Part shown: piece by piece, positions 1 to 35,146 of the stretch
Numbering within the stretch: the first letter of the stretch is position 1
Layout of the letters: every line of letters begins with the position of its first letter
Virus record (IMG/VR): IMGVR_UViG_2909309443_000004
Reading direction: 5' to 3' (one strand)
Origin: a virus
Lineage: Duplodnaviria > Heunggongvirae > Uroviricota > Caudoviricetes
Length of the DNA: 35,146 nt
Notes under the pieces: generated by a model
What the model was told of the DNA's origin: nothing
What the model saw: only the letters and a program-made list of their open reading frames with translations
The model's database searches: none
Program-made: the position numbers and the translations under genes

Positions 1-1251
1 GTGCTTACCGATACAAAATTAAAAAACCTCAAGCCGCAGGACAAACTGTACAAGGTCTCCGATCGTGACGGGCTGTATGTAGCTGTGCTTACGTCAGGCA
101 CGGTCTCGTTTCGCTATGACTACCGTATCAACGGTCGCCGCGAAACACTGGTAATCGGGCAGTATGGGCGTGACGGTATCAGCCTGGCAGAAGCGCGAGA
201 AGAACTGATTGCTGCAAAGAAGCTGCTTAAAGCAGGCCAGTCACCGGCTGCGGCTAAACGTGACGGTATCAAAAAGATTCGTGGTGCCGAGACGTTTGCG
301 GTACATACCGACAGTTATATGAAACACGTCATCCTGGCTGACAGTACCCGCGCAATGAAACAGGCGGTGATCGACCGTGACATACTTCCGGTTCTTGGCA
401 ATAAAATGATGGCTGAAATTACCACATCGATGGTTCGTGATTTGTGTGACCGGATTGTCGAACGCGGTGGCCGGGCAACAGCAGTGCAGGCCAGGGAGAT
501 CATCAGTAGCGTATACCGTCACGCCAATGACCGTGGTCATGGTTTGTTTAATCCTGCGGCTGACATTAAACCTTCGTCTATCGCCATATTTAAACCACGA
601 GAGCGAACACTGACACCAGAAGAAATTGGCCTGTTCTTCCGCACGCTGGATGCCATTGGTGCTATGGGCACTATGAAAATGGCTTTAAAACTGGTGCTTA
701 TCACTATGGTTCGTAAGGGCGAATTCACCAATGCAACGTGGGATGAAATAGATTTTAAAAAATGGACATGGACAATTCCTCCAGACCGCATGAAGGGAAG
801 CCGGGCGCACGTTATTTACCTGCCTAAACAGGCACAGGATATATTGGTCGGGTTGCAGATGTGCGCTGGTGGAAGTGAATATCTGGTTCCTGGTCGTTAC
901 AATTTCCGGAAGCCATTATCTAATGCCGCGCTGAACTCTCTGATCGACAGAACGGTGAAAATAATAAATGAAGATGGTGAGCATATTCAGGACTTCACTG
1001 TACATGATATGCGCCGTACAGCCAGTACGTTGTTGCATGAGGCTGGTTATCCTTCAGACTGGATTGAAAAGGCTCTGGCACATGAGCAGAAAGGTGTGCG
1101 CGCCGTATATAACAAAGCGGAATACGCCAGACAGCGCGCCTACATGTTGCAGCAGTGGGCCGATATGATTGATTCATGGATTGACGGGGAGCATACGGAT
1201 CTGATTCCGTTCTCCCCGTCGAAGTTTGAGAAGTGGATGGCGGGGGAATAA
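1..1251 (+). CDS. int: Phage integrase, tyrosine recombinase (P4-like family); GTG start at window edge
   Basis: 416-aa ORF; N-terminal region (MLTDTKLKNLKPQDKLYKVSDRDGLYVAV...) typical of P4-type integrase arm-binding domain, C-terminal catalytic region with HDMRRTAST and terminal Tyr-containing segment (AVYNKAEYARQRAYM); sits at prophage end next to early genes. Confidence 0.9.
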   Translation: MLTDTKLKNLKPQDKLYKVSDRDGLYVAVLTSGTVSFRYDYRINGRRETLVIGQYGRDGISLAEAREELIAAKKLLKAGQSPAAAKRDGIKKIRGAETFAVHTDSYMKHVILADSTRAMKQAVIDRDILPVLGNKMMAEITTSMVRDLCDRIVERGGRATAVQAREIISSVYRHANDRGHGLFNPAADIKPSSIAIFKPRERTLTPEEIGLFFRTLDAIGAMGTMKMALKLVLITMVRKGEFTNATWDEIDFKKWTWTIPPDRMKGSRAHVIYLPKQAQDILVGLQMCAGGSEYLVPGRYNFRKPLSNAALNSLIDRTVKIINEDGEHIQDFTVHDMRRTASTLLHEAGYPSDWIEKALAHEQKGVRAVYNKAEYARQRAYMLQQWADMIDSWIDGEHTDLIPFSPSKFEKWMAGE

Positions 1252-1254
1252 CGT

Positions 1255-1449
1255 TTAATAGTTCTGCTGATTTTCTTCCATCTCGGCTTCTGCTGCCAGT
1301 GATTCAATTTTATCTGCGAATATTGCTGACAGTGTTGCAAATTCAGCATCAGTGACAGCGGGAATTGGAACAAACCTGATCCCGCTGTGTGCAAGCATGT
1401 TTGCAGTTTCAAGGCATTTCCTTAAATCTGCTGGTGATGCCCGGTTCAT
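1255..1449 (-). CDS. Hypothetical small protein (~64 aa), start at internal ATG immediately after methyltransferase stop
   Basis: ORF 1255..1569 in track; internal Met (MNRASPADLRK...) at 1449 abuts the stop of the upstream methyltransferase gene, suggesting translational coupling; no recognisable family. Confidence 0.35.
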   Translation of the reverse strand: MNRASPADLRKCLETANMLAHSGIRFVPIPAVTDAEFATLSAIFADKIESLAAEAEMEENQQNY

Positions 1450-2096
1450 GCTGCACGCTCCCGCCCCTGGTTGTCTGTTGGTGACAGCGGAGCATTGCTG
1501 AATGCATTTGTTAATCTGGCAATATCCAATGCGTATCCAGGGTGTAGTTGCACTGCCGGGTCTTCGCACTGATTACCCCAAACATCGAAGCCATGAGACG
1601 ACTGGCGGGCGAACAGTTCAATGCGAGAAACATCGCCTAACAATTGCACAAGTTTTTCACGAACGACATCTGGTTTTCTTGAATGCTCAAGCCGCGGTGC
1701 GGTAAATGACTGAACGATCCCTGCATTAATGCGCGGAGGTAGTTTTCCCTTTACTGCAAACAGGCAATCTTCACTATTGGCGCGAGTCATGTGTCCCATA
1801 CCCATAACCAGTTTATCTGGTTGTCGACTACCACATTTTATCCATGTGAAGCCCTTCATGGTCATCAGACGGAATCCCCAGGCTTCAACAACTTTTAGCG
1901 CTTCGAGTGGTTGTGTTGGCACCCACCACATGGCCAACAGACAGTTTTCATCGGCCAAATCCCACACAGGAAGGCGGCAGATATCCATCACACTCATAAC
2001 CGGATATTTAAAACCGGCACCGCGATTACCATCTGCGGCTTTGTCCCGGTATACCCAGGGTGGATCTGCATAGATTAGTGTGTATTTCTTAGTCAT
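1446..2096 (-). CDS. N6-adenine DNA methyltransferase, MT-A70 family (orphan, no cognate nuclease seen)
   Basis: 216-aa ORF with DPPW catalytic motif (LIYADPPWVYRD) near N-terminus, characteristic of MT-A70/Dam-like phage methyltransferases. Confidence 0.8.
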   Translation of the reverse strand: MTKKYTLIYADPPWVYRDKAADGNRGAGFKYPVMSVMDICRLPVWDLADENCLLAMWWVPTQPLEALKVVEAWGFRLMTMKGFTWIKCGSRQPDKLVMGMGHMTRANSEDCLFAVKGKLPPRINAGIVQSFTAPRLEHSRKPDVVREKLVQLLGDVSRIELFARQSSHGFDVWGNQCEDPAVQLHPGYALDIARLTNAFSNAPLSPTDNQGRERAA

Positions 2097-2388
2097 AAAC
2101 CACCCCGCAACATCCTATACCGCTATAGTCGCCACGGCGAAGGCCGTTACCTTTTGTGATACATTGGTCCCTGCGAACCGCGATCCTTGCACGCTCAACA
2201 TCACCAGAAGCAACATCCATACACTGAAGCCAAAGGTGAGCGGCAATGCGGAACTGTCCTTTTTTCTCTCTTTCAATTGCGCGTTTTTCGATCTCTATCG
2301 CCGCAGGAGTAACGGCGACAATCTTTGACGGACTGCGCATTGAAACCTTGTTCATGTGATATTTTTCAAGTCGGCTTAACTTTCTCAC
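2089..2388 (-). CDS. Hypothetical protein
   Basis: 99-aa ORF in leftward early operon, 8-nt overlap with downstream methyltransferase start; no recognised domain. Confidence 0.4.
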   Translation of the reverse strand: MRKLSRLEKYHMNKVSMRSPSKIVAVTPAAIEIEKRAIEREKKGQFRIAAHLWLQCMDVASGDVERARIAVRRDQCITKGNGLRRGDYSGIGCCGVVYD

Positions 2389-2497
2389 TTAATCCAACCC
2401 TCTCTGAAAATTAATGCCAGCAGATAAAGCCATGCTGAAACAGAGGCCAGGAATAAGTACCATCCTGACCATTTGCTCCAGTGCCTTAGCAGCACAC

Positions 2498-2746
2498 TCA
2501 TGCAGCGTTGCTCACAGGACGATATACACGTTGCTGAACAGGAGGCTTTTTACCCTGGAACTCTGCCGGGCTTGCTGCCTGACGTTCATCAAGCCAACGC
2601 TCAACTTCATCACGGTTCCATGCGCAGCGTTTGTCAGTGATATACCAGCGTTTAGGAAATTCCCCTGCGCGCTCCATGCGGTCGATAGTGCTCCATGACA
2701 GTGGCACCACCGCCAGGAGTTCCTTCTTACCTAATGCACCTTTCAT
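2498..2746 (-). CDS. AlpA-family DNA-binding protein (putative excisionase/transcriptional regulator)
   Basis: 82-aa ORF; segment LSWSTIDRMERAGEFPKRWYITDKRCAWNRDEVERWL matches AlpA/Xis-type HTH pattern (..STIYR.. G.FP.. W...EV..WL). Confidence 0.7.
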   Translation of the reverse strand: MKGALGKKELLAVVPLSWSTIDRMERAGEFPKRWYITDKRCAWNRDEVERWLDERQAASPAEFQGKKPPVQQRVYRPVSNAA

Positions 2747-2795
2747 AAATACCTCTCTTGGTTGCAGTGCGGCGCGCGTGGCGCCGCGGTGGTGG

Positions 2796-3737
2796 TTACA
2801 TAGATGTTTCGTTTAATTCTTCTCGACGAACGCTGTAAACGTCGGTGGCTTTTGCCAGCAGTTCGTCATCATCTGAAAGTTTTTGTGCAATGTATTTGTA
2901 AGCTTTATCCAGTTCGAAGACAGTGCTGTAATTCATCGCTGCGCTGGTAAAGGCCATCAGCATTTCTTCTGGATCACGGCTATCCGCTTTACGCGTTTGC
3001 TCATCAGGCTTTTTCACTTGTTTAGCGTTGATCAGACTGTTCATTCCCGCAGCAGTGGTCGTTTGCGGAGTAATGTCTCGCTCAACGCGCGGTGCCGTTT
3101 CCTGTAATTCGTCTGGTGTGTAGACGCCCATGATTACGTCAGGACAGTGCAGGCGAGACCAGCGTTTTGTCGCAAGGTATGCGAGTTGTTGTTTCGGATC
3201 ACTGGCCCAAAGTGTGGAGTTTCTTACCTGTGCTTGAGACAGCATTAACTCAAGCACTCGAGGTTGATCCTCGCCCTTCATGGTTGCCCATACGCGAACA
3301 CCGCAGCCTTCTTCGTCTTTTAGAGTCCAGCCTGGTGCGATATATGGATTGCCGTTTTTGGATGTTTTCTCAACAAACTTACCGATCACGCGTTCCCACG
3401 GCCCGAACCACTCGTAGTTGATGCGATCTTTTGTTGGCGACATCGTTGAGATAACTGCGTTTACTAATTGGGCTTCATAACCTAGCGTGCCGTTCACAAC
3501 ATGGGTTTTCTGAGCCACGGCAAACGGGTTCATTCCCCACTGCGCAGCCTGCATTGCCACGGCCATGCAATCAGCTGGTTTCCCGGCGAGGTGCGCCGGT
3601 ACCGTTACGCGGCTTTGCGCCATTACCTCGGCGAATTTCATCAGTTGGTTCAAGCCGTCTGGGCTGAAAATAGTTGCAGCAGTTCCAGCGATTGCTGTGT
3701 CTACTGGTGCGTTGATGTTTGCGATGTCGTTGCTCAT
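2796..3737 (-). CDS. recT: RecT-family single-strand annealing recombinase
   Basis: Track ORF 2796..3764; ATG at 3737 overlaps stop of upstream exonuclease gene (ATGA). Sequence features of RecT family (..LWASDPKQQLAYLATKRWSRLHCPDVIMGV..). Confidence 0.85.
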   Translation of the reverse strand: MSNDIANINAPVDTAIAGTAATIFSPDGLNQLMKFAEVMAQSRVTVPAHLAGKPADCMAVAMQAAQWGMNPFAVAQKTHVVNGTLGYEAQLVNAVISTMSPTKDRINYEWFGPWERVIGKFVEKTSKNGNPYIAPGWTLKDEEGCGVRVWATMKGEDQPRVLELMLSQAQVRNSTLWASDPKQQLAYLATKRWSRLHCPDVIMGVYTPDELQETAPRVERDITPQTTTAAGMNSLINAKQVKKPDEQTRKADSRDPEEMLMAFTSAAMNYSTVFELDKAYKYIAQKLSDDDELLAKATDVYSVRREELNETSM

Positions 3738-4555
3738 ATGTACATATCCTGTTTGCGTGCCCACTCAGGGCGTTTAATGATTTCCACACCGCCCCATTCA
3801 TCATTGATGCGGCATTCGTGATAGGTATTCAGATCCCGGCGGAACAGAGCGTGCCCGGCATCGACATCCTGCGCATCCAGCTCGAACACGCGTACCGGAT
3901 ACCGACCACAATCAATGCTTTCGCTCACGGCAAGAAAGAAAAAACCATGCGGCTGACCAGTAACCCTCATTGCGCCTTCGCGGTACATTGCGTCCTGCAC
4001 GTGGTAGCGGAATTCCTCGATGTGGCGTGCAAAACGGTCCATATCTGCAACCTTTTTCACGTCGACGATTACGTTGTGCTCGTTCAGCCATTTGTCTGGA
4101 CGAATTCGGCACAACTCACCCGTCTCTTCATCGTTCCAGTACATTGATGCTTCGCAGTAACCAGGTGCTTCCAACATCCAGCGTGCCGCCGGATGAGCCA
4201 TTGCGCTATCACGCATCAGCTCCAGTTTTCGCCACTGCTCGACATCAAGTACCGTAATACCCATATCCGCCACATCACGAAGAAATGCTTCTTCGTCAGC
4301 TTTACCTTGTTTTGTCCGACGATCTAATTTCGGTGAAACGATGAAGCGTTTGTCGAATTCTCCAGGTTCCAGAAGCAGACAGTGCAATGCGGTTCCCATA
4401 TCCAGTGCAGACTTTTTCTCTTCGTCTTCTGGTGCTGCCTGAACCCATTTAAGAAGCGCCGGATTCTTGGCAACCATGTCCAGTTGCGACTTACTCACGC
4501 CGTCACCGGCGTGGTAGTCTTCGTTGCTGATGTCGAAATAAATTCCCGGTTTCAT
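3734..4555 (-). CDS. Putative exonuclease, PD-(D/E)XK fold (RecE C-terminal domain / exonuclease VIII-like), partner of RecT
   Basis: 273-aa ORF; N-terminal GIYFDISNEDYHAG motif and acidic/Lys catalytic-like residues (..VIVDVKK..) typical of phage PDDEXK exonucleases found beside RecT; start overlaps previous gene stop. Confidence 0.7.
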   Translation of the reverse strand: MKPGIYFDISNEDYHAGDGVSKSQLDMVAKNPALLKWVQAAPEDEEKKSALDMGTALHCLLLEPGEFDKRFIVSPKLDRRTKQGKADEEAFLRDVADMGITVLDVEQWRKLELMRDSAMAHPAARWMLEAPGYCEASMYWNDEETGELCRIRPDKWLNEHNVIVDVKKVADMDRFARHIEEFRYHVQDAMYREGAMRVTGQPHGFFFLAVSESIDCGRYPVRVFELDAQDVDAGHALFRRDLNTYHECRINDEWGGVEIIKRPEWARKQDMYI

Positions 4556-4851
4556 GCCGCGTCCCTCTGCCCATCAAGCTGATCAGCCAGATCCCAGCGC
4601 GCGATAATTGCCATTGCCTCGCGCCGGTAGGCATCCATCAGTTCTTCGAACTCAGGGCTGTCTTTAGCTGCTTCCAGCACTTCCTGGCGAACTCCTTTGC
4701 CTGTTACAACGTCGAAAGTTGAGGCCAGTTGATGAAGCCGGATGGTCTCAATCAGTTCAACTTGTCGGTCATATAGCTGTTCTGACAGGCGGTAGTCCTT
4801 GTCGAATGCCAGCATGATTTTTTGAAGATTTTTCTGCTGATTAACGTTCAT
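4552..4851 (-). CDS. Hypothetical early protein (~99 aa)
   Basis: Track ORF 4552..4866; probable start MNVNQQ at 4851 preceded by GGGAGGG Shine-Dalgarno; no recognised domain. Confidence 0.45.
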   Translation of the reverse strand: MNVNQQKNLQKIMLAFDKDYRLSEQLYDRQVELIETIRLHQLASTFDVVTGKGVRQEVLEAAKDSPEFEELMDAYRREAMAIIARWDLADQLDGQRDAA

Positions 4852-4853
4852 TA

Positions 4854-5006
4854 TCAGCCCTCCCATATCTCGTTATCGTTGGCCACATCGCGAGCTTCTT
4901 TGCTGACGAAAGCCCACTTAATGCCTTCCTGTAAGGTGCGGAACTTCCAGCTCATGAATCCGCATGCAGTAACGCAGTACCAACCGTTGATGATTTTCCA
5001 CTGCAT
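4854..5006 (-). CDS. Small Trp/Cys-containing protein (50 aa), first gene of leftward early operon
   Basis: Manually translated minus-strand ORF MQWKIINGWYCVTACGFMSWKFRTLQEGIKWAFVSKEARDVANDNEIWEG; below 60-aa track cutoff; lies immediately downstream of the two OL operator palindromes. Confidence 0.3.
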   Translation of the reverse strand: MQWKIINGWYCVTACGFMSWKFRTLQEGIKWAFVSKEARDVANDNEIWEG

Positions 5007-5025
5007 AACTTGTTACCTCGGTCTG

Positions 5026-5102
5026 TTACCGTTGAGGTAATAATTATGCTTATTTGGTTTGGTGTCAATAGATATGAGTTAAAAAAATTACCCGTAAGGT
5101 AA
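5026..5102. promoter_or_regulatory. OL-like operator pair: TTACCGTTGAGGTAA (5026-5040) and TTACCCGTAAGGTAA (5088-5102)
   Basis: Two perfect 5-bp inverted half-sites separated by 5 bp, located between repressor gene terminator and start of leftward early operon. Confidence 0.55.
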
Positions 5103-5111
5103 TCTATCTGG

Positions 5112-5137
5112 CAATAAAAAAGCCGCCATGAGGCGGC
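5112..5137 (-). terminator. Rho-independent terminator downstream of repressor gene
   Basis: Minus-strand hairpin GCCGCC-tcat-GGCGGC followed by TTTTTTATT, 20-45 nt after repressor stop codon. Confidence 0.55.
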
Positions 5138-5159
5138 TTACTTGCTGAAAACTATAGTT

Positions 5160-5744
5160 TTATTGTTTGCTTTTTTCGTTCTGGTTGATGACAAATTCAA
5201 TGTAACTTTCGATCTTTGCCTTCTCTGTTTCAGGTAACAATGCGTAGCGCGAGCGGTCATAGTTGATAGTCGCGGGGTCGTGCGGGTGAATCAGTAATTC
5301 ATATCCGTGACGCCCAAATGCGGATGCAACATTCTCCAGGGTGGAAATGGAAACGCTGACCTCATTGTTTAACAGGCGGCTGATTGTTACCTGGGCGACG
5401 CCGGATGCGCGGTGAAGTTTTCCCTGCGTTGAAAGGTCGCGGCTTTCGCTCATCCAGCGTTCCAGGTTGTGAGCCGCCAGTTGACCAATGTCGCTTGGTC
5501 CGACAGGCTGAAAACCTTCCTGAGAAAGCGAGCGATCGATATCAAGCCAGTTACGGGGTTTATTGGCGGCAGCTTCAATTTTTCGCGCAACCTGGTCGCC
5601 GATAACCTTCTTGCCAAGAGCCCAGCGGTTTACCAGATTTGCCTGAGTTCCAAGTTTTTCAGCCATCCGCGTCTGAACACCATTGAATTCACGGTCGATC
5701 AAGTCGTTGAGATTTTGCCTGCGGACGTCCTGGATACTTTTCAT
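5160..5744 (-). CDS. Prophage repressor (CI-like), HTH protein without recognisable S24 peptidase domain
   Basis: 194-aa ORF divergent from Cro-like gene; two HTH-like segments (GVQTRMAEKLGTQANLVNRWALGKK and LHRASGVAQVTISRLLNNEVSVSISTLENVASAF); no Ala-Gly/Ser-Lys LexA-like cleavage module evident. Confidence 0.7.
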   Translation of the reverse strand: MKSIQDVRRQNLNDLIDREFNGVQTRMAEKLGTQANLVNRWALGKKVIGDQVARKIEAAANKPRNWLDIDRSLSQEGFQPVGPSDIGQLAAHNLERWMSESRDLSTQGKLHRASGVAQVTISRLLNNEVSVSISTLENVASAFGRHGYELLIHPHDPATINYDRSRYALLPETEKAKIESYIEFVINQNEKSKQ

Positions 5745-5799
5745 TTTCTGGAAAATCGCCTCATATCTGAATCAGAAGATGATTCAATTTAAAGCAATA

Positions 5800-5862
5800 T
5801 TACCCAACAGGTAAATGCACCTCATGGGTAACTATCCTTGATTTTTGTTACCTTATAGGTGA
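5800..5862. promoter_or_regulatory. OR-like operator region: TTACCCAACAGGTAA (5800-5814) and TTACCTTATAGGTGA (5848-5862) between divergent repressor and cro-like genes
   Basis: Same palindrome family as OL; intergenic 154-bp region with AT-rich promoter-like hexamers (TTGATT ... TGAATAT). Confidence 0.55.
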
Positions 5863-5898
5863 ATATTTATTATCTGAAATAAATATCAGGCAATAGCT

Positions 5899-6129
5899 AT
5901 GAGCGATAACGGACATTTCGATTTCAAAAAGCACTGGCTTGCACTTACTCCGGATGAGCGTGAAGCCTTCGCACAGGAAGCCGGAACGACGAGTCACTAT
6001 ATCCAGACTCACTTAACAGGTAAGCGCAAAATGCCAGGTAAGGTATTGATGGATGGGCTTTTTAAAGCCTGTAAATCAAGACAATGGCTGCGCTCAAAAG
6101 CAGAACTGGCATACTTCTTCTACTCATGA
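5899..6129 (+). CDS. Cro-like small HTH regulator
   Basis: 76-aa ORF divergent from repressor; HTH-like segment EREAFAQEAGTTSHYIQTHLTGKRKMP. Confidence 0.6.
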   Translation: MSDNGHFDFKKHWLALTPDEREAFAQEAGTTSHYIQTHLTGKRKMPGKVLMDGLFKACKSRQWLRSKAELAYFFYS

Positions 6130-6184
6130 TATCCAGCCACAACCCTCTGTAGACCGCCATCCGGCGGTCTTTTCATATCTATTC

Positions 6185-6199
6185 GTACCTCAAGGGTAA
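6185..6199. promoter_or_regulatory. Operator-like palindrome GTACCTCAAGGGTAA
   Basis: One-mismatch member of TTACC-N5-GGTAA family, 80 bp upstream of the 6280 ATG. Confidence 0.4.
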
Positions 6200-6279
6200 T
6201 AAAAAACCAAATATGGTTGATCTTTTTTTTGTGTCAGCACAAAATAACCGTAATCCCAATACTAATAACAGGGCTTACC

Positions 6280-6480
6280 ATGGAAATCATTACACGTATT
6301 GATGCCGCAAAGCGCGGACTTAAACGCTACTACACCGGAAAAACATGTAAGCACGGACATGACAGTGAACGCTGGGTTTACAACGGACACTGTGTTGAGT
6401 GCACCATGGAATCAAACCGTCGTATCAGGGCAGAGATTAAGCAGATCATGATTAATTCCTCCCCACAACATTCAAGCTGA
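6280..6480 (+). CDS. Small Cys/His-rich protein (possible zinc-binding regulator), cII position
   Basis: Track ORF 6217..6480 (TTG); likely ATG at 6280 (MEIITRIDAAKRGLKRYYTGKTCKHGHDSERWVYNGHCVECT...); C-x-H-x-H ... C-x2-C arrangement. Confidence 0.45.
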   Translation: MEIITRIDAAKRGLKRYYTGKTCKHGHDSERWVYNGHCVECTMESNRRIRAEIKQIMINSSPQHSS

Positions 6481-6495
6481 TAGCGGAGATTAATC

Positions 6496-7311
6496 ATGAG
6501 CAGACATGCAACAGATTGGGCCTGGGAGACAGATCCAGGTAGCTCGTCATTAAAGCTCATACTGCTCTCGATGGCTGACAGAGCCGATGAATATAACCTC
6601 TGCTACCCCAGCATAGAACGCCTCGTTAAAGACACTTGCCTGAATAAAAAAACCGTGCAGGCCGGACTTATATCGCTCATGAAAATGGGGCTTATTTCAG
6701 ATACCGGGGAGAGAAAGGGAGCGACAAAAAGAGTGCGGGTTTTCTCTCTTAATATAACCAAAAACGGGAACATTAAAGGCAACCGAGAGGGGGGCAATGA
6801 ACCCGAAAACGGTAATGTTACCGAAAACGGGAATATACCCAAAAACGGGATGTTGAATGATCCCAAAAACGGGATGTTGAATGATCCCAAAAACGGGATC
6901 CAGAACCAGTCATATAACCAGTCATTTAACCAAGAGAGGGAGAGCAGGACAAAAAACGGGGATTCTGTGCATCATGACCCCGGCGCAAACAACGCCGTGA
7001 TGAATAACTTTGTTCCTCCTGGTGGGCCAGGGCAATTAGGCAAATTTGTCATGCATGAACAATGGCAGCCATCAGATGACTTTCTTCGGAAAAGCTCATT
7101 GCAGGGGATCTACCTGGACAGTCTGCCAACGGCACAGGAACTTGCAGAGTTCAGAATTTACTGGATGGCTGAGGGTAAGGCATACCATCAGGCACAGTGG
7201 GAGCAGAAGCTGGCAAGGCGGCTGCAGATTAGCAGACAGAAGCAATCAACATTACCTGATAACAACGTTCCGCACTGGAACAGCCCTGAAGCATGGGAGG
7301 ATTTCTTGTGA
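6496..7311 (+). CDS. Replication initiator, lambda O-like N-terminal HTH domain with DnaT-like C-terminal region
   Basis: 271-aa ORF; N-terminus (..LKLILLSMADRADEYNLCYPSIERLVKDTCLNKKTVQAGLISLMKMGLI..) typical of phage replisome organiser HTH; contains iteron array in linker. Confidence 0.7.
   Translation: MSRHATDWAWETDPGSSSLKLILLSMADRADEYNLCYPSIERLVKDTCLNKKTVQAGLISLMKMGLISDTGERKGATKRVRVFSLNITKNGNIKGNREGGNEPENGNVTENGNIPKNGMLNDPKNGMLNDPKNGIQNQSYNQSFNQERESRTKNGDSVHHDPGANNAVMNNFVPPGGPGQLGKFVMHEQWQPSDDFLRKSSLQGIYLDSLPTAQELAEFRIYWMAEGKAYHQAQWEQKLARRLQISRQKQSTLPDNNVPHWNSPEAWEDFL
6757..6903. repeat. Iteron array (putative phage origin of replication) inside initiator gene: ~6 copies of CCAAAAACGGGA-like unit, including an exact 24-bp tandem duplication
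   Basis: Direct repeats accaaaaacgggaacatt / cccgaaaacggtaatgtt / accgaaaacgggaatata / cccaaaaacgggatgttgaatgat (x2) / cccaaaaacgggatcc; encode KNGN/ENGN peptide repeats. Confidence 0.65.
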
Positions 7312-8093
7312 ACAACGTTTTTACCGCGATACAAAACCGTGACGGAGAAGCCCTTTCTCGCATGTCAGGTTATGAGCATCAGTACACCAACAATGACAAC
7401 GTAGTGAACATGTCAGCAGAGAGGCTTGTTGATGCCCTTTTCAAACAGTTGAAACAACTGTTTCCGGCGGCAGTGGTAACCAACCTGAAGACGCCAGAGC
7501 AGGAAGTTGCTGCAAAACAGCAGTGGATTGCTGCGTTTGCCGAAGGGGGGATCCGAACCCGTGAACAGGTTTCTGCTGGTATGCGCCACGCCCGCGCCAG
7601 TGAATCTCCGTTCTGGCCGTCGCCAGGGCAATTTATCAAGTGGTGTAAAGACAGCAAGATGGTTCTTGGCGTCACCATTGACGATGTGATGGCGGAGTTT
7701 CACCGGTACAGCAAGGAAAAAAGTTTATATCCTGGTGGTCCCGAAAGATTCCCGTGGCGGCATCCGGTTATGTACTGGGTCGTATGTGATACACGCCGTG
7801 CAATGTATCAGCGCCAGCTTAGCGAGATTGAGGTTGAGAAACACGCGCGCAGGCTGCTCGATGATTGGGCGAAAAAGGTGGCTTCCGGACAGCAGATACC
7901 CGATCCGGTGATCAGCATACAGGCAAAGCCAGAGCCCATGAGTACGCCTCCGGACACAGGGAGAGACGTTTACCATCCACCAGGGCGAAGTTTCGGGTGC
8001 ATGCCTAACGCCGCCACCCTTGGGGGAATAACACCGGCGCAGTGGCTGATGGAGGAATACAGGCGGGGAAAGGCGGCAGGATTTATCAAGTAA
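7293..8093 (+). CDS. Replication protein P-like helicase loader (lambda P family)
   Basis: Segment FPAAVVTNLKTPEQEVAAKQQWIAAFAEGGIRTREQVSAGMRHARASESPFWPSPGQFIKWCKD closely parallels lambda P (..QWVLAFRENGITTMEQVNAGMRVARRQNRPFLPSPGQFVAWCRE..); alternative GTG start at 7308 overlapping O-like stop. Confidence 0.85.
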   Translation: MGGFLVNNVFTAIQNRDGEALSRMSGYEHQYTNNDNVVNMSAERLVDALFKQLKQLFPAAVVTNLKTPEQEVAAKQQWIAAFAEGGIRTREQVSAGMRHARASESPFWPSPGQFIKWCKDSKMVLGVTIDDVMAEFHRYSKEKSLYPGGPERFPWRHPVMYWVVCDTRRAMYQRQLSEIEVEKHARRLLDDWAKKVASGQQIPDPVISIQAKPEPMSTPPDTGRDVYHPPGRSFGCMPNAATLGGITPAQWLMEEYRRGKAAGFIK

Positions 8094-8130
8094 TACCAGC
8101 GCGATAGCGCATTTTTTTACGTCTATATGA

Positions 8131-8207
8131 TTACCTGGAAGGTAATAAAATGTTCTAATCTCTATTGATTTCATGTCTTATGTGGTTTTTAATTACCTAA
8201 GGGGTAA
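8131..8207. promoter_or_regulatory. Operator pair TTACCTGGAAGGTAA (8131-8145) and TTACCTAAGGGGTAA (8193-8207) upstream of 8211 ORF
   Basis: Two perfect TTACC-N5-GGTAA palindromes in 117-bp intergenic region after P-like gene. Confidence 0.5.
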
Positions 8208-8210
8208 ATC

Positions 8211-8523
8211 ATGAGAAAACAGATACAGGCTCTTGGTCGACTCAAAACAGGCCAGATGAACAAAACAGAATCTGCGTATTGCCAGCACCTTGAGCTGCGT
8301 AAACGTGCAGGGGAAATCGCCTGGTATCGATTCACCATCAGTGCCTGCAACACCAGAAGTTCAGGCAGCACCACAGGAGCAGGATGCCGCCGTTGTTGAT
8401 GCCCGCGACGAAGAAACTCGTCGCCGTCGCGCTGCTGCTGGTCGTAGTTCTACGCTGCTTACCGGTTCTCAGGGCGACACATCAACCGCTAATACCAGCG
8501 GTAAAACGCTGCTTGGTCAGTAA
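8211..8523 (+). pseudogene. Probable gene remnant / deletion scar: DUF1064-like N-terminal fragment (8211-~8330) joined out of frame to a Gly/Ser/Arg-rich C-terminal ORF (8290-8523)
   Basis: 8211 ORF begins MRKQIQALGRLKTGQMNKTESAYCQHLELRKRAGEIAWYRF (resembles N-terminus of phage DUF1064 proteins) then loses protein-like sequence; second frame ends ...RRRRAAAGRSSTLLTGSQGDTSTANTSGKTLLGQ; no intact product. Confidence 0.3.
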
Positions 8524-8537
8524 CCGGAGTCATTGAA

Positions 8538-10217
8538 ATGGCGGAAACAACTAAAGAGCGATTGAACAAACAGTTCGCACAACTTGAAAGCGAGCGTCAG
8601 TCGTTCGAGCCGCACTGGCGCGAGTTGAGTGATTACATCAACCCGCGTGGTTCCCGCTTTCTGACTTCTGAGGTCAACCGTAACGATCGACGCAATACAC
8701 GCATTATTGATTCGACCGGGACTATGGCGGCGCGCACTCTCGCCAGCGGCATGATGTCAGGCATCACAAGCCCCGCGCGTCCGTGGTTTCGCCTGGCTAC
8801 GCCAGATCCTGAAATGATGGATTATGGCCCTGTTAAGTTGTGGCTTGAGGCGGTGCAGAACCGCATGAACGATATGTTCAATAAGTCGAATCTCTATCAG
8901 TCGCTGCCGCAGTTATACGGAAGCCTCGGCACATACAGCACTGGCGCAATGGCGGTGCTGGAGGATGACGAGGACATCATTCGTACAATGCCATTCCCGA
9001 TAGGAAGTTACTACCTGGCTAACTCACCTCGTGGCAGTGTGGACACCTGTTTTCGCAAGTTCTCTATGACTGTTCGTCAGCTTGTTCAGGAGTTCGGGCT
9101 AAATAACGTCAGCGAATCCGTAAAAAGCATGTGGGAAAGCGGCACCTACGAGAAGTGGATTGACGTGATGCATTCGGTTTACCCGAACATTGACCGCGAT
9201 ACATCGAAGCTGGATAGCAAGAACAAGCCATTCAAATCGGTTTATTACGAGGTTGGTGGCGATAACGACAAGTTGTTGCGTGAGTCCGGATTTGATGAGT
9301 TTCCAATTATGGCTCCGCGCTGGGAAGTTAACGGCGAAGATGTTTATGGATCATCATGCCCGGGTATGCTGGCGCTTGGAGCTGTTAAGGCATTGCAGCT
9401 TCTCCAGAAGCGCAAGTCGCAGTTGATTGATAAAGCCACCAATCCGCCGATGGTTGCTCCGACTTCCCTCAAGAATCAGCGTGCCTCCCTTCTTCCTGGC
9501 GACATCACGTATATCGATCAGATTACTGGTCAGGATGGTTTCAGGCCTGCTTATCTGGTTAACCCCAGTACAGCAGATTTGGTGGCAGACATTCAGGACA
9601 CTCGTCAAATCATTAACAGCGCCTACTTTGTCGATCTGTTCATGATGTTGCAGAACATCAATACCCGCTCGATGCCTGTTGAAGCGGTGATCGAAATGAA
9701 AGAAGAAAAACTTCTGATGTTGGGGCCGGTTCTGGAGCGTCTGAACGACGAATGTCTTAACCCTCTCATTGACCGCGCTTTCTCGATGATGGTGCGTAAA
9801 AACATGCTGCCGCCACCGCCTGACGCGATGGAAGGTATGCCCCTGAAGGTCGAATACATTTCCGTCATGGCTCAGGCGCAGAAGTCTATCGGCCTGTCCA
9901 GTCTGGCGTCCACGGTTAACTTCATTGGTCAACTTGCGCAAGCGAAACCAGAAGCTCTCGACAAACTCAACGTTGATCAGGCGATCGATGCATTCGCTGA
10001 TATGTCCGGAGTGTCTCCAACCGTCATTGTTCCGCAGGAACAGGTTGAGCAGGCTCGCCAGCAACGGGCACAGCAACAACAGCAGCAACAAATGATGGCG
10101 ATGGGGATGGCGGCGGCACAGGGTGCCAAGACGCTAAGCGAAGCTAAAACTTCGGATCCGAGTGTTTTGTCAGCTATGGCGAATGCAGTTAGTGGTCAGG
10201 GTGGGCAATCACAATGA
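8538..10217 (+). CDS. Portal (head-to-tail connector) protein, T7 gp8-like
   Basis: 559-aa ORF at head of structural module; Gln-rich/Met-Ala-rich C-terminus (QQRAQQQQQQQMMAMGMAAAQGA...) as in T7 gp8; followed by scaffold and capsid genes. Confidence 0.8.
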   Translation: MAETTKERLNKQFAQLESERQSFEPHWRELSDYINPRGSRFLTSEVNRNDRRNTRIIDSTGTMAARTLASGMMSGITSPARPWFRLATPDPEMMDYGPVKLWLEAVQNRMNDMFNKSNLYQSLPQLYGSLGTYSTGAMAVLEDDEDIIRTMPFPIGSYYLANSPRGSVDTCFRKFSMTVRQLVQEFGLNNVSESVKSMWESGTYEKWIDVMHSVYPNIDRDTSKLDSKNKPFKSVYYEVGGDNDKLLRESGFDEFPIMAPRWEVNGEDVYGSSCPGMLALGAVKALQLLQKRKSQLIDKATNPPMVAPTSLKNQRASLLPGDITYIDQITGQDGFRPAYLVNPSTADLVADIQDTRQIINSAYFVDLFMMLQNINTRSMPVEAVIEMKEEKLLMLGPVLERLNDECLNPLIDRAFSMMVRKNMLPPPPDAMEGMPLKVEYISVMAQAQKSIGLSSLASTVNFIGQLAQAKPEALDKLNVDQAIDAFADMSGVSPTVIVPQEQVEQARQQRAQQQQQQQMMAMGMAAAQGAKTLSEAKTSDPSVLSAMANAVSGQGGQSQ

Positions 10218-10510
10218 CAGATTACGAAGATGATCAACTGAAAGAAGAAAACGCCCGTAAGCAACGTGACATGGCACAGCGTGAAATTGATGACATTCGC
10301 TTTGTCATGAGCAGTGAACAGGGGCGTCGCGTTGTCTGGTCGGTGCTGGAGAAAGGCCGTGTGTTTTCCGCTATCTCACCGATGGACGCTATGGCAATGG
10401 CATTTAATGAGGGGCAACGCAATCTGGCGCTGGAACTGTTTCAGCGCGTTATGGCGCATTGCCCTGAACAGTATTTGAAGATGGCCAAAGAGGCCAGTGA
10501 ACAGGAGTGA
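10214..10510 (+). CDS. Hypothetical head-assembly protein
   Basis: 98-aa ORF, ATG overlaps portal stop (ATGA); between portal and scaffold. Confidence 0.5.
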   Translation: MTDYEDDQLKEENARKQRDMAQREIDDIRFVMSSEQGRRVVWSVLEKGRVFSAISPMDAMAMAFNEGQRNLALELFQRVMAHCPEQYLKMAKEASEQE

Positions 10511-10512
10511 TC

Positions 10513-11208
10513 ATGAATTTATTTGAGCGTTTGCTGTATCGCCGTCTTTGCAATGAGCAACCAGTCGATGGTGGAGCAGCTCCGGCTGCGTCAGAACCGT
10601 CAGCGCCTGCAGGTGATAACCCTGCTCCAGTTGGTGATCCATCACAATCGGAAGGTGATAAGCCACAACCTGTTGCTGATGGCGATAAACCTGCTGATGA
10701 CAAAAAGCCTGAAAGCGATAAGCAGGGTGAAAAAAAGGACGGCGATAAACCGGATGGTGCGCCGGAGAAGTACGAGTTTCAGGCTGCCGAAGGCGTAGAG
10801 CTGGATACAGAAGCGTTAAAGGAATTCGAGCCGGTGGCGCGAGAACTAAACCTGACCAACGAGCAAGCGCAAAAGCTGGTTGATGCTTATCCGAAGATTC
10901 TGGCAGGTGTTCAGCAGCGCCAGGCAGAAGCCTGGCAGAAAACAACCGAGCAGTGGGCTGCGGATGTAAAAGCTGACAAAGAAATCGGTGGCGACAAGTT
11001 GATTTCTAACCTTAGCTCCGCACAGCGTGCGCTTGACCAGTTCGGGACACCTGAACTCAAAGAATATCTGAACACCACCGGGCTGGGTAATCACCCTGAT
11101 CTGGTCAAAACGTTCGTGAAAATCGGAAAGGCGATGTCTGAAGATGGCATGGTCACCGGTGGTAATGAAGGCCAGCGTAGTGCGGCCGAAGTGCTCTATG
11201 GCAAATAA
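10513..11208 (+). CDS. Scaffolding protein (acidic, low-complexity N-terminus)
   Basis: Track ORF 10507..11208; ATG 10513 follows AGGAG; Asp/Lys/Pro-rich repeats (GDKPQPVADGDKPADDKKPESDKQGEKKDGDKPDG) then helical C-terminus; position between portal and capsid. Confidence 0.65.
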   Translation: MNLFERLLYRRLCNEQPVDGGAAPAASEPSAPAGDNPAPVGDPSQSEGDKPQPVADGDKPADDKKPESDKQGEKKDGDKPDGAPEKYEFQAAEGVELDTEALKEFEPVARELNLTNEQAQKLVDAYPKILAGVQQRQAEAWQKTTEQWAADVKADKEIGGDKLISNLSSAQRALDQFGTPELKEYLNTTGLGNHPDLVKTFVKIGKAMSEDGMVTGGNEGQRSAAEVLYGK

Positions 11209-12085
11209 GAGAGGAGATAACAATGGCTGTTAAAGGCTTAACTGCGCTAACGCTGGCTGACTGGGGTAAGCGCGTCGATCCAAATGGGAAAGTCGATAAG
11301 ATTATCGAGCTTCTCAATCAAACTAACCCAATTCTTCAGGATATGCCTTTTGTTGAAGGAAACCTTCCTACCGGACACCGAACCACCATTCGTTCTGGTT
11401 TACCTTCTGCTACCTGGCGTTTGCTGAACTATGGCGTACAGCCAAGCAAATCAACCACAGTGCAGGTCACCGATTCCATTGGCATGCTGGAAACCTATGC
11501 TGAAGTCGATAAGTCTCTGGCTGATCTGAACGGTAATACTGCCGAATTCCGTCTGTCTGAAGACCGAGCATTTATTGAAGCGATGAATCAGGCGATGGCG
11601 CAGACACTGTTTTACGGTGATTCCAGCGTTAACCCTCAGCAGTTTATGGGACTGTCCTCCCGCTATTCCAGCCTGTCTGCGGGTAATGCTCAGAACATCA
11701 TTGATGCTGGTGGCACGGGTACAGATAACACTTCAATCTGGTTAGTGGTGTGGGGCGAAAACACCGTGCATGGCATCTTCCCGAAAGGACAGAAGGCTGG
11801 CATTCAGATGGAAGATAAAGGCCAGGTGACACTGGAAGATGCTAATGGCGGCAAGTACGAAGGTTATCGTACCCATTATAAGTGGGACAACGGGCTGACA
11901 TTACGTGACTGGCGCTATGTAGTTCGTATCGCAAACATCGATGTCAGCAATCTTTCAGAACCTTCCTCTGCCGCAAATATTGCGAAGTTGATGGTTAAAG
12001 GTAAGCGTAAACTGACCGCCGTATGTAGCCATCAGACGAGAATTGGTAACTTAGACGCCCATCTGATATAGACGGACATCTAAGT

Positions 12086-12511
12086 ATGGAATTACAGGAC
12101 TGGCGAAAAGAACCTCGTAAAAACTATTCGAATGAATTCAAACTTCGTATGGTGGAACTGGCATCACAACCTGGAGCTTGTGTTGCACAGATTGCACGTG
12201 AAAATGGCGTCAATGATAATGTTATTTTCAAATGGCTCAGGCTCTGGCAGAACGAAGGGCGTGTTTCGCGGCGTCTTCCGGTAACGACCTCTTCTGACAC
12301 TGGCGTTGAATTATTACCTGTAGAAATAACGCCGGATGAGCAGAAAGAACCTGTGGCGGCCATTGCGCCGTCTTTATCCACTTCCACTCAGACCAGAGTC
12401 AGTGCCAGTTCCTGCAAGGTGGAATTCCGTCACGGTAACATGACGCTGGAAAATCCATCGCCAGAGCTGCTCACAGTGTTGATCCGTGAACTGACCGGGA
12501 GGGGAAGATGA
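12086..12511 (+). CDS. IS66-family accessory protein TnpA (orfA)
   Basis: 141-aa ORF, HTH-like N-terminus (SNEFKLRMVELASQPGACVAQIARENGVNDNVIFKWLRLW); first ORF of IS66-type element. Confidence 0.8.
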   Translation: MELQDWRKEPRKNYSNEFKLRMVELASQPGACVAQIARENGVNDNVIFKWLRLWQNEGRVSRRLPVTTSSDTGVELLPVEITPDEQKEPVAAIAPSLSTSTQTRVSASSCKVEFRHGNMTLENPSPELLTVLIRELTGRGR

Positions 12512-12858
12512 TCTCACTCCCATCAGGTACCCGTATCTGGCTCGTTGCCGGCGTTACCGATATGCGTAAATCCTTCAACGGACTGGGAGAACAGGTACAA
12601 CATGTGCTGAATGATAATCCCTTCTCCGGTCACCTGTTTATCTTCCGTGGCCGACGGGGTGACACCGTCAAAATTCTTTGGGCTGATGCTGATGGTCTGT
12701 GCCTGTTCACCAAACGCCTGGAGGAAGGCCAGTTTATCTGGCCTGCGGTACGTGACGGCAAGGTATCCATTACCCGCTCGCAACTGGCAATGCTCCTCGA
12801 TAAGCTGGACTGGCGTCAGCCAAAAACATCCAGCCGTAACTCACTGACAATGTTGTAA
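12508..12858 (+). CDS. IS66-family accessory protein TnpB (orfB)
   Basis: 116-aa ORF MISLPSGTRIWLVAGVTDMRKSFNGL..., overlapping orfA stop (ATGA), typical IS66 Orf2. Confidence 0.8.
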   Translation: MISLPSGTRIWLVAGVTDMRKSFNGLGEQVQHVLNDNPFSGHLFIFRGRRGDTVKILWADADGLCLFTKRLEEGQFIWPAVRDGKVSITRSQLAMLLDKLDWRQPKTSSRNSLTML

Positions 12859-12888
12859 AAAACTCCTGACCGCATTATAAAAACGGTC

Positions 12889-14502
12889 ATGAGTCAGAAA
12901 TACCTCATTCGCATCGCAGAGCTGGAAAGGTTGCTCTCTGAGCAGGCTGAAGCCCTCCGTCAGAAAGACCAGCAACTGAGTCTGGTTGAAGAGACGGAAG
13001 CCTTCCTGCGCTCTGCACTGACACGTGCCGAAGAAAAGATCGAAGAAGATGAACGGGAAATAGAACATCTGCGGGCTCAGATAGAAAAACTGCGCCGGAT
13101 GCTGTTCGGTACCCGTTCTGAAAAACTGCGTCGTGAAGTTGAACTGGCTGAGGCTCTGCTGAAACAACGTGAACAGGACAGCGATCGTTACAGTGGGCGG
13201 GAAGACGATCCTCAGGTTCCCCGCCAGTTGCGACAGTCGCGCCATCGTCGTCCGTTACCGGCACACCTTCCCCGTGAAATACACCGCCTGGAGCCAGAAG
13301 AAAGCTGTTGCCCGGAGTGTGGCGGTGAGCTGGATTATCTGGGGGAAGTCAGCGCTGAACAGCTGGAACTGGTGAGCAGTGCCCTGAAAGTGATCCGCAC
13401 AGAACGGGTAAAAAAAGCCTGTACAAAATGTGACTGTATTGTTGAAGCACCGGCGCCGTCCCGCCCGATAGAGCGTGGTATCGCGGGCCCCGGATTACTT
13501 GCCCGCGTGTTAACGGGAAAATACTGCGAACATCTGCCACTGTATCGTCAGAGTGAAATCTTTGCCCGCCAGGGTGTCGAACTGAGCCGGGCCTTACTCT
13601 CCAACTGGGTTGACGCGTGCTGCCAGTTAATGACACCGGTGAATGATGCCCTGTACCGTTATGTAATGAACACCCGCAAGATTCACACTGATGACACACC
13701 GGTAAAGGTACTGGCACCGGGTCAGAAAAAGGCGAAAACAGGGCGTATCTGGACGTATGTCCGGGATGATCGCAATGTGGGTTCGTCATCTCCTCCAGCG
13801 GTCTGGTTCGCGTACTCGCCGAACCGGCAGGGGAAACACCCGGAGCAACACCTCCGCCCCTTCCGGGGTATCCTGCAGGCGGATGCGTTCACAGGTTACG
13901 ACAGGTTGTTCAGTGCAGAACGTGAAGGTGGTGCACTGACAGAAGTTGCGTGCTGGGCCCATGCCCGGCGAAAAATCCACGATGTATACATCAGCAGCAA
14001 AAGTGCGACGGCAGAAGAAGCACTGAAGCGAATCAGTGAACTGTACGCCATCGAGGATGAAATACGGGGATTACCGGAGTCAGAGCGTCTTGCCGTCAGG
14101 CAGCAGCGAAGCAAAGTGTTACTGACGTCGCTGCATGAATGGATGGTGGAGAAGAATGGTACGCTGTCGAAAAAATCCAGACTGGGCGAAGCGTTCAGCT
14201 ATGTACTGAATCAGTGGGATGCCCTCTGTTATTACAGTGATGACGGTCTGGCGGAGGCGGATAATAATGCTGCGGAAAGAGCGCTTCGTGCAGTCTGTCT
14301 CGGAAAGAAAAACTTTATGTTCTTTGGCAGCGATCACGGCGGCGAGCGTGGAGCACTGTTGTACGGGCTGATCGGCACCTGCCGTCTGAACGGTATCGAT
14401 CCGGAAGCGTATCTGCGCCATATCCTGAGCGTACTGCCGGAATGGCCTTCCAACCGAGTTGATGAACTCCTGCCATGGAACGTAGTACTCACCAATAAAT
14501 AA
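12889..14502 (+). CDS. IS66-family transposase (orfC)
   Basis: 537-aa ORF with N-terminal coiled coil/leucine zipper, CxxC zinc motifs (CCPECGGEL...CTKCDC) and DDE-type core. Confidence 0.85.
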   Translation: MSQKYLIRIAELERLLSEQAEALRQKDQQLSLVEETEAFLRSALTRAEEKIEEDEREIEHLRAQIEKLRRMLFGTRSEKLRREVELAEALLKQREQDSDRYSGREDDPQVPRQLRQSRHRRPLPAHLPREIHRLEPEESCCPECGGELDYLGEVSAEQLELVSSALKVIRTERVKKACTKCDCIVEAPAPSRPIERGIAGPGLLARVLTGKYCEHLPLYRQSEIFARQGVELSRALLSNWVDACCQLMTPVNDALYRYVMNTRKIHTDDTPVKVLAPGQKKAKTGRIWTYVRDDRNVGSSSPPAVWFAYSPNRQGKHPEQHLRPFRGILQADAFTGYDRLFSAEREGGALTEVACWAHARRKIHDVYISSKSATAEEALKRISELYAIEDEIRGLPESERLAVRQQRSKVLLTSLHEWMVEKNGTLSKKSRLGEAFSYVLNQWDALCYYSDDGLAEADNNAAERALRAVCLGKKNFMFFGSDHGGERGALLYGLIGTCRLNGIDPEAYLRHILSVLPEWPSNRVDELLPWNVVLTNK

Positions 14503-14799
14503 GCGTCAATACGGTGCTCCGTTGACGCTTACGTTAAAGCACTGCATCGCATTCCAAACCGTGGCATGGGTCGCCCGGTGTTCTACATGAACCGCACTGT
14601 AGGCCAGGCTCTTGATCTGCAATCTCTGGAGAAAACATCTCTGGCTATCAGCGTAAAAGAGACTGAAGGCGAGTGGTGGACTTCATTCCGTGGTGTACCA
14701 ATCCGTGAAACTGATGCGCTTCTGGAAACAGAAGCCCGCGTGGTGTAACGCCTGTTATTAACCTGTGGGTCGTAACAGACCCACTAATGGAGAAAGAAG

Positions 14800-15237
14800 A
14801 TGATCACCGACAAACTGTTGATGTTCTCCGAAGCACAGGCGGTAACTGATACCGCGGCTTCTACTGACGTAATCGATCTCGGTCCAATTGACGGAAACCG
14901 TCGCGATATCGGTGTGGGTTACCCGCTTGAGTTTTGGGTGCTGGTTAACGAAGCCGCCACGGCAAGTGGTGAGGCAACTGTAAACATCCAGTTGCAGACG
15001 AGTGAGAATAACAGCTCATGGTCCACTATTTATGATAGTGGCGCACTGGCAAAGGCTACCCTGACAGCAGGTAAACGAGTTGTTTCTGCAAAGGTTCCTT
15101 CCGGTGTTCAGCGATATCTGCGTGTTAACTACTCCGTCGCGACTGGCCCACTAACGGCCTGCAAATTCACTGCTGGTATCAATCTTGATGTTGATGCCAA
15201 TACGCCGTATCCGATCCGCTCAAAAGTAACTGGTTAA
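14800..15237 (+). CDS. Virion structural protein (possible capsid decoration/accessory protein)
   Basis: 145-aa ORF directly after capsid gene with GGAG RBS; beta-rich composition; function inferred from position only. Confidence 0.45.
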   Translation: MITDKLLMFSEAQAVTDTAASTDVIDLGPIDGNRRDIGVGYPLEFWVLVNEAATASGEATVNIQLQTSENNSSWSTIYDSGALAKATLTAGKRVVSAKVPSGVQRYLRVNYSVATGPLTACKFTAGINLDVDANTPYPIRSKVTG

Positions 15238-15238
15238 G

Positions 15239-15583
15239 GTGATATCGATGTCAGGTGAGAAACCAAGATACCGCGTTCTGCGCCTCTCTCATATCCATAA
15301 CACTCTGTGGCCGGAGGGGGCAGAAATCGAATACGAAGGTGAGCCTGGTAGCGCACTGGAACCTGTTAACGATGCAGCCAGACAGGCAAAAGCAAAAGTT
15401 GCAGGAAAGGTGTCAATGGCAGCAACCAGCACCAAAATCATCAACGATGTGTCAGATGATGGTGAACTGGATAAGCTCCGTGAAGAGTACGAATTGCTCT
15501 TTAACGAGAAGCCACACCATAACGCCAAAGCAGAAACGCTCCGCGAGAAGATCGCAAATAAGCGTAAAGAACTGGGCGTGTAA
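15239..15583 (+). CDS. Hypothetical structural-module protein
   Basis: 114-aa ORF (GTG 15239 or ATG 15248), charged/helical C-terminus; followed by terminator. Confidence 0.45.
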   Translation: MISMSGEKPRYRVLRLSHIHNTLWPEGAEIEYEGEPGSALEPVNDAARQAKAKVAGKVSMAATSTKIINDVSDDGELDKLREEYELLFNEKPHHNAKAETLREKIANKRKELGV

Positions 15584-15600
15584 GCCTCGCGAATCAGACA

Positions 15601-15622
15601 AGGGGCTTCGGCCCCTTTATTG
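15601..15622 (+). terminator. Rho-independent terminator (UUCG tetraloop hairpin)
   Basis: AGGGGC-ttcg-GCCCCT followed by TTTATT. Confidence 0.55.
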
Positions 15623-15633
15623 CAGGAGTGTAT

Positions 15634-15957
15634 ATGGAACTCGTAAACCTCAAAACCGGCACTGACAGCTACCAGGATGAGAGCGGAGAAACCAGAACTC
15701 GCGATGAATACCCGTGGGGGCTGTGCATCACTCTTAATAACGACACATTGAATAAGCTGAAGGCGCAACCTAAGGGCGTCGGAACAGAAGTGATGATAAC
15801 TGCAAAGGCTGTTATTCGAGGCCTGTCTGCCAGAGAAACTGACGATGGCGTTAATCGCAGCGCCGATCTGCAGATCACTGATATGGCGATCGCTCCTGTT
15901 TCCGGGGATGTAGAAAAATCAGCGGCTGAAACTCTGTACGGTAACGGAGGTGAGTGA
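15634..15957 (+). CDS. Hypothetical structural-module protein
   Basis: Track ORF 15628..15957; ATG 15634 is 6 nt after AGGAG; 107 aa. Confidence 0.45.
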   Translation: MELVNLKTGTDSYQDESGETRTRDEYPWGLCITLNNDTLNKLKAQPKGVGTEVMITAKAVIRGLSARETDDGVNRSADLQITDMAIAPVSGDVEKSAAETLYGNGGE

Positions 15958-16562
15958 TGGCCTCTGTAGTAGAGATCTGTAATCGCGCGCTGTCCAATAT
16001 TGGCAACAGCCGCAGCATTAACAGCCTGACGGAAGCCAGCAAGGAAGCGGGGGAATGTTCGCTGCACTTTGAGGCCTGCCGTGATGCTGTGCTTTCTGAT
16101 TTTGACTGGAACTTTGCTACCAAACGCGTGGCGCTTGCAGATACGAGCAATCCACCGCCTGACTGGGAATATGCGTACCAGTACCCGTCAGATTGTCTGC
16201 GCATTACTGAAATTATGCTTCCTGGTGTACGCAATCCAACAGCAGCAATGCGCGTTCAGTACGAAGTTGGTGCAGACACCAACGGAACAGGAAAGTTGAT
16301 CTACACAGACCAGCCTCAGGCATGGCTCAAGTATGTCTCTCGCGTTACAGATGTGAACATGTTTGATGCCATTTTTATGGAGGCGTTGGCCTGGCGTCTT
16401 GCGGCAGCTATTAACATGGCGCTGACTGGGAATGCAGACCTCGGTACGTTTGCCCTCAATATGTACAATCGCGTGATTCTTAGTGCTGGCTCGCATAGCC
16501 AGAATGAATCACAGGAACCACAGCCACCGGTTGATGAGTTTACCATTGCGAGGTTGTCCTGA
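15957..16562 (+). CDS. Tail tubular protein A / adaptor (T7 gp11-like)
   Basis: ~201 aa; ATG overlaps upstream stop; N-terminal ...EICNRALSNIGNSRSINSLTEAS... resembles gp11 N-terminus pattern; immediately precedes gp12-like gene. Confidence 0.5.
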   Translation: MASVVEICNRALSNIGNSRSINSLTEASKEAGECSLHFEACRDAVLSDFDWNFATKRVALADTSNPPPDWEYAYQYPSDCLRITEIMLPGVRNPTAAMRVQYEVGADTNGTGKLIYTDQPQAWLKYVSRVTDVNMFDAIFMEALAWRLAAAINMALTGNADLGTFALNMYNRVILSAGSHSQNESQEPQPPVDEFTIARLS

Positions 16563-18733
16563 TGGCTATCAGTTGGATCCAGCCCAGCTTTGCCGGTGGT
16601 GAGATTGGACCGTCGTTGTACGGACGTATCGACATGGCGAAGTACCAGGTGGCATTGCGCAAGTGCGATAACTTTATCGTGCGGCAGTATGGCGGCGTTG
16701 AGAATCGACCTGGTACGCGTTTTGTCGGTGCCGCCAAATACCCAAATCGGAAATGCCGCCTGATACCGTTCCAGTTCTCGACGGTTCAGACTTATGCTCT
16801 GGAGTTCGGACACCAGTACATGCGCGTTATCAAAGATGGTGCGTTGGTGCTGAACAGCAGCAATGTTATTTATGAAATTGCCACGCCATATACTGAAGCC
16901 GATCTGTTCCGAATTAAATTCACGCAAAGCGCAGACGTGCTTACGCTGGTTCATCCGGCATACCCGCCGAAAGAGTTGCGTCGCTATGCGCATGACAACT
17001 GGCAACTGGTTGATGTGGTAACGAAGAACGGACCATTTGAAGATATCAATATTGACGAGTCAGTGACGGTTTATGCCAGCGCCAGCACCGGGACAATTAC
17101 GTTAACGGCAAGCGCCTCTATTTTTGGCGCGGAGCAGGTAGGCAAATTGTTCTATCTGGAACAGCCTGCAGTGGATTCAGTGCCGGTATGGGAAACCAGT
17201 AAGAGTACGTCGATTGGCGATATTCGCCGTGCAGACAGTAACTACTATCGCGCCGTTACAGCAGGCAAAACAGGTACTTTGCGCCCTTCGCATACAGAAG
17301 GCACATCATGGGATGGCTGGGGCGGATCCGGTGATGATGATACTGGCATTGAGTGGGAATATCTGCACAGTGGTTTTGGCATTGCCCGTATCACTGCTGC
17401 AAATGGAACTACTGCAACTGCCGAGGTGATTTCCTATATCCCTTCGCAGGTAGTTGGCGAGGATAATGCCAGCTATAAATGGGCTAAATATGCCTGGAAC
17501 AGTGTTAATGGTTATCCTGGCACTGTTGTTTATTATCAACAACGTCTTTACTTCGCCGCATCGACTGCGTTCCCTCAGACTATCTGGGCTAGCCGTACCG
17601 GGGATTATAAGGATTTTGGCAAAAGCAATCCTACGCAGGATGACGACAGAATTATCTACACCTATGCCGGGCGTCAGGTTAATGAGATCCGCCACCTGAT
17701 TGATGTCGGTTCGCTGGTGGCACTGACTTCCGGAGGTGAGTACGTCATCACCGGCGACCAGAACAAAGTGTTAACCCCATCATCATTTGCATTCAGCTCT
17801 CAGGGATCAAATGGCTCGAGCAATGTCCCACCAATTGCCGTGGCGAATATTGCTCTGTTCGTCCAGGAGAAAGGCAGTGTTGTCCGTGATCTGGCCTACT
17901 CATTCGATGTTGACGGCTATCAGGGGAACGACCTGACCATCCTTGCCAATCATCTTTTTCAGAAGCACAGCATTGTTGACTGGTGCTTCTCTATTGTCCC
18001 TTACTCCAGCGCCTTCTGCATTCGTGATGACGGTAAATTACTGGTGATGACCTATTTGCGTGATCAGCAGGTTTTTGCATGGGCACCACAATCCAGTACC
18101 GGAAAATATGAAAGCACATGCAGTATCAGCGAAGGAAATGAAGATGCGGTGTATTTCGTTGTTAACCGAACCGTTAACGGGCAAACAGTGAGATACATCG
18201 AGCGACTGTCCAGCCGTTTATTTACCAGCGATGAAGATGCTTTCTTTGTTGATTCTGGCCTTAGCTATGATGGAAGAAATACGTCTGACAGAACGATGAC
18301 CATCACTGGTGGTTCTGGCGAATGGGATTACCGCGCGGAATATACAATCAGTATTTCTGGTGGTGCGTACTTCACCAGTAGTGATGTCGGTGCGCAACTA
18401 CAGTTCCCTTATACCGGCGCTGATTTATCTACCGGTAACGCGCTGGATATATTTGGTGACACTGCTCAGTTTGGCGCTCTTGATTCGCTGACGACGGTGA
18501 ATAACGCGCAACGCGAGGCTTACGGTTATCAGGTTCAGGCTGCCAACTATAAAGCAGAAGCCAGTTCAGCCCGTAAACAGGGGAATGTGGGAGCAGCAAC
18601 AACATTGCTCACTGCGCCTCTGAAGGCATACGGTGCGTACCAGATGTTTGGTGGGACGTGGAGTCCGTTTACTCAAAGCACCCCTGCGCCAATCGGGGCA
18701 GCAGCAGGAACCAGATTACCCGGAGGATTATAA
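16562..18733 (+). CDS. Tail tubular protein B / nozzle (T7 gp12-like)
   Basis: 723-aa ORF, start overlaps previous stop; size, position and beta-rich sequence consistent with podovirus gp12. Confidence 0.6.
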   Translation: MAISWIQPSFAGGEIGPSLYGRIDMAKYQVALRKCDNFIVRQYGGVENRPGTRFVGAAKYPNRKCRLIPFQFSTVQTYALEFGHQYMRVIKDGALVLNSSNVIYEIATPYTEADLFRIKFTQSADVLTLVHPAYPPKELRRYAHDNWQLVDVVTKNGPFEDINIDESVTVYASASTGTITLTASASIFGAEQVGKLFYLEQPAVDSVPVWETSKSTSIGDIRRADSNYYRAVTAGKTGTLRPSHTEGTSWDGWGGSGDDDTGIEWEYLHSGFGIARITAANGTTATAEVISYIPSQVVGEDNASYKWAKYAWNSVNGYPGTVVYYQQRLYFAASTAFPQTIWASRTGDYKDFGKSNPTQDDDRIIYTYAGRQVNEIRHLIDVGSLVALTSGGEYVITGDQNKVLTPSSFAFSSQGSNGSSNVPPIAVANIALFVQEKGSVVRDLAYSFDVDGYQGNDLTILANHLFQKHSIVDWCFSIVPYSSAFCIRDDGKLLVMTYLRDQQVFAWAPQSSTGKYESTCSISEGNEDAVYFVVNRTVNGQTVRYIERLSSRLFTSDEDAFFVDSGLSYDGRNTSDRTMTITGGSGEWDYRAEYTISISGGAYFTSSDVGAQLQFPYTGADLSTGNALDIFGDTAQFGALDSLTTVNNAQREAYGYQVQAANYKAEASSARKQGNVGAATTLLTAPLKAYGAYQMFGGTWSPFTQSTPAPIGAAAGTRLPGGL

Positions 18734-21246
18734 TGCCAGTCGTACCAACAGTATCCGGACGTCAGGTTGAGAGTCGTGGAGTTCAGTCAGCAGGCTTGCA
18801 GACGTTTTCTCAGCAAGGTATTGGTGATGCTTTTGTTCGGGCAGGGACAGAGGCAATTGATGTTTTGGGGCAGGCAAAACAGCGTGCCAATATCGCTCTG
18901 GCTCAGGAGGCATCTCTTAACCTCAGTCAGATAAGAAGCGATCTGCTGAATAATCCTGAAACAGGATTGCTTAACCTGAAAGGGAAAAATGCTATTGGAA
19001 AAGGCCATGAGTATACGCAGCAGTTTGATGCTCAGGTCGAACAACTGGCTATGTCGCTGCCGGATGAACAGGCTCGTAATGCTTTCATGCAGCAGGCGCA
19101 GCAGCAGCGCATTCAGTTCACTACGCAGGCCGGGCGACACGAGATAGGGCAAATTAATGCCTACGAAGAAGGCCAGTTTCAGGCGACACTGCTGAACAAT
19201 GGTAAAAATGCCGCAGCATTGTATGGCGACAACGCCGCATACGTATTGGCTAACAAGCAAACTTTCCAGCAAATTGAGGAGTACGGTGTTGCACATGGCT
19301 GGAGCAACGAGCAAATCCAGGCCAAGAAAATCGAGTTTAAAGAGAAGGTTGCTGATGCTGCATTGTCCCAGTGGTCGGCAAACAATGCGACCGCATTCAT
19401 CCAAAGTAATGGCGAGTTAAGTGATACTGCTGCTGGAGCTCGCCGTGCTGTAGCAGATAGTGACTCTTCCGAGCGTGCCCGTGGCATACGCAACAATAAC
19501 CCAGGAAATCTCGAATACAGCAAAACTAATCCGTGGGTAGGCCAGACCGGTGATGATGGTCGATTTGCTAAATTCGAAACACCTGAACACGGGATTCGTG
19601 CATTAGGGCGGAACCTGATGTCGTATCAGAGGCAGGGTATTGATACCGTCAGCGAGATAATTAATCGCTGGGCACCGCCTGCTGATAAAAATGACACTAT
19701 GTCGTATATCAAAGCAGTGTGCGAACAACTTGGCGTTTCTGCTGATGAGCCTCTCGATGCATCTAATCCTGATACCCTGAAGGCGCTTTGTGCAGCCATT
19801 ATCCATCATGAGAACGGTAGCCAGCCATACAGTGATCAGCAGTTAACTGCTGGTGTCAGTGCAGCACTTGGTTTATCAACAATTCCAACCAACACCAAAC
19901 GCTATACCGGTAATGCAGCATTCGATGCGGCATCTCCTGAGGCGCAGGCAAGTTTTATGCGACAGGCGGATCAACTGCGTCGGCAGCAGCAGGCTGAATA
20001 TAAAACGATGATTGACAGCCAGGTTCGCGATGCGACAGCTGCGTATATGCGTGGCGTTGAATTTCCTAACCCACCTGGTGAGGCTGATTTTATTGCAGCT
20101 TATGGCGTCAGAGAAGGAAACCTGCGATATACCGAGTTCAGAAATACGCAGATCGCCGGACAGTATATAGGCTCTTTCCGCAATATGCCGACAAGCAGCA
20201 TTACAGCATATGTTGAGCAATTACGCCCGGATACTGGTGAGACAGGGGAGGGGTATGCGGCACGCGCAGCTCTTTATGACAACGTTGTTTCGGCTGCAAA
20301 TCAGGTGATAAAGCAGCGGCAGTCGGATCCTGTGCAGTTCTCTCTTTCCTCCGGACAGGCAAAGCCTATCGACATGAGCAATAAGGATAACTTTGGACAG
20401 AGCGTTGCCTTGCGTGCTGCTCAGGTCAGTGACCTTGCTAAGTCATATGGCACTCCACTGACGTTCTTTTCCAAAGACGAGGCCAATCAAATCGGTGTTT
20501 TCTTTCGTGATGCGCCCGTTTCCCAACAGGCTGCATATCTCGATACCATCAGGCAAAGCACTGGTGGTGGGCAGGTGTATATGTCAGCACTACAGCAGAT
20601 CAGTGCCAACGCTCCATCTGCTGCCGTTGCCGGGATACTGATGGATAAGCCTGGTGGTATTTTGGCAGAAAAAAACTGGTTTAATCCGGATGTTTCCGTG
20701 TCTCCTGAAACCGCTGCGCAGACAATTCTTGCTGGCGCTGCGGCTCGTAAAGGTACTGATGATGCGAAAGGTATTCCGATGCCTAAAGATGCTGATCTTC
20801 GCCTTGAGTTTTCTGACATGGTGAAGGATGCATTTGCTGGTGACGCTCATGGGGCATCAATGGCATACGAGATCGCAAAGGATTATTACGCTGGTGTGAT
20901 GGCGAAAAAAGGCGTGGTATCAGGAGAAATTGACAATGATGTCTGGAAACAGGCTGTTAACGTAGCTACAGGTGGCGTGCATGACTATAACGGAATGGGG
21001 AATGTCCTTTTGCCGTGGGGAATGTCTGCAGAGCAATTCGATAAGCAGGTTAATCAGGCTTGGAATGAACAAGTTGTCGGCTCCGGGATAAAAACACCGC
21101 CTGGTCAGTATGGTTTGCAAAGTTACGGCGATAGTCAGTACCTGGTGAAACTTGGCGCTGGTTATCTGCTGAAAGATGATGGTTCTCCCGTTGTTCTTAA
21201 TCTGACACAGAAGCGTCAGAGATTCTCCGGAGATATTCCGCAATGA
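18733..21246 (+). CDS. Internal virion (ejection) protein, large
   Basis: Track ORF 18658..21246; probable ATG 18733 overlapping upstream TAA; 837 aa, Gln/Ala-rich; contains conserved-looking block RGIRNNNPGNLEYSKTNPWVGQTGDDGRFAKFETPEHGIRALGRNLMSYQ...IINRWAPPADKNDT. Confidence 0.55.
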   Translation: MPVVPTVSGRQVESRGVQSAGLQTFSQQGIGDAFVRAGTEAIDVLGQAKQRANIALAQEASLNLSQIRSDLLNNPETGLLNLKGKNAIGKGHEYTQQFDAQVEQLAMSLPDEQARNAFMQQAQQQRIQFTTQAGRHEIGQINAYEEGQFQATLLNNGKNAAALYGDNAAYVLANKQTFQQIEEYGVAHGWSNEQIQAKKIEFKEKVADAALSQWSANNATAFIQSNGELSDTAAGARRAVADSDSSERARGIRNNNPGNLEYSKTNPWVGQTGDDGRFAKFETPEHGIRALGRNLMSYQRQGIDTVSEIINRWAPPADKNDTMSYIKAVCEQLGVSADEPLDASNPDTLKALCAAIIHHENGSQPYSDQQLTAGVSAALGLSTIPTNTKRYTGNAAFDAASPEAQASFMRQADQLRRQQQAEYKTMIDSQVRDATAAYMRGVEFPNPPGEADFIAAYGVREGNLRYTEFRNTQIAGQYIGSFRNMPTSSITAYVEQLRPDTGETGEGYAARAALYDNVVSAANQVIKQRQSDPVQFSLSSGQAKPIDMSNKDNFGQSVALRAAQVSDLAKSYGTPLTFFSKDEANQIGVFFRDAPVSQQAAYLDTIRQSTGGGQVYMSALQQISANAPSAAVAGILMDKPGGILAEKNWFNPDVSVSPETAAQTILAGAAARKGTDDAKGIPMPKDADLRLEFSDMVKDAFAGDAHGASMAYEIAKDYYAGVMAKKGVVSGEIDNDVWKQAVNVATGGVHDYNGMGNVLLPWGMSAEQFDKQVNQAWNEQVVGSGIKTPPGQYGLQSYGDSQYLVKLGAGYLLKDDGSPVVLNLTQKRQRFSGDIPQ

Positions 21247-23045
21247 GTTACTTTGGCCTTAATCCAGTAAACCAGAATCAGCAGCTTGACGAAGCAGCAT
21301 CAAATCCAGCTGGCTTTAACAGCAATGTTGGTTTTTTCGACAATGCTGTAGGAGCGGCATTGTCTGGTTTGTACTCCGGGCTGGTGGCAAAGCCAGATCA
21401 GTTGCTATGGGCAGGGATGGATAAAATCGTATCCCCGATTGCTCAGTTTGTTAACGAAAACACCTCGCTCAATGACACTTCAGTTTCATACATTGCTGAG
21501 CAGAGAAAACTAGCAGAGCAGCAGGTTAAGCGGCTGACGCCTGATGCGGCGACAACCGGAACCGCCGGGCAGGTCCTTTATGGGTTGTTCGATATGGGCG
21601 GGCAGGCTGTTGTCGGTACAACGCTCGGTGGTCCGGTCGGAGGTGCTGCGGCGGTAACTTCGCTACAGGGTTTTTCTGAGTTTGAACGGCTGACAGCACA
21701 GGGTGTTGATTTCAGGACGGCGCAGGAAGCGGGATTAGTGCAGGGTATTACTGCTGGTGCCGGAACACTGATCCCTATGAGCCTCGGGTTACGTGCTGGT
21801 GGTGCGCTGGCGGAAGGTGTGGCGGCTCAGCTTGCGCGGACTGGTGAAAGTTCAGTGCGACGCGCCGCAGCAACAGCAGTACGTGCAACGCCAGATATTG
21901 CCTATGCCGCAGGTACAAATATTGCGTTCGGTATGGCACAGCGTGGGCTTACTGCAAAAACGCTTCGTGATGGTGGCTATAGCGAAATGGCTAACCAGTA
22001 TGATGTGTTGGATCGACAGGCAATTGCTATTGATGCTGTTCTTGGGGTGGCGTTTGGTGGTGTCGGCAGATTTATTAACTCTCGCGGCGAGTCTACAAGC
22101 GCACCAAATTTTTCACCAGTTGATGTTGATGCTGCACTGGCGGCGAATGCCGCTCATCATGCTGAAATTGATATTGCGCCCGGCGTGCCGATCAACGTGC
22201 TTTCGCGCAATTCTCACATTCAGGCTCTGCGAAAAGCTATGTCTGATGTTAGCCAGGGGAGACCTGTAGACGTTGCCAGCATTGTTGAGTCTGCATCTTT
22301 CAGTGAAATTCCTGGGCGCAAGAGTCTGCTGTCTCAGGCAGTTAATGAGGCTCTGTCATCTGTAGATGATGGAGTAACGGCGCGCGCTATAGAAAATCGG
22401 TTGCTTGAAGAACAGGCCGCGCAGCTTTTGCCGCGTGGCGATAGACAGGTTTACCAGTCTGAAATCGCTAATAGCCAACGAATTATTGAAAATCTCACTG
22501 AACAGCGCGCACAAATTCTTGCAGAAGAGCCAACCGGTAGCGGTAAATCTTTGTCTCGTGCTCGATCAGATAAACAGGTCAGACTTCGCGATATTGACCA
22601 ACGAATCCGGCAGGCACAAGAACGCCTGGAATTTTCCCGTAACGCGTTGGCGCCGCACGAGCCTGGAGGTCAGTTTTTTGAAGCTCGAGCAGAACTGGCA
22701 CGGCGACAGCAGGCAGAAAGTGAACTTAATGCTCAGGCTGTTTCATTCTATAAAACAGCAGAGGTCAGGACGCCAGACGAAGTAGCTCCTTTTGAGCCCG
22801 GTAAGATATTGCAACAGACAGAACAAAAAATGATGGCAGATCCGGCAGGAGATATTGATCTGCGTATAGCTGAAGACTCGCTGCTTGAATCTCCGGACAT
22901 GATAATCACCGTGCTGGATGATGATGGTAATCCACAATCGCGCAGTGCGCGTGAAGTACTGGATGAAGCGAACAGGGAAAGTGAGCAGGCAATACAGGAT
23001 TCCAGCCTGTTTGATGTTGCTGTGGCGTGTTTCTTGAGAGGTTAA
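21243..23045 (+). CDS. Internal virion (ejection) protein
   Basis: 600-aa ORF, Gly/Ala-rich N-terminal half, coiled-coil C-terminal half; ATGA overlap with upstream gene. Confidence 0.55.
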   Translation: MSYFGLNPVNQNQQLDEAASNPAGFNSNVGFFDNAVGAALSGLYSGLVAKPDQLLWAGMDKIVSPIAQFVNENTSLNDTSVSYIAEQRKLAEQQVKRLTPDAATTGTAGQVLYGLFDMGGQAVVGTTLGGPVGGAAAVTSLQGFSEFERLTAQGVDFRTAQEAGLVQGITAGAGTLIPMSLGLRAGGALAEGVAAQLARTGESSVRRAAATAVRATPDIAYAAGTNIAFGMAQRGLTAKTLRDGGYSEMANQYDVLDRQAIAIDAVLGVAFGGVGRFINSRGESTSAPNFSPVDVDAALAANAAHHAEIDIAPGVPINVLSRNSHIQALRKAMSDVSQGRPVDVASIVESASFSEIPGRKSLLSQAVNEALSSVDDGVTARAIENRLLEEQAAQLLPRGDRQVYQSEIANSQRIIENLTEQRAQILAEEPTGSGKSLSRARSDKQVRLRDIDQRIRQAQERLEFSRNALAPHEPGGQFFEARAELARRQQAESELNAQAVSFYKTAEVRTPDEVAPFEPGKILQQTEQKMMADPAGDIDLRIAEDSLLESPDMIITVLDDDGNPQSRSAREVLDEANRESEQAIQDSSLFDVAVACFLRG

Positions 23046-23050
23046 ATTAA

Positions 23051-25525
23051 ATGAGACAGGAATGTATACAAGCGGTCCAGCAGGCGGCGCAGCGCACGTT
23101 AACGGCGCGAGAAATACAGAACATTGAAGACCGCATTTATCGAAATATGCGCTCCATTGCTCGTGATGACCCGATGTCGTGGCGACAACTTTCCGAATCA
23201 GAACGGTTGTATCGTGCAGCACAATTGGCATCTGAAGAATTACAGCGAGAAGCGGCATTAAAGAAACGTCGTGTGGCCCTCACTATAGCCGCACGTCAGA
23301 GATTGGATAAATTTATCAATAACTATCAAGGGGCTGATGGGAAACTTGGCGCTCTTAACCGTACTATTGCTTTTAATGCAGACGGTAAATCGAATTTCCT
23401 CTCTGTTGAATCCAGAACAAAAGCCACTCGTGATTATGCATTGAGTCAATTGCAGGAGGCATTTGAAGCAGTTGATCCTCGCTTTTTTGGCCTGTTTGAA
23501 GATGAAGCGGGCGTGCGTGACCTGGTATATGAAATGCGAGGGCAAAATACTGGCAATGCTAAAGCAAGAAAAGGTGCTAAGGCGTGGAGAGAAGTGACAG
23601 ATCTACTTCGCCGCCGGTTTAATGATGCTGGTGGGGACATTGGCTATCTCGAAAACTGGGGGATCCCTCAACATCATTCTATGGAAAAGGTTGGGGCGGT
23701 ATCAAAAGATAAATGGGTTAGCGATGTTATAGGTAAGCTGGATCGCAAATATTATACCCGAGCCGATGGACAACTGATGAACGATGCCGAGTTGTCTGCA
23801 TTTCTTGGAGAGGCTTATAACACGATCGCTACTGGTGGGCTGAATAAGCTTACTGACACCGGAATGCGAATTTCCGGAGCACGTGCTAACCGTGGTAATG
23901 CATCACGACAGATACATTTCAAAGATGCAGATTCCTATCTGCAATATCAGCAACTTTATGGCGATCGCTCTCTATGGGAAATCATGGTCGGTCACCTGGA
24001 AGGTATCAGTAAAGATATTGCACTGGTGGAAACATATGGCCCAAACCCCGATCATGTTTTCCGCTCTCTTCTTGATCAGGTGAAGGCAGAAACGGCAACA
24101 GCTAACCCGAGTAAAACCGGTAGCGTCGAGCGTCTGGCGAACAAAACAGAGAACTTGTACAACTTTATTTCCGGAAAAACACAGCCTGTAGCGAATCCCC
24201 ACATCGCGCGATGGTCTGACAATATCCGCAACTGGCTGGTTGCCAGCAGACTCGGATCCGCGTTGCTGTCATCGTTCTCTGATCTTGGAACCATGTATCT
24301 GTCTGCGAAGGTTACCAACCTTCCAATGAACCAGTTATTTCGCAACCAGCTTGAAGCTATTGACCCAACGAACCGTACTGAGCTTGCGCGGGCGCGCCGC
24401 GCTGGCCTGGCGATGGAATCTCTACTTGGCAGCGTTAACCGCTGGGCGATGGATAATATGGGGCCGTCTGTGTCTCGTTGGGCGGCAACGGCGGTAATGC
24501 GTGCCAGTGGGCTTACAGCATGGTCAGATGCGCACAAGCGCGCCTATGGCGTAACCATGATGGGAAGCCTGGGAGAAGTAGTGTCACGGACACCAGACCT
24601 TCGTAGCCTCGATGACTCTGATTTTCGTATCCTGAAAAGTAAAGGGATTACTGACACAGACTGGAGCGTATGGAAGCTGGCGCAACAGGAGGACTGGGGG
24701 AACGGTAATAATACGATGCTGACACCGGAAAGCATTATGCGTATCCCTGATTCAGCAGTTAAACATCTTGGTGAGCCTGAACGCGTGAAATTTGAGGCAA
24801 TGCGTAAACTGCTCGGTGCCGTAACTGAAGAAGTTGATATGGCTGTTATTACACCGGGCGCACGTGAGCAGATGTTCGTAGGGTCTGGTCTTCAGCGTGG
24901 AACATGGAAAGGTGAATTAACGAGAAGTGTTTTCCTGTTTAAATCGTTCCCTATCTCGGTTGTTATGCGTCACTGGTCACGCGCTATGGGTATGCCGTCT
25001 GCTGGTGGGCGTGCAGCATATATAGCAACGTTTTTAGCAAGCACAACCATGCTTGGTGCTCTTTCCATGCAGATTACTGATCTTATTAATGGGAGAAATC
25101 CAAAGGAAATGACCGGTGACCACATGGTTAAATTCTGGATAAATGCATTTTTAAAAGGTGGCGGGGCTGGGTTGTACGGTGATTTTCTTTTCTCTGACCA
25201 CACTAGGTACGGGAGCGGCGCGCTGGCGTCGATGCTTGGCCCGGTAGCTGGTCTGGTTGATGATGTAGTGAAGATTGCTCAGGGCATACCGTTAAATGCT
25301 GTGGAAGGGAAGAGTGAGCAGACTGGTGGTGATCTGGTGAAGCTGGGGAAAGGTTTGATGCCTGGTGCGAATCTCTGGTACTTGAAGGCGGCTCTCGATC
25401 ACATGATCTTTAACCAGATGCAGGAGTATTTTTCACCAGGTTATTTGCGTAAAATGGAGCAACGTTCGAAGAAAGAGTTTAACCAGACATACTGGTGGCG
25501 ACCACAGGATGTCACTCCGCAATAA
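23051..25525 (+). CDS. Internal virion (ejection) protein, T7 gp16-like C-terminal region
   Basis: 824-aa ORF; C-terminus (..GPVAGLVDDVVKIAQGIPLNAVEGKSEQTGGDLVKLGKGLMPGANLWYLKAALDHMIFNQ..) has the character of gp16-family tails. Confidence 0.55.
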   Translation: MRQECIQAVQQAAQRTLTAREIQNIEDRIYRNMRSIARDDPMSWRQLSESERLYRAAQLASEELQREAALKKRRVALTIAARQRLDKFINNYQGADGKLGALNRTIAFNADGKSNFLSVESRTKATRDYALSQLQEAFEAVDPRFFGLFEDEAGVRDLVYEMRGQNTGNAKARKGAKAWREVTDLLRRRFNDAGGDIGYLENWGIPQHHSMEKVGAVSKDKWVSDVIGKLDRKYYTRADGQLMNDAELSAFLGEAYNTIATGGLNKLTDTGMRISGARANRGNASRQIHFKDADSYLQYQQLYGDRSLWEIMVGHLEGISKDIALVETYGPNPDHVFRSLLDQVKAETATANPSKTGSVERLANKTENLYNFISGKTQPVANPHIARWSDNIRNWLVASRLGSALLSSFSDLGTMYLSAKVTNLPMNQLFRNQLEAIDPTNRTELARARRAGLAMESLLGSVNRWAMDNMGPSVSRWAATAVMRASGLTAWSDAHKRAYGVTMMGSLGEVVSRTPDLRSLDDSDFRILKSKGITDTDWSVWKLAQQEDWGNGNNTMLTPESIMRIPDSAVKHLGEPERVKFEAMRKLLGAVTEEVDMAVITPGAREQMFVGSGLQRGTWKGELTRSVFLFKSFPISVVMRHWSRAMGMPSAGGRAAYIATFLASTTMLGALSMQITDLINGRNPKEMTGDHMVKFWINAFLKGGGAGLYGDFLFSDHTRYGSGALASMLGPVAGLVDDVVKIAQGIPLNAVEGKSEQTGGDLVKLGKGLMPGANLWYLKAALDHMIFNQMQEYFSPGYLRKMEQRSKKEFNQTYWWRPQDVTPQ

Positions 25526-25721
25526 GGAAGTGTTGTGTTTTTAATTATTTTGAGTGTGATAATTTCTGGTGGATTGTTATTTATTGACCGCTACAAATAT
25601 TTTCTTAACCCTCAGACTCAAGCTATTTGCTGGTTCATCTTTGTTGTGCAGGGAGTAGTTCTTGTTGCAAGCCTTATTGAGGGGAGGCCTCTTATTTTTA
25701 CTGGGTAAATTAGGTGACTAC

Positions 25722-26018
25722 ATGCAAGCTATAGGATTCATTGTTTATATCGTCGTTGGTCTTTTTCAGTTGGCAGCAATTATGGCTGGGCTTGAATCAT
25801 GGTGGGGATTGCACTGGATAATTGCAGCCCCCATTGCTTTCATCGTGAGCTATATTCCATTTGTTGGAGCGATTGTTGGTATGGTTGGCGCTGTGGATGT
25901 ATGGCGGTGGGAGTGGTGGCAGGCTGGCCTTCTCTTCTTTGGTGGGATCATCTTTGCTATTGTCTGCGGTGGAATGTCATCATTTTTCGAATGGCTAGCA
26001 TTCAGAAAAGGAACGTGA
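25722..26018 (+). CDS. Small polytopic inner-membrane protein (3 predicted TM helices), function unknown
   Basis: Track ORF 25662..26018 (TTG); ATG 25722 follows AGGTGA; hydrophobic segments IGFIVYIVVGLFQLAAIMAGL / IIAAPIAFIVSYIPFVGAIVGMVGAV / LLFFGGIIFAIVCGG. Confidence 0.5.
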   Translation: MQAIGFIVYIVVGLFQLAAIMAGLESWWGLHWIIAAPIAFIVSYIPFVGAIVGMVGAVDVWRWEWWQAGLLFFGGIIFAIVCGGMSSFFEWLAFRKGT

Positions 26019-26049
26019 CATGTCACAGGCCGCTTTCGCGGCCTTGTTT

Positions 26050-26211
26050 TTAACGAATGCCACCGCCTCCCGGGCGGGAATCCGCAGAACGCCCACCGCA
26101 GCGGGAGCCGTCAGCGGCAGTATCGCTGTCGTGCTGACAACGACCGGCAAAGGCCTGAGTTGAAGCTACCAGAGACAACAAAACGAACAGTGCAGCAAAT
26201 GCTTTTTTCAT
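26050..26211 (-). CDS. Small secreted Cys-containing peptide (53 aa precursor)
   Basis: Internal Met of track ORF 26050..26283 gives MKKAFAALFVLLSLVASTQAFA signal peptide followed by 31-aa Gly/Arg/Asp-rich peptide with 2 Cys; weak RBS. Confidence 0.35.
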   Translation of the reverse strand: MKKAFAALFVLLSLVASTQAFAGRCQHDSDTAADGSRCGGRSADSRPGGGGIR

Positions 26212-26282
26212 TGTGAAATTTCCATCTATAAGCCACCTCAATGTGGCGTCAATGAGTGTAGCACTGACTTTTGTTTCGTCCA

Positions 26283-26304
26283 CAAAAAATCCCGCAGCGC
26301 GGGC
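26283..26304 (-). terminator. Rho-independent terminator after 147-aa gene
   Basis: Minus-strand hairpin CCCGC-gct-GCGGG followed by TTTTTTG, 2 nt after stop of 26305..26748 ORF. Confidence 0.5.
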
Positions 26305-26748
26305 TTATTCTTCTTCTTCATCATTAAAAAGCGGATTGTTGTTTCCATCTGATGAAAGGAAAGGTATGTGTTCTCTTGAAAATCCAACAATGACAATTTC
26401 ATTATCATTTTTTGCATAATGAATGCATTCATTAGAATGCATTCCGCCAGGGTTGAAATTTAAGTTAATGGTATAATTCTTAAATGTGTTTGGATACCAT
26501 GTTGGCCCACAATGATAATGCCAATAATTCTCTTGCTCATAATTGTCTGAGCCTGGAATTTTATCATGGTTATCATCAACCCACGAGGGCTTGTTTTTTC
26601 CAACAAGCGCCCTTCCATTGGCAACATCCTCTAAAAACCTTTGTATGATTTTTATTTCATCATCAGTAAGGAAAGGTCCGTCTACAGCGAAAGGGGTGTT
26701 GCTTTCCCCATGTAGAAAACTATTAGATATTCTAATGTTAAACTTCAA
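26305..26748 (-). CDS. Unknown AT-rich moron protein with acidic C-terminal tail (147 aa)
   Basis: TTG start 7 nt after AGGAG; markedly lower GC than surroundings; His/Cys cluster (YWHYHCGP...HSNECIHY) and terminal FNDEEEE; no recognised family. Confidence 0.55.
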   Translation of the reverse strand: MKFNIRISNSFLHGESNTPFAVDGPFLTDDEIKIIQRFLEDVANGRALVGKNKPSWVDDNHDKIPGSDNYEQENYWHYHCGPTWYPNTFKNYTINLNFNPGGMHSNECIHYAKNDNEIVIVGFSREHIPFLSSDGNNNPLFNDEEEE

Positions 26749-26768
26749 GGAAAACTCCTGATGTGCTT

Positions 26769-26936
26769 CTATTTGGAGCGAAATGCCGCCTTGAAGTCGC
26801 TAAAAGATGTTCCTGTCTGGTAAACCATATCCTTGTCGCGCTCTTTGCTTGCGCGACCAAGCATAACTTTTCCAATGACATCCCAGCATTGCTTGGCTTG
26901 TTCATTGTGCTGAGTACGATTTTTCAACGCTGTCAT
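26769..26936 (-). CDS. Small basic protein (55 aa), first gene of two-gene operon with 26305..26748
   Basis: Manually translated MTALKNRTQHNEQAKQCWDVIGKVMLGRASKERDKDMVYQTGTSFSDFKAAFRSK; GGAGG 6 nt upstream of ATG; operator palindrome 12 bp upstream. Confidence 0.4.
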   Translation of the reverse strand: MTALKNRTQHNEQAKQCWDVIGKVMLGRASKERDKDMVYQTGTSFSDFKAAFRSK

Positions 26937-26948
26937 ATCGCGCCTCCT

Positions 26949-26963
26949 TTACCTTTAAGGTAA
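26949..26963. promoter_or_regulatory. Operator palindrome TTACCTTTAAGGTAA overlapping promoter of 26936<-operon
   Basis: Perfect TTACC-N5-GGTAA; upstream (minus-strand sense) TTGGCG ... TAATAT hexamers at -35/-10-like spacing. Confidence 0.5.
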
Positions 26964-27029
26964 TATTACGCGAATCTACATCACATCGCCAATGATTATT
27001 TTAAAGGCACATCCCTGTGCCGCCGCCCG

Positions 27030-27749
27030 TCAGAAGAACCCTGCCTTGTCGTTGATGTACTCCGCGTGGGTCTGGATATCACGCAGGCATTTGCTCACAC
27101 CGACGATGTAGCAGAACATGGTGGTCAGTTCCGCCGCCGCGCCCGATACGTCATGCCCGTCTTCCTGTAACTGGTTCAGCAAATTCATCAGCAGTGAGTT
27201 CTCCGTCAGGCCGAGAACACCAGACGGTGAATGAATCAGGCTACGGTAGCCGGGCTTCAGTGGGGCGCTGTAGGTTTTGTTCTCTATCTTCATTGCCTGC
27301 ATCACTGCTGATGCTGTGGCGTTGGCTACCTGGTCGGCAACCATCTTTATGCGTTCTTCTTGCGGGAGCGAGTTTTTAATGTAACTTCCGGTGCGGCGGA
27401 TCTGAGGAAGAACCTCACCTGTAACCCATTTACGAAAGCGGTATGGGATAGTGCCTGGTGTCACCGCATCGCGGCAGCGGAGGATCAGTGTGTAGAGGCC
27501 TGACTCGTTGATAATATTGGTTTCGCCTTGACGGCCTAAGTTAAATTTAGCCCTTTCATCATCATCAAGAGATTTTATTGACATAGTGGGGTTTGTCAGT
27601 TGAAGAGCTTTAATAACGTCTTTGGCAACAAACCAAGGATTAATCGCAAATCCAACTCTCCTCAGAGTTATAACGCTCAAACGCTTTACACATACTTTGT
27701 GTTGGTGCTGGAGGGCGTTCAAGGGCAGCCATGACTTGCTCCCAAACAT
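27030..27749 (-). CDS. Bro-N-like antirepressor-type protein with C-terminal domain paralogous to 28868..29125 product
   Basis: Track ORF 27030..27758; Bro-N-like segment GFAINPWFVAKDVIKAL...SGLYTLILRCRDAVTPGTIPYRFRKWVTGEVLPQIRRTG; C-terminal ~90 aa share clear similarity with ORF 28868..29143. Confidence 0.6.
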   Translation of the reverse strand: MFGSKSWLPLNALQHQHKVCVKRLSVITLRRVGFAINPWFVAKDVIKALQLTNPTMSIKSLDDDERAKFNLGRQGETNIINESGLYTLILRCRDAVTPGTIPYRFRKWVTGEVLPQIRRTGSYIKNSLPQEERIKMVADQVANATASAVMQAMKIENKTYSAPLKPGYRSLIHSPSGVLGLTENSLLMNLLNQLQEDGHDVSGAAAELTTMFCYIVGVSKCLRDIQTHAEYINDKAGFF

Positions 27750-27924
27750 CCTCTTCAACGATCAAGCGGCGATGTTCATTAATAACTGTTTCAGCTCTAA
27801 AAGTCGTAGACTCCATTACAAATTGAGATACGGACACTTTAGAAATAACAGCAGCTTCTTCGATACGGCGCTTCGCAGCTTCGGGCAGACGAAACTCGAA
27901 CCGCTCCTTTCTTACTGCGTTCAT
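27640..27924 (-). CDS. DUF1778-like ribbon-helix-helix protein (TacA-antitoxin-like / Arc-like regulator)
   Basis: Track ORF 27640..27948 (GTG); ATG 27924 lies 5 nt after AGGAG; sequence MNAVRKERFEFRLPEAAKRRIEEAAVISKVSVSQFVMESTTFRAETVINEHRRLIVEEDVWEQVMAALERPPAP fits DUF1778 RHH pattern; no GNAT toxin partner present. Confidence 0.6.
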   Translation of the reverse strand: MNAVRKERFEFRLPEAAKRRIEEAAVISKVSVSQFVMESTTFRAETVINEHRRLIVEEDVWEQVMAALERPPAPTQSMCKAFERYNSEESWICD

Positions 27925-27988
27925 AACAACTCCTGAGCTAATGCTCACAGTGGTTTATACCACATAACGATATGCACGGTACGGGAAT

Positions 27989-28096
27989 TTACCGTACAGG
28001 TAATGATAAGCGCGAAGAAATATTAAAATCAACCTTATTTGGTTGATTGCGTTTAACGCTTGATCACCTGAAAGCAAGATATTACCTTTAAGGTAA
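27989..28096. promoter_or_regulatory. Operator pair TTACCGTACAGGTAA (27989-28003) and TTACCTTTAAGGTAA (28082-28096) in divergent promoter region
   Basis: Two perfect palindromes between divergent RHH/Bro-N operon and membrane zinc-ribbon gene. Confidence 0.5.
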
Positions 28097-28116
28097 TGTT
28101 ATTGTGAGGAAAAGCA

Positions 28117-28845
28117 ATGGAAGTTTTCTGGATAGTTGTTGGTGTGGTTGCGGTGATTATTTACGTTATCAACCAGAACAAGACTAAGATCTCTGATCGT
28201 ACGGTCGTTAATCATAACAAAACGATAAAGACCGAAGATGGGGAGATAACGATTAATCGTACACAGGTGATAGAACACACCTCTACTCAGTTTCAAAAAA
28301 CTGGAGGTAATGCGCCTAATATTTCCGCACCTCCTGCTTATGATAGTGCGGTAATCCAGACATATTATAAACAGCAGGAGTTAGCAAAAGAGAGGCAACT
28401 GATTCAGCCAAAGCCGTTTACAACTGAGATTCCACCTGGAGTGTCAACGCGTCCGGCATATCATGGAAGATTCCCTGGTGATGACATATCGTCTCAGTCA
28501 TCTAAAAAAGCACCTCAGGCAATATCAGAGCCAGCAAGAATACCTTCTGTATCGCCGCAAAAAGAAGAATCAGCTAACAGAGTTTCAAGTGGTAGCAAGC
28601 AGTGCTTGCGATGCAGAATAAACCTTCCATATGAAAAATTCAGGAAATCGTCAAAAAATCCAGATGGATTGACTAAATGGTGTGCAAGGTGTCTCGATGG
28701 CCCAAAGAATACACGCCATATGAAGTGGTGCCCAATTTGTAATGTCCGCAGAAAACGAACCAGCTTTTACCCTAATAATCAAAATGCGGACGGCTTAATG
28801 GCATGGTGCAAAACGTGCTGGGATGAGCACAAAGCGAAACGATAG
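28117..28845 (+). CDS. Membrane-anchored protein with duplicated C-terminal zinc-ribbon motifs, function unknown
   Basis: 242-aa ORF; N-terminal TM helix (FWIVVGVVAVIIYVI), long low-complexity linker, then two repeats CLRCRINLPYEKFRKSSKNPDGLTKWCARC and CPICNVRRKRTSFYPNNQNADGLMAWCKTC. Confidence 0.6.
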   Translation: MEVFWIVVGVVAVIIYVINQNKTKISDRTVVNHNKTIKTEDGEITINRTQVIEHTSTQFQKTGGNAPNISAPPAYDSAVIQTYYKQQELAKERQLIQPKPFTTEIPPGVSTRPAYHGRFPGDDISSQSSKKAPQAISEPARIPSVSPQKEESANRVSSGSKQCLRCRINLPYEKFRKSSKNPDGLTKWCARCLDGPKNTRHMKWCPICNVRRKRTSFYPNNQNADGLMAWCKTCWDEHKAKR

Positions 28846-28867
28846 GCCGCTCTTGCGGCCTTTAAAT

Positions 28868-29125
28868 TTACCGGGTTTGTTTTCGTAATTGTTCGGCACA
28901 ATAGTCGAGATGTGTTTGCAGATCCCGCATAGACATCTGTGAGCTGGTGACGTAGTTAATCAGTGCAGTCAGTTCGGCAAGTGGGCCATCGACATTAAAT
29001 CCATCCTTATCGAGATCCCGGAGTAATTTCATCAAGTGCGATCCCTCCACCAGTGACCTGACGCCTCCCGGCGTGTGAATCCTTTCGGTAAATCCGTCTT
29101 CCAGTGGATAGTGATACCGCTGCAT
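28868..29125 (-). CDS. Small protein paralogous to C-terminal domain of Bro-N-like protein
   Basis: Track ORF 28868..29143 (TTG); ATG at 29125 with GGAG RBS; ..LMKLLRDLDKDGFNVDGPLAELTALINYVTSSQMSMRDLQTHLDY.. aligns with ..LMNLLNQLQEDGHDVSGAAAELTTMFCYIVGVSKCLRDIQTHAEY.. of 27030 gene. Confidence 0.55.
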   Translation of the reverse strand: MQRYHYPLEDGFTERIHTPGGVRSLVEGSHLMKLLRDLDKDGFNVDGPLAELTALINYVTSSQMSMRDLQTHLDYCAEQLRKQTR

Positions 29126-29201
29126 CTTATCTTCTCCATGCAATAACTGTATATTTATACAGTATCAAATAATTTGTTTGCTATCCAGCACGTTTTGCAA
29201 A

Positions 29202-29216
29202 TTACCCGAAAGGTAA
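29202..29216. promoter_or_regulatory. Operator palindrome TTACCCGAAAGGTAA between 29125<- gene and tailspike
   Basis: Perfect TTACC-N5-GGTAA in 195-bp divergent intergenic region. Confidence 0.45.
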
Positions 29217-29320
29217 TATCTATTCATATTCACAGCCTTTCTATCCATATGTGGTTTTTCAGGTAATAGAATAACCAGATATGCGGCGCAACGGGTGCTG
29301 CGACTATCTGGAGATTTAAC

Positions 29321-31921
29321 ATGACGGTCTCAACCGAAGTTGACCACAACGAATACACCGGTAACGGCGTTACGACATCATTTCCGTATACCTTCCGTAT
29401 TTTCAAAAAAACCGACCTGGTTGTTCAGGTGTCTGATCTGAACGGGAACGTAACAGAATTGGTTCTGGATACCGGTTATAAGGTAACTGGAGCGGGCACT
29501 TATAGTGGCGGTGAAGTGGTTCTCCCGTCGCCGCTTGCTGCTGGCTGGCGAATTACGATAGAGCGTGTGCTTGATGTGGTGCAGGAGACTGATCTTCGCA
29601 ATCAGGAAAAATTTTTCCCCGAAGTTCATGAAGATGCATTTGACTACCTGACGATGCTGATCCAGCGATGTTTTGGGTGGTTCAGACGTGCATTGATGAA
29701 ACCCTCGTTGCTTGCAAAATATTACGATGCAAAGCAAAACAGAATATCTAACCTTGCTGATCCATCACTTGAGCAGGACGCTGTAAATAATCGCTCAATG
29801 CGTAATTATGTCGATGCTGCAATCGCCGGGGTTGTTGGTGGTTTTGGTTGGTTTATTCAGTATGGTTCTGGAGCAGTATACCGAACGTTCCAGGATAAGA
29901 TGCGGGATGAAGTAAATATTCGTGATTTTGGAGCAGGAGATTCAGGTGAAGTTACAGATGCTATTTTGAAGGCTGTTGCAGCTACTAATGGCACCATTAT
30001 TATCCCGGATGGAAATTATGTTTCTACTCCAACAGTAACGCAGACTCCGAACGTTATGAAATTGCTTTCACGAGCAGAGTTTAGAGGTTCTTTGACCATC
30101 AATCTTCCTGTTGGAACTGTTAACCTATCAGAAAAGACGCTAATCAGATCACAAAATGTTCATAAACTTTCTATTTCTGGTATTACGTATTCAACTACGC
30201 TAACTGGCTTAGTGGGTGTATCTGGTATCCCCAAATCATACCTAGTTACGCTCTCTCTGGCTGATGCTTCAAACGTTTCTGTAGGCGACGTCGTGATGAT
30301 TCGTCACGATATAACGGGGACAGGAGGATATCACATCCATTGTGGCGGATGGGTTGTGACTGCCGTGTCTGGCAAAAATGTTACCGTAAAAAACACCTGC
30401 CACCTGTCTGAATTACCAACGTCAACGATTACAGGCGGAACAGTAGTCATACTAAAAAGTATTCTGAGATATGCCGGATGTGATGGGATTGTGGCTGCAG
30501 GTGCTGGGTGCATTAAGACAATAAACGGTGTCGCAATTGTTGGTGATTATGACCTTGTGGCCGGCACTGGAACTATTGGTGCGCATGGTTTCTCCCTCAC
30601 TACTCCAGACATTACTGTTGCCATCCCAGACCCATCCAACGTGGTTTTTGATGCGTCAGGATGTATAGCAATTGGGCCTGATCTGGCGATCGTTGGGTTC
30701 GGAGAACAGGGGGTCGTGGCTTCAGAAAGATCTGGTGTGGTTTCAAACTTTATATCTTCATGCTCTAACCGCAAGCGCGGTGTATATTCTGAAGGCGCTC
30801 ATATACGCGGTAAATTTATGCTTTGCTCAGGGAATGGTGAGGATGGGATTATTGCTGATATTGGTGGCGCAATACAGGCTAACGGATCAGTTTGCTCTGG
30901 CAATGGGTTGAATGGGTTCTGGTCTTTTAATCATAGTTTTTTGGGGGCACCAGGGGGGATTGCGTGCGGTAACTATACCAATGGTGGTGAATCACGCGGA
31001 CCAGGTGCATTAAATCTGCAAAATGGGAAGAGCTATTTAAACAGGCTAATTGGTGTAACCGCTTCAAATAGCGGTGCAGTTATTTTCACTAACTCAACTG
31101 CCACACAAAATGGCACGGATGGTCTGGTTGCTGTTTACGATGGCTTAATATCTGCCGCCAATGCCAATTCAACGAGCAACGGTCGCTATGGGGTTAACGT
31201 AACTCACGCAAAAATTGTGCTTAAAGGCTCTGGAGGAGTGACTGGTAACACAACGGGAGATTACATCGATAACGGCGAGGGCACAATAATCAAGCCAGAT
31301 GGTACTATGCTGCCGAGGAATGCTGGCCCGCAAAGCATCCTTTCTATTCGTAACGCCAATCTTTCCGGTGCTGATGTCACGGCATCATCAATAGGCGATC
31401 TCACCGTCTCGCAAAGAAACACATCCTCGGGTGCATTAACCCCCCTGTATGTATTCAAATCTGACGGAACCCAGCATCCAGTCAATGACGCCACGCAGAA
31501 CCTTGGCAGGGCAAGCAATCGCTACAATGTTGGTTTCTTCGCTGGCGGAACACAGTCAACTTCAGATGCCACACTTAAAGACCCTATCCGGGAGTTCAAT
31601 CAGGCCGAACTCAATGCAGCAATGCGCATCTCGAAAATGTTTGGATTCTGGACGTGGCTTGATGATGACAGTAAGCGTTTGCATGCAGGGACTACGGTTC
31701 AAGCAGTGTTAGCTGTTCTGGAAGAGGAAGGTCTAGACTGGCGGAGCTATGGATTTATCTGTTTTGATGAGTGGGATGATGAATATACCCCGGTAACCAT
31801 TGAGGTAGATGGCGAAGTCGTTGAAACTGGCGAACTGCAATTAGTACGTGAGTCTGGTTCTGTATGGCAATTACGCGATCAGGAATTTGACAGATTCGTG
31901 ATGCGTGGACTTTCCGAATGA
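29321..31921 (+). CDS. Tailspike protein: T7 gp17-like N-terminal anchor, central beta-helix-like receptor-binding/depolymerase region, C-terminal intramolecular chaperone (peptidase S74-like)
   Basis: 866-aa ORF; N-terminus MTVSTEVDHNEYTGNGVTTSFPYTFRIFKKTDLVVQV typical of podovirus fibre/spike anchor; Gly/Ser/Asn-rich repetitive middle; C-terminal S-D-A-T-L-K autoproteolysis-like motif followed by conserved chaperone block. Confidence 0.8.
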   Translation: MTVSTEVDHNEYTGNGVTTSFPYTFRIFKKTDLVVQVSDLNGNVTELVLDTGYKVTGAGTYSGGEVVLPSPLAAGWRITIERVLDVVQETDLRNQEKFFPEVHEDAFDYLTMLIQRCFGWFRRALMKPSLLAKYYDAKQNRISNLADPSLEQDAVNNRSMRNYVDAAIAGVVGGFGWFIQYGSGAVYRTFQDKMRDEVNIRDFGAGDSGEVTDAILKAVAATNGTIIIPDGNYVSTPTVTQTPNVMKLLSRAEFRGSLTINLPVGTVNLSEKTLIRSQNVHKLSISGITYSTTLTGLVGVSGIPKSYLVTLSLADASNVSVGDVVMIRHDITGTGGYHIHCGGWVVTAVSGKNVTVKNTCHLSELPTSTITGGTVVILKSILRYAGCDGIVAAGAGCIKTINGVAIVGDYDLVAGTGTIGAHGFSLTTPDITVAIPDPSNVVFDASGCIAIGPDLAIVGFGEQGVVASERSGVVSNFISSCSNRKRGVYSEGAHIRGKFMLCSGNGEDGIIADIGGAIQANGSVCSGNGLNGFWSFNHSFLGAPGGIACGNYTNGGESRGPGALNLQNGKSYLNRLIGVTASNSGAVIFTNSTATQNGTDGLVAVYDGLISAANANSTSNGRYGVNVTHAKIVLKGSGGVTGNTTGDYIDNGEGTIIKPDGTMLPRNAGPQSILSIRNANLSGADVTASSIGDLTVSQRNTSSGALTPLYVFKSDGTQHPVNDATQNLGRASNRYNVGFFAGGTQSTSDATLKDPIREFNQAELNAAMRISKMFGFWTWLDDDSKRLHAGTTVQAVLAVLEEEGLDWRSYGFICFDEWDDEYTPVTIEVDGEVVETGELQLVRESGSVWQLRDQEFDRFVMRGLSE

Positions 31922-32059
31922 TTGAGCTTTATCGAGGATAAATTTGCATCTTAAATTCATGAAATAGATAAAATTAGGTTGAGTAACAATTATCCGTAAA
32001 TGGTTTATTGTGTATGATGAACTCACCAACTAAGGGGGGTTCTTTATGCACATTAAACG

Positions 32060-32473
32060 GTGGTCACTATGTCGCACACGTTAACCACGGGAACGCTGAA
32101 TCAGGGGCTTAGCCTGAGCGCGCTAATGTCTGTGGTCGCTGGCGTGCCGCCTGAAGTGGCTTTAGGGGCGCTCGCTGGTGCGGTAATTTTTGTTACCTCT
32201 GCTGTCGAGTATCCGATCCGCCGCCGGGTTCTCCTGTCGATGCTCAGCTTTCTTTGTGGCCTTCTCTTTTACAAACCAGCAGCATCAATTCTTATCGGCA
32301 TAGCCAGCCTGATACCTACCATCACGCAGGATTCTTTCGAGAAAGGGATTGTTTTCTCTGCTGGCGCATTCGTGTCAGCAATCGTCGCAGTACGAATTGG
32401 CATCTGGCTCTATCACCGTTCCGATAATCCACGCGAGTTAATTCCGGGGAGAAAAGACGATGGTAACGCATGA
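32060..32473 (+). CDS. Holin-like membrane protein
   Basis: 137-aa ORF (GTG 32060 or ATG 32069) with multiple hydrophobic segments, first gene of lysis cassette upstream of endolysin. Confidence 0.55.
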   Translation: MVTMSHTLTTGTLNQGLSLSALMSVVAGVPPEVALGALAGAVIFVTSAVEYPIRRRVLLSMLSFLCGLLFYKPAASILIGIASLIPTITQDSFEKGIVFSAGAFVSAIVAVRIGIWLYHRSDNPRELIPGRKDDGNA

Positions 32474-32768
32474 GTTTTTTTTGCTTATCACCAATGCAGT
32501 TATTTGTACTGGCATAGCAATTCGCGTTGTCACATTCCGGCGTAACGGCTCTCAACATCGAAGATGGGGAGGGTGGCTTGCTTATTTCCTTATTGTTGCT
32601 GCGGCCAGTATTCCTGTTCGTGTCGTCTATGCAATCTGGTTACGCACGCCAATGGCTGTGGATTTATCTGAGGTCATTATCAATGCTGTCATGCTTGCCG
32701 CGGTTATTAAAACACGCGGTAACGTTGTTCAGATTTTCAAAATATCGAGGTCTAAACATGGAGATTAA
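32460..32768 (+). CDS. Second small membrane protein of lysis cassette (possible antiholin/pinholin-like)
   Basis: 102-aa ORF with 3 hydrophobic helices, overlaps holin end and endolysin start. Confidence 0.45.
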
Positions 32769-33387
32769 ACAATTCCAGCGAGCTGCTGGTATTAGCGAGG
32801 CGCTGGCCGCACGCTGGTTCTCGCATATAACTTCTGCGATGAAAGAGTTTGGTATCAGCAAACCAGAAGATCTGGCAATGTTTATTGCTCAGGTCGGGCA
32901 TGAGTCTGGAGGCTTCACCCGGTTGCAGGAAAATTTCAACTACAGCGTCAGCGGACTGGCTAATTTCGTTCGGGCTGGGCGTCTCACTCAGGGACAGGCC
33001 AACGCATTGGGGCGTCGTGCTGGTGAACCACCATTGCCACTTGAGCGCCAGAGAGCGATCGCCAATCTGGTGTACAGCAAACGCATGGGTAACAATGCCC
33101 CAGGCGATGGATGGAATTACCGTGGGCGCGGACTTATCCAGATTACCGGTTTGAATAACTATCGTGACTGCGGAAACGGCCTGAAAGTGGACCTGCTGGA
33201 GAGTCCTGAACTGCTGGCGCAGGACGAATACGCGGCTCGTAGCGCGGCGTGGTTTTTTGCCAGCAAAGGCTGCATGAAGTATACCGGCGATATTGCACGT
33301 GTAACTCTGATTATCAATGGTGGCCGGAACGGCATTGATGACCGGCGCGCGCGATACATCACTGCCAGTAAGGTGCTGGCGGTATGA
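32758..33387 (+). CDS. Endolysin, glycoside hydrolase family 19 (chitinase-like lysozyme)
   Basis: Track ORF 32527..33387; ATG at 32758; motifs [33 protein letters not shown] typical of GH19 phage endolysins. Confidence 0.85.
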
Positions 33388-33881
33388 TCTGGGCATTCGC
33401 AAAAGCATACTGGAAACAGTTGGTTATCATGGCGATGCTTGCTGTTCTGGTCATATCAGGAGTTGTAGCCTGGAATGCACACGGCAGTCGTCAGTACGAC
33501 GCCGGGTATGCGCAGGCACAGGAAGATCAGAAGCAGGCTGATGATAAGGCCAGGTCACAACGTGATCAGGAGAAAACACAAATTGAACGTGAAGCACAAT
33601 CCCGTATCGATGTGGCGCGTGTTGATGCTGAGCATGCTAATGCCGCTGCTGACAGCCTGCGCGCCGAGCTTGACAAAACCAAGCGACTCGCCGAACACTA
33701 TACCGGATCTTTCCCCACTGGCACGCCAGCCAGCAAGGTCATCGGTGTGCTCGCCGACATGCTTGAAGAAAGCAATCGAGTTTACAACGCAACAGCAGCT
33801 GAGGCTGAAAAGTATCGGATTGCAGGAGAATCCTGCGAACAGCAATACGATTCACTGAGGAAGCAAAAATCGTGGCACTGA
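33384..33881 (+). CDS. Rz-like i-spanin
   Basis: 165-aa ORF, N-terminal TM helix ([18 protein letters not shown]) then coiled-coil periplasmic domain; ATG overlaps endolysin stop. Confidence 0.7.
33610..33858 (+). CDS. Rz1-like o-spanin lipoprotein embedded in +1 frame of Rz
   Basis: Embedded ORF with signal peptide and lipobox ([12 protein letters not shown]) followed by Pro-rich segment; wholly inside Rz gene. Confidence 0.5.
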   Translation: MWRVLMLSMLMPLLTACAPSLTKPSDSPNTIPDLSPLARQPARSSVCSPTCLKKAIEFTTQQQLRLKSIGLQENPANSNTIH

Positions 33882-34007
33882 TTTCCGGTGACGGTATATA
33901 AAACGGTACGGTGAAAATCAGGTTGCAGAAAGTTGTTATCAGTCAATTGGTTATGGTATCCGTAAATAATTGAGTGGGAATGATTTGACCCTGCACTATG
34001 AATGAAC

Positions 34008-34038
34008 AAAACCCTCTGTTACTACAGAGGGTTTTTTA
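34008..34038. terminator. Bidirectional rho-independent terminator
   Basis: Hairpin CCCTCTG-ttacta-CAGAGGG flanked by A-run upstream and T-run downstream; lies between convergent lysis operon and 34076<- gene. Confidence 0.55.

Positions 34039-35146: not shown

Follow-up and report, generated by a model that had tools for sequence, protein, structure and literature searches.

An antirepressor control region expanded by exchangeable cargo in a Uetakevirus prophage of Escherichia coli

The interval from 25,526 to 29,320 is the antirepressor ("immunity I" or immI-type) control region of a Uetakevirus prophage, expanded by exchangeable cargo. The window, meaning the whole 35,146-nt stretch of DNA that was analyzed, is an E. 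coli prophage of this genus (epsilon15/phiV10/SPC32H-like). The interval, called the island below, is bordered by the last internal virion protein gene on one side and by the tailspike gene on the other, a site that is a variable accessory hotspot. The reading that we favor, and judge to be reasonably likely, is that cargo cassettes occupy fixed expression slots in an immI-type antirepressor region and are controlled by the phage proteins Rep and Ant. Part of the region has already been described, and among its cargo are a toxin-like gene pair of an unnamed family and a stray antitoxin gene.

The island holds eight small genes on both strands, as the preliminary description of this DNA had stated, and all are intact open reading frames, for which RefSeq has calls at matching positions in E. 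coli genomes of identical sequence (Table 1). The GC content is 0.40 to 0.44 inside the island versus about 0.50 in its flanks. Prophages of ETEC-type E. coli carry the region with 100% identity, and phiV10, TL-2011b, and phiv142-3 match it in part. A partial match is present in 561 of 5426 complete E. coli genomes and at least 80% of the island in 22 of them, with individual cassettes found in 15, 77, and 129 genomes; the preliminary description had proposed such a comparison to see whether the island is a variable hotspot, and it is. In SPC32H and PAS61, which are minimal relatives, a gene for a 46-aa membrane protein and ant are all that the interval contains. The cargo added here is therefore about 3.0 to 3.3 kb, less than the 3.8-kb insertion originally proposed.

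Table 1. Features of the island, and the repressor gene outside it, by position in the window
Feature	Position	Strand	Sequence	Remarks
rep	5160..5744	-		outside island; homologue of the SPC32H Rep repressor
98-aa gene	25722..26018	+		phrog_3075; multi-TM, 3-4 hydrophobic stretches
Hairpin	26027..26044		AGGCCGC-TTTC-GCGGCCT	GC-rich, between convergent genes; terminator-like, bidirectional
53-aa gene	26050..26211	-		phrog_14503, PHROG 'moron' category
Hairpin	26291..26303	-	CCCGCGCTGCGGG + T run	terminator-like; ends 55/147 operon
147-aa gene	26305..26748	-		GC 0.35; pI 4.8; EEEE tail; phrog_5954
55-aa partner gene	26769..26936	-		phrog_8607; basic; 20 nt upstream of 147-aa gene
Operator A	26949..26963		TTACCTTTAAGGTAA	13 nt 5' of 55-aa start codon
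Bro-N::Ant gene	27030..27680	-		216 aa; Pfam Bro-N
tacA	27640..27924	-		94 aa; Pfam TacA1/DUF1778, ribbon-helix-helix
Swapped segment	27643..27985			replaces isrK + C4 RNA leader of relatives
Inverted repeat	27979..27997		GTACGG-N7-CCGTAC	inherited from tacAT promoter; overlaps operator B
Operator B	27989..28003		TTACCGTACAGGTAA	hybrid site
Inverted repeat	28027..28048		AATCAACC-N6-GGTTGATT	between divergent operators B and C
Operator C	28082..28096		TTACCTTTAAGGTAA	start codon of 242-aa gene 20 nt away, downstream
242-aa gene	28117..28845	+		phrog_6762; N-terminal TM helix; 8 Cys, two CxxC...CxxC units
Hairpin	28844..28861		AGGCCGC-TCTT-GCGGCCT	between convergent 242-aa gene and ant; terminator-like
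ant	28868..29125	-		85 aa, SPC32H-type antirepressor
LexA box	29147..29162		CTGTATATTTATACAG	22 nt 5' of ant start codon
Operator D	29202..29216		TTACCCGAAAGGTAA	between ant and tailspike gene

The island Ant is 87% identical to the Ant of SPC32H (GenBank: 'ant: anti-repressor protein') and matches chain E of PDB 5D50 with an E-value of 3.5e-46. Its gene is kept beside the tailspike gene in all relatives examined. The island proteins had been taken to be different from those of known systems and undescribed, which fails for this protein and, through a shared domain, for the Bro-N protein. The same 85-aa product had been listed as a small paralog; its relationship to the Bro-N protein is real, with 41% identity to residues 135 to 212, but it is better understood as the characterized LexA-controlled antirepressor Ant. 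The LexA box upstream of ant had been missed. It is conserved in SPC32H and in a Pectobacterium prophage, and the order upstream of ant, with the LexA box followed by the operator, is the same as in SPC32H. The product of rep matches PDB 5D50_A over its full length (E = 3.5e-42). In SPC32H, Rep and Ant reportedly form a lytic switch (Kim & Ryu, J Virol, 2013; Kim et al., PNAS, 2016), and the structures from this phage (PDB 5D50/5D4Z) are reported to show Rep being removed from DNA by Ant.

Exact copies of the palindrome TTACC-N5-GGTAA occur four times in the island (operators A to D), upstream of every transcription unit but the 53-aa gene, for which a scan of the window found none. The whole window contains 11 sites with at most one mismatch versus 0.62 expected, a number reached by none of 100 shuffles, and seven sites of this type flank rep (5026, 5088, 5800, 5848, 6185, 8131, and 8193). 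Measured from site center to the nearest start, the distances are 20, 72, 28, and 84 nt for the four genes of the island and 112 nt in the case of the tailspike gene, and from this position the palindromes appear to sit on promoters. A consensus scan found only one promoter-like site that adjoins an operator. Four promoters bearing the operator had been proposed; the four palindromes stand, and their placement on promoters is inferred from position. Operator B is a hybrid that reads ATTACC|TGTAC|GGTAA on the minus strand, which is the transcribed reading. Its upstream ATTACC half continues the phage-backbone sequence, as in 118UI, and its downstream TGTACGGTAA half comes from the native tacAT promoter. 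Directly adjoining the site is a -10-like TATCAT, with a TTGATT -35 at a distance of 18 nt on the upstream side. Operator D has a counterpart in SPC32H, phiV10, and PAS61.

The distribution of the palindrome in SPC32H is informative about its binding protein. That genome has 18 sites versus 0.75 expected, 10 of them exact. Six of them surround rep and the divergent downstream gene in a classical OL/OR layout, five being exact and the sixth having one mismatch. Two more lie further downstream (35972 and 36034), and the remaining sites precede early and late units and ant. The palindrome clusters around rep and cro both there and in the prophage of the window, with further sites elsewhere in both genomes. 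As SPC32H has the sites but none of the cargo, the protein that binds them should be encoded by the phage backbone. Given this distribution and the reported work on SPC32H, TTACC-N5-GGTAA is very probably the Rep operator, and Rep presumably binds the copies in the island.

We give very little credence to the alternative that the motif is not primarily a Rep operator, and is instead the site of Cro or of a host or cassette-borne factor, or mainly a conserved recombination joint for cassette swaps. In its favor, the points where homology between relatives breaks off (26948 and 27986) coincide exactly with the motif. The motif has also traveled with a homologous cassette into Klebsiella lambdoid prophages, where an identical ATTACCATTAAGGTAAT lies upstream of the cassette; these prophages have an unrelated CI repressor of the S24 type and an immunity region without the motif, and their copies are not explained by a pure Rep operator reading. 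Against this alternative stand the many exact sites and the OL/OR layout around rep in cargo-free SPC32H, and the size of the palindrome, which suits a dimeric helix-turn-helix repressor.

An operator or a terminator marks the borders of the cargo slots. Alternative cargoes in relatives begin just past the palindrome, and those in the slot of the 55/147 pair end at the same terminator. The left edge of this slot is the hairpin that ends the 55/147 operon, where homology to TL-2011b ends at 26331 and homology to EC.W1-9 at 26316, and the right edge is operator A, with TL-2011b homology resuming at 26948. The 147-aa gene has a TTG start and an AGGAG Shine-Dalgarno sequence, and the motifs GKNKPSW, WHYHCG, and S124..H127.P129 are invariant in its family across genera. 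The AlphaFold2 model of the protein has a pLDDT of 89.6, and its Foldseek list is led by RelE/ParE-type toxin families at E-values of 0.3 to 2. It belongs to an unnamed family and is predicted to have a RelE/ParE-superfamily fold. This assignment is a structural one; the protein has no Pfam match, and comparisons by Pfam, PDB sequence, and hhalign give no link to YafO. The 55-aa partner is conserved in two other genomic contexts. A Pectobacterium homologue (47% identical) lies directly upstream of a 147-aa family member, and in Klebsiella prophages the upstream gene recognizably shares the C-terminal part of the 55-aa protein (23%). The 55-aa protein is a candidate antitoxin-like partner. The charge is inverted relative to canonical RelE systems, with an acidic 'toxin' and a basic partner (pI 9.8). 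In TL-2011b, a YafO_toxin gene (Pfam 26.3 bits) occupies this slot, together with a small upstream gene. The 55/147 pair is most likely a toxin-antitoxin-like module with a RelE-fold, His-rich, nuclease-like protein.

The Bro-N::Ant protein has its Bro-N domain at residues 8 to 92, and residues 135 to 211 match Ant (E = 1e-13); it is a candidate second antirepressor. Overexpression of ORF4 of phage ZX5, a related Bro-N antirepressor, lowered lysogeny (PMC9782041), and control by RNA and repressor, of the isrK/C4 type, has been described for such antirepressors in Gifsy-1 and P1 (PMC8201110, PMC4825925). Six relatives (phiV10, TL-2011b, 118UI, EC.W1-9, phiv142-3, and a Pectobacterium prophage) have isrK and C4 before the Bro-N gene at 61 to 81 bits (Rfam); in the window they are absent even at E <= 1. 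The leader has been replaced by a segment with tacA, and the early recognition of a DUF1778-like ribbon-helix-helix gene overlapping a Bro-N-like gene holds, with Pfam scores of 69.6 bits (cut-off 21) and 65.9 bits and an overlap of 41 nt. The island TacA is 84% identical to genuine tacA products whose genes precede a GNAT toxin gene, the former toxin frame is now continued by the Bro-N frame, and complete E. coli genomes gave no near-identical DNA match to the cognate GNAT toxin gene. The island tacA is an orphan antitoxin gene that has lost its GNAT toxin. The inverted repeat overlapping operator B, which reads TGTACGG-N7-CCGTACA in the tacAT promoter (L016/L017), is presumed to be the TacA operator. 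The swap used two microhomology junctions; of 5426 complete E. coli genomes only 15 have the swapped segment, each with at least 99% identity. The tacA::Bro-N junction is of recent origin and limited to a single lineage. As the Bro-N start codon is also uncertain (TTG 27680 in RefSeq, with ATG 27749 possible), the operon may be impaired.

This junction bears on a rather improbable reading, in which the island is for the most part decaying baggage of a defective prophage. The tacA::Bro-N chimera would then be a recombination scar without a present function, as other units might be too. Its illegitimate, microhomology-mediated origin and narrow distribution would agree with decay, as would the missing toxin gene and the uncertain start codon. 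The prophage of the window has also had its terminase genes and neighboring genes deleted, so a present-day lytic-cycle function is doubtful for this copy. However, decay sits poorly with eight intact reading frames of eight, with the invariant motifs that the 147-aa and 242-aa families keep across genera, with the perfect TTACC-N5-GGTAA retained by operator B despite its hybrid origin, and with the presence of the same cassettes in the isolated phages phiv142-3, TL-2011b, and EC.W1-9.

The other cargo is predicted to be envelope-associated. The 242-aa protein is made up of a TM helix, a conserved juxtamembrane beta-hairpin, a disordered linker, and two C4 zinc-ribbon units; no Pfam family reached threshold, and prophages of Serratia and Providencia have homologues in the equivalent place. 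The 98-aa protein would become 118 aa if TTG at 25662 were used, and its slot in phiV10, SPC32H, and PAS61 holds the 46-aa protein, which has 2 TM segments. The 53-aa peptide has a signal-peptide-like N-terminus (..QAFA|GRC) and 2 Cys and is predicted to be secreted or membrane-associated. Its gene has no operator and is the sole island candidate for expression in a lysogen.

Three membrane or secreted products of eight would be in keeping with a lysogenic-conversion, superinfection-exclusion, or defense island, whose cargo is expressed by the resident prophage and protects the lysogen as P22 sieA does. We consider this unlikely. The location between ejection-protein genes and the tailspike gene is that of P22 immI/sieA, the GC content is below that of the backbone, the 53-aa gene of the 'moron' family has no operator and is enclosed by two terminator-like hairpins, and abortive infection often relies on toxin-antitoxin-like pairs. 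Yet three transcription units carry the rep/cro palindrome near their start, so the cargo is predicted to be silent in lysogens, and this speaks against a constitutive, sieA-like superinfection exclusion. The 147-aa family also has members in the nin region of lambdoid prophages, a region with early lytic transcription, and PADLOC defense models matched none of the island proteins. Integration of ZX5, a related phage with different cargo, gave no host phenotype (PMC9782041).

Under the favored reading of Rep/Ant-controlled cargo, Rep on the operators would silence the Bro-N::Ant operon, the 55/147 pair, and the zinc-ribbon gene in the lysogen. DNA damage would remove LexA, Ant would be made, and Rep would be taken off DNA as in SPC32H, so that the island units would be derepressed together with the early genes. 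The Bro-N::Ant protein, with its Rep-binding Ant domain, may then provide a feed-forward push. In relatives, the isrK/C4 RNA leader would gate translation of the Bro-N antirepressor. Here, because an orphan tacA that keeps its own palindrome has taken the place of that leader, the tacA-Bro-N operon is probably under joint repression by Rep and autorepression by its TacA-like ribbon-helix-helix product, in an Arc-like arrangement. Expression of the 55/147 pair would be limited to the lytic phase, with possible uses in host shut-off, in competition with other phages, or in counter-defense.

Several known systems resemble parts of this region. As in the Rep-Ant system of SPC32H, ant is the immediate upstream neighbor of the tailspike gene and is encoded on the other strand, with the LexA box just upstream of it and TTACC-N5-GGTAA further upstream; unlike SPC32H, the island adds about 3 kb of cargo, including a second Ant-domain protein. 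With the immI of P1/P7 (C1-controlled c4 antisense RNA - icd - ant) and the isrK-orf45-anrP genes of Gifsy-1, the island shares the order of repressor-type operator, leader, and antirepressor gene, although its leader is the protein-coding tacA in place of isrK/C4. Compared with TacAT type II systems, the island keeps a full-length TacA with a Pfam match and the promoter palindrome of the closest tacAT relatives, but has a Bro-N antirepressor in the downstream frame where the toxin gene would be. RelE/ParE toxins (RelE, YoeB, YafQ, and HigB) match the predicted fold of the 147-aa protein, which likewise has a small gene directly upstream and conserved His and Lys on the sheet and after the last strand, and the YafO-family gene of TL-2011b is a recognized toxin gene in the same slot. 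However, the protein is about 55 residues longer than RelE and has no sequence-level membership in a named family, and the promoter of the pair has a phage-repressor-type operator and not an evident antitoxin operator. The immI of P22 (mnt / arc-ant, sar RNA, and sieA) lies at the same genome position, between ejection-protein genes and tailspike gene 9, and this parallel has proved stronger than first claimed, as the island has true antirepressor genes, a ribbon-helix-helix gene before one of them, and repressor-type operators. In both, a ribbon-helix-helix gene comes first in the antirepressor operon and a palindromic site overlaps the promoter region. The two differ in that no mnt or sieA homologue was noticed in the island and no sar RNA was found in the window, although sar is present in TL-2011b. 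The island ribbon-helix-helix protein is of the TacA/DUF1778 family and not Arc or Mnt, and control of the island is apparently exerted by the operator of the main repressor together with LexA.

Chromosomal prophages of human ETEC-type E. coli, O6:H16 strains included, match the 4-kb segment from 25400 to 29400 at 100% identity. The segment is matched piecewise by the Uetakevirus phages phiV10, TL-2011b, phiv142-3, HEMP4, and ZX5, and more distantly by the Salmonella phages SPN1S, SPC32H, and epsilon15; island cassettes do occur in isolated phages. RefSeq places eight genes between the gene for an 824-aa "phage protein", whose phiV10 homologue is labelled "virion structural protein", and the tail fibre/tailspike gene, at the coordinates assigned in the preliminary description. 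Every one of these ORFs is intact, and domain and property checks agree with the eight small genes proposed there. The GC content of the island is below that of its flanks. In SPC32H and PAS61, the interval from the 824-aa gene to the tailspike is made up of a 46-aa membrane-protein gene and the antirepressor gene ant, nothing else, so these two genes are the core and about 3 kb in the window is added cargo. The comparison with related prophages suggested earlier thus bears out a variable island, minimal in SPC32H and PAS61 and with other slot cargo in TL-2011b and EC.W1-9. An unannotated 57-aa ORF with a GTG start and two hydrophobic stretches is also found directly after the 824-aa gene, at 25535-25708, and the membrane-protein gene that follows it is given different starts in annotations of identical DNA, for products of 98, 118, or 144 aa. 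At the other end, an imperfect 21-nt inverted repeat (29270-29316, 71% complementary) is located just upstream of the tailspike start codon.

Genes of the island, with the properties or matches of their products
Product	Coordinates	Strand	Basis
98 aa, 3-4 hydrophobic stretches	25722-26018	+	protein properties
53 aa, signal-peptide-like N-terminus, two Cys	26050-26211	-	protein properties
147 aa, GC 0.35, pI 4.8, EEEE tail	26305-26748	-	protein properties
55 aa, basic, 20 nt upstream of 147-aa gene	26769-26936	-	protein properties
216 aa, Pfam Bro-N 65.9 bits, 41-nt overlap with 94-aa gene	27030-27680	-	Pfam
94 aa, Pfam TacA1/DUF1778 69.6 bits	27640-27924	-	Pfam
242 aa, one TM helix, eight Cys	28117-28845	+	protein properties
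85 aa, 41% identity to Bro-N protein C-terminus	28868-29125	-	sequence comparison

The right-hand end of the island is, as judged by homology, a known system, the SPC32H-type Ant-Rep pair. The 85-aa protein is 87% identical to the SPC32H product annotated as "ant: anti-repressor protein" (KC911856; tblastn) and matches chain E ("Anti-repressor protein") of PDB entry 5D50 with an E of 3.5e-46 (phmmer). The product of rep (5160-5744, minus strand) matches chain A ("Repressor") of the same entry over its full length, residues 1-190, with an E of 3.5e-42. The ant ATG is preceded, at a distance of 22 nt, by a LexA-box consensus, CTGTATATTTATACAG (29147-29162), and an equivalent putative LexA box, ACTGTATGTTTATACAGT, is found upstream of SPC32H ant. 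The order of operator, LexA box, and ant is shared with SPC32H and with the Pectobacterium relative. In SPC32H, ant is reportedly repressed by LexA, the SOS response is said to leave Rep uncleaved, and Rep is reportedly taken off the DNA by tetrameric Ant. The identity of the 85-aa protein as an SPC32H-type Ant (5D50_E), together with the Ant domain of the Bro-N protein described below, contradicts the earlier view that the island proteins are undescribed.

The palindrome TTACC-N5-GGTAA occurs exactly at 26949, 27989, 28082, and 29202 (operators A to D). The window contains 11 sites at no more than one mismatch against 0.62 expected, a count that no shuffle reaches, and the proposal that this motif stands on the island units is upheld. 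The centers of the sites lie 20, 72, 28, and 84 nt upstream of the nearest start for four island genes, and 112 nt upstream for the tailspike gene. The site at 27989-28003 is identical to the motif flanking rep and cro and abuts a -10-like hexamer with a TTGATT -35. Of the seven sites outside the island (5026, 5088, 5800, 5848, 6185, 8131, and 8193), two stand on the left side of rep and two in the gap that separates it from the divergent cro-like gene; a single site follows cro, and the last two come ahead of the next rightward unit. Around rep and cro the layout is like that of classical OL/OR. The flanks of these seven sites extend the consensus to (A/T)TTACC-N5-GGTAAT. SPC32H, which is without the cargo, has 18 sites against 0.75 expected, three of them to the left of rep, another three in the space separating it from the divergent downstream gene, and one ahead of ant; the others lie elsewhere in the genome. 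Because SPC32H has sites without cargo, the binder should be encoded by the phage backbone. The 55-aa protein was considered as the main binder and rejected, since SPC32H has sites and no such cassette. The distribution of the sites makes Rep the most likely binder of the palindrome. The operator-bearing island units would then be repressed in the lysogen and derepressed along with the early genes.

The motif is also found outside this phage group. In the nin region of Klebsiella lambdoid prophages, homologues of the 55- and 147-aa proteins form part of a 95/102/161-aa cassette, and an exact ATTACCATTAAGGTAAT (L006-L008 4391-4405; L011 9391-9405) precedes that cassette by about 40 nt. The CI of these prophages is of the S24 type, and the motif is absent from their immunity region. 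Between the divergent operators B and C of the window, an inverted repeat, AATCAACC-N6-GGTTGATT, is present at 28027-28048. Strain 118UI has kept this repeat, and the Klebsiella site has a similar element next to it, TTCAACC-N3-GGTTGAA.

The Bro-N protein matches SPC32H Ant over its residues 135-211 with an E of 1e-13, which argues that it carries the Rep-binding module. Its gene is thus a putative second antirepressor gene, one in which the control module has been swapped. Overexpression of the island-encoded Bro-N antirepressor of phage ZX5 cut prophage titres from 10^9 to 10^6 (PMC9782041). In six relatives (phiV10, TL-2011b, strain 118UI, EC.W1-9, phiv142-3, and a Pectobacterium prophage), the Bro-N gene is preceded by isrK (RF01394, 68-77 bits) and the C4 antisense RNA (RF01695, 61-81 bits), and in each a TTACC-N5-GGTAA site is present just upstream. 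The arrangement follows the same logic as isrK-orf45-anrP of Gifsy-1 (PMC4825925). At gathering score the whole window is free of Rfam matches, and neither isrK nor C4 turns up within 25400-29400 at E ≤ 1; the search of the island at E ≤ 1 returned just two hits, which is chance level. TL-2011b carries, in addition to its isrK/C4-Bro-N module and small ant gene, a second, P22-type immI module in its island (L003 1780-2964), made up of a sar RNA (44.8 bits), an Arc-like repressor gene, and ant.

What stands in place of the leader can be read from the alignment with strain 118UI, which is perfectly identical to the window up to 27642 and again from 27986, with 27643-27985 replaced. The replacement segment is the tacA gene, whose product scores 69.6 bits against a cut-off of 21 for PF08681. 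Its closest relatives share 84% protein identity (P0158) and 81% DNA identity over window positions 27630-27998, and are genuine tacA genes, each followed by an overlapping 176-aa GNAT toxin gene. In the alignment of the junctions (A3), the toxin gene is replaced from its start codon on. The upstream crossover falls in the microhomology ACGGTAA, so that operator B (TTACC-TGTAC-GGTAA) is half phage backbone and half native tacAT promoter, and the tacAT palindrome GTACGG-N7-CCGTAC is kept in the window. At the downstream junction, the frame once set by the toxin start codon is carried on by Bro-N, with the microhomology AAT.C.TGG. The swapped segment is present in 15 of 5426 complete E. coli genomes, in all at an identity of at least 99%, which points to a recent, lineage-restricted event; at megablast level, the toxin DNA of a genuine tacAT relative (L016) has no match in any complete E. 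coli genome. The swap created an Arc-ant-like operon, with the ribbon-helix-helix gene first and the antirepressor gene second, in which the TacA-like protein may autoregulate the operon or neutralise GNAT toxins. Replacement of isrK/C4 RNA control of an antirepressor by a captured antitoxin gene of the ribbon-helix-helix type is a natural control swap, and offers a snapshot of how Arc-like regulators could arise out of toxin-antitoxin modules.

Cargo is exchanged at the 55/147 pair as well, where the slot is the interval made up of operator, cargo, and terminator. In TL-2011b this slot holds a gene above the Pfam YafO_toxin threshold and a small upstream gene, and in EC.W1-9 a DUF2335 membrane-protein gene and a small gene, with the operator just upstream of each alternative cargo. 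Homology to the window ends at the terminator, at 26316 or 26331 (EC.W1-9, TL-2011b), and picks up again, in TL-2011b, at the operator (26948) and, in EC.W1-9, some 30 nt past that site (26993). These temperate podophages exchange cargo as cassettes, with a conserved operator on one side and a conserved terminator on the other.

Close homologues of the 147-aa protein number 36 and come from Enterobacterales and Pasteurellaceae, and an exhaustive profile search extended the family to 121 clusters at 50% identity. Three motifs are invariant in it, GKNKPSW, WHYHCG, and S..H.P. Pfam gave no match for any of 27 family members at E ≤ 1 and no family for distant members from a search of 1.8 billion proteins, NCBIfam gave none for the 147-aa protein, and a profile search of PDB sequences with the family returned noise only. 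A direct relationship to YafO was rejected, as BLASTP against TL-2011b gp44 gave an E of 1.3, hhalign a probability of 0.2, and no family member has a Pfam YafO match. In Foldseek, RelE/ParE-type toxin families rank first, with non-significant E values of 0.3-2 and target-normalised TM scores of 0.5-0.67. The protein is predicted to have a RelE/ParE fold, and its relation to RelE is structural only. An apparent loss of the gene in phiv142-3 was also rejected: the gene is intact there (L012 2405-2986) and merely unannotated, GenBank listing a 52-aa ORF in another frame (Orf10).

A partner gene is also found upstream of the family gene in the Pectobacterium prophage (47% identity), where the genome position is unchanged. 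The 102-aa protein of the Klebsiella nin region has the partner as its C-terminal part (23% identity), and in Pasteurellaceae the similarity to the 55-aa protein is weak. The conserved partner, the alternative cargo, and the slot boundaries together lead us to read the pair as a predicted toxin-antitoxin-like cassette in a repressor-gated slot. Caution is called for as the charge pattern is inverted, with an acidic 147-aa protein and a basic 55-aa partner (pI 9.8). The promoter of the pair is apparently gated by the phage repressor and not by an antitoxin of its own.

The 242-aa family is conserved across Enterobacterales, and its alignment and model contain an invariant TM helix, a juxtamembrane hairpin, and two C4 units. 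Homologues occupy the same position in Serratia and Providencia prophages; a membrane zinc-ribbon protein has kept its genome position in prophages of several genera. When the model was searched by fold, the only similarities returned were weak ones, to zinc fingers and HNH scaffolds. Columns that never vary carry Cys, Asp, Gly, Trp, Lys, and the like; none of them is His, and H201, located between the zinc-ribbon units, reaches only about 90% conservation. Without a conserved catalytic His, the family departs from the catalytic signature of HNH/endonuclease VII-type nucleases. The 53-aa peptide belongs to a PHROG family of the class "moron, membrane associated protein". Flanked by two terminator-like hairpins and with no operator upstream, its gene is the prime candidate for being expressed in the lysogen. 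The 98-aa membrane protein belongs to a PHROG family with no assigned function and has a sub-threshold holin-family match, nothing else.

The preliminary description saw the island as the likeliest place for superinfection exclusion or defence. This is not supported: PADLOC-DB v2 has no defence family for any of the eight proteins at E ≤ 0.1, and an NCBIfam scan of all eight gave nothing useful. The broader interpretation in that description survives in part: hotspot, immI-like nature, and operator control are supported, and neither the view of the genes as undescribed nor that of the island as the likeliest exclusion or defence locus is. A block of "hypothetical proteins" becomes a largely explained regulatory region, made up of a LexA-Ant-Rep switch and a second antirepressor.

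Homologues of terS, terL, gp3, EaE, gp47, and gp49 are found nowhere in the window by tblastn. At 8211-8540, the homologue of the endonuclease-like SPC32H_045 breaks off at 8333, after residue 41, and is fused to a homologue of the small gene found ahead of the portal gene (8538-10217). The terminase genes and their neighbours have been lost, with about 5.8 kb deleted relative to SPC32H. As the terminase genes are absent, the prophage cannot package DNA, which limits the direct biological weight of this copy. Elsewhere, the tailspike-to-holin interval (31921-32060) has no O-antigen modification genes (oac, glucose translocase), which are present in phiV10, SPC32H, and TL-2011b, and a replication-region protein (6496-7311) contains short tandem peptide repeats (NGN..ENGN, PKNGMLND twice).

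What is new here, and testable, is the repressor-gated RelE-fold pair, the replacement of isrK/C4 by tacA, and the zinc-ribbon membrane family, none of which overturns current understanding. It is conceivable, if rather improbable, that all three belong to one scheme, in which Uetakeviruses keep repressor-gated slots by ant for swapped lytic-phase weapons: an inverted-charge RelE-fold pair, a TacA with a double role, and an envelope zinc-ribbon protein. Under such a scheme, the pair, active only after derepression, could work in shut-off of the host or of a competing phage, or against a defence system. The orphan TacA could regulate the antirepressor in an Arc-like way and, being phage-borne, also neutralise GNAT (TacT-type) toxins, and the membrane-anchored double zinc-ribbon protein would provide a further undescribed function at the envelope.

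Among known systems, immI of the P1/Gifsy type has a C4/isrK leader upstream of the antirepressor gene, which the window does not have. Likeness to the P22 arc-ant module is one of analogous architecture only, as the ribbon-helix-helix gene of the window is Pfam TacA1 and not Arc or Mnt, and sar, present in TL-2011b, has no match. In comparison with TacAT systems, the DUF1778/TacA antitoxin is present, but the adjacent GNAT toxin gene is absent and the Bro-N gene is downstream instead. The 242-aa protein resembles HNH/endonuclease VII-type nucleases in its zinc scaffold only. The 147-aa protein is not by sequence a member of RelE, ParE, HigB, YafQ, YoeB, or YafO, but a small co-oriented partner gene is conserved with it, as in modules of the RelE/ParE superfamily. 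Of the Rep/Ant switch of SPC32H, Ant, the cognate Rep, and the putative LexA box are all present in the window.

Follow-up and report, generated by a model that had tools for sequence, protein, structure and literature searches.

The window, by which we mean the whole 35,146-nt stretch of DNA that was analysed, is a phiV10/epsilon15-like (Uetakevirus-like) prophage of enterotoxigenic E. coli. It encodes a similar protein segment twice, once at the C-terminus of a Bro-N-type protein and once as a small gene of its own, and the question is how two such copies in one locus relate to each other. An earlier reading, made from the sequence alone (the sequence-only reading), had proposed a domain duplication in which the stand-alone copy could act as a decoy, a dominant-negative regulator or a target-binding module of the Bro-N antirepressor. 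The repeat proved to be real and mostly ordinary. We consider it likely that the prophage carries a lysis-lysogeny switch of the SPC32H type, that the C-terminus of the Bro-N protein is a paralog of the antirepressor Ant, and that Bro-N survives here as a remnant truncated at its 5' end. The components are all already known and no new kind of system is revealed; what is new, and modest, is that one module is shared across several control circuits.

The coordinates of the sequence-only reading were correct: the Bro-N ORF occupies 27030-27758 on the minus strand, and the ATG of the small gene lies at 29125, the end coordinate of the region that had been singled out. The two copies and the gene which they flank are:

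27030-27680, minus strand: 5'-truncated Bro-N-Ant fusion gene (ORF open to 27758; RefSeq start at 27680; homology to intact relatives from 27641)
27039-27284, minus strand: Ant-like domain at the Bro-N C-terminus (residues 159-240 in the 242-aa ORF; by phrog_450, 5D50_E and AlphaFold2/Foldseek)
28117-28845, plus strand: membrane-anchored protein with two C-terminal zinc ribbons (phrog_6762 over its full length; weak matches to Stc1 and to endonuclease VII-like zinc ribbons)
28868-29125, minus strand: ant, 85-aa stand-alone antirepressor gene, ortholog of SPC32H Ant (identical coordinates in RefSeq)

As had been stated, the zinc-ribbon membrane gene lies between both copies; a TacA-family gene, which the sequence-only reading did not mention, lies there too.

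Residues 163-234 of the Bro-N protein align without gaps to residues 10-81 of the small ORF, with 32 of 72 residues identical (44%; BLASTP, E=3e-20). Alignment statistics had been named beforehand as the check on which the repeat could fail, and the similarity is significant: the Smith-Waterman score is 165, compared with a mean of 23.7, a standard deviation of 4.2 and a maximum of 61 for 2,000 shuffles (z=33). Both proteins belong to PHROG family phrog_450 (Bro-N protein, E=4.8e-36; small ORF, E=6.4e-48), and in a phmmer search of the PDB both match 5D50_E, 'Anti-repressor protein', the Bro-N C-terminal domain with E=1.2e-13 (residues 3-79) and the small ORF over its full length with E=4.8e-46 (residues 3-85 of 86). 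Structure prediction, likewise suggested at the outset, agrees: the AlphaFold2 model of the Bro-N C-terminal domain (pLDDT 87.9) has 5d50_E as its top Foldseek match (prob 1.00, TM 0.63/0.76, rmsd 1.8 Å over 67 residues). Foldseek returned no matches, 5D50 included, for the full-length Bro-N model (pLDDT 75); this model is dominated by long linker helices, and the C-terminal domain alone gave the expected match.

Between the two copies, nucleotide identity is 49.5%. A recent duplication of the Ant module was rejected because synonymous sites are saturated (third-codon-position identity 32%). The Bro-N C-terminal domain and the Ant module are old paralogs.

The small ORF is open from 28868 to 29143 on the minus strand, with its real start at the ATG at 29125. 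It shares 87% identity with the gene that is annotated in SPC32H as 'ant: anti-repressor protein', and ant adjoins the tailspike gene in the window as in SPC32H. To judge from its sequence, the small gene is the ortholog of SPC32H Ant, the DNA-damage-triggered antirepressor of such prophages. Stand-alone ant is present in 529 of 5,426 E. coli genomes and in all epsilon15-like Salmonella phages; of the two copies this one is conserved universally, and the Bro-N fusion is both less conserved and less widespread. The Ant family as such is small: an exhaustive representative search of 1.84 billion proteins yielded 57 representatives. Upstream of the gene there is a regulatory site:

29145-29164, minus strand: LexA box TACTGTATAAATATACAGTT, some 20 nt ahead of the ant ATG

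This box, at 29147-29162 when counted from CTGT to ACAG, is the sole good CTGT-N8-ACAG site in the 35-kb window, and its position is conserved in SPC32H, phiV10 and 65FD. A LexA box was also sought upstream of the Bro-N unit and was not found; because the window is devoid of any other LexA-like box, the Bro-N copy does not share this feature. Of the roles that had been proposed, that of a target-binding module stands in part: the shared unit of about 80 residues is an SPC32H-type Ant domain, which in 5D50 is a repressor-binding protein, but the roles of the two copies had been assigned the wrong way round.

The presumed target of Ant is encoded far to the left of this region, and a set of palindromes accompanies both loci:

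5160-5744, minus strand: rep, prophage repressor gene, homolog of SPC32H Rep and presumed Ant target (phmmer against 5D50_A)
5026-5102, unstranded: two operator-like palindromes on the downstream side of rep, placed like OL (SPC32H rep has the identical arrangement)
5800-5862, unstranded: two operator-like palindromes on the upstream side of rep, placed like OR
26949-26963, unstranded: operator-like palindrome after the Bro-N stop codon and before the small ORFs that come next on the left
27989-28003, unstranded: operator-like palindrome in the promoter region upstream of the TacA-like/Bro-N unit
28082-28096, unstranded: perfect operator-like palindrome TTACCTTTAAGGTAA, conserved in 118UI and TL-2011b, a short way ahead of the zinc-ribbon membrane gene
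29202-29216, unstranded: operator-like palindrome TTACC-N5-GGTAA in the divergent region between ant and the tailspike gene, conserved in front of ant in SPC32H, 65FD, phiV10 and E. coli 118UI

The rep product matches 5D50_A, 'Repressor', over its full length (phmmer, E=3.5e-42) and is 43% identical to SPC32H Rep, with 54% identity in the N-terminal and 41% in the C-terminal domain. The pairing of Ant and Rep in the E. coli phages is extrapolated, because Rep is only 43% identical to its SPC32H counterpart while Ant is 87% identical. TTACC-N5-GGTAA palindromes occur 10 times in the window, compared with 0.02 expected by chance, and flank rep both here and in SPC32H. The one at 27989-28003 is conserved in relatives, where it lies 37-51 nt upstream of the 5' end of the IsrK element described below. 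From position and conservation we infer that these palindromes are Rep operators.

The Bro-N copy of the window differs from that of its relatives at its 5' end, where another segment has taken the place of the native sequence:

27642-27985, minus strand: 344-bp replacement segment with a TacA-family ribbon-helix-helix gene (by sequence comparison with relatives)
27640-27948, minus strand: TacA-family gene (27640-27924 in RefSeq; Pfam TacA1, E=2.8e-19, profile positions 1-79 of 80)

Pfam Bro-N (PF02498) scores 65.5 bits (gathering cut-off 25.6) over residues 34-118 of the 242-aa ORF, covering profile positions 4-96 of 96, and the domain is incomplete, with the native N-terminal strands and the start codon missing. 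In the alignment, the intact relatives begin with ~25 residues (MTANVTPSVFHFESEATIRAIVIDG...) that the Bro-N ORF of the window lacks; in their place the ORF runs through unrelated sequence from the end of the TacA-like gene. Blastn against the relatives places the breakpoint at 27641/27642. The segment is missing from E. coli 118UI, TL-2011b and phiV10, and stands where relatives have an IsrK/C4 leader. Of 5,426 E. coli genomes no more than 15 contain it, each time in identical context. Because it replaces the leader together with the first ~25 codons, the local Bro-N copy is 5'-truncated and its expression is doubtful. No convincing ribosome-binding site was found for the in-frame Bro-N starts, the Shine-Dalgarno sequences being poor or absent; as neither start codon nor ribosome-binding site is convincing, the copy may be inert.

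Searches of E. coli genomes (in near and distant modes) and of phages turned up no donor of the TacA-like segment; the nearest phage proteins to the TacA-like protein are 43% identical. The neighbourhood contains no GNAT acetyltransferase toxin partner for this gene, the downstream gene being the truncated Bro-N-Ant. NCBIfam and PADLOC gave no matches for any gene of the region, and there was no sign of a known defence system. The zinc-ribbon membrane gene, which is absent from SPC32H, phiV10 and ZX5 and pseudogene-like in TL-2011b, is accessory and stands outside the switch.

In 118UI, phiV10, TL-2011b, ZX5, Tyrion and HEMP4, the Rfam elements isrK (67-80 bits) and C4 (66-80 bits) lie directly upstream of Bro-N-Ant, and the C4 loop CCUUUGUAG and the Bro-N Shine-Dalgarno sequence CUACAAAGG are complementary. 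No Rfam element was detected at 25500-29400 of the window, even at E<=0.1. As the leader is found in six relatives and is absent here, the window is a derivative that lost it. The Bro-N fusion is an accessory copy: it is absent from the Salmonella relatives, and the phiV10 copy is C-terminally truncated, with a frameshift within the Ant domain. TL-2011b carries a third copy of the Ant module, gp42, behind a P22_AR_N domain and under Arc and sar RNA. The module is portable, being also fused behind Bro-N, AntA, Phage_pRha and ORF6N domains. These architectures were taken from the exhaustive representative search because a single-sequence search of a word-indexed protein database with the Bro-N C-terminal domain returned short proteins only and missed the full-length fusions.

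A hint at the function of the fusion comes from ORF4 of phage vB_EcoP_ZX5, the C-terminal three quarters of which are identical to the Bro-N protein of the window. Its overexpression reduced lysogens from 1e9 to 1e6 and cut rep mRNA by 75%, in an experiment with the GST-tagged, overexpressed whole protein in which the C-terminal domain was not singled out as the active part (PMC9782041). We infer that the C-terminal domain of the Bro-N protein binds Rep.

Taken together, the switch probably operates as follows. Rep would keep the prophage silent via the TTACC-N5-GGTAA operators, and LexA would sit on the box in the ant promoter. DNA damage would remove LexA, upon which Ant would be produced and, by analogy with SPC32H, would bind Rep and strip it from the DNA. 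In the intact relatives, Bro-N-Ant would be a second antirepressor under a different control circuit: its promoter bears putative Rep-type operators, and the loops of the IsrK/C4 antisense-RNA leader are predicted to pair with the Bro-N ribosome-binding site, as in P1/P7 immI and Gifsy-1 isrK-anrP. Given this twofold control, the second copy would be produced following infection or after Rep has already given way, and could then strengthen the lytic decision or overcome resident immunity. In the window, the TacA segment has displaced the 5' end of Bro-N, with its start codon and first ~25 codons, along with the ribosome-binding site and the IsrK/C4 leader, leaving a remnant which is either re-wired behind the TacA-like gene or decaying.

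It is quite conceivable, though we lean somewhat the other way, that the Bro-N copy is simply dead, having lost its leader, ribosome-binding site, start codon and first beta-strands, so that only the small Ant works and there is no present-day interplay between the copies. The breakpoint with its loss of the N-terminus and the poor or missing Shine-Dalgarno sequences are in line with this, as are the dispensability of the gene elsewhere (absent in Salmonella relatives; frameshifted in phiV10) and the restriction of the arrangement to 15 near-identical genomes. However, a reading frame of 216-242 codons is still open, and its Ant-like domain is 100% identical to that of functional-looking relatives. 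Bro-N also shares 41 nt with the end of the intact gene before it, in the manner of an operon, so that translational coupling is possible.

Two further readings concern the partner of each copy. That the Bro-N-Ant paralog targets the repressors of heteroimmune prophages rather than its own Rep, in the manner of an anti-immunity or cross-induction factor like P22 Ant and the Gifsy antirepressors, seems rather unlikely to us: ZX5 ORF4 reduced lysogeny and the rep transcript of its own phage (PMC9782041), and the identity of the fused domain tracks that of Rep (100/100, 77/78 and 54/45, in three phage groups only), which suggests co-evolution with the phage's own Rep. On the other hand, modules that are only 44% identical leave room for different specificity, immI-type wiring via C4/IsrK or Arc/sar is the classic anti-immunity layout, and cross-talk of antirepressors among prophages is documented (Lemire 2011, as referred to in PMC7380047). 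The decoy or dominant-negative role of the stand-alone copy, for instance through mixed oligomers, we regard as very improbable. Both genes do lie within one 2-kb region, and mixed paralog tetramers are conceivable because SPC32H Ant is described as a tetramer (PMC9638917). But the stand-alone protein is a proven antirepressor in SPC32H, a phage without any Bro-N copy; it is more conserved and widespread than its supposed partner, and it is under its own SOS-dependent control. A decoy role is unsupported for what is the ortholog of an experimentally characterised, LexA-controlled antirepressor and the universally conserved copy.

Our preferred reading, an SPC32H-type switch with a Bro-N-fused paralog of Ant, invites a wider one, which we put forward tentatively. 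The Ant domain could be a portable repressor-binding 'warhead', present in two to three copies per genome in phiV10-like coliphages, each copy with its own input; by extension, the C-terminal domain would set repressor specificity. The inputs may be LexA for the stand-alone gene, Rep operators and IsrK/C4 for the Bro-N fusion, and Arc and sar RNA for the P22_AR_N fusion, and jointly the copies may make up a switch for induction and anti-immunity that takes several inputs and acts on a single repressor. In the many unstudied 'antirepressors' with Bro-N, AntA, pRha, ORF6N or P22_AR_N domains, specificity may likewise be set by the variable C-terminal and not by the conserved N-terminal domain.

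Prophages of this type occur in about one tenth of complete E. coli genomes. The small gene is still 'hypothetical' or of 'unknown function' in RefSeq and PHROGs despite the crystal structure and genetics of its Salmonella ortholog, and in studies of the E. coli phages the Bro-N protein has figured as 'the' antirepressor, with the small gene left unannotated. Viewing the pair as two copies of one repressor-binding module corrects this annotation. It also predicts that SOS induction of such prophages in enterotoxigenic and Shiga-toxin-producing E. coli goes through the small gene, and the shared module makes it possible to test concretely through which of their domains Bro-N-type antirepressors contact the repressor.

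Several known systems resemble parts of this locus. In Tum of phage 186, AntC of N15 and the Gifsy antirepressors, LexA likewise represses a small protein which inactivates a non-cleavable repressor (PMC7380047), but no sequence relationship to Ant was detected. A TacA (DUF1778) antitoxin domain is common to the window and the TacA/TacT type II toxin-antitoxin systems, whereas an adjacent GNAT toxin is not. The closest parallels to the Bro-N-Ant unit of the intact relatives are P1/P7 immI (c4 antisense RNA, icd, ant) and Gifsy-1 isrK-orf45-anrP (PMC4825925): it, too, lies behind IsrK/a1b1 and C4 elements, well above the Rfam gathering thresholds, with C4 loops complementary to the antirepressor ribosome-binding site. 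The relatives differ in that no coupling ORF like icd or orf45 separates C4 from the antirepressor gene and in that the effector domain is SPC32H-Ant-like, and in the window the whole RNA leader is deleted. With P22 immI (mnt, arc, sar, ant) the locus shares its position between injection-protein genes and the tailspike gene as well as ribbon-helix-helix regulators upstream of the antirepressor, and TL-2011b even has a true unit of Arc-like protein, sar RNA and P22_AR_N antirepressor ending in the Ant module. The window, in contrast, has no arc, mnt or sar, and its ribbon-helix-helix gene is of the TacA family and came by a lineage-specific replacement.

Domain shuffling among Bro-N 'antirepressor' proteins (Pfam PF02498) was reportedly described by Iyer et al. 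in 2002. The fusion conforms to their layout of N-terminal Bro-N domain, linker and variable C-terminal module, and this module also occurs behind AntA, pRha, ORF6N and P22_AR_N; it differs in that the C-terminal module is tied to a solved repressor-binding protein and that Bro-N lacks its first ~25 residues in the window. The nearest system is the Rep-Ant switch of SPC32H, said to have been worked out by Kim and Ryu in 2013 (J Virol) and Kim et al. in 2016 (PNAS), with structures PDB 5D50 and 5D4Z; the Ant tetramer reportedly captures two Rep dimers. SPC32H is unlike the window in its Rep, of only 43% identity, and in the ~3.1 kb of extra genes, including the Bro-N-fused Ant, which the E. coli prophage has between the membrane gene and ant. 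Otherwise the two agree: small Ant is 87% identical and of equal length, with a LexA box common to both; a Rep homolog is encoded, with TTACC-N5-GGTAA palindromes around rep; and the ant locus lies between injection/membrane genes and the tailspike gene, in the order 824-aa protein, small membrane protein, ant, tailspike.

The C-terminus of the Bro-N ORF recurs in a small stand-alone ORF, as the sequence-only reading had claimed. The region is ordered as follows:

23051-25525: gene for an 824-aa virion protein, first in the order and followed by a small membrane protein gene
27030-27758, minus strand: Bro-N ORF (RefSeq start 27680)
28117-28845, plus strand: zinc-ribbon gene (242 aa, N-terminal membrane anchor, two C-terminal CxxC zinc ribbons)
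28868-29143, minus strand: small ORF (real ATG 29125), placed after accessory genes between the small membrane protein gene and the tailspike gene
29321-31921: tailspike gene, last in the order

The two copies align without gaps over 72 residues at 44% identity (E=3e-20; z=33 against 2,000 shuffles), and both match PHROG family phrog_450. With 49.5% identity at the nucleotide level and 32% at third positions, they are ancient paralogs. The surrounding 3.4 kb is 100% identical to enterotoxigenic E. coli chromosomes (O6:H16 and related strains) and patchwise 94-98% identical to phiV10, TL-2011b, vB_EcoP_ZX5, and other Uetakevirus-like coliphages.

Among PDB sequences, the small ORF has a single match, 5D50 chain E ('Anti-repressor protein'), which covers its whole length (E=4.8e-46). 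This chain comes from the Rep-Ant complex of Salmonella phage SPC32H. The gene at the equivalent locus of that phage, annotated ant, is 87% identical to it. A near-consensus LexA box, TACTGTATAAATATACAGTT, is found at 29164-29145, some 20 nt before the ATG. No other good LexA site occurs in the 35 kb, and the box is kept in SPC32H, phiV10, and 65FD. As summarised in two papers that cite the SPC32H work, LexA cleavage permits Ant synthesis (PMC7380047), and the Ant tetramer binds two Rep dimers, breaking the DNA-binding tetramer (PMC9638917). The window encodes this partner also: a search with the product of 5160-5744 hits 5D50 chain A ('Repressor') from end to end (E=3.5e-42). SPC32H Rep is reportedly not RecA-cleavable, and a point mutation in the LexA box is said to render SPC32N constitutively lytic.

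The PDB sequence match, the SPC32H ortholog, the LexA box, the Rep partner, and the cited mechanism therefore identify the stand-alone copy as the main, SOS-wired antirepressor. The sequence-only reading had proposed a decoy, a dominant-negative regulator, or a target-binding module of the Bro-N antirepressor; the stand-alone copy is not a decoy. We are highly confident that the small gene is the SOS-controlled antirepressor of this prophage. The authors of the ZX5 report labelled it 'hypothetical protein'. It is present in 529 of 5,426 complete E. coli genomes, compared to 469 with the Bro-N-type domain, and Salmonella relatives carry the small gene only.

Ten copies of the 15-bp palindrome TTACC-N5-GGTAA, with one mismatch allowed, lie in the window, compared to 0.02 expected:

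5026-5040, 5088-5102 and 5800-5814, 5848-5862: pairs flanking rep, in OL-like and OR-like positions
8131-8145, 8193-8207: pair after the lambda-P-like replication gene
26949-26963: downstream of Bro-N
27989-28003: TacA-like/Bro-N promoter region
28082-28096: some 20 nt before the zinc-ribbon gene
29202-29216: upstream of ant

SPC32H shows the same pattern of pairs around rep, and all four accessory-region copies are kept in relatives. The palindrome is probably the Rep operator; if so, the second antirepressor unit would also be Rep-controlled.

The E. coli prophage and SPC32H share 87% identity in Ant but only 43% in Rep (54% in its N-terminal and 41% in its C-terminal domain), and in SPC32H Ant reportedly binds the Rep C-terminal domain. 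This discordance may mean that the contact surface has been retained, or else that Ant faces other constraints such as tetramerisation or target breadth. When phage groups are compared, the Bro-N-type domain follows Rep in identity more closely than small Ant does.

The Bro-N C-terminus also matches 5D50 chain E (E=1.2e-13). A model of this domain alone (pLDDT 87.9) fits 5d50_E with an rmsd of 1.8 A across 67 residues, and Foldseek assigns this structure a probability of 1.00, the second-ranked match having E=4. Homology to Ant is certain, and we consider it rather probable that the domain is, as predicted, a Rep-binding module. When ZX5 ORF4 was overexpressed, lysogens fell about 1000-fold and the repressor transcript dropped by 75% (PMC9782041); ORF4 is a Bro-N protein, 82% identical overall to that of the window and without any difference from it in the C-terminal three quarters.

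When 1.84 billion representatives were searched exhaustively with a profile, the Ant family proved small, with 57 representatives, mostly stand-alone proteins of 80-100 aa. Because some members are fused behind Bro-N, AntA, Phage_pRha, or ORF6N domains and, in TL-2011b gp42, the module follows P22_AR_N, it is a portable C-terminal element shared by several 'antirepressor' architectures. Four 95-aa stand-alone Klebsiella/Raoultella proteins of the Bro-N-type subfamily (P0145, P0148, P0123, P0127) start with MPAILEAMK, which matches the linker immediately preceding the Ant domain in fusion proteins. Such proteins may be what is left of fusions that lost their N-terminus, or may arise from an internal start.

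Directly upstream of Bro-N-Ant in six relatives (E. coli 118UI, phiV10, TL-2011b, ZX5, Tyrion, HEMP4), Rfam detects isrK (67-80 bits, gathering score 50) and C4 antisense RNA (66-80 bits, gathering score 45). The a1/b1 target element scored slightly under the gathering score in both relatives searched at an E-value threshold. The Rfam-defined IsrK/C4 leaders are:

phiV10 (L002): 3790-3988
TL-2011b (L003): 4883-5068
ZX5 (L010): 1324-1509
further relatives: L004, 3266-3460; L007, 5146-5330; L009, 2313-2498

In 118UI, the Bro-N Shine-Dalgarno sequence CUACAAAGG is complementary to the C4 loop CCUUUGUAG, and UUGGCGU, present both upstream and downstream of C4, pairs with UACGCCAA. The logic is that of P1/P7 immI, and the layout matches Gifsy-1 isrK-orf45-anrP, where translation of an antirepressor-like protein is under IsrK control (PMC4825925). 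In ZX5, a 37-aa CDS at 1438-1551 ('ash family protein') overlaps the C4 match (1424-1509) and is probably an RNA gene wrongly annotated as protein.

In TL-2011b, an Arc-like gene and a P22 sar RNA match (Rfam 44.8 bits) additionally precede gp42, and together they form a complete unit of the P22 immI type. The gp42 gene (1780-2964) carries a third Ant-module copy, its Ant-like C-terminus sharing 95% nucleotide identity with the window's Bro-N C-domain. With a LexA box at ant, C4/IsrK at Bro-N-Ant, and Arc/sar at gp42, one effector module is thus found under three controls.

In the window, homology to 118UI stops at 27641/27642 and restarts at 27986. The intervening 344 bp hold a complete TacA-family ribbon-helix-helix gene without a toxin partner. 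They stand in place of the IsrK/C4 leader and of the start of Bro-N, that is, its ribosome-binding site, start codon, and initial ~25 codons; Rfam gave no match in the corresponding region. This Bro-N copy is very probably 5'-truncated and stripped of its riboregulator. The residual frame is open, its candidate starts (ATG 27749, TTG 27680) lacking a convincing Shine-Dalgarno sequence, and whether it is still expressed is close to evenly balanced, leaning towards silence. The replacement occurs in 15 of the 5,426 genomes, always in this context; a search for a donor of the segment found none. The antitoxin gene (within 27640-27985) is an orphan lacking a GNAT toxin, and a palindrome upstream of it, GTGGTATAAACCAC (27964-27951), overlaps a TGnTATAAA extended -10-like motif and may mark its own autoregulated promoter.

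phiV10 shows the opposite lesion, a frameshift within the Ant-like domain. Its Bro-N protein p23 (3158-3742, 'putative anti-immunity') is frameshifted or truncated there, ending ...LLMNRTTGMMYQARRRS; the reference phage of the group is therefore without an intact second module. The Bro-N copy is an accessory one that tends to decay.

The zinc-ribbon protein belongs to phrog_6762, with weak Stc1 and endonuclease VII-like matches; its gene is full-length in 118UI, pseudogene-like in TL-2011b, and absent from phiV10, ZX5, and SPC32H. Downstream of Bro-N (26305-26936, minus strand) are two conserved small genes of unknown function, 55 aa (phrog_8607) and 147 aa (phrog_5954). This slot seems to gather toxin-antitoxin-like or accessory cargo, since a YafO-family toxin pair occupies it in TL-2011b.

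In the accessible literature we found no statement that the coliphage Bro-N 'antirepressor' has a module in common with the small Ant of Salmonella phages, nor that the Ant module is under three different classical control circuits. The shared module is a useful annotation and a hypothesis-level insight, not a new system. Every component is of a known kind (SPC32H Ant/Rep, Bro-N antirepressors, C4/IsrK, TacA), and the gene order is that of epsilon15/SPC32H with about 3.1 kb of additional genes inserted.

Follow-up and report, generated by a model that had tools for sequence, protein, structure and literature searches.

The window analysed here, a stretch of 35,146 nucleotides, belongs to an epsilon15/phiV10-like E. 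coli prophage. It carries on its plus strand a gene for a protein of 242 amino acids, labelled 'hypothetical protein' in RefSeq, which combines a predicted membrane anchor with two Cys4 finger modules. The gene is placed between a divergent operon encoding an RHH protein and a Bro-N anti-repressor, and a small convergent gene; a cI-like immunity repressor is encoded elsewhere in the window. The features of the locus are the following:

5160..5744, minus strand: cI-like immunity repressor with two HTH modules (Pfam HTH_3 and a YdaS-like HTH) and no S24 domain
27030..27948, minus strand: divergent RHH/Bro-N operon, overlapping ORFs
27030-27758, minus strand: Bro-N anti-repressor (Pfam Bro-N, E 7e-18; PHROG anti-repressor families; RefSeq annotation)
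27640-27948, minus strand: DUF1778/TacA-like RHH protein (Pfam TacA1, E 3e-19)
27989..28003: second copy of the operator, between the divergent genes, where the promoter of the leftward RHH/Bro-N operon is predicted
28060..28088, plus strand: putative sigma-70 promoter (-35 TTGATC at 28060-28065, 17-nt spacer, -10 TACCTT at 28083-28088)
28081..28097: immunity operator, the perfect palindrome ATTACC-N5-GGTAAT, extending over the -10
28106..28110, plus strand: Shine-Dalgarno GAGGA, 6 nt 5' of the ATG, read from the sequence
28117..28845, plus strand: CDS of the predicted membrane-tethered tandem zinc-finger protein, 242 aa (RefSeq WP_044316654.1)
28844..28861: GC-rich hairpin terminator common to the zinc-finger gene and the convergent small gene (AGGCCGC-TCTT-GCGGCCT then TTAAATTT)
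28868..29143, minus strand: convergent small gene, epsilon15 gp19-like (PHROG 450), 85-91 aa, with a RefSeq start at 29125

The ORF, with the Shine-Dalgarno sequence and exactly the limits that an earlier note on this DNA had given it, is a real and selected gene, beyond chance. Each of the 54 E. coli-type viral contigs from IMG/VR has an uninterrupted copy, and the start 'ME(V/I)FW' is kept among the homologues, which form 33 clusters at 90% identity. Allelic amino-acid changes among the 54 E. coli-type copies fall almost all in the linker of the protein, only three positions being variable in the finger domain. The dN/dS ratio is ~0.2-0.5 in the more divergent alleles, and the ratios above 1 come from some alleles with very few changes. 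A search with the finger domain gave 918 matches. The match to PHROG 6762, a family of unknown function, covers the whole protein (E 1e-148), PADLOC and NCBIfam scans gave no match for it and an Rfam scan of the entire window gave none. The copy in TL-2011b, where the region is annotated as a misc_feature only, was considered as a pseudogene and rejected: the ORF is intact (locus L062, 96% identity over residues 1-242), and the misc_feature is an annotation gap.

Promoter, operator and predicted expression

The window has 11 copies of the operator motif TTACC-N5-GGTAA where 0.6 would be expected, and these copies flank the cI-like and cro-like genes, those around the cI-like gene being at 5026, 5088, 5800 and 5848. 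The same motif flanks the cI and cro homologues of a Pectobacterium locus (L009), the cI-like repressor homologue included. The cI-like repressor is thus the likely binder of the operator that overlaps the -10 of the zinc-finger gene. This gene had earlier been credited with its own operator-bearing promoter, and a promoter region with a palindromic operator is found; the promoter itself is putative, read from the sequence, and a stricter consensus scan did not recover 28060-28088. The arrangement TTGAxx-16/17-TACCTT is also present 5' of homologues in Serratia, Pectobacterium and Enterobacter/Citrobacter/Salmonella-type loci, and the design with the operator over the -10 is kept in these relatives and, with a different palindrome, in those of Providencia. 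On the minus strand, a promoter-like site, TTGATT-18-TATCAT, lies at 28032-28003.

Since a perfect immunity operator encloses the -10 of this promoter, the zinc-finger gene is probably silent or repressed in a stable lysogen of this prophage. The operator was also considered as a site of CI activation, like O_R2 at lambda P_RM, and rejected: its centre is just 28 nt 5' of the ATG, with the Shine-Dalgarno sequence between, so that it overlaps the core promoter or the leader. At its other end, the gene converges, as had been claimed, on a small paralogue of the C-terminus of the Bro-N protein (44% identity over 72 aa, E 3e-16), the hairpin at 28844-28861 standing between the two. This small gene adjoins the tailspike gene in most epsilon15-like relatives.

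A predicted membrane anchor, a disordered tether and two Cys4 fingers

The protein can be divided into five segments, all encoded on the plus strand:

28123..28185: N-terminal transmembrane helix, residues 3-23, a helix in the AF2 model, predicted N-out/C-in
28186..28287: conserved juxtamembrane segment, residues ~24-57, NQN(K/R)TK...TIKTEDGEIxIxRTQV
28288..28590: variable disordered linker, residues 58-158, ~100 aa, 45% P/Q/S/T/N
28597..28698: zinc finger 1, residues 161-194, with C163, C166, C189 and C192
28723..28824: zinc finger 2, residues 203-236, with C205, C208, C231 and C234

The single N-terminal transmembrane helix described in the earlier note is well supported (hydropathy 2.7, AF2 pLDDT ~90). 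It is preceded by only 1-2 residues and followed by a flank with a net charge of +2, and V7, G9 and V11 are invariant among the aligned homologues. Among 46 family members, the N-flank has 0-5 residues and the charge of the C-flank exceeds that of the N-flank in 37. The very short N-flank, the positive flank after the helix and the need of Cys4 sites for a reducing compartment together support the membrane-tethered, cytoplasm-facing protein that had been suggested; we predict a bitopic inner-membrane protein, N-out/C-in, with cytoplasmic fingers. A periplasmic finger domain was judged unlikely, given an N-flank of 0-5 residues with no positive N-region, a positive C-flank and eight Cys in predicted Zn sites.

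The anchor and the fingers had been seen as joined by a low-complexity linker of ~130 aa. A disordered, low-complexity stretch is present and accounts for ~100 of these residues, with a pLDDT below 50 across most of its length, whereas residues ~24-57 form a separate, conserved juxtamembrane segment. In this segment N21, T39 and G42 are invariant or nearly so (alignments A1 and A3), and the AF2 model places there, with low confidence (pLDDT ~50), a beta-hairpin of strands 29-39 and 42-52. The length of the linker varies from 7 to 107 aa across the family. A profile search with the N-terminal transmembrane and hairpin module alone retrieved only truncated fragments of the same family and no fusions to other domains, such as sensors, which would have spoken for a design of effector plus sensor.

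In the homologue alignments, eight invariant Cys make up the two CxxC...WCxxC units previously reported. They had been called near-identical, but they have a common motif and merely 12 of 34 positions identical (35%). The finger domain is modelled with high confidence (AF2 pLDDT >90 in the full model, 88.9 in a domain-only model), and the second CxxC of each module lies at a strand-to-helix junction, so that the modules are predicted to be treble-clef-like (Stc1/LIM/HNH-associated) and not the zinc ribbons they had been taken for; in classical two-knuckle ribbons both CxxC pairs are carried by beta-hairpin knuckles, which is not the case in the model.

The sole Pfam match of the protein is Stc1 (PF12898), at 21.1 bits and E 4.9e-4, under the gathering cut-off of 24.8. 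The same Pfam family is significant in 46 of 98 soluble relatives with the module (best E 3e-18), relatives with more repeats passing the cut-off. These 98 relatives also carry Endonuclease_7 (15), HNH (12) and HNH_5 (11) domains and, in a few cases, Bro-N, KilA-N or helicase domains. The best Foldseek match in the PDB is the tandem finger of Stc1 (2LUY; E 3.7e-3, probability 0.90), with a high rmsd because the orientation of the fingers to each other differs. The 40 matches in BFVD are mostly viral HNH, EndoVII and beta-beta-alpha-Me nucleases, and the PHROG matches of the fingers belong to endoVII, HNH, endonuclease and 'Lar-like' families, the nuclease families aligning only through their N-terminal finger regions. 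A sequence search of the PDB gave only a weak match to PacI (E 0.25). PacI and Hpy99I have similar Zn sites that are partly structural, a point against the role favoured below.

On these comparisons the modules are Stc1-type fingers, the same module as that found in tandem arrays on phage HNH/EndoVII nucleases. The zinc-finger protein has the accessory Cys4 module of these nucleases (CxxC...DGLxxWCxxC) and no Pfam HNH, HNH_5 or Endonuclease_7 match, and it ends 6 residues after finger 2. It differs from the N-terminal finger arrays of phage and giant-virus HNH/EndoVII/beta-beta-alpha-Me nucleases, including the Zn sites of PacI and Hpy99I, by having no catalytic domain, two modules only and a predicted membrane tether. 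A match to a well-known housekeeping domain had been named as evidence against a defence role; the module found is instead a finger associated with mobile elements and nucleases.

The finger domain has a mean net charge of +13.5 over 82 aa in 46 family members (~+14 in this protein). This very basic character and the attachment of the module to phage HNH/EndoVII nucleases make nucleic-acid binding plausible. Binding of DNA is not assured, as Stc1-type fingers can mediate protein-protein contacts: Stc1, a soluble protein of fission yeast that bridges Ago1 and the CLRC complex, binds Ago1 through its fingers (PMC2875855). The likeness with Stc1 lies in the two consecutive Cys4 fingers; Stc1 differs in having neither a membrane anchor nor a phage context, and the zinc-finger protein falls below the Pfam cut-off of the family. 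The strong basic charge could alternatively reflect binding of acidic phospholipids. A literature search on the Stc1 domain in phages or bacteria and on membrane zinc ribbons in superinfection exclusion found nothing relevant.

An accessory gene of phage immunity regions

The same architecture was found in ~45 protein clusters (50% identity level) from Gammaproteobacteria, always in immunity regions. The gene is present in 158 of 5426 complete E. coli genomes (~3%), and among 16 phage records with the flanking small-gene/tailspike region, only the two of TL-2011b have it. Its equivalent site in phiV10 holds a misc_feature and a terminator from which a deletion scar was suspected; alignment revealed neither similarity nor any remnant of the gene. 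The zinc-finger gene is thus an accessory ('moron') gene of temperate phages.

Its relatives occupy a small number of recurrent positions. In Aeromonas, Acinetobacter and marine phages the gene is placed directly downstream of cI, the slot of rexAB in lambda. At loci L020, L021 and L096-L103 and in Aeromonas phage phiARM81mr it directly follows an HTH-S24 cI that has the same orientation, after a gap of 15-20 nt; in phiARM81mr it stands between cI and the exoVIII/RecT early-left genes. At three other loci (L017, L019 and L105) it is convergent with cI and abuts it, and in an Acinetobacter locus (L013) it forms an operon-like pair with an Arc-type RHH gene, divergent from KilA-N. In E. coli, Serratia, Pectobacterium, Edwardsiella, Haemophilus and others, it is found between the genes of ejection proteins and tailspike, next to an anti-repressor of the Bro-N, pRha or KilA-N/ANT type, and in epsilon15-like phages it stands beside Bro-N, KilA-N or pRha anti-repressors. 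The finger domain is kept in phages whose repressors, anti-repressors and morphotypes are of unrelated types, which suggests that its ligand is probably generic, such as nucleic acid. A specific phage-encoded ligand is unlikely, the repressors and anti-repressors being non-homologous across the family.

Possible roles at the inner membrane

The role we favour, tentatively and at somewhat less than an even chance, is that of a nucleic-acid binder tethered to the inner membrane, which would act there on DNA and so exclude phages or abort their infection. The transmembrane helix and the juxtamembrane hairpin would anchor the protein in the inner membrane with 1-2 residues outside, and the floppy tether of ~100 aa would hold in the cytoplasm a compact, basic pair of Cys4 fingers with no nuclease domain. 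The fingers may bind nucleic acid near the inner membrane face, the place where phage DNA enters. Captured incoming DNA would then be blocked from establishment, in the manner of exclusion, or clustering of the conserved transmembrane segment would damage the membrane, in the manner of abortive infection. Relatives with the gene after cI would make the protein in lysogens. In the present prophage, where the promoter of the gene is predicted to answer to the immunity repressor, most of it would be produced right after infection or induction, and a protein made that early may shield a cell already committed to this phage.

This design has a precedent in AbiP of Lactococcus and PdpSau of S. aureus prophages, which combine an N-terminal transmembrane helix with a cytoplasmic domain that is positively charged and binds nucleic acid, and which bring about abortive infection in which the membrane is permeabilised (PMC10127798). 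They resemble the zinc-finger protein in being single-gene accessory factors borne by mobile elements or prophages, and in the topology and charge predicted here. They differ in their OB-fold-like domain, where the model predicts here a tandem pair of Cys4 treble-clef fingers, in their hosts and in the absence of any sequence relationship, in line with the lack of a PADLOC match; moreover, pdpSau is linked to lysis genes and the zinc-finger gene to the immunity region.

The genomic slot recalls other membrane-associated exclusion systems, lambda RexAB, P22 SieA-immI and lactococcal Sie2009, which are encoded next to a repressor as is the predicted membrane protein described here. As with lambda rexAB, some relatives lie directly 3' of cI, ahead of early-left recombination genes. 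In P22 the order is sieA-mnt-arc-ant, between ejection-protein and tailspike genes, and other relatives of the zinc-finger gene likewise lie between such genes and beside ant-type genes. RexAB, SieA and Sie2009 have no zinc fingers and no similarity of sequence or fold to the zinc-finger protein, and the gene studied here, in an immI-like region, has an immunity operator on its promoter in place of constitutive expression.

The exclusion or abortive-infection effector put forward in the earlier note is therefore retained in part. The predicted tethered and basic cytoplasmic fingers, the nuclease-type module, the rexAB/immI-like slot and the AbiP/PdpSau class of proteins argue for it. The repressed promoter and the lack of PADLOC or NCBIfam matches speak against it; in particular, the predicted repression in the lysogen counts against classical superinfection exclusion, for which such a gene should be on in a stable lysogen. 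A more specific version, which we regard as possible and rather doubtful, is that the protein is the founding member of an undescribed single-gene exclusion/Abi family of Gammaproteobacteria temperate phages, located in the rexAB slot or an immI-like region, with a nuclease-derived finger pair that would, from its flexible tether, fish incoming phage DNA at the inner membrane, and a conserved transmembrane/juxtamembrane part that would be the effector.

Expression right after infection or induction, as predicted from the repressor-controlled promoter, would also suit an early tether for the phage's own DNA, acting in replication, circularisation or end protection. The model for such a membrane organiser is p16.7 of the lytic Bacillus phage phi29, an early-expressed protein that is anchored in the membrane by its N-terminus and ends, beyond a spacer, in a cytoplasmic binding domain, which is helical and binds DNA; it is encoded among replication and early genes. 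The layout of the zinc-finger protein, with its N-terminal transmembrane helix, spacer and C-terminal basic nucleic-acid-type domain, resembles that of p16.7, and its finger module comes from DNA enzymes. Such a role is nevertheless unlikely: phiV10, ZX5 and PAS61 have the same replication and structural modules and no such gene, which is never found in a replication module but in immunity or moron regions, often antisense to flanking late genes. In several lineages it would be co-transcribed with cI, implying expression in lysogens, when no phage replication takes place.

The same early expression would fit a protein of host takeover or anti-defence, whose fingers would keep some conserved host protein or RNA sequestered at the membrane. 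Candidate targets are a nuclease or restriction component (as in Lar-like restriction alleviation), a nucleoid-associated factor or a division factor. ZipA, which binds FtsZ, has the layout predicted here, with its anchor N-out, a P/Q-rich tether and a binding domain in the cytoplasm. The comparison with ZipA, made for topology, and that with p16.7 concern layout only and imply no homology. Conservation of the finger domain across hosts fits a conserved host ligand, the fingers of yeast Stc1 are protein-interaction modules (PMC2875855), and finger 2 matches PHROG 5558, 'Lar-like restriction alleviation protein', with E 1.8e-9. However, this PHROG label is a mere annotation and the Pfam Lar family is not matched, and the placement in cI operons in several lineages argues for a function in lysogens; we consider host takeover improbable.

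More improbable still is a regulator of the lysis-lysogeny switch that would sharpen commitment by keeping at the membrane a co-factor, or the repressor or anti-repressor of the phage itself: the gene is an invariable neighbour of cI, Arc-type RHH or anti-repressor genes, it has a divergent operator-controlled region in common with the RHH/Bro-N operon, and anti-repressor-driven induction was shown experimentally in a related Uetakevirus (PMC9782041), yet the finger domain is ~30-60% identical across phages with unrelated repressors (two-HTH vs HTH-S24), the anti-repressors vary too (Bro-N, KilA-N, pRha or none nearby), and close relatives manage lysogeny and induction with no such gene (PMC9782041).

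If the exclusion or abortive-infection role is true, the gene would encode a compact single-gene anti-phage factor present in ~3% of complete E. coli genomes and in prophages of Serratia, Pectobacterium, Providencia, Edwardsiella, Yersinia, Aeromonas, Acinetobacter, Haemophilus and marine Gammaproteobacteria. A first function would thereby be assigned to the 'Stc1-type' finger module, a very common attachment of phage HNH/EndoVII nucleases, and the AbiP/PdpSau design, a membrane anchor with a basic nucleic-acid binder, would have arisen independently with a different fold in phages of Gram-negative hosts. Should this role prove wrong, the strict association with immunity regions and the predicted direct control by the immunity repressor would still place the gene in the lysis-lysogeny or early-infection programme, which is poorly understood in epsilon15-like podoviruses.

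A conserved accessory gene of an epsilon15-like prophage

The prophage is complete and of the epsilon15/phiV10-like (Uetakevirus-type) group, with the integrase gene (1-1251) at one end and the lysis cassette and E. coli host gene yfgI at the other. The target gene belongs to a variable block comprised between the ejection-protein genes (end 25525) and the tailspike gene (start 29321), which also carries a DUF1778/TacA-like RHH gene, a Bro-N anti-repressor gene and a small epsilon15-gp19-like gene.

Target gene and its downstream boundary
28117-28845, + strand: target CDS, an ORF of 242 aa, preceded at 6 nt by a Shine-Dalgarno sequence, GAGGA
28844-28861: GC-rich hairpin between the target gene and the convergent small gene

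The paralogy of this convergent gene with the C-terminus of the Bro-N protein, proposed in an earlier note on this DNA, was confirmed (44% identity, E 3e-16). E. coli FORC_031 and further ETEC-type genomes carry the target region with 100% identity; of 5426 complete E. coli genomes, 158 have it, and it shares 96% identity with phage TL-2011b. For positions 7772-8860 of the latter (JQ011317.1, our locus L001), GenBank and RefSeq give only a misc_feature “similar to hypothetical protein”; its ORF is an intact 242 aa, 96% identical over residues 1-242 (L062), so that a pseudogene was rejected in favor of an annotation gap. The gene is accessory: 16 phage records share the neighboring small-gene/tailspike DNA, but the gene is present in just two of them, both of TL-2011b, and phiV10 shows no trace of it.

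Where present in E. coli-type IMG/VR copies, the gene is always intact (242 aa in 54/54, 38 alleles), and the allelic amino-acid changes are nearly all confined to the linker; dN/dS relative to the window is about 0.2-0.5 in the more divergent alleles and exceeds 1 in some with very few changes. A full-length alignment of 33 homologue clusters (90% identity level) from Enterobacterales delimits a highly conserved TM helix and juxtamembrane segment (aa 1-57), a zone variable in both sequence and length (aa 58-158) and a highly conserved C-terminal zone with eight invariant cysteines (aa 159-242). The protein is labelled hypothetical in RefSeq and matches end-to-end PHROG 6762, of unknown function; PADLOC and NCBIfam have no model for the family and our literature search found no paper on it. 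The family is unannotated; the principle of its architecture is already known.

Topology and identity of the finger module

In the AlphaFold2 model, built with the family alignment, the TM helix (aa 3-23) is confident, the hairpin (aa 29-52) has low confidence and the linker is disordered; the C-terminal domain is confident in the full model (pLDDT >90) and has a mean pLDDT of 88.9 when modelled by itself. Each modelled Cys4 unit carries its first CxxC on a beta-hairpin, and its second extends from the end of a strand into the first turn of a helix, a treble-clef-like arrangement. The two units had been described as near-identical, which was overstated, as they have the motif in common and only 12 of 34 residues identical. 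Across 46 family members, the N-terminal flank counts 0-5 residues with a zero or negative charge, the 15 residues following the TM helix have on average a net positive charge, and that of the finger domain (82 residues) averages +13.5, with +14 in the target protein. Considering the positive-inside rule and the need of Cys4 zinc sites for a reducing compartment, an N-out/C-in topology with cytoplasmic fingers is predicted. The conservation of the TM/juxtamembrane segment exceeds the need of a passive anchor, which suggests self-association or a membrane partner.

Stc1 was the sole Pfam match of the target protein, and a sub-threshold one, and in PHROG alignments the fingers matched families labelled endonuclease VII, HNH, endonuclease and “Lar-like”, in their N-terminal parts. 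An exhaustive phmmer search with aa 154-242 retrieved 918 proteins, which divide into some 45 clusters sharing the membrane-tethered architecture of the target (family alignment A3) and a second class of soluble proteins with 3-10 tandem finger copies. Among 98 of these soluble relatives scanned, 46 passed the Stc1 model, and Endonuclease_7 (15), HNH (12), HNH_5 (11) and, in a few cases, Bro-N, KilA-N or helicase domains were found. Foldseek against the PDB gave as best match the Stc1 tandem finger 2LUY (probability 0.90), and the 40 significant BFVD matches were mainly viral HNH, EndoVII and beta-beta-alpha-Me nucleases, with “Stc1 domain” phage proteins. Both sequence and structure comparisons therefore lead to mobile-element nucleases rather than to a known housekeeping domain, a match that the earlier note had named as counting against its reading; the module is a mobile-element-nuclease-associated finger, in a protein that has no nuclease domain. 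No established role of the module in nucleases, whether in DNA binding, structure or protein contact, was found in the literature; the fingers of yeast Stc1 are a binding site for Ago1 (PMC2875855).

Operators, neighboring genes and genomic context

The window contains 11 copies of the palindrome TTACC-N5-GGTAA, where 0.6 would be expected.

Putative immunity elements
5160-5744: cI-like gene, two HTH modules, no S24 domain
5026, 5088, 5800, 5848, 6185, 8131, 8193, 26949, 27989, 28082, 29202: operator copies (motif count)
28060-28065 and 28083-28088: TTGATC and TACCTT with a 17-nt spacer, best reading of the target promoter

The cI-like gene is flanked on both sides by copies, which also occur between it and the cro-like gene. 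Others are found ahead of the late genes/terminase region (8131, 8193), in the accessory block (the last four) and, for some, ahead of the tailspike gene. Since the same motif (13 sites) flanks the homologous cI and cro genes of the Pectobacterium locus L009, where it also precedes the target homologue, it is assigned from sequence as the immunity operator. A single repressor seems to act directly on many separate transcription units, as in the multi-operator regulon of P1 C1, and not via a single early cascade. An 87-aa ORF just after cro (6217-6480, +), preceded by the copy at 6185, has a CxxGH...CxxC motif (RYYTGKTCKHGH...GHCVEC) and no Pfam match; its predicted product is a small zinc-binding phage protein different from the target.

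The -10 element of this putative promoter is embedded in a perfect ATTACC-N5-GGTAAT palindrome (28081-28097). This TTGAxx-16/17-TACCTT layout within an operator recurs in Serratia, Pectobacterium and Enterobacter/Citrobacter/Salmonella-type loci, and Providencia has TTGAAT-17-TAACCT in a different palindrome, TTAACC-N5-GGTTAA. With no more than 28 nt between the operator centre and the ATG, an upstream activator site was rejected and occupancy should repress the promoter; in this lineage the gene would therefore probably be on right after infection or derepression and off in the stable lysogen. Overexpression in a related Uetakevirus showed the repressor to block lytic transcription, and the anti-repressor close to the tailspike gene to promote the lytic cycle (PMC9782041). 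Most of the Enterobacter/Citrobacter/Salmonella-type loci L080-L085 present a conserved palindrome, TGTGACATGTCACA (variants e.g. TGTGACGTGTCACG), about 74 nt upstream of the homologue and just after the upstream terminator; its half-sites resemble those of CRP but its spacer is 4 nt, and it is absent from the E. coli window.

A near-consensus LexA (SOS) box, AACTGTATATTTATACAGTA (29145-29164), differs by one mismatch from TACTGTATAT-NN-ATACAGTA, with none expected by chance. It precedes by 20-39 nt the RefSeq start (29125) of the small convergent 85-aa gp19-like gene (-), the paralogue of the Bro-N C-terminus; as the cI-like repressor lacks an S24 cleavage domain, this gene may encode an SOS-inducible anti-repressor triggering induction. 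The DUF1778/TacA-type “antitoxin” gene (27640-27948, -) is an orphan without GNAT toxin partner, directly upstream of and overlapping the Bro-N gene (27030-27758, -), and by analogy with the Arc/Mnt of P22 immI its product may be a second repressor of the anti-repressor. A 147-aa ORF with an acidic C-terminal tail (26305-26748, -) has no Pfam, PADLOC or NCBIfam match; its homologue immediately precedes that of the target on the same strand in L080 and L082, making it a possible but inconsistent companion.

In epsilon15-like prophages, homologues occupy the same ejection-protein/tailspike block in Serratia, Providencia, Pectobacterium, Superficieibacter, Edwardsiella and Acinetobacter, and in Enterobacter/Citrobacter/Salmonella-type contigs; they are usually antisense to the ejection-protein and tailspike genes and adjoin Bro-N, pRha or KilA-N/ANT anti-repressors, HicAB and the small gp19-like gene. 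In Acinetobacter (L013) an Arc-type RHH gene precedes the homologue, with a divergent KilA-N gene. In other temperate phages the homologue adjoins the primary immunity gene. It directly follows an HTH-Peptidase_S24 cI on the same strand, 15-20 nt apart with a ribosome-binding site between them, in Marinobacterium L020, Neptunomonas L021, L096-L103 and Aeromonas phage phiARM81mr, the latter having a leftward Cro followed by rightward CI, homologue and, further on, exoVIII and RecT, a slot equivalent to that of rexAB in lambda. The two genes are convergent and abutting in L017, L019 and L105, and a hairpin separates them in L018. One member of the family resides in a myovirus-like prophage. In the cI-operon lineages the homologue should be made in lysogens, at variance with the repressed promoter of the window lineage. 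The next genes in the marine loci (L020 6654-7307, L021 8544-8966) encode secreted products, staphylococcal-nuclease (SNase)-like as judged from the N-terminal sequence only (signal peptide then GKVVKVSDGDTI...), so this cI-proximal region may be a small cluster of accessory nucleic-acid-directed genes.

Possible functions

The phages that share the conserved finger domain have repressors, anti-repressors and virion types unrelated to one another; the ligand of the domain is therefore probably generic, either nucleic acid or a conserved host component. From context and analogy, we tentatively favor an action on incoming DNA, through which the protein would exert an exclusion or abortive function. 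AbiP/PdpSau, the closest functional precedent, combine an N-terminal TM anchor with a cytoplasmic domain that is positively charged and binds nucleic acid; they bring about abortive infection, in which the membrane is permeabilised (PMC10127798). Their fold is OB-like, so the target would be an analogue and not a homologue. The operator layout of the window argues against the simplest model of exclusion by the lysogen. A membrane organisation of the phage's own DNA, as by p16.7 of phi29, is unlikely, and a sequestration serving host takeover or anti-defence slightly more so; a part in switch regulation is improbable, and something else accounts for the remainder.

The data support a phage accessory protein whose pair of basic, nuclease-type fingers would be positioned by a long tether on the cytoplasmic side of the inner membrane, and its family represents a well-defined, widespread and experimentally tractable candidate.

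Follow-up and report, generated by a model that had tools for sequence, protein, structure and literature searches.

The open reading frame at 29321..31921 on the plus strand of the window (the whole analysed stretch of 35,146 nucleotides) very probably encodes the single tailspike of a phiV10/epsilon15-like prophage, built of three exchangeable parts: an anchor, a beta-helix and a Peptidase_S74 chaperone. Its distribution over sequenced hosts indicates that the glycan target is probably the K15 capsule and not the O6 O-antigen, with the protein as a predicted depolymerase. The architecture itself is nothing new: tailspikes assembled from modules, with exchangeable receptor-binding domains and a self-cleaving chaperone, are textbook phage biology.

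An earlier note on this DNA had proposed the same three domains, and all three were borne out by profile, homology and fold comparisons. The reading frame is present in the ORF list as claimed, with an ATG start and 866 aa. Three points had escaped the note: the frame ends at a premature TGA, the prophage is defective, and the receptor-binding module is shared with unrelated phages. The proposed lengths of about 150, 550 and 115 aa were roughly right, the anchor being about 180 aa, the beta-helix about 540 aa and the chaperone 119 aa long. In the proposed mechanism, the anchor would fix the trimer to the tail, and the beta-helix would bind, and probably cleave, a surface polysaccharide.

A Shine-Dalgarno-like GGAG was read directly from the sequence 7 nt upstream of the ATG (29310..29313, plus strand). 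The N-terminus MTVSTEV... agrees with the start of phiV10 gp25. When the surroundings of the gene were scanned for promoters and terminators, no promoter-like site on the plus strand was seen upstream, and matches were no more numerous than in shuffled sequences. The best PHROG matches are tail spike and tail fibre families, with E-values down to 2e-137.

Domain architecture of the tailspike

The anchor domain D1 (aa 1-95; 29321..29605; this and all further features of the gene are on the plus strand) is an N-terminal beta-sandwich for tail docking with strands between aa 9 and 82, assigned from the AF2 model (pLDDT 83-92 for aa 11-80) and from homology to phiV10 gp25 and Dpo31. Residues 1-165 share 67% identity with phiV10 gp25, and the first ~540-615 nt of the gene are 92-97% identical in DNA to other phiV10-like phages. 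Homology to Dpo31 of podovirus Carin-1 extends over aa 1-182 (E = 4.6e-29) and covers its domains D1 and D2; the Foldseek match is 8ck1_B with 46% identity. In Dpo31, D1 was located at the virion base by cryo-EM and D2 consists of three-helix coiled-coil regions (PMC13317679). The conserved podovirus particle-binding N-terminus suggested earlier is therefore a Uetakevirus anchor, of the type of this genus and in syntenic position, with flanks collinear with phiV10. The Pfam family Phage_T7_tail (T7 gp17 N-terminal domain) was rejected, since its scores of 12.5-18.5 bits remained below the cut-off of 25.2, with a match limited to aa 135-161.

A helical neck follows at aa 100-171 (29618..29833), assigned from model helices (aa 100-126, 128-137 and 151-171; low monomer confidence) and from the Dpo31 alignment. 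It is probably a trimeric coiled coil. The junction between the Uetakevirus anchor and the shared receptor-binding module lies at aa ~180-245 (29858..30056), as judged from the ends of the relatives' alignments: in Uetakevirus-type relatives the similarity runs from aa 1 to aa 203-245, and in relatives with other anchors it sets in only at aa 180-193. At the DNA level, the similarity to HEMP4 ends at nt 536 of the gene and that to 536P12 begins at nt 624.

The central domain (aa ~195-730; 29903..31510), which is receptor-binding and a putative depolymerase, was modelled with high confidence as a right-handed parallel beta-helix. Phage depolymerases and tailspikes were found among its best structural neighbours, as the earlier note had supposed for this core. 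The check proposed there, structure prediction and comparison with known tailspike depolymerases, yielded both the beta-helix and an S74-like fold. The middle part is indeed rich in Gly, Ser, Asn and Thr, which together account for 40.5% of aa 195-735 compared to 26% in the N-terminal and 20% in the C-terminal part.

The repeated GxxG motifs reported for this part could be retained in modified form only. Plain GxxG is not enriched (15 observed, 11.0 +/- 2.9 in shuffled sequences, 11% of which reach 15 or more). A periodic N-G-x-x-G was found at aa 505, 528, 551, 597 and 620, with a spacing of 23 residues or multiples of it, and is probably what had been seen as GxxG. The pattern N[GYT]xxG has 6 matches against 1.5 expected, a number reached by 0.3% of the shuffles. 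By periodicity analysis, the 23-residue coils with N-G-x-x-G extend over aa 455-660 (30683..31300).

Conservation within the module is highest at aa 462-557 (30704..30991), a stretch that overlaps these coils and carries a ladder of largely charged residues: E462, R484, K485, R486, Y489, R496, K498, E507, D508, D513, W534 and E557. Conservation was measured in 24 relatives, down to 32% identity, and the stretch is near-identical in a paralogue of 59% identity. E462, K485 and D508 are 23 residues apart and are therefore stacked on successive coils. From this conservation, the ladder is regarded as a candidate active or binding site.

The C-terminal part begins with a pre-cleavage stalk (aa 704-747; 31430..31561), which phmmer showed to be homologous to the segment before the T5 pb1 cleavage site; the alignment to 4uw8 starts at aa 704. 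It is followed by SDATLK (aa 748-753; 31562..31579), the sole SD...K in the 866-aa protein. The S-D-x-x-x-K motif noticed earlier lies exactly here and is aligned to Pfam Peptidase_S74 positions 1-6. S748 and K753 form the predicted Ser-Lys dyad, and the cut is predicted between T747 and S748. S748 is aligned to the Ala of 'ADARLK' in T5 pb1 chain 4uw8, which is a Ser-to-Ala mutant. The S-x4-K spacing is also found in endoNF (S911/K916) and MyRF (S587/K592) (PMC8326128).

The intramolecular chaperone itself comprises 119 aa (31562..31918) and 130 aa in the intact allele. PF13884 was found at aa 748-805 over model positions 1-58 of 58, with 33 bits against a cut-off of 22 (E = 7.6e-8) and with 37 bits on the isolated C-terminus. 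T5 pb1 matches with E = 3.4e-22. Foldseek matched 4uw8 (E = 5e-10), 3gw6 (E = 3e-5) and 3gud (TM by target 0.68-0.73), the best fold match being the T5 L-shaped fibre with its chaperone; the pLDDT of the domain is 75-93. The endosialidase-type chaperone proposed for the C-terminus is thus supported by a Pfam match above threshold, the dyad and an S74-like fold. In intact relatives, the C-terminal helix would trimerise the chaperone, which would nucleate folding of the spike, and after folding the chaperone would cut itself off at T747/S748 by means of the S748/K753 dyad. The computed products of the predicted cleavage are 78.1 kDa and 13.8 kDa (15.1 kDa from the intact allele).

Spread of the receptor-binding module and its glycan target

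The module (aa ~185-866) was found behind four other kinds of N-terminus. In Sashavirus 536P12 it has 95% aa identity and stands behind a PF18668 N-terminus; the DNA identity to the tailspike gene is 99.0% over nt 737-2597. In the myoviruses 536P1, VEcB and alia (88% aa identity), the anchor is a short myovirus adaptor, and in P22-like E. coli prophages (59-69%) it is the P22 head-binding domain (PF09008). In P0063, P0068, P0076, P0080 and P0097, only aa ~175-735 are in common and the S74 domain is lacking. Only 10 phage records hold the domain, and no literature on phage 536P12 was found.

The K15 capsule is a GlcNAc-Kdo polymer, [4)-alpha-GlcNAc-(1->5)-alpha-Kdo-(2->], that occurs in ETEC O6:K15:H16 as well as in uropathogenic strains, 536 among them. 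K15 region 2 was detected in 63 of 5,426 complete genomes. The K15 locus was present in 15 of the 16 complete genomes carrying the gene, one of the carriers being an O16:K15 host; these carriers represent few independent lineages, and in most hosts O6 cannot be separated from K15. All eight genomes with an uninterrupted gene have the locus, as do seven of the eight that match just the 3′ half (nt 1214-2601). In M9682-C1, the one 3′-half genome examined, the gene is split by IS100. Hypergeometric values overstate the significance of the association, because most carriers belong to one ETEC clade in which the relic was inherited vertically.

Of the 16 genomes in which the P22-type variant of 59% identity lies, 15 are K15-positive; the sources are human, pangolin, chicken and pig. 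Strain PK12 is a host of this variant. Strain 536, presumably the isolation host of phages 536P12 and 536P1 to judge from their names, is K15 by locus search. E70 and, by elimination, LR-27 have a related gene and no K15. For VEcB-like receptor-binding proteins, prophage hosts of O6, O11 and O153 were described and a K-antigen receptor was suggested (Pas et al., 2023; PMC10408124).

It is unlikely, though it would be typical of Uetakevirus and P22-like podoviruses, that the module is specific for the O6 O-antigen and that the K15 link is a by-product of the O6:K15 clonal background. This was the first target hypothesis, taken from host labels: O6 wzx/wzy occur in FORC_031, the records of two other carriers give O6:H16, and the type of strain 536 is O6:K15:H31. 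The spikes of phiV10 and epsilon15 also target O-antigens, phiV10 being listed as experimentally verified, and the closest prophage relative of the VEcB protein (89.8%) was found in O6 strains (Pas et al., PMC10408124). The hypothesis was weakened by strain 2016C04-116, in which an intact 877-aa allele (99% identical) lies in an apparently complete prophage, but which carries O16 wzx/wzy together with the K15 locus, so that the O6 cluster is not common to all hosts. Relatives in O11 and O153 hosts argue in the same direction (PMC10408124), and the O6-dependent siphoviruses of CFT073 (O6:K2; PMC12488582) are absent from the 10 phage records with the domain.

Resistance to phage 536_P1 maps mainly to LPS genes, which would fit an O6 receptor, but the mutations are in core/heptose genes and are silent on the O-antigen. 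Mutations of the K15 capsule also alter susceptibility, in a study that mapped most resistance to the LPS core and was unable to show K15 to be a receptor (PMC11495123). The resistance mutants were rejected as a receptor discriminator and are not decisive, because the LPS mutations affect core genes and because this phage is equipped with several fibres.

Where the earlier note had left the target as 'O-antigen or capsule', the evidence thus favours the K15 capsule. There is about an even chance that the beta-helix module (aa ~185-747) and its relatives constitute the first sequence-defined E. coli K15 depolymerase family, a cassette distributed among at least five unrelated backbones, in which R484, K485, R486, R496 and K498 together with E507, D508 and D513 would be the site of recognition and cleavage of the acidic Kdo chain. 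A literature search yielded no experimental K15 depolymerase. The module had formerly been noted over several O serogroups without a receptor (Pas et al., 2023), and here it tracks the K15 capsule. If this holds true, ETEC and UPEC could be typed for K15 and stripped of it with the enzyme, the effect of K15 capsule mutations on susceptibility to the therapeutic phage 536_P1 would have a possible explanation, and a ready cassette to retarget phages or tailocins would be at hand.

Premature stop and state of the prophage

The phiV10/epsilon15-like prophage (Uetakevirus) adjoins yfgI. The window matches E. coli ETEC strain E8, and the host is an enterotoxigenic E. coli of the O6:K15 lineage. Across most of the first 25 kb, the identity to phiV10 is ~98%. 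BLAST aligned window positions 1-8333 to phiV10 26927-35272 and 8332-12000 to phiV10 3372-7040, which places a deletion junction at 8332..8333; the part of the phiV10 layout lost there measures ~7.2 kb and contains both terminase genes. An IS66-family element (12000..14533, plus strand) was identified in the major capsid gene by the gap in the phiV10 alignment and by the Pfam domains HTH_Tnp_1, TnpB_IS66 and DDE_Tnp_IS66. Among complete genomes, its junction was found in strain E8 only. A deletion of 1.3 kb (18412..18424; phiV10 10925-12222 lost) fuses tail and internal-virion genes, and pseudogenes are annotated by RefSeq at the corresponding position of FORC_031. With no terminase, IS66 in the capsid gene and the tail-gene deletion, the prophage is defective. 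The tailspike gene plays no part in particle formation at present, because the prophage can neither package DNA nor build capsids.

The gene ends at a premature TGA (31919..31921) in place of AGA (Arg867), as determined from the DNA alignment with strain 2016C04-116 and from the C-termini of relatives. Downstream follows the orphaned gene end (31922..31954), consisting of 10 in-frame codons (LSFIEDKFAS) and the original TAA, the translation of which is identical to the end of the 877-aa protein P0001. The single-base change at codon 867 costs the last 11 residues, about half of the terminal helix of the chaperone. All 12 relatives examined extend 11-13 residues past aa 866 with R-[LI]-x-x-[LI]-E-x-[KR]-[LFI]; one further relative, P0106, stops at the same point as the 866-aa allele. 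The C-terminal coiled-coil helix of this allele is incomplete, stopping at aa 866, and with L868, I871 and F875 three of the five conserved hydrophobic positions are lost.

In the homologous domain of MyRF, trimerisation depends on the C-terminal coiled coil as its driver, and exchange of a single Leu or Ile in it blocks cleavage (PMC8326128). The chances are roughly balanced that loss of the last 11 residues would cripple chaperone-driven trimerisation and that this allele is a decaying relic; the truncation may also be tolerated. Self-cleavage and virion function are doubtful for this allele because of the nonsense mutation and because the prophage is unable to make particles.

It appears rather improbable that the gene is still fully functional and serves the host, for instance by supplying its spike to a phiV10-like phage that co-resides or superinfects, or by yielding a capsule-remodelling enzyme that is released. 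The reading frame is otherwise intact (6 substitutions compared to P0001, every one in the anchor), the ribosome-binding site is kept and P0106 ends at the identical position, but the residues lost are those kept in the 12 close relatives, and the terminase, capsid and tail genes around it are deleted or disrupted. The 100% conservation of the gene in 7 complete genomes is explained by clonal descent. Selection to keep it is unlikely, because IS100 splits it in the sister strain M9682-C1 and seven more strains have the same 3′-half-only match. The naturally truncated allele also offers a ready-made way to test what length of the chaperone terminal helix is needed.

Comparison with known systems

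Compared to solved beta-helix depolymerases (the Klebsiella K1 lyase 7w1c, K64-1 S2-4 9k4a, the coliphage K5 lyase 2x3h and Acinetobacter tailspikes), the sequence identity is just 8-13%, so that neither catalytic residues nor the hydrolase or lyase chemistry can be transferred. The structural neighbours of the beta-helix are a mix of hydrolases, lyases, epimerases and non-enzymatic adhesins. No match was found in Pfam (isolated domain, E <= 10) or NCBIfam, and none to a glycoside hydrolase or lyase family. With such a mixture of enzymes and adhesins among the neighbours and no curated family matched, both catalysis by this domain and its chemistry are putative. A non-enzymatic adhesin, that is, a fibre binding a glycan or other surface structure without cleavage, would fit this lack and the RefSeq label of the identical FORC_031 gene, merely 'tail fiber domain-containing protein', but is very improbable given that the acidic and basic residues E462, K485, D508, E507, D513, R484, R486 and K498 are invariant on stacked coils down to 32% identity, a charged cluster more typical of a catalytic groove, that active depolymerases make up most of the phage proteins among the fold-search neighbours, and that Dpo31, of the same four-part architecture, is one as well (PMC13317679).

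The C-terminus resembles the chaperones of T5 pb1 (4uw8), endoNF (3gw6), the phi29/GA-1 neck appendage (3gud) and the MyRF ICA in its Peptidase_S74 domain with S-x4-K at the domain start, in its fold and in the terminal helix as trimer core. In contrast to those, the terminal helix of the prophage allele is roughly halved by the nonsense mutation. The upstream domain is a large beta-helix in place of the T5 fibre tip or a sialidase beta-propeller.

Like phiV10 gp25 and epsilon15 gp20, the gene is located between a p24 homologue and the holin genes. The junction agrees with the anchor limit of aa 1-205 described for phiV10 (Pas et al., PMC10408124). Beyond aa ~180, the prophage tailspike has no relation to phiV10 gp25, a protein lacking an S74 domain, and there is no counterpart here of the O-acetyltransferase gene located after the phiV10 spike.

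The four-part plan is common to Dpo31 of the marine podovirus Carin-1 (PDB 28lx, 8ck1), which consists of the beta-sandwich D1, the coiled-coil D2, the enzymatic D3 and a C-terminal D4; the D4 fragment of ~18 kDa is missing from the crystallised mature form (PMC13317679). The sequence match to Dpo31 is confined to the N-terminal 182 aa, and host and substrate differ. The closest counterparts of the beta-helix and chaperone module are the receptor-binding proteins of Sashavirus 536P12, Phapecoctavirus 536P1, Justusliebigvirus VEcB/alia and the P22-like prophages, which, unlike the prophage allele, keep the full C-terminus and have other anchors.

Domain architecture of the tailspike

The tailspike ORF was located at 29321-31921 on the plus strand (866 codons) with a GGAG motif 7 nt upstream of its ATG, and the observation of the ORF and its motifs in the earlier note was confirmed. 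The S-D-x-x-x-K motif is SDATLK (aa 748-753, nt 31562-31579), which occurs only once in the protein. Gly, Ser, Asn and Thr together account for 40.5% of the middle part, compared to 26% and 20% of the flanks. The repeated GxxG motifs described for the middle part were only partly recovered: plain GxxG is not enriched (15 versus 11.0 ± 2.9), but a periodic N-G-x-x-G is genuine and was found at aa 505, 528, 551, 597 and 620 with a spacing of 23 residues or multiples thereof.

In Pfam, Peptidase_S74 was identified at aa 748-805 with 33 bits (gathering score 22), whereas the central domain had no match among curated families. Using a Protein Data Bank sequence search, aa 1-182 matched the Dpo31 tailspike of podovirus Carin-1 (E = 4.6e-29) and aa 704-864 matched the L-shaped tail fibre of T5, which had been crystallised together with its intramolecular chaperone (4uw8; E = 3.4e-22). 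S748 was aligned opposite the Ala of ADARLK in the 4uw8 chain, the Ser-to-Ala cleavage-site mutant.

The AlphaFold2 model (44 relatives as input, mean pLDDT 81.7) contains a beta-sandwich (aa 9-82), helices (aa 100-171) with the low confidence that monomer modelling of a coiled coil would give, a long beta-helix of very high confidence (aa ~195-730) and an alpha/beta domain (aa 750-866). At the level of the predicted structure, the beta-helix fold of the central domain is established. Together with the Pfam and Protein Data Bank matches, the model bears out the proposed architecture of anchor, beta-helix and S74-type chaperone. The overall plan is the same as in Dpo31, in which D1 is a beta-sandwich at the virion base, D2 a coiled coil, D3 the enzyme and D4 an 18 kDa C-terminal piece missing from the mature protein (PMC13317679). 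The tailspike is of the standard modular kind.

Decay of the prophage and possible decay of its spike gene

The window is E. coli chromosome, and seven complete genomes have its spike gene at 100% identity. Since the junction between the capsid gene and IS66 was found only in strain E8 among complete E. coli genomes, the window was assigned to this strain. The 34 kb around the spike gene are a phiV10-like (Uetakevirus) prophage, bounded by its integrase gene (1-1251) and, at 34076, by the host gene yfgI; guaA is the outer neighbour of the integrase gene in strain 2016C04-116.

Compared to phiV10, a deletion of about 7.2 kb at junction 8332/8333 has removed the two terminase genes as well as the late portion of the early region. 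A second deletion (1.3 kb, at 18412-18424) affects tail and internal-virion genes and fuses them into a 723-aa ORF (16562-18733). The major capsid gene is interrupted by an IS66-family element (12000-14533) with ORFs of 141, 116 and 537 aa (HTH_Tnp_1, TnpB_IS66 and DDE_Tnp_IS66). Because of these losses and the insertion, the E8 prophage is unable to form particles. Whereas phiV10 carries the O-antigen-modifying O-acetyltransferase gene oac downstream of the spike, the E8 prophage has no such gene between spike and holin genes (31921-32060).

Just upstream of the spike region, a 242-aa ORF without counterpart in phiV10 was found (28117-28845, plus strand). It is named hypothetical in RefSeq and has a hydrophobic N-terminal segment, a Cys-rich C-terminus and a weak Stc1 zinc-finger match below threshold. 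Two minus-strand genes, for a Bro-N domain protein and a DUF1778 protein (names from the FORC_031 annotation), lie at 27030-27948 between structural genes and spike. This region matches phiV10 only in part and so is another variable cargo region.

All 12 close relatives examined extend 11-13 residues past the end of the window protein and keep the pattern R-[LI]-x-x-[LI]-E-x-[KR]-[LFI]; the more distant relative P0106 stops at the same position as the window protein. The 3′ end of the window gene reads GLSE-TGA-LSFIEDKFAS-TAA, and the 99% identical allele of strain 2016C04-116 has AGA in place of this TGA. The removed segment comprises about half of the terminal helix, with three of the helix's five conserved hydrophobic positions. 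For the homologous domain of MyRF, trimerisation is driven by this helix as a trimeric coiled coil, and cleavage is blocked when single Leu or Ile residues of the helix are substituted (PMC8326128). The 866-aa allele, whose chaperone is truncated by a nonsense mutation, may therefore be impaired.

In strain M9682-C1 (L005:2829-7388, a stretch of this genome), the same spike allele is split by IS100 (IS21-family). Seven further complete genomes, mostly of ETEC isolates, have the same match to the 3′ half only (nt 1214-2601). Both fit neutral decay of the gene.

Exchange of the receptor-binding module

In the BLAST table, similarity of other Uetakevirus spikes to the window spike ends at aa 203-245, and that of spikes with other anchors begins at aa 180-193. 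In the DNA, the switch between anchor and receptor-binding module (beta-helix and chaperone) lies between nt 536 and 624 of the gene. From this switch up to the C-terminus, the module is 95% identical at the protein level to that of Sashavirus 536P12 (DNA 99.0% over nt 737-2597), 88% to those of the myoviruses 536P1, VEcB and alia, and 59-69% to P22-type prophage spikes. It is common to five or more phage backbones. In some relatives the similarity is confined to aa ~175-735, so the chaperone is a cassette of its own.

A second tailspike, of P22 type, was found in FORC_031, a strain of the same host lineage. This 833-aa paralogue has a head-binding N-terminus and lies in a different prophage remnant, near sbcB (L008:33103-35604). 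In beta-helix and chaperone it shares 59% identity with the window spike, and the two are nearly identical over aa 480-540.

K15 capsule and O6 antigen as possible targets

The module is predicted to target the K15 capsule, which we consider the probable receptor, and its activity as a K15 capsule depolymerase is a testable prediction. The O6 antigen, at first the more obvious candidate, is a less likely target. The O6 wzx/wzy genes are present in FORC_031, two carriers are on record as O6:H16 and strain 536 is O6:K15:H31, but FORC_031 and 536 carry the K15 capsule locus too (PMC7387560), and 2016C04-116, the only carrier from outside the ETEC clade, combines an O16 cluster with a kps locus of K15 organisation. 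Its prophage is apparently complete, with terminase, capsid and intact spike.

The K15-specific region 2 of 2016C04-116 was found in 63 of 5,426 complete genomes, always with at least 99% identity; strain 536 was also positive in the region 2 search. K15-positive were 8 of 8 genomes with an uninterrupted spike gene, 7 of 8 with the 3′-half match (including the split gene of M9682-C1) and 15 of 16 with the P22-type variant of 59% identity (from human, pangolin, chicken and pig). Most of the carriers in these sets are clonal, and in the majority of them K15 is confounded with O6. The lone K15-negative genome with a 3′-half match, E70, has a different kps region 2, which indicates a capsule switch within the lineage that left the dead tailspike gene in place. 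A gene for a CDP-glycerol glycerophosphotransferase lies in region 2 of this sister ETEC strain (L020:2834-20802).

The K15 polymer, 4)-alpha-GlcNAc-(1->5)-alpha-Kdo-(2-> with partial O-acetylation, is acidic. An invariant Arg/Lys cluster next to invariant acidic residues (aa 462-557) suits such a polymer, which speaks weakly for K15. In FORC_031, the annotation marks wzx, the flippase gene for O6, as frameshifted (L009:5990-7245), so that this strain may make little or no O6 antigen, the capsule then being the exposed glycan.

For phage 536_P1, K15 mutations conferred resistance, yet K15 could not be shown to be a receptor (PMC11495123). Mosaic exchange of E. coli spikes is already well described: the VEcB RBP was likened to prophage RBPs of O6, O11 and O153 strains, and a non-O-antigen receptor such as a K antigen was proposed for it (Pas et al., 2023; PMC10408124).
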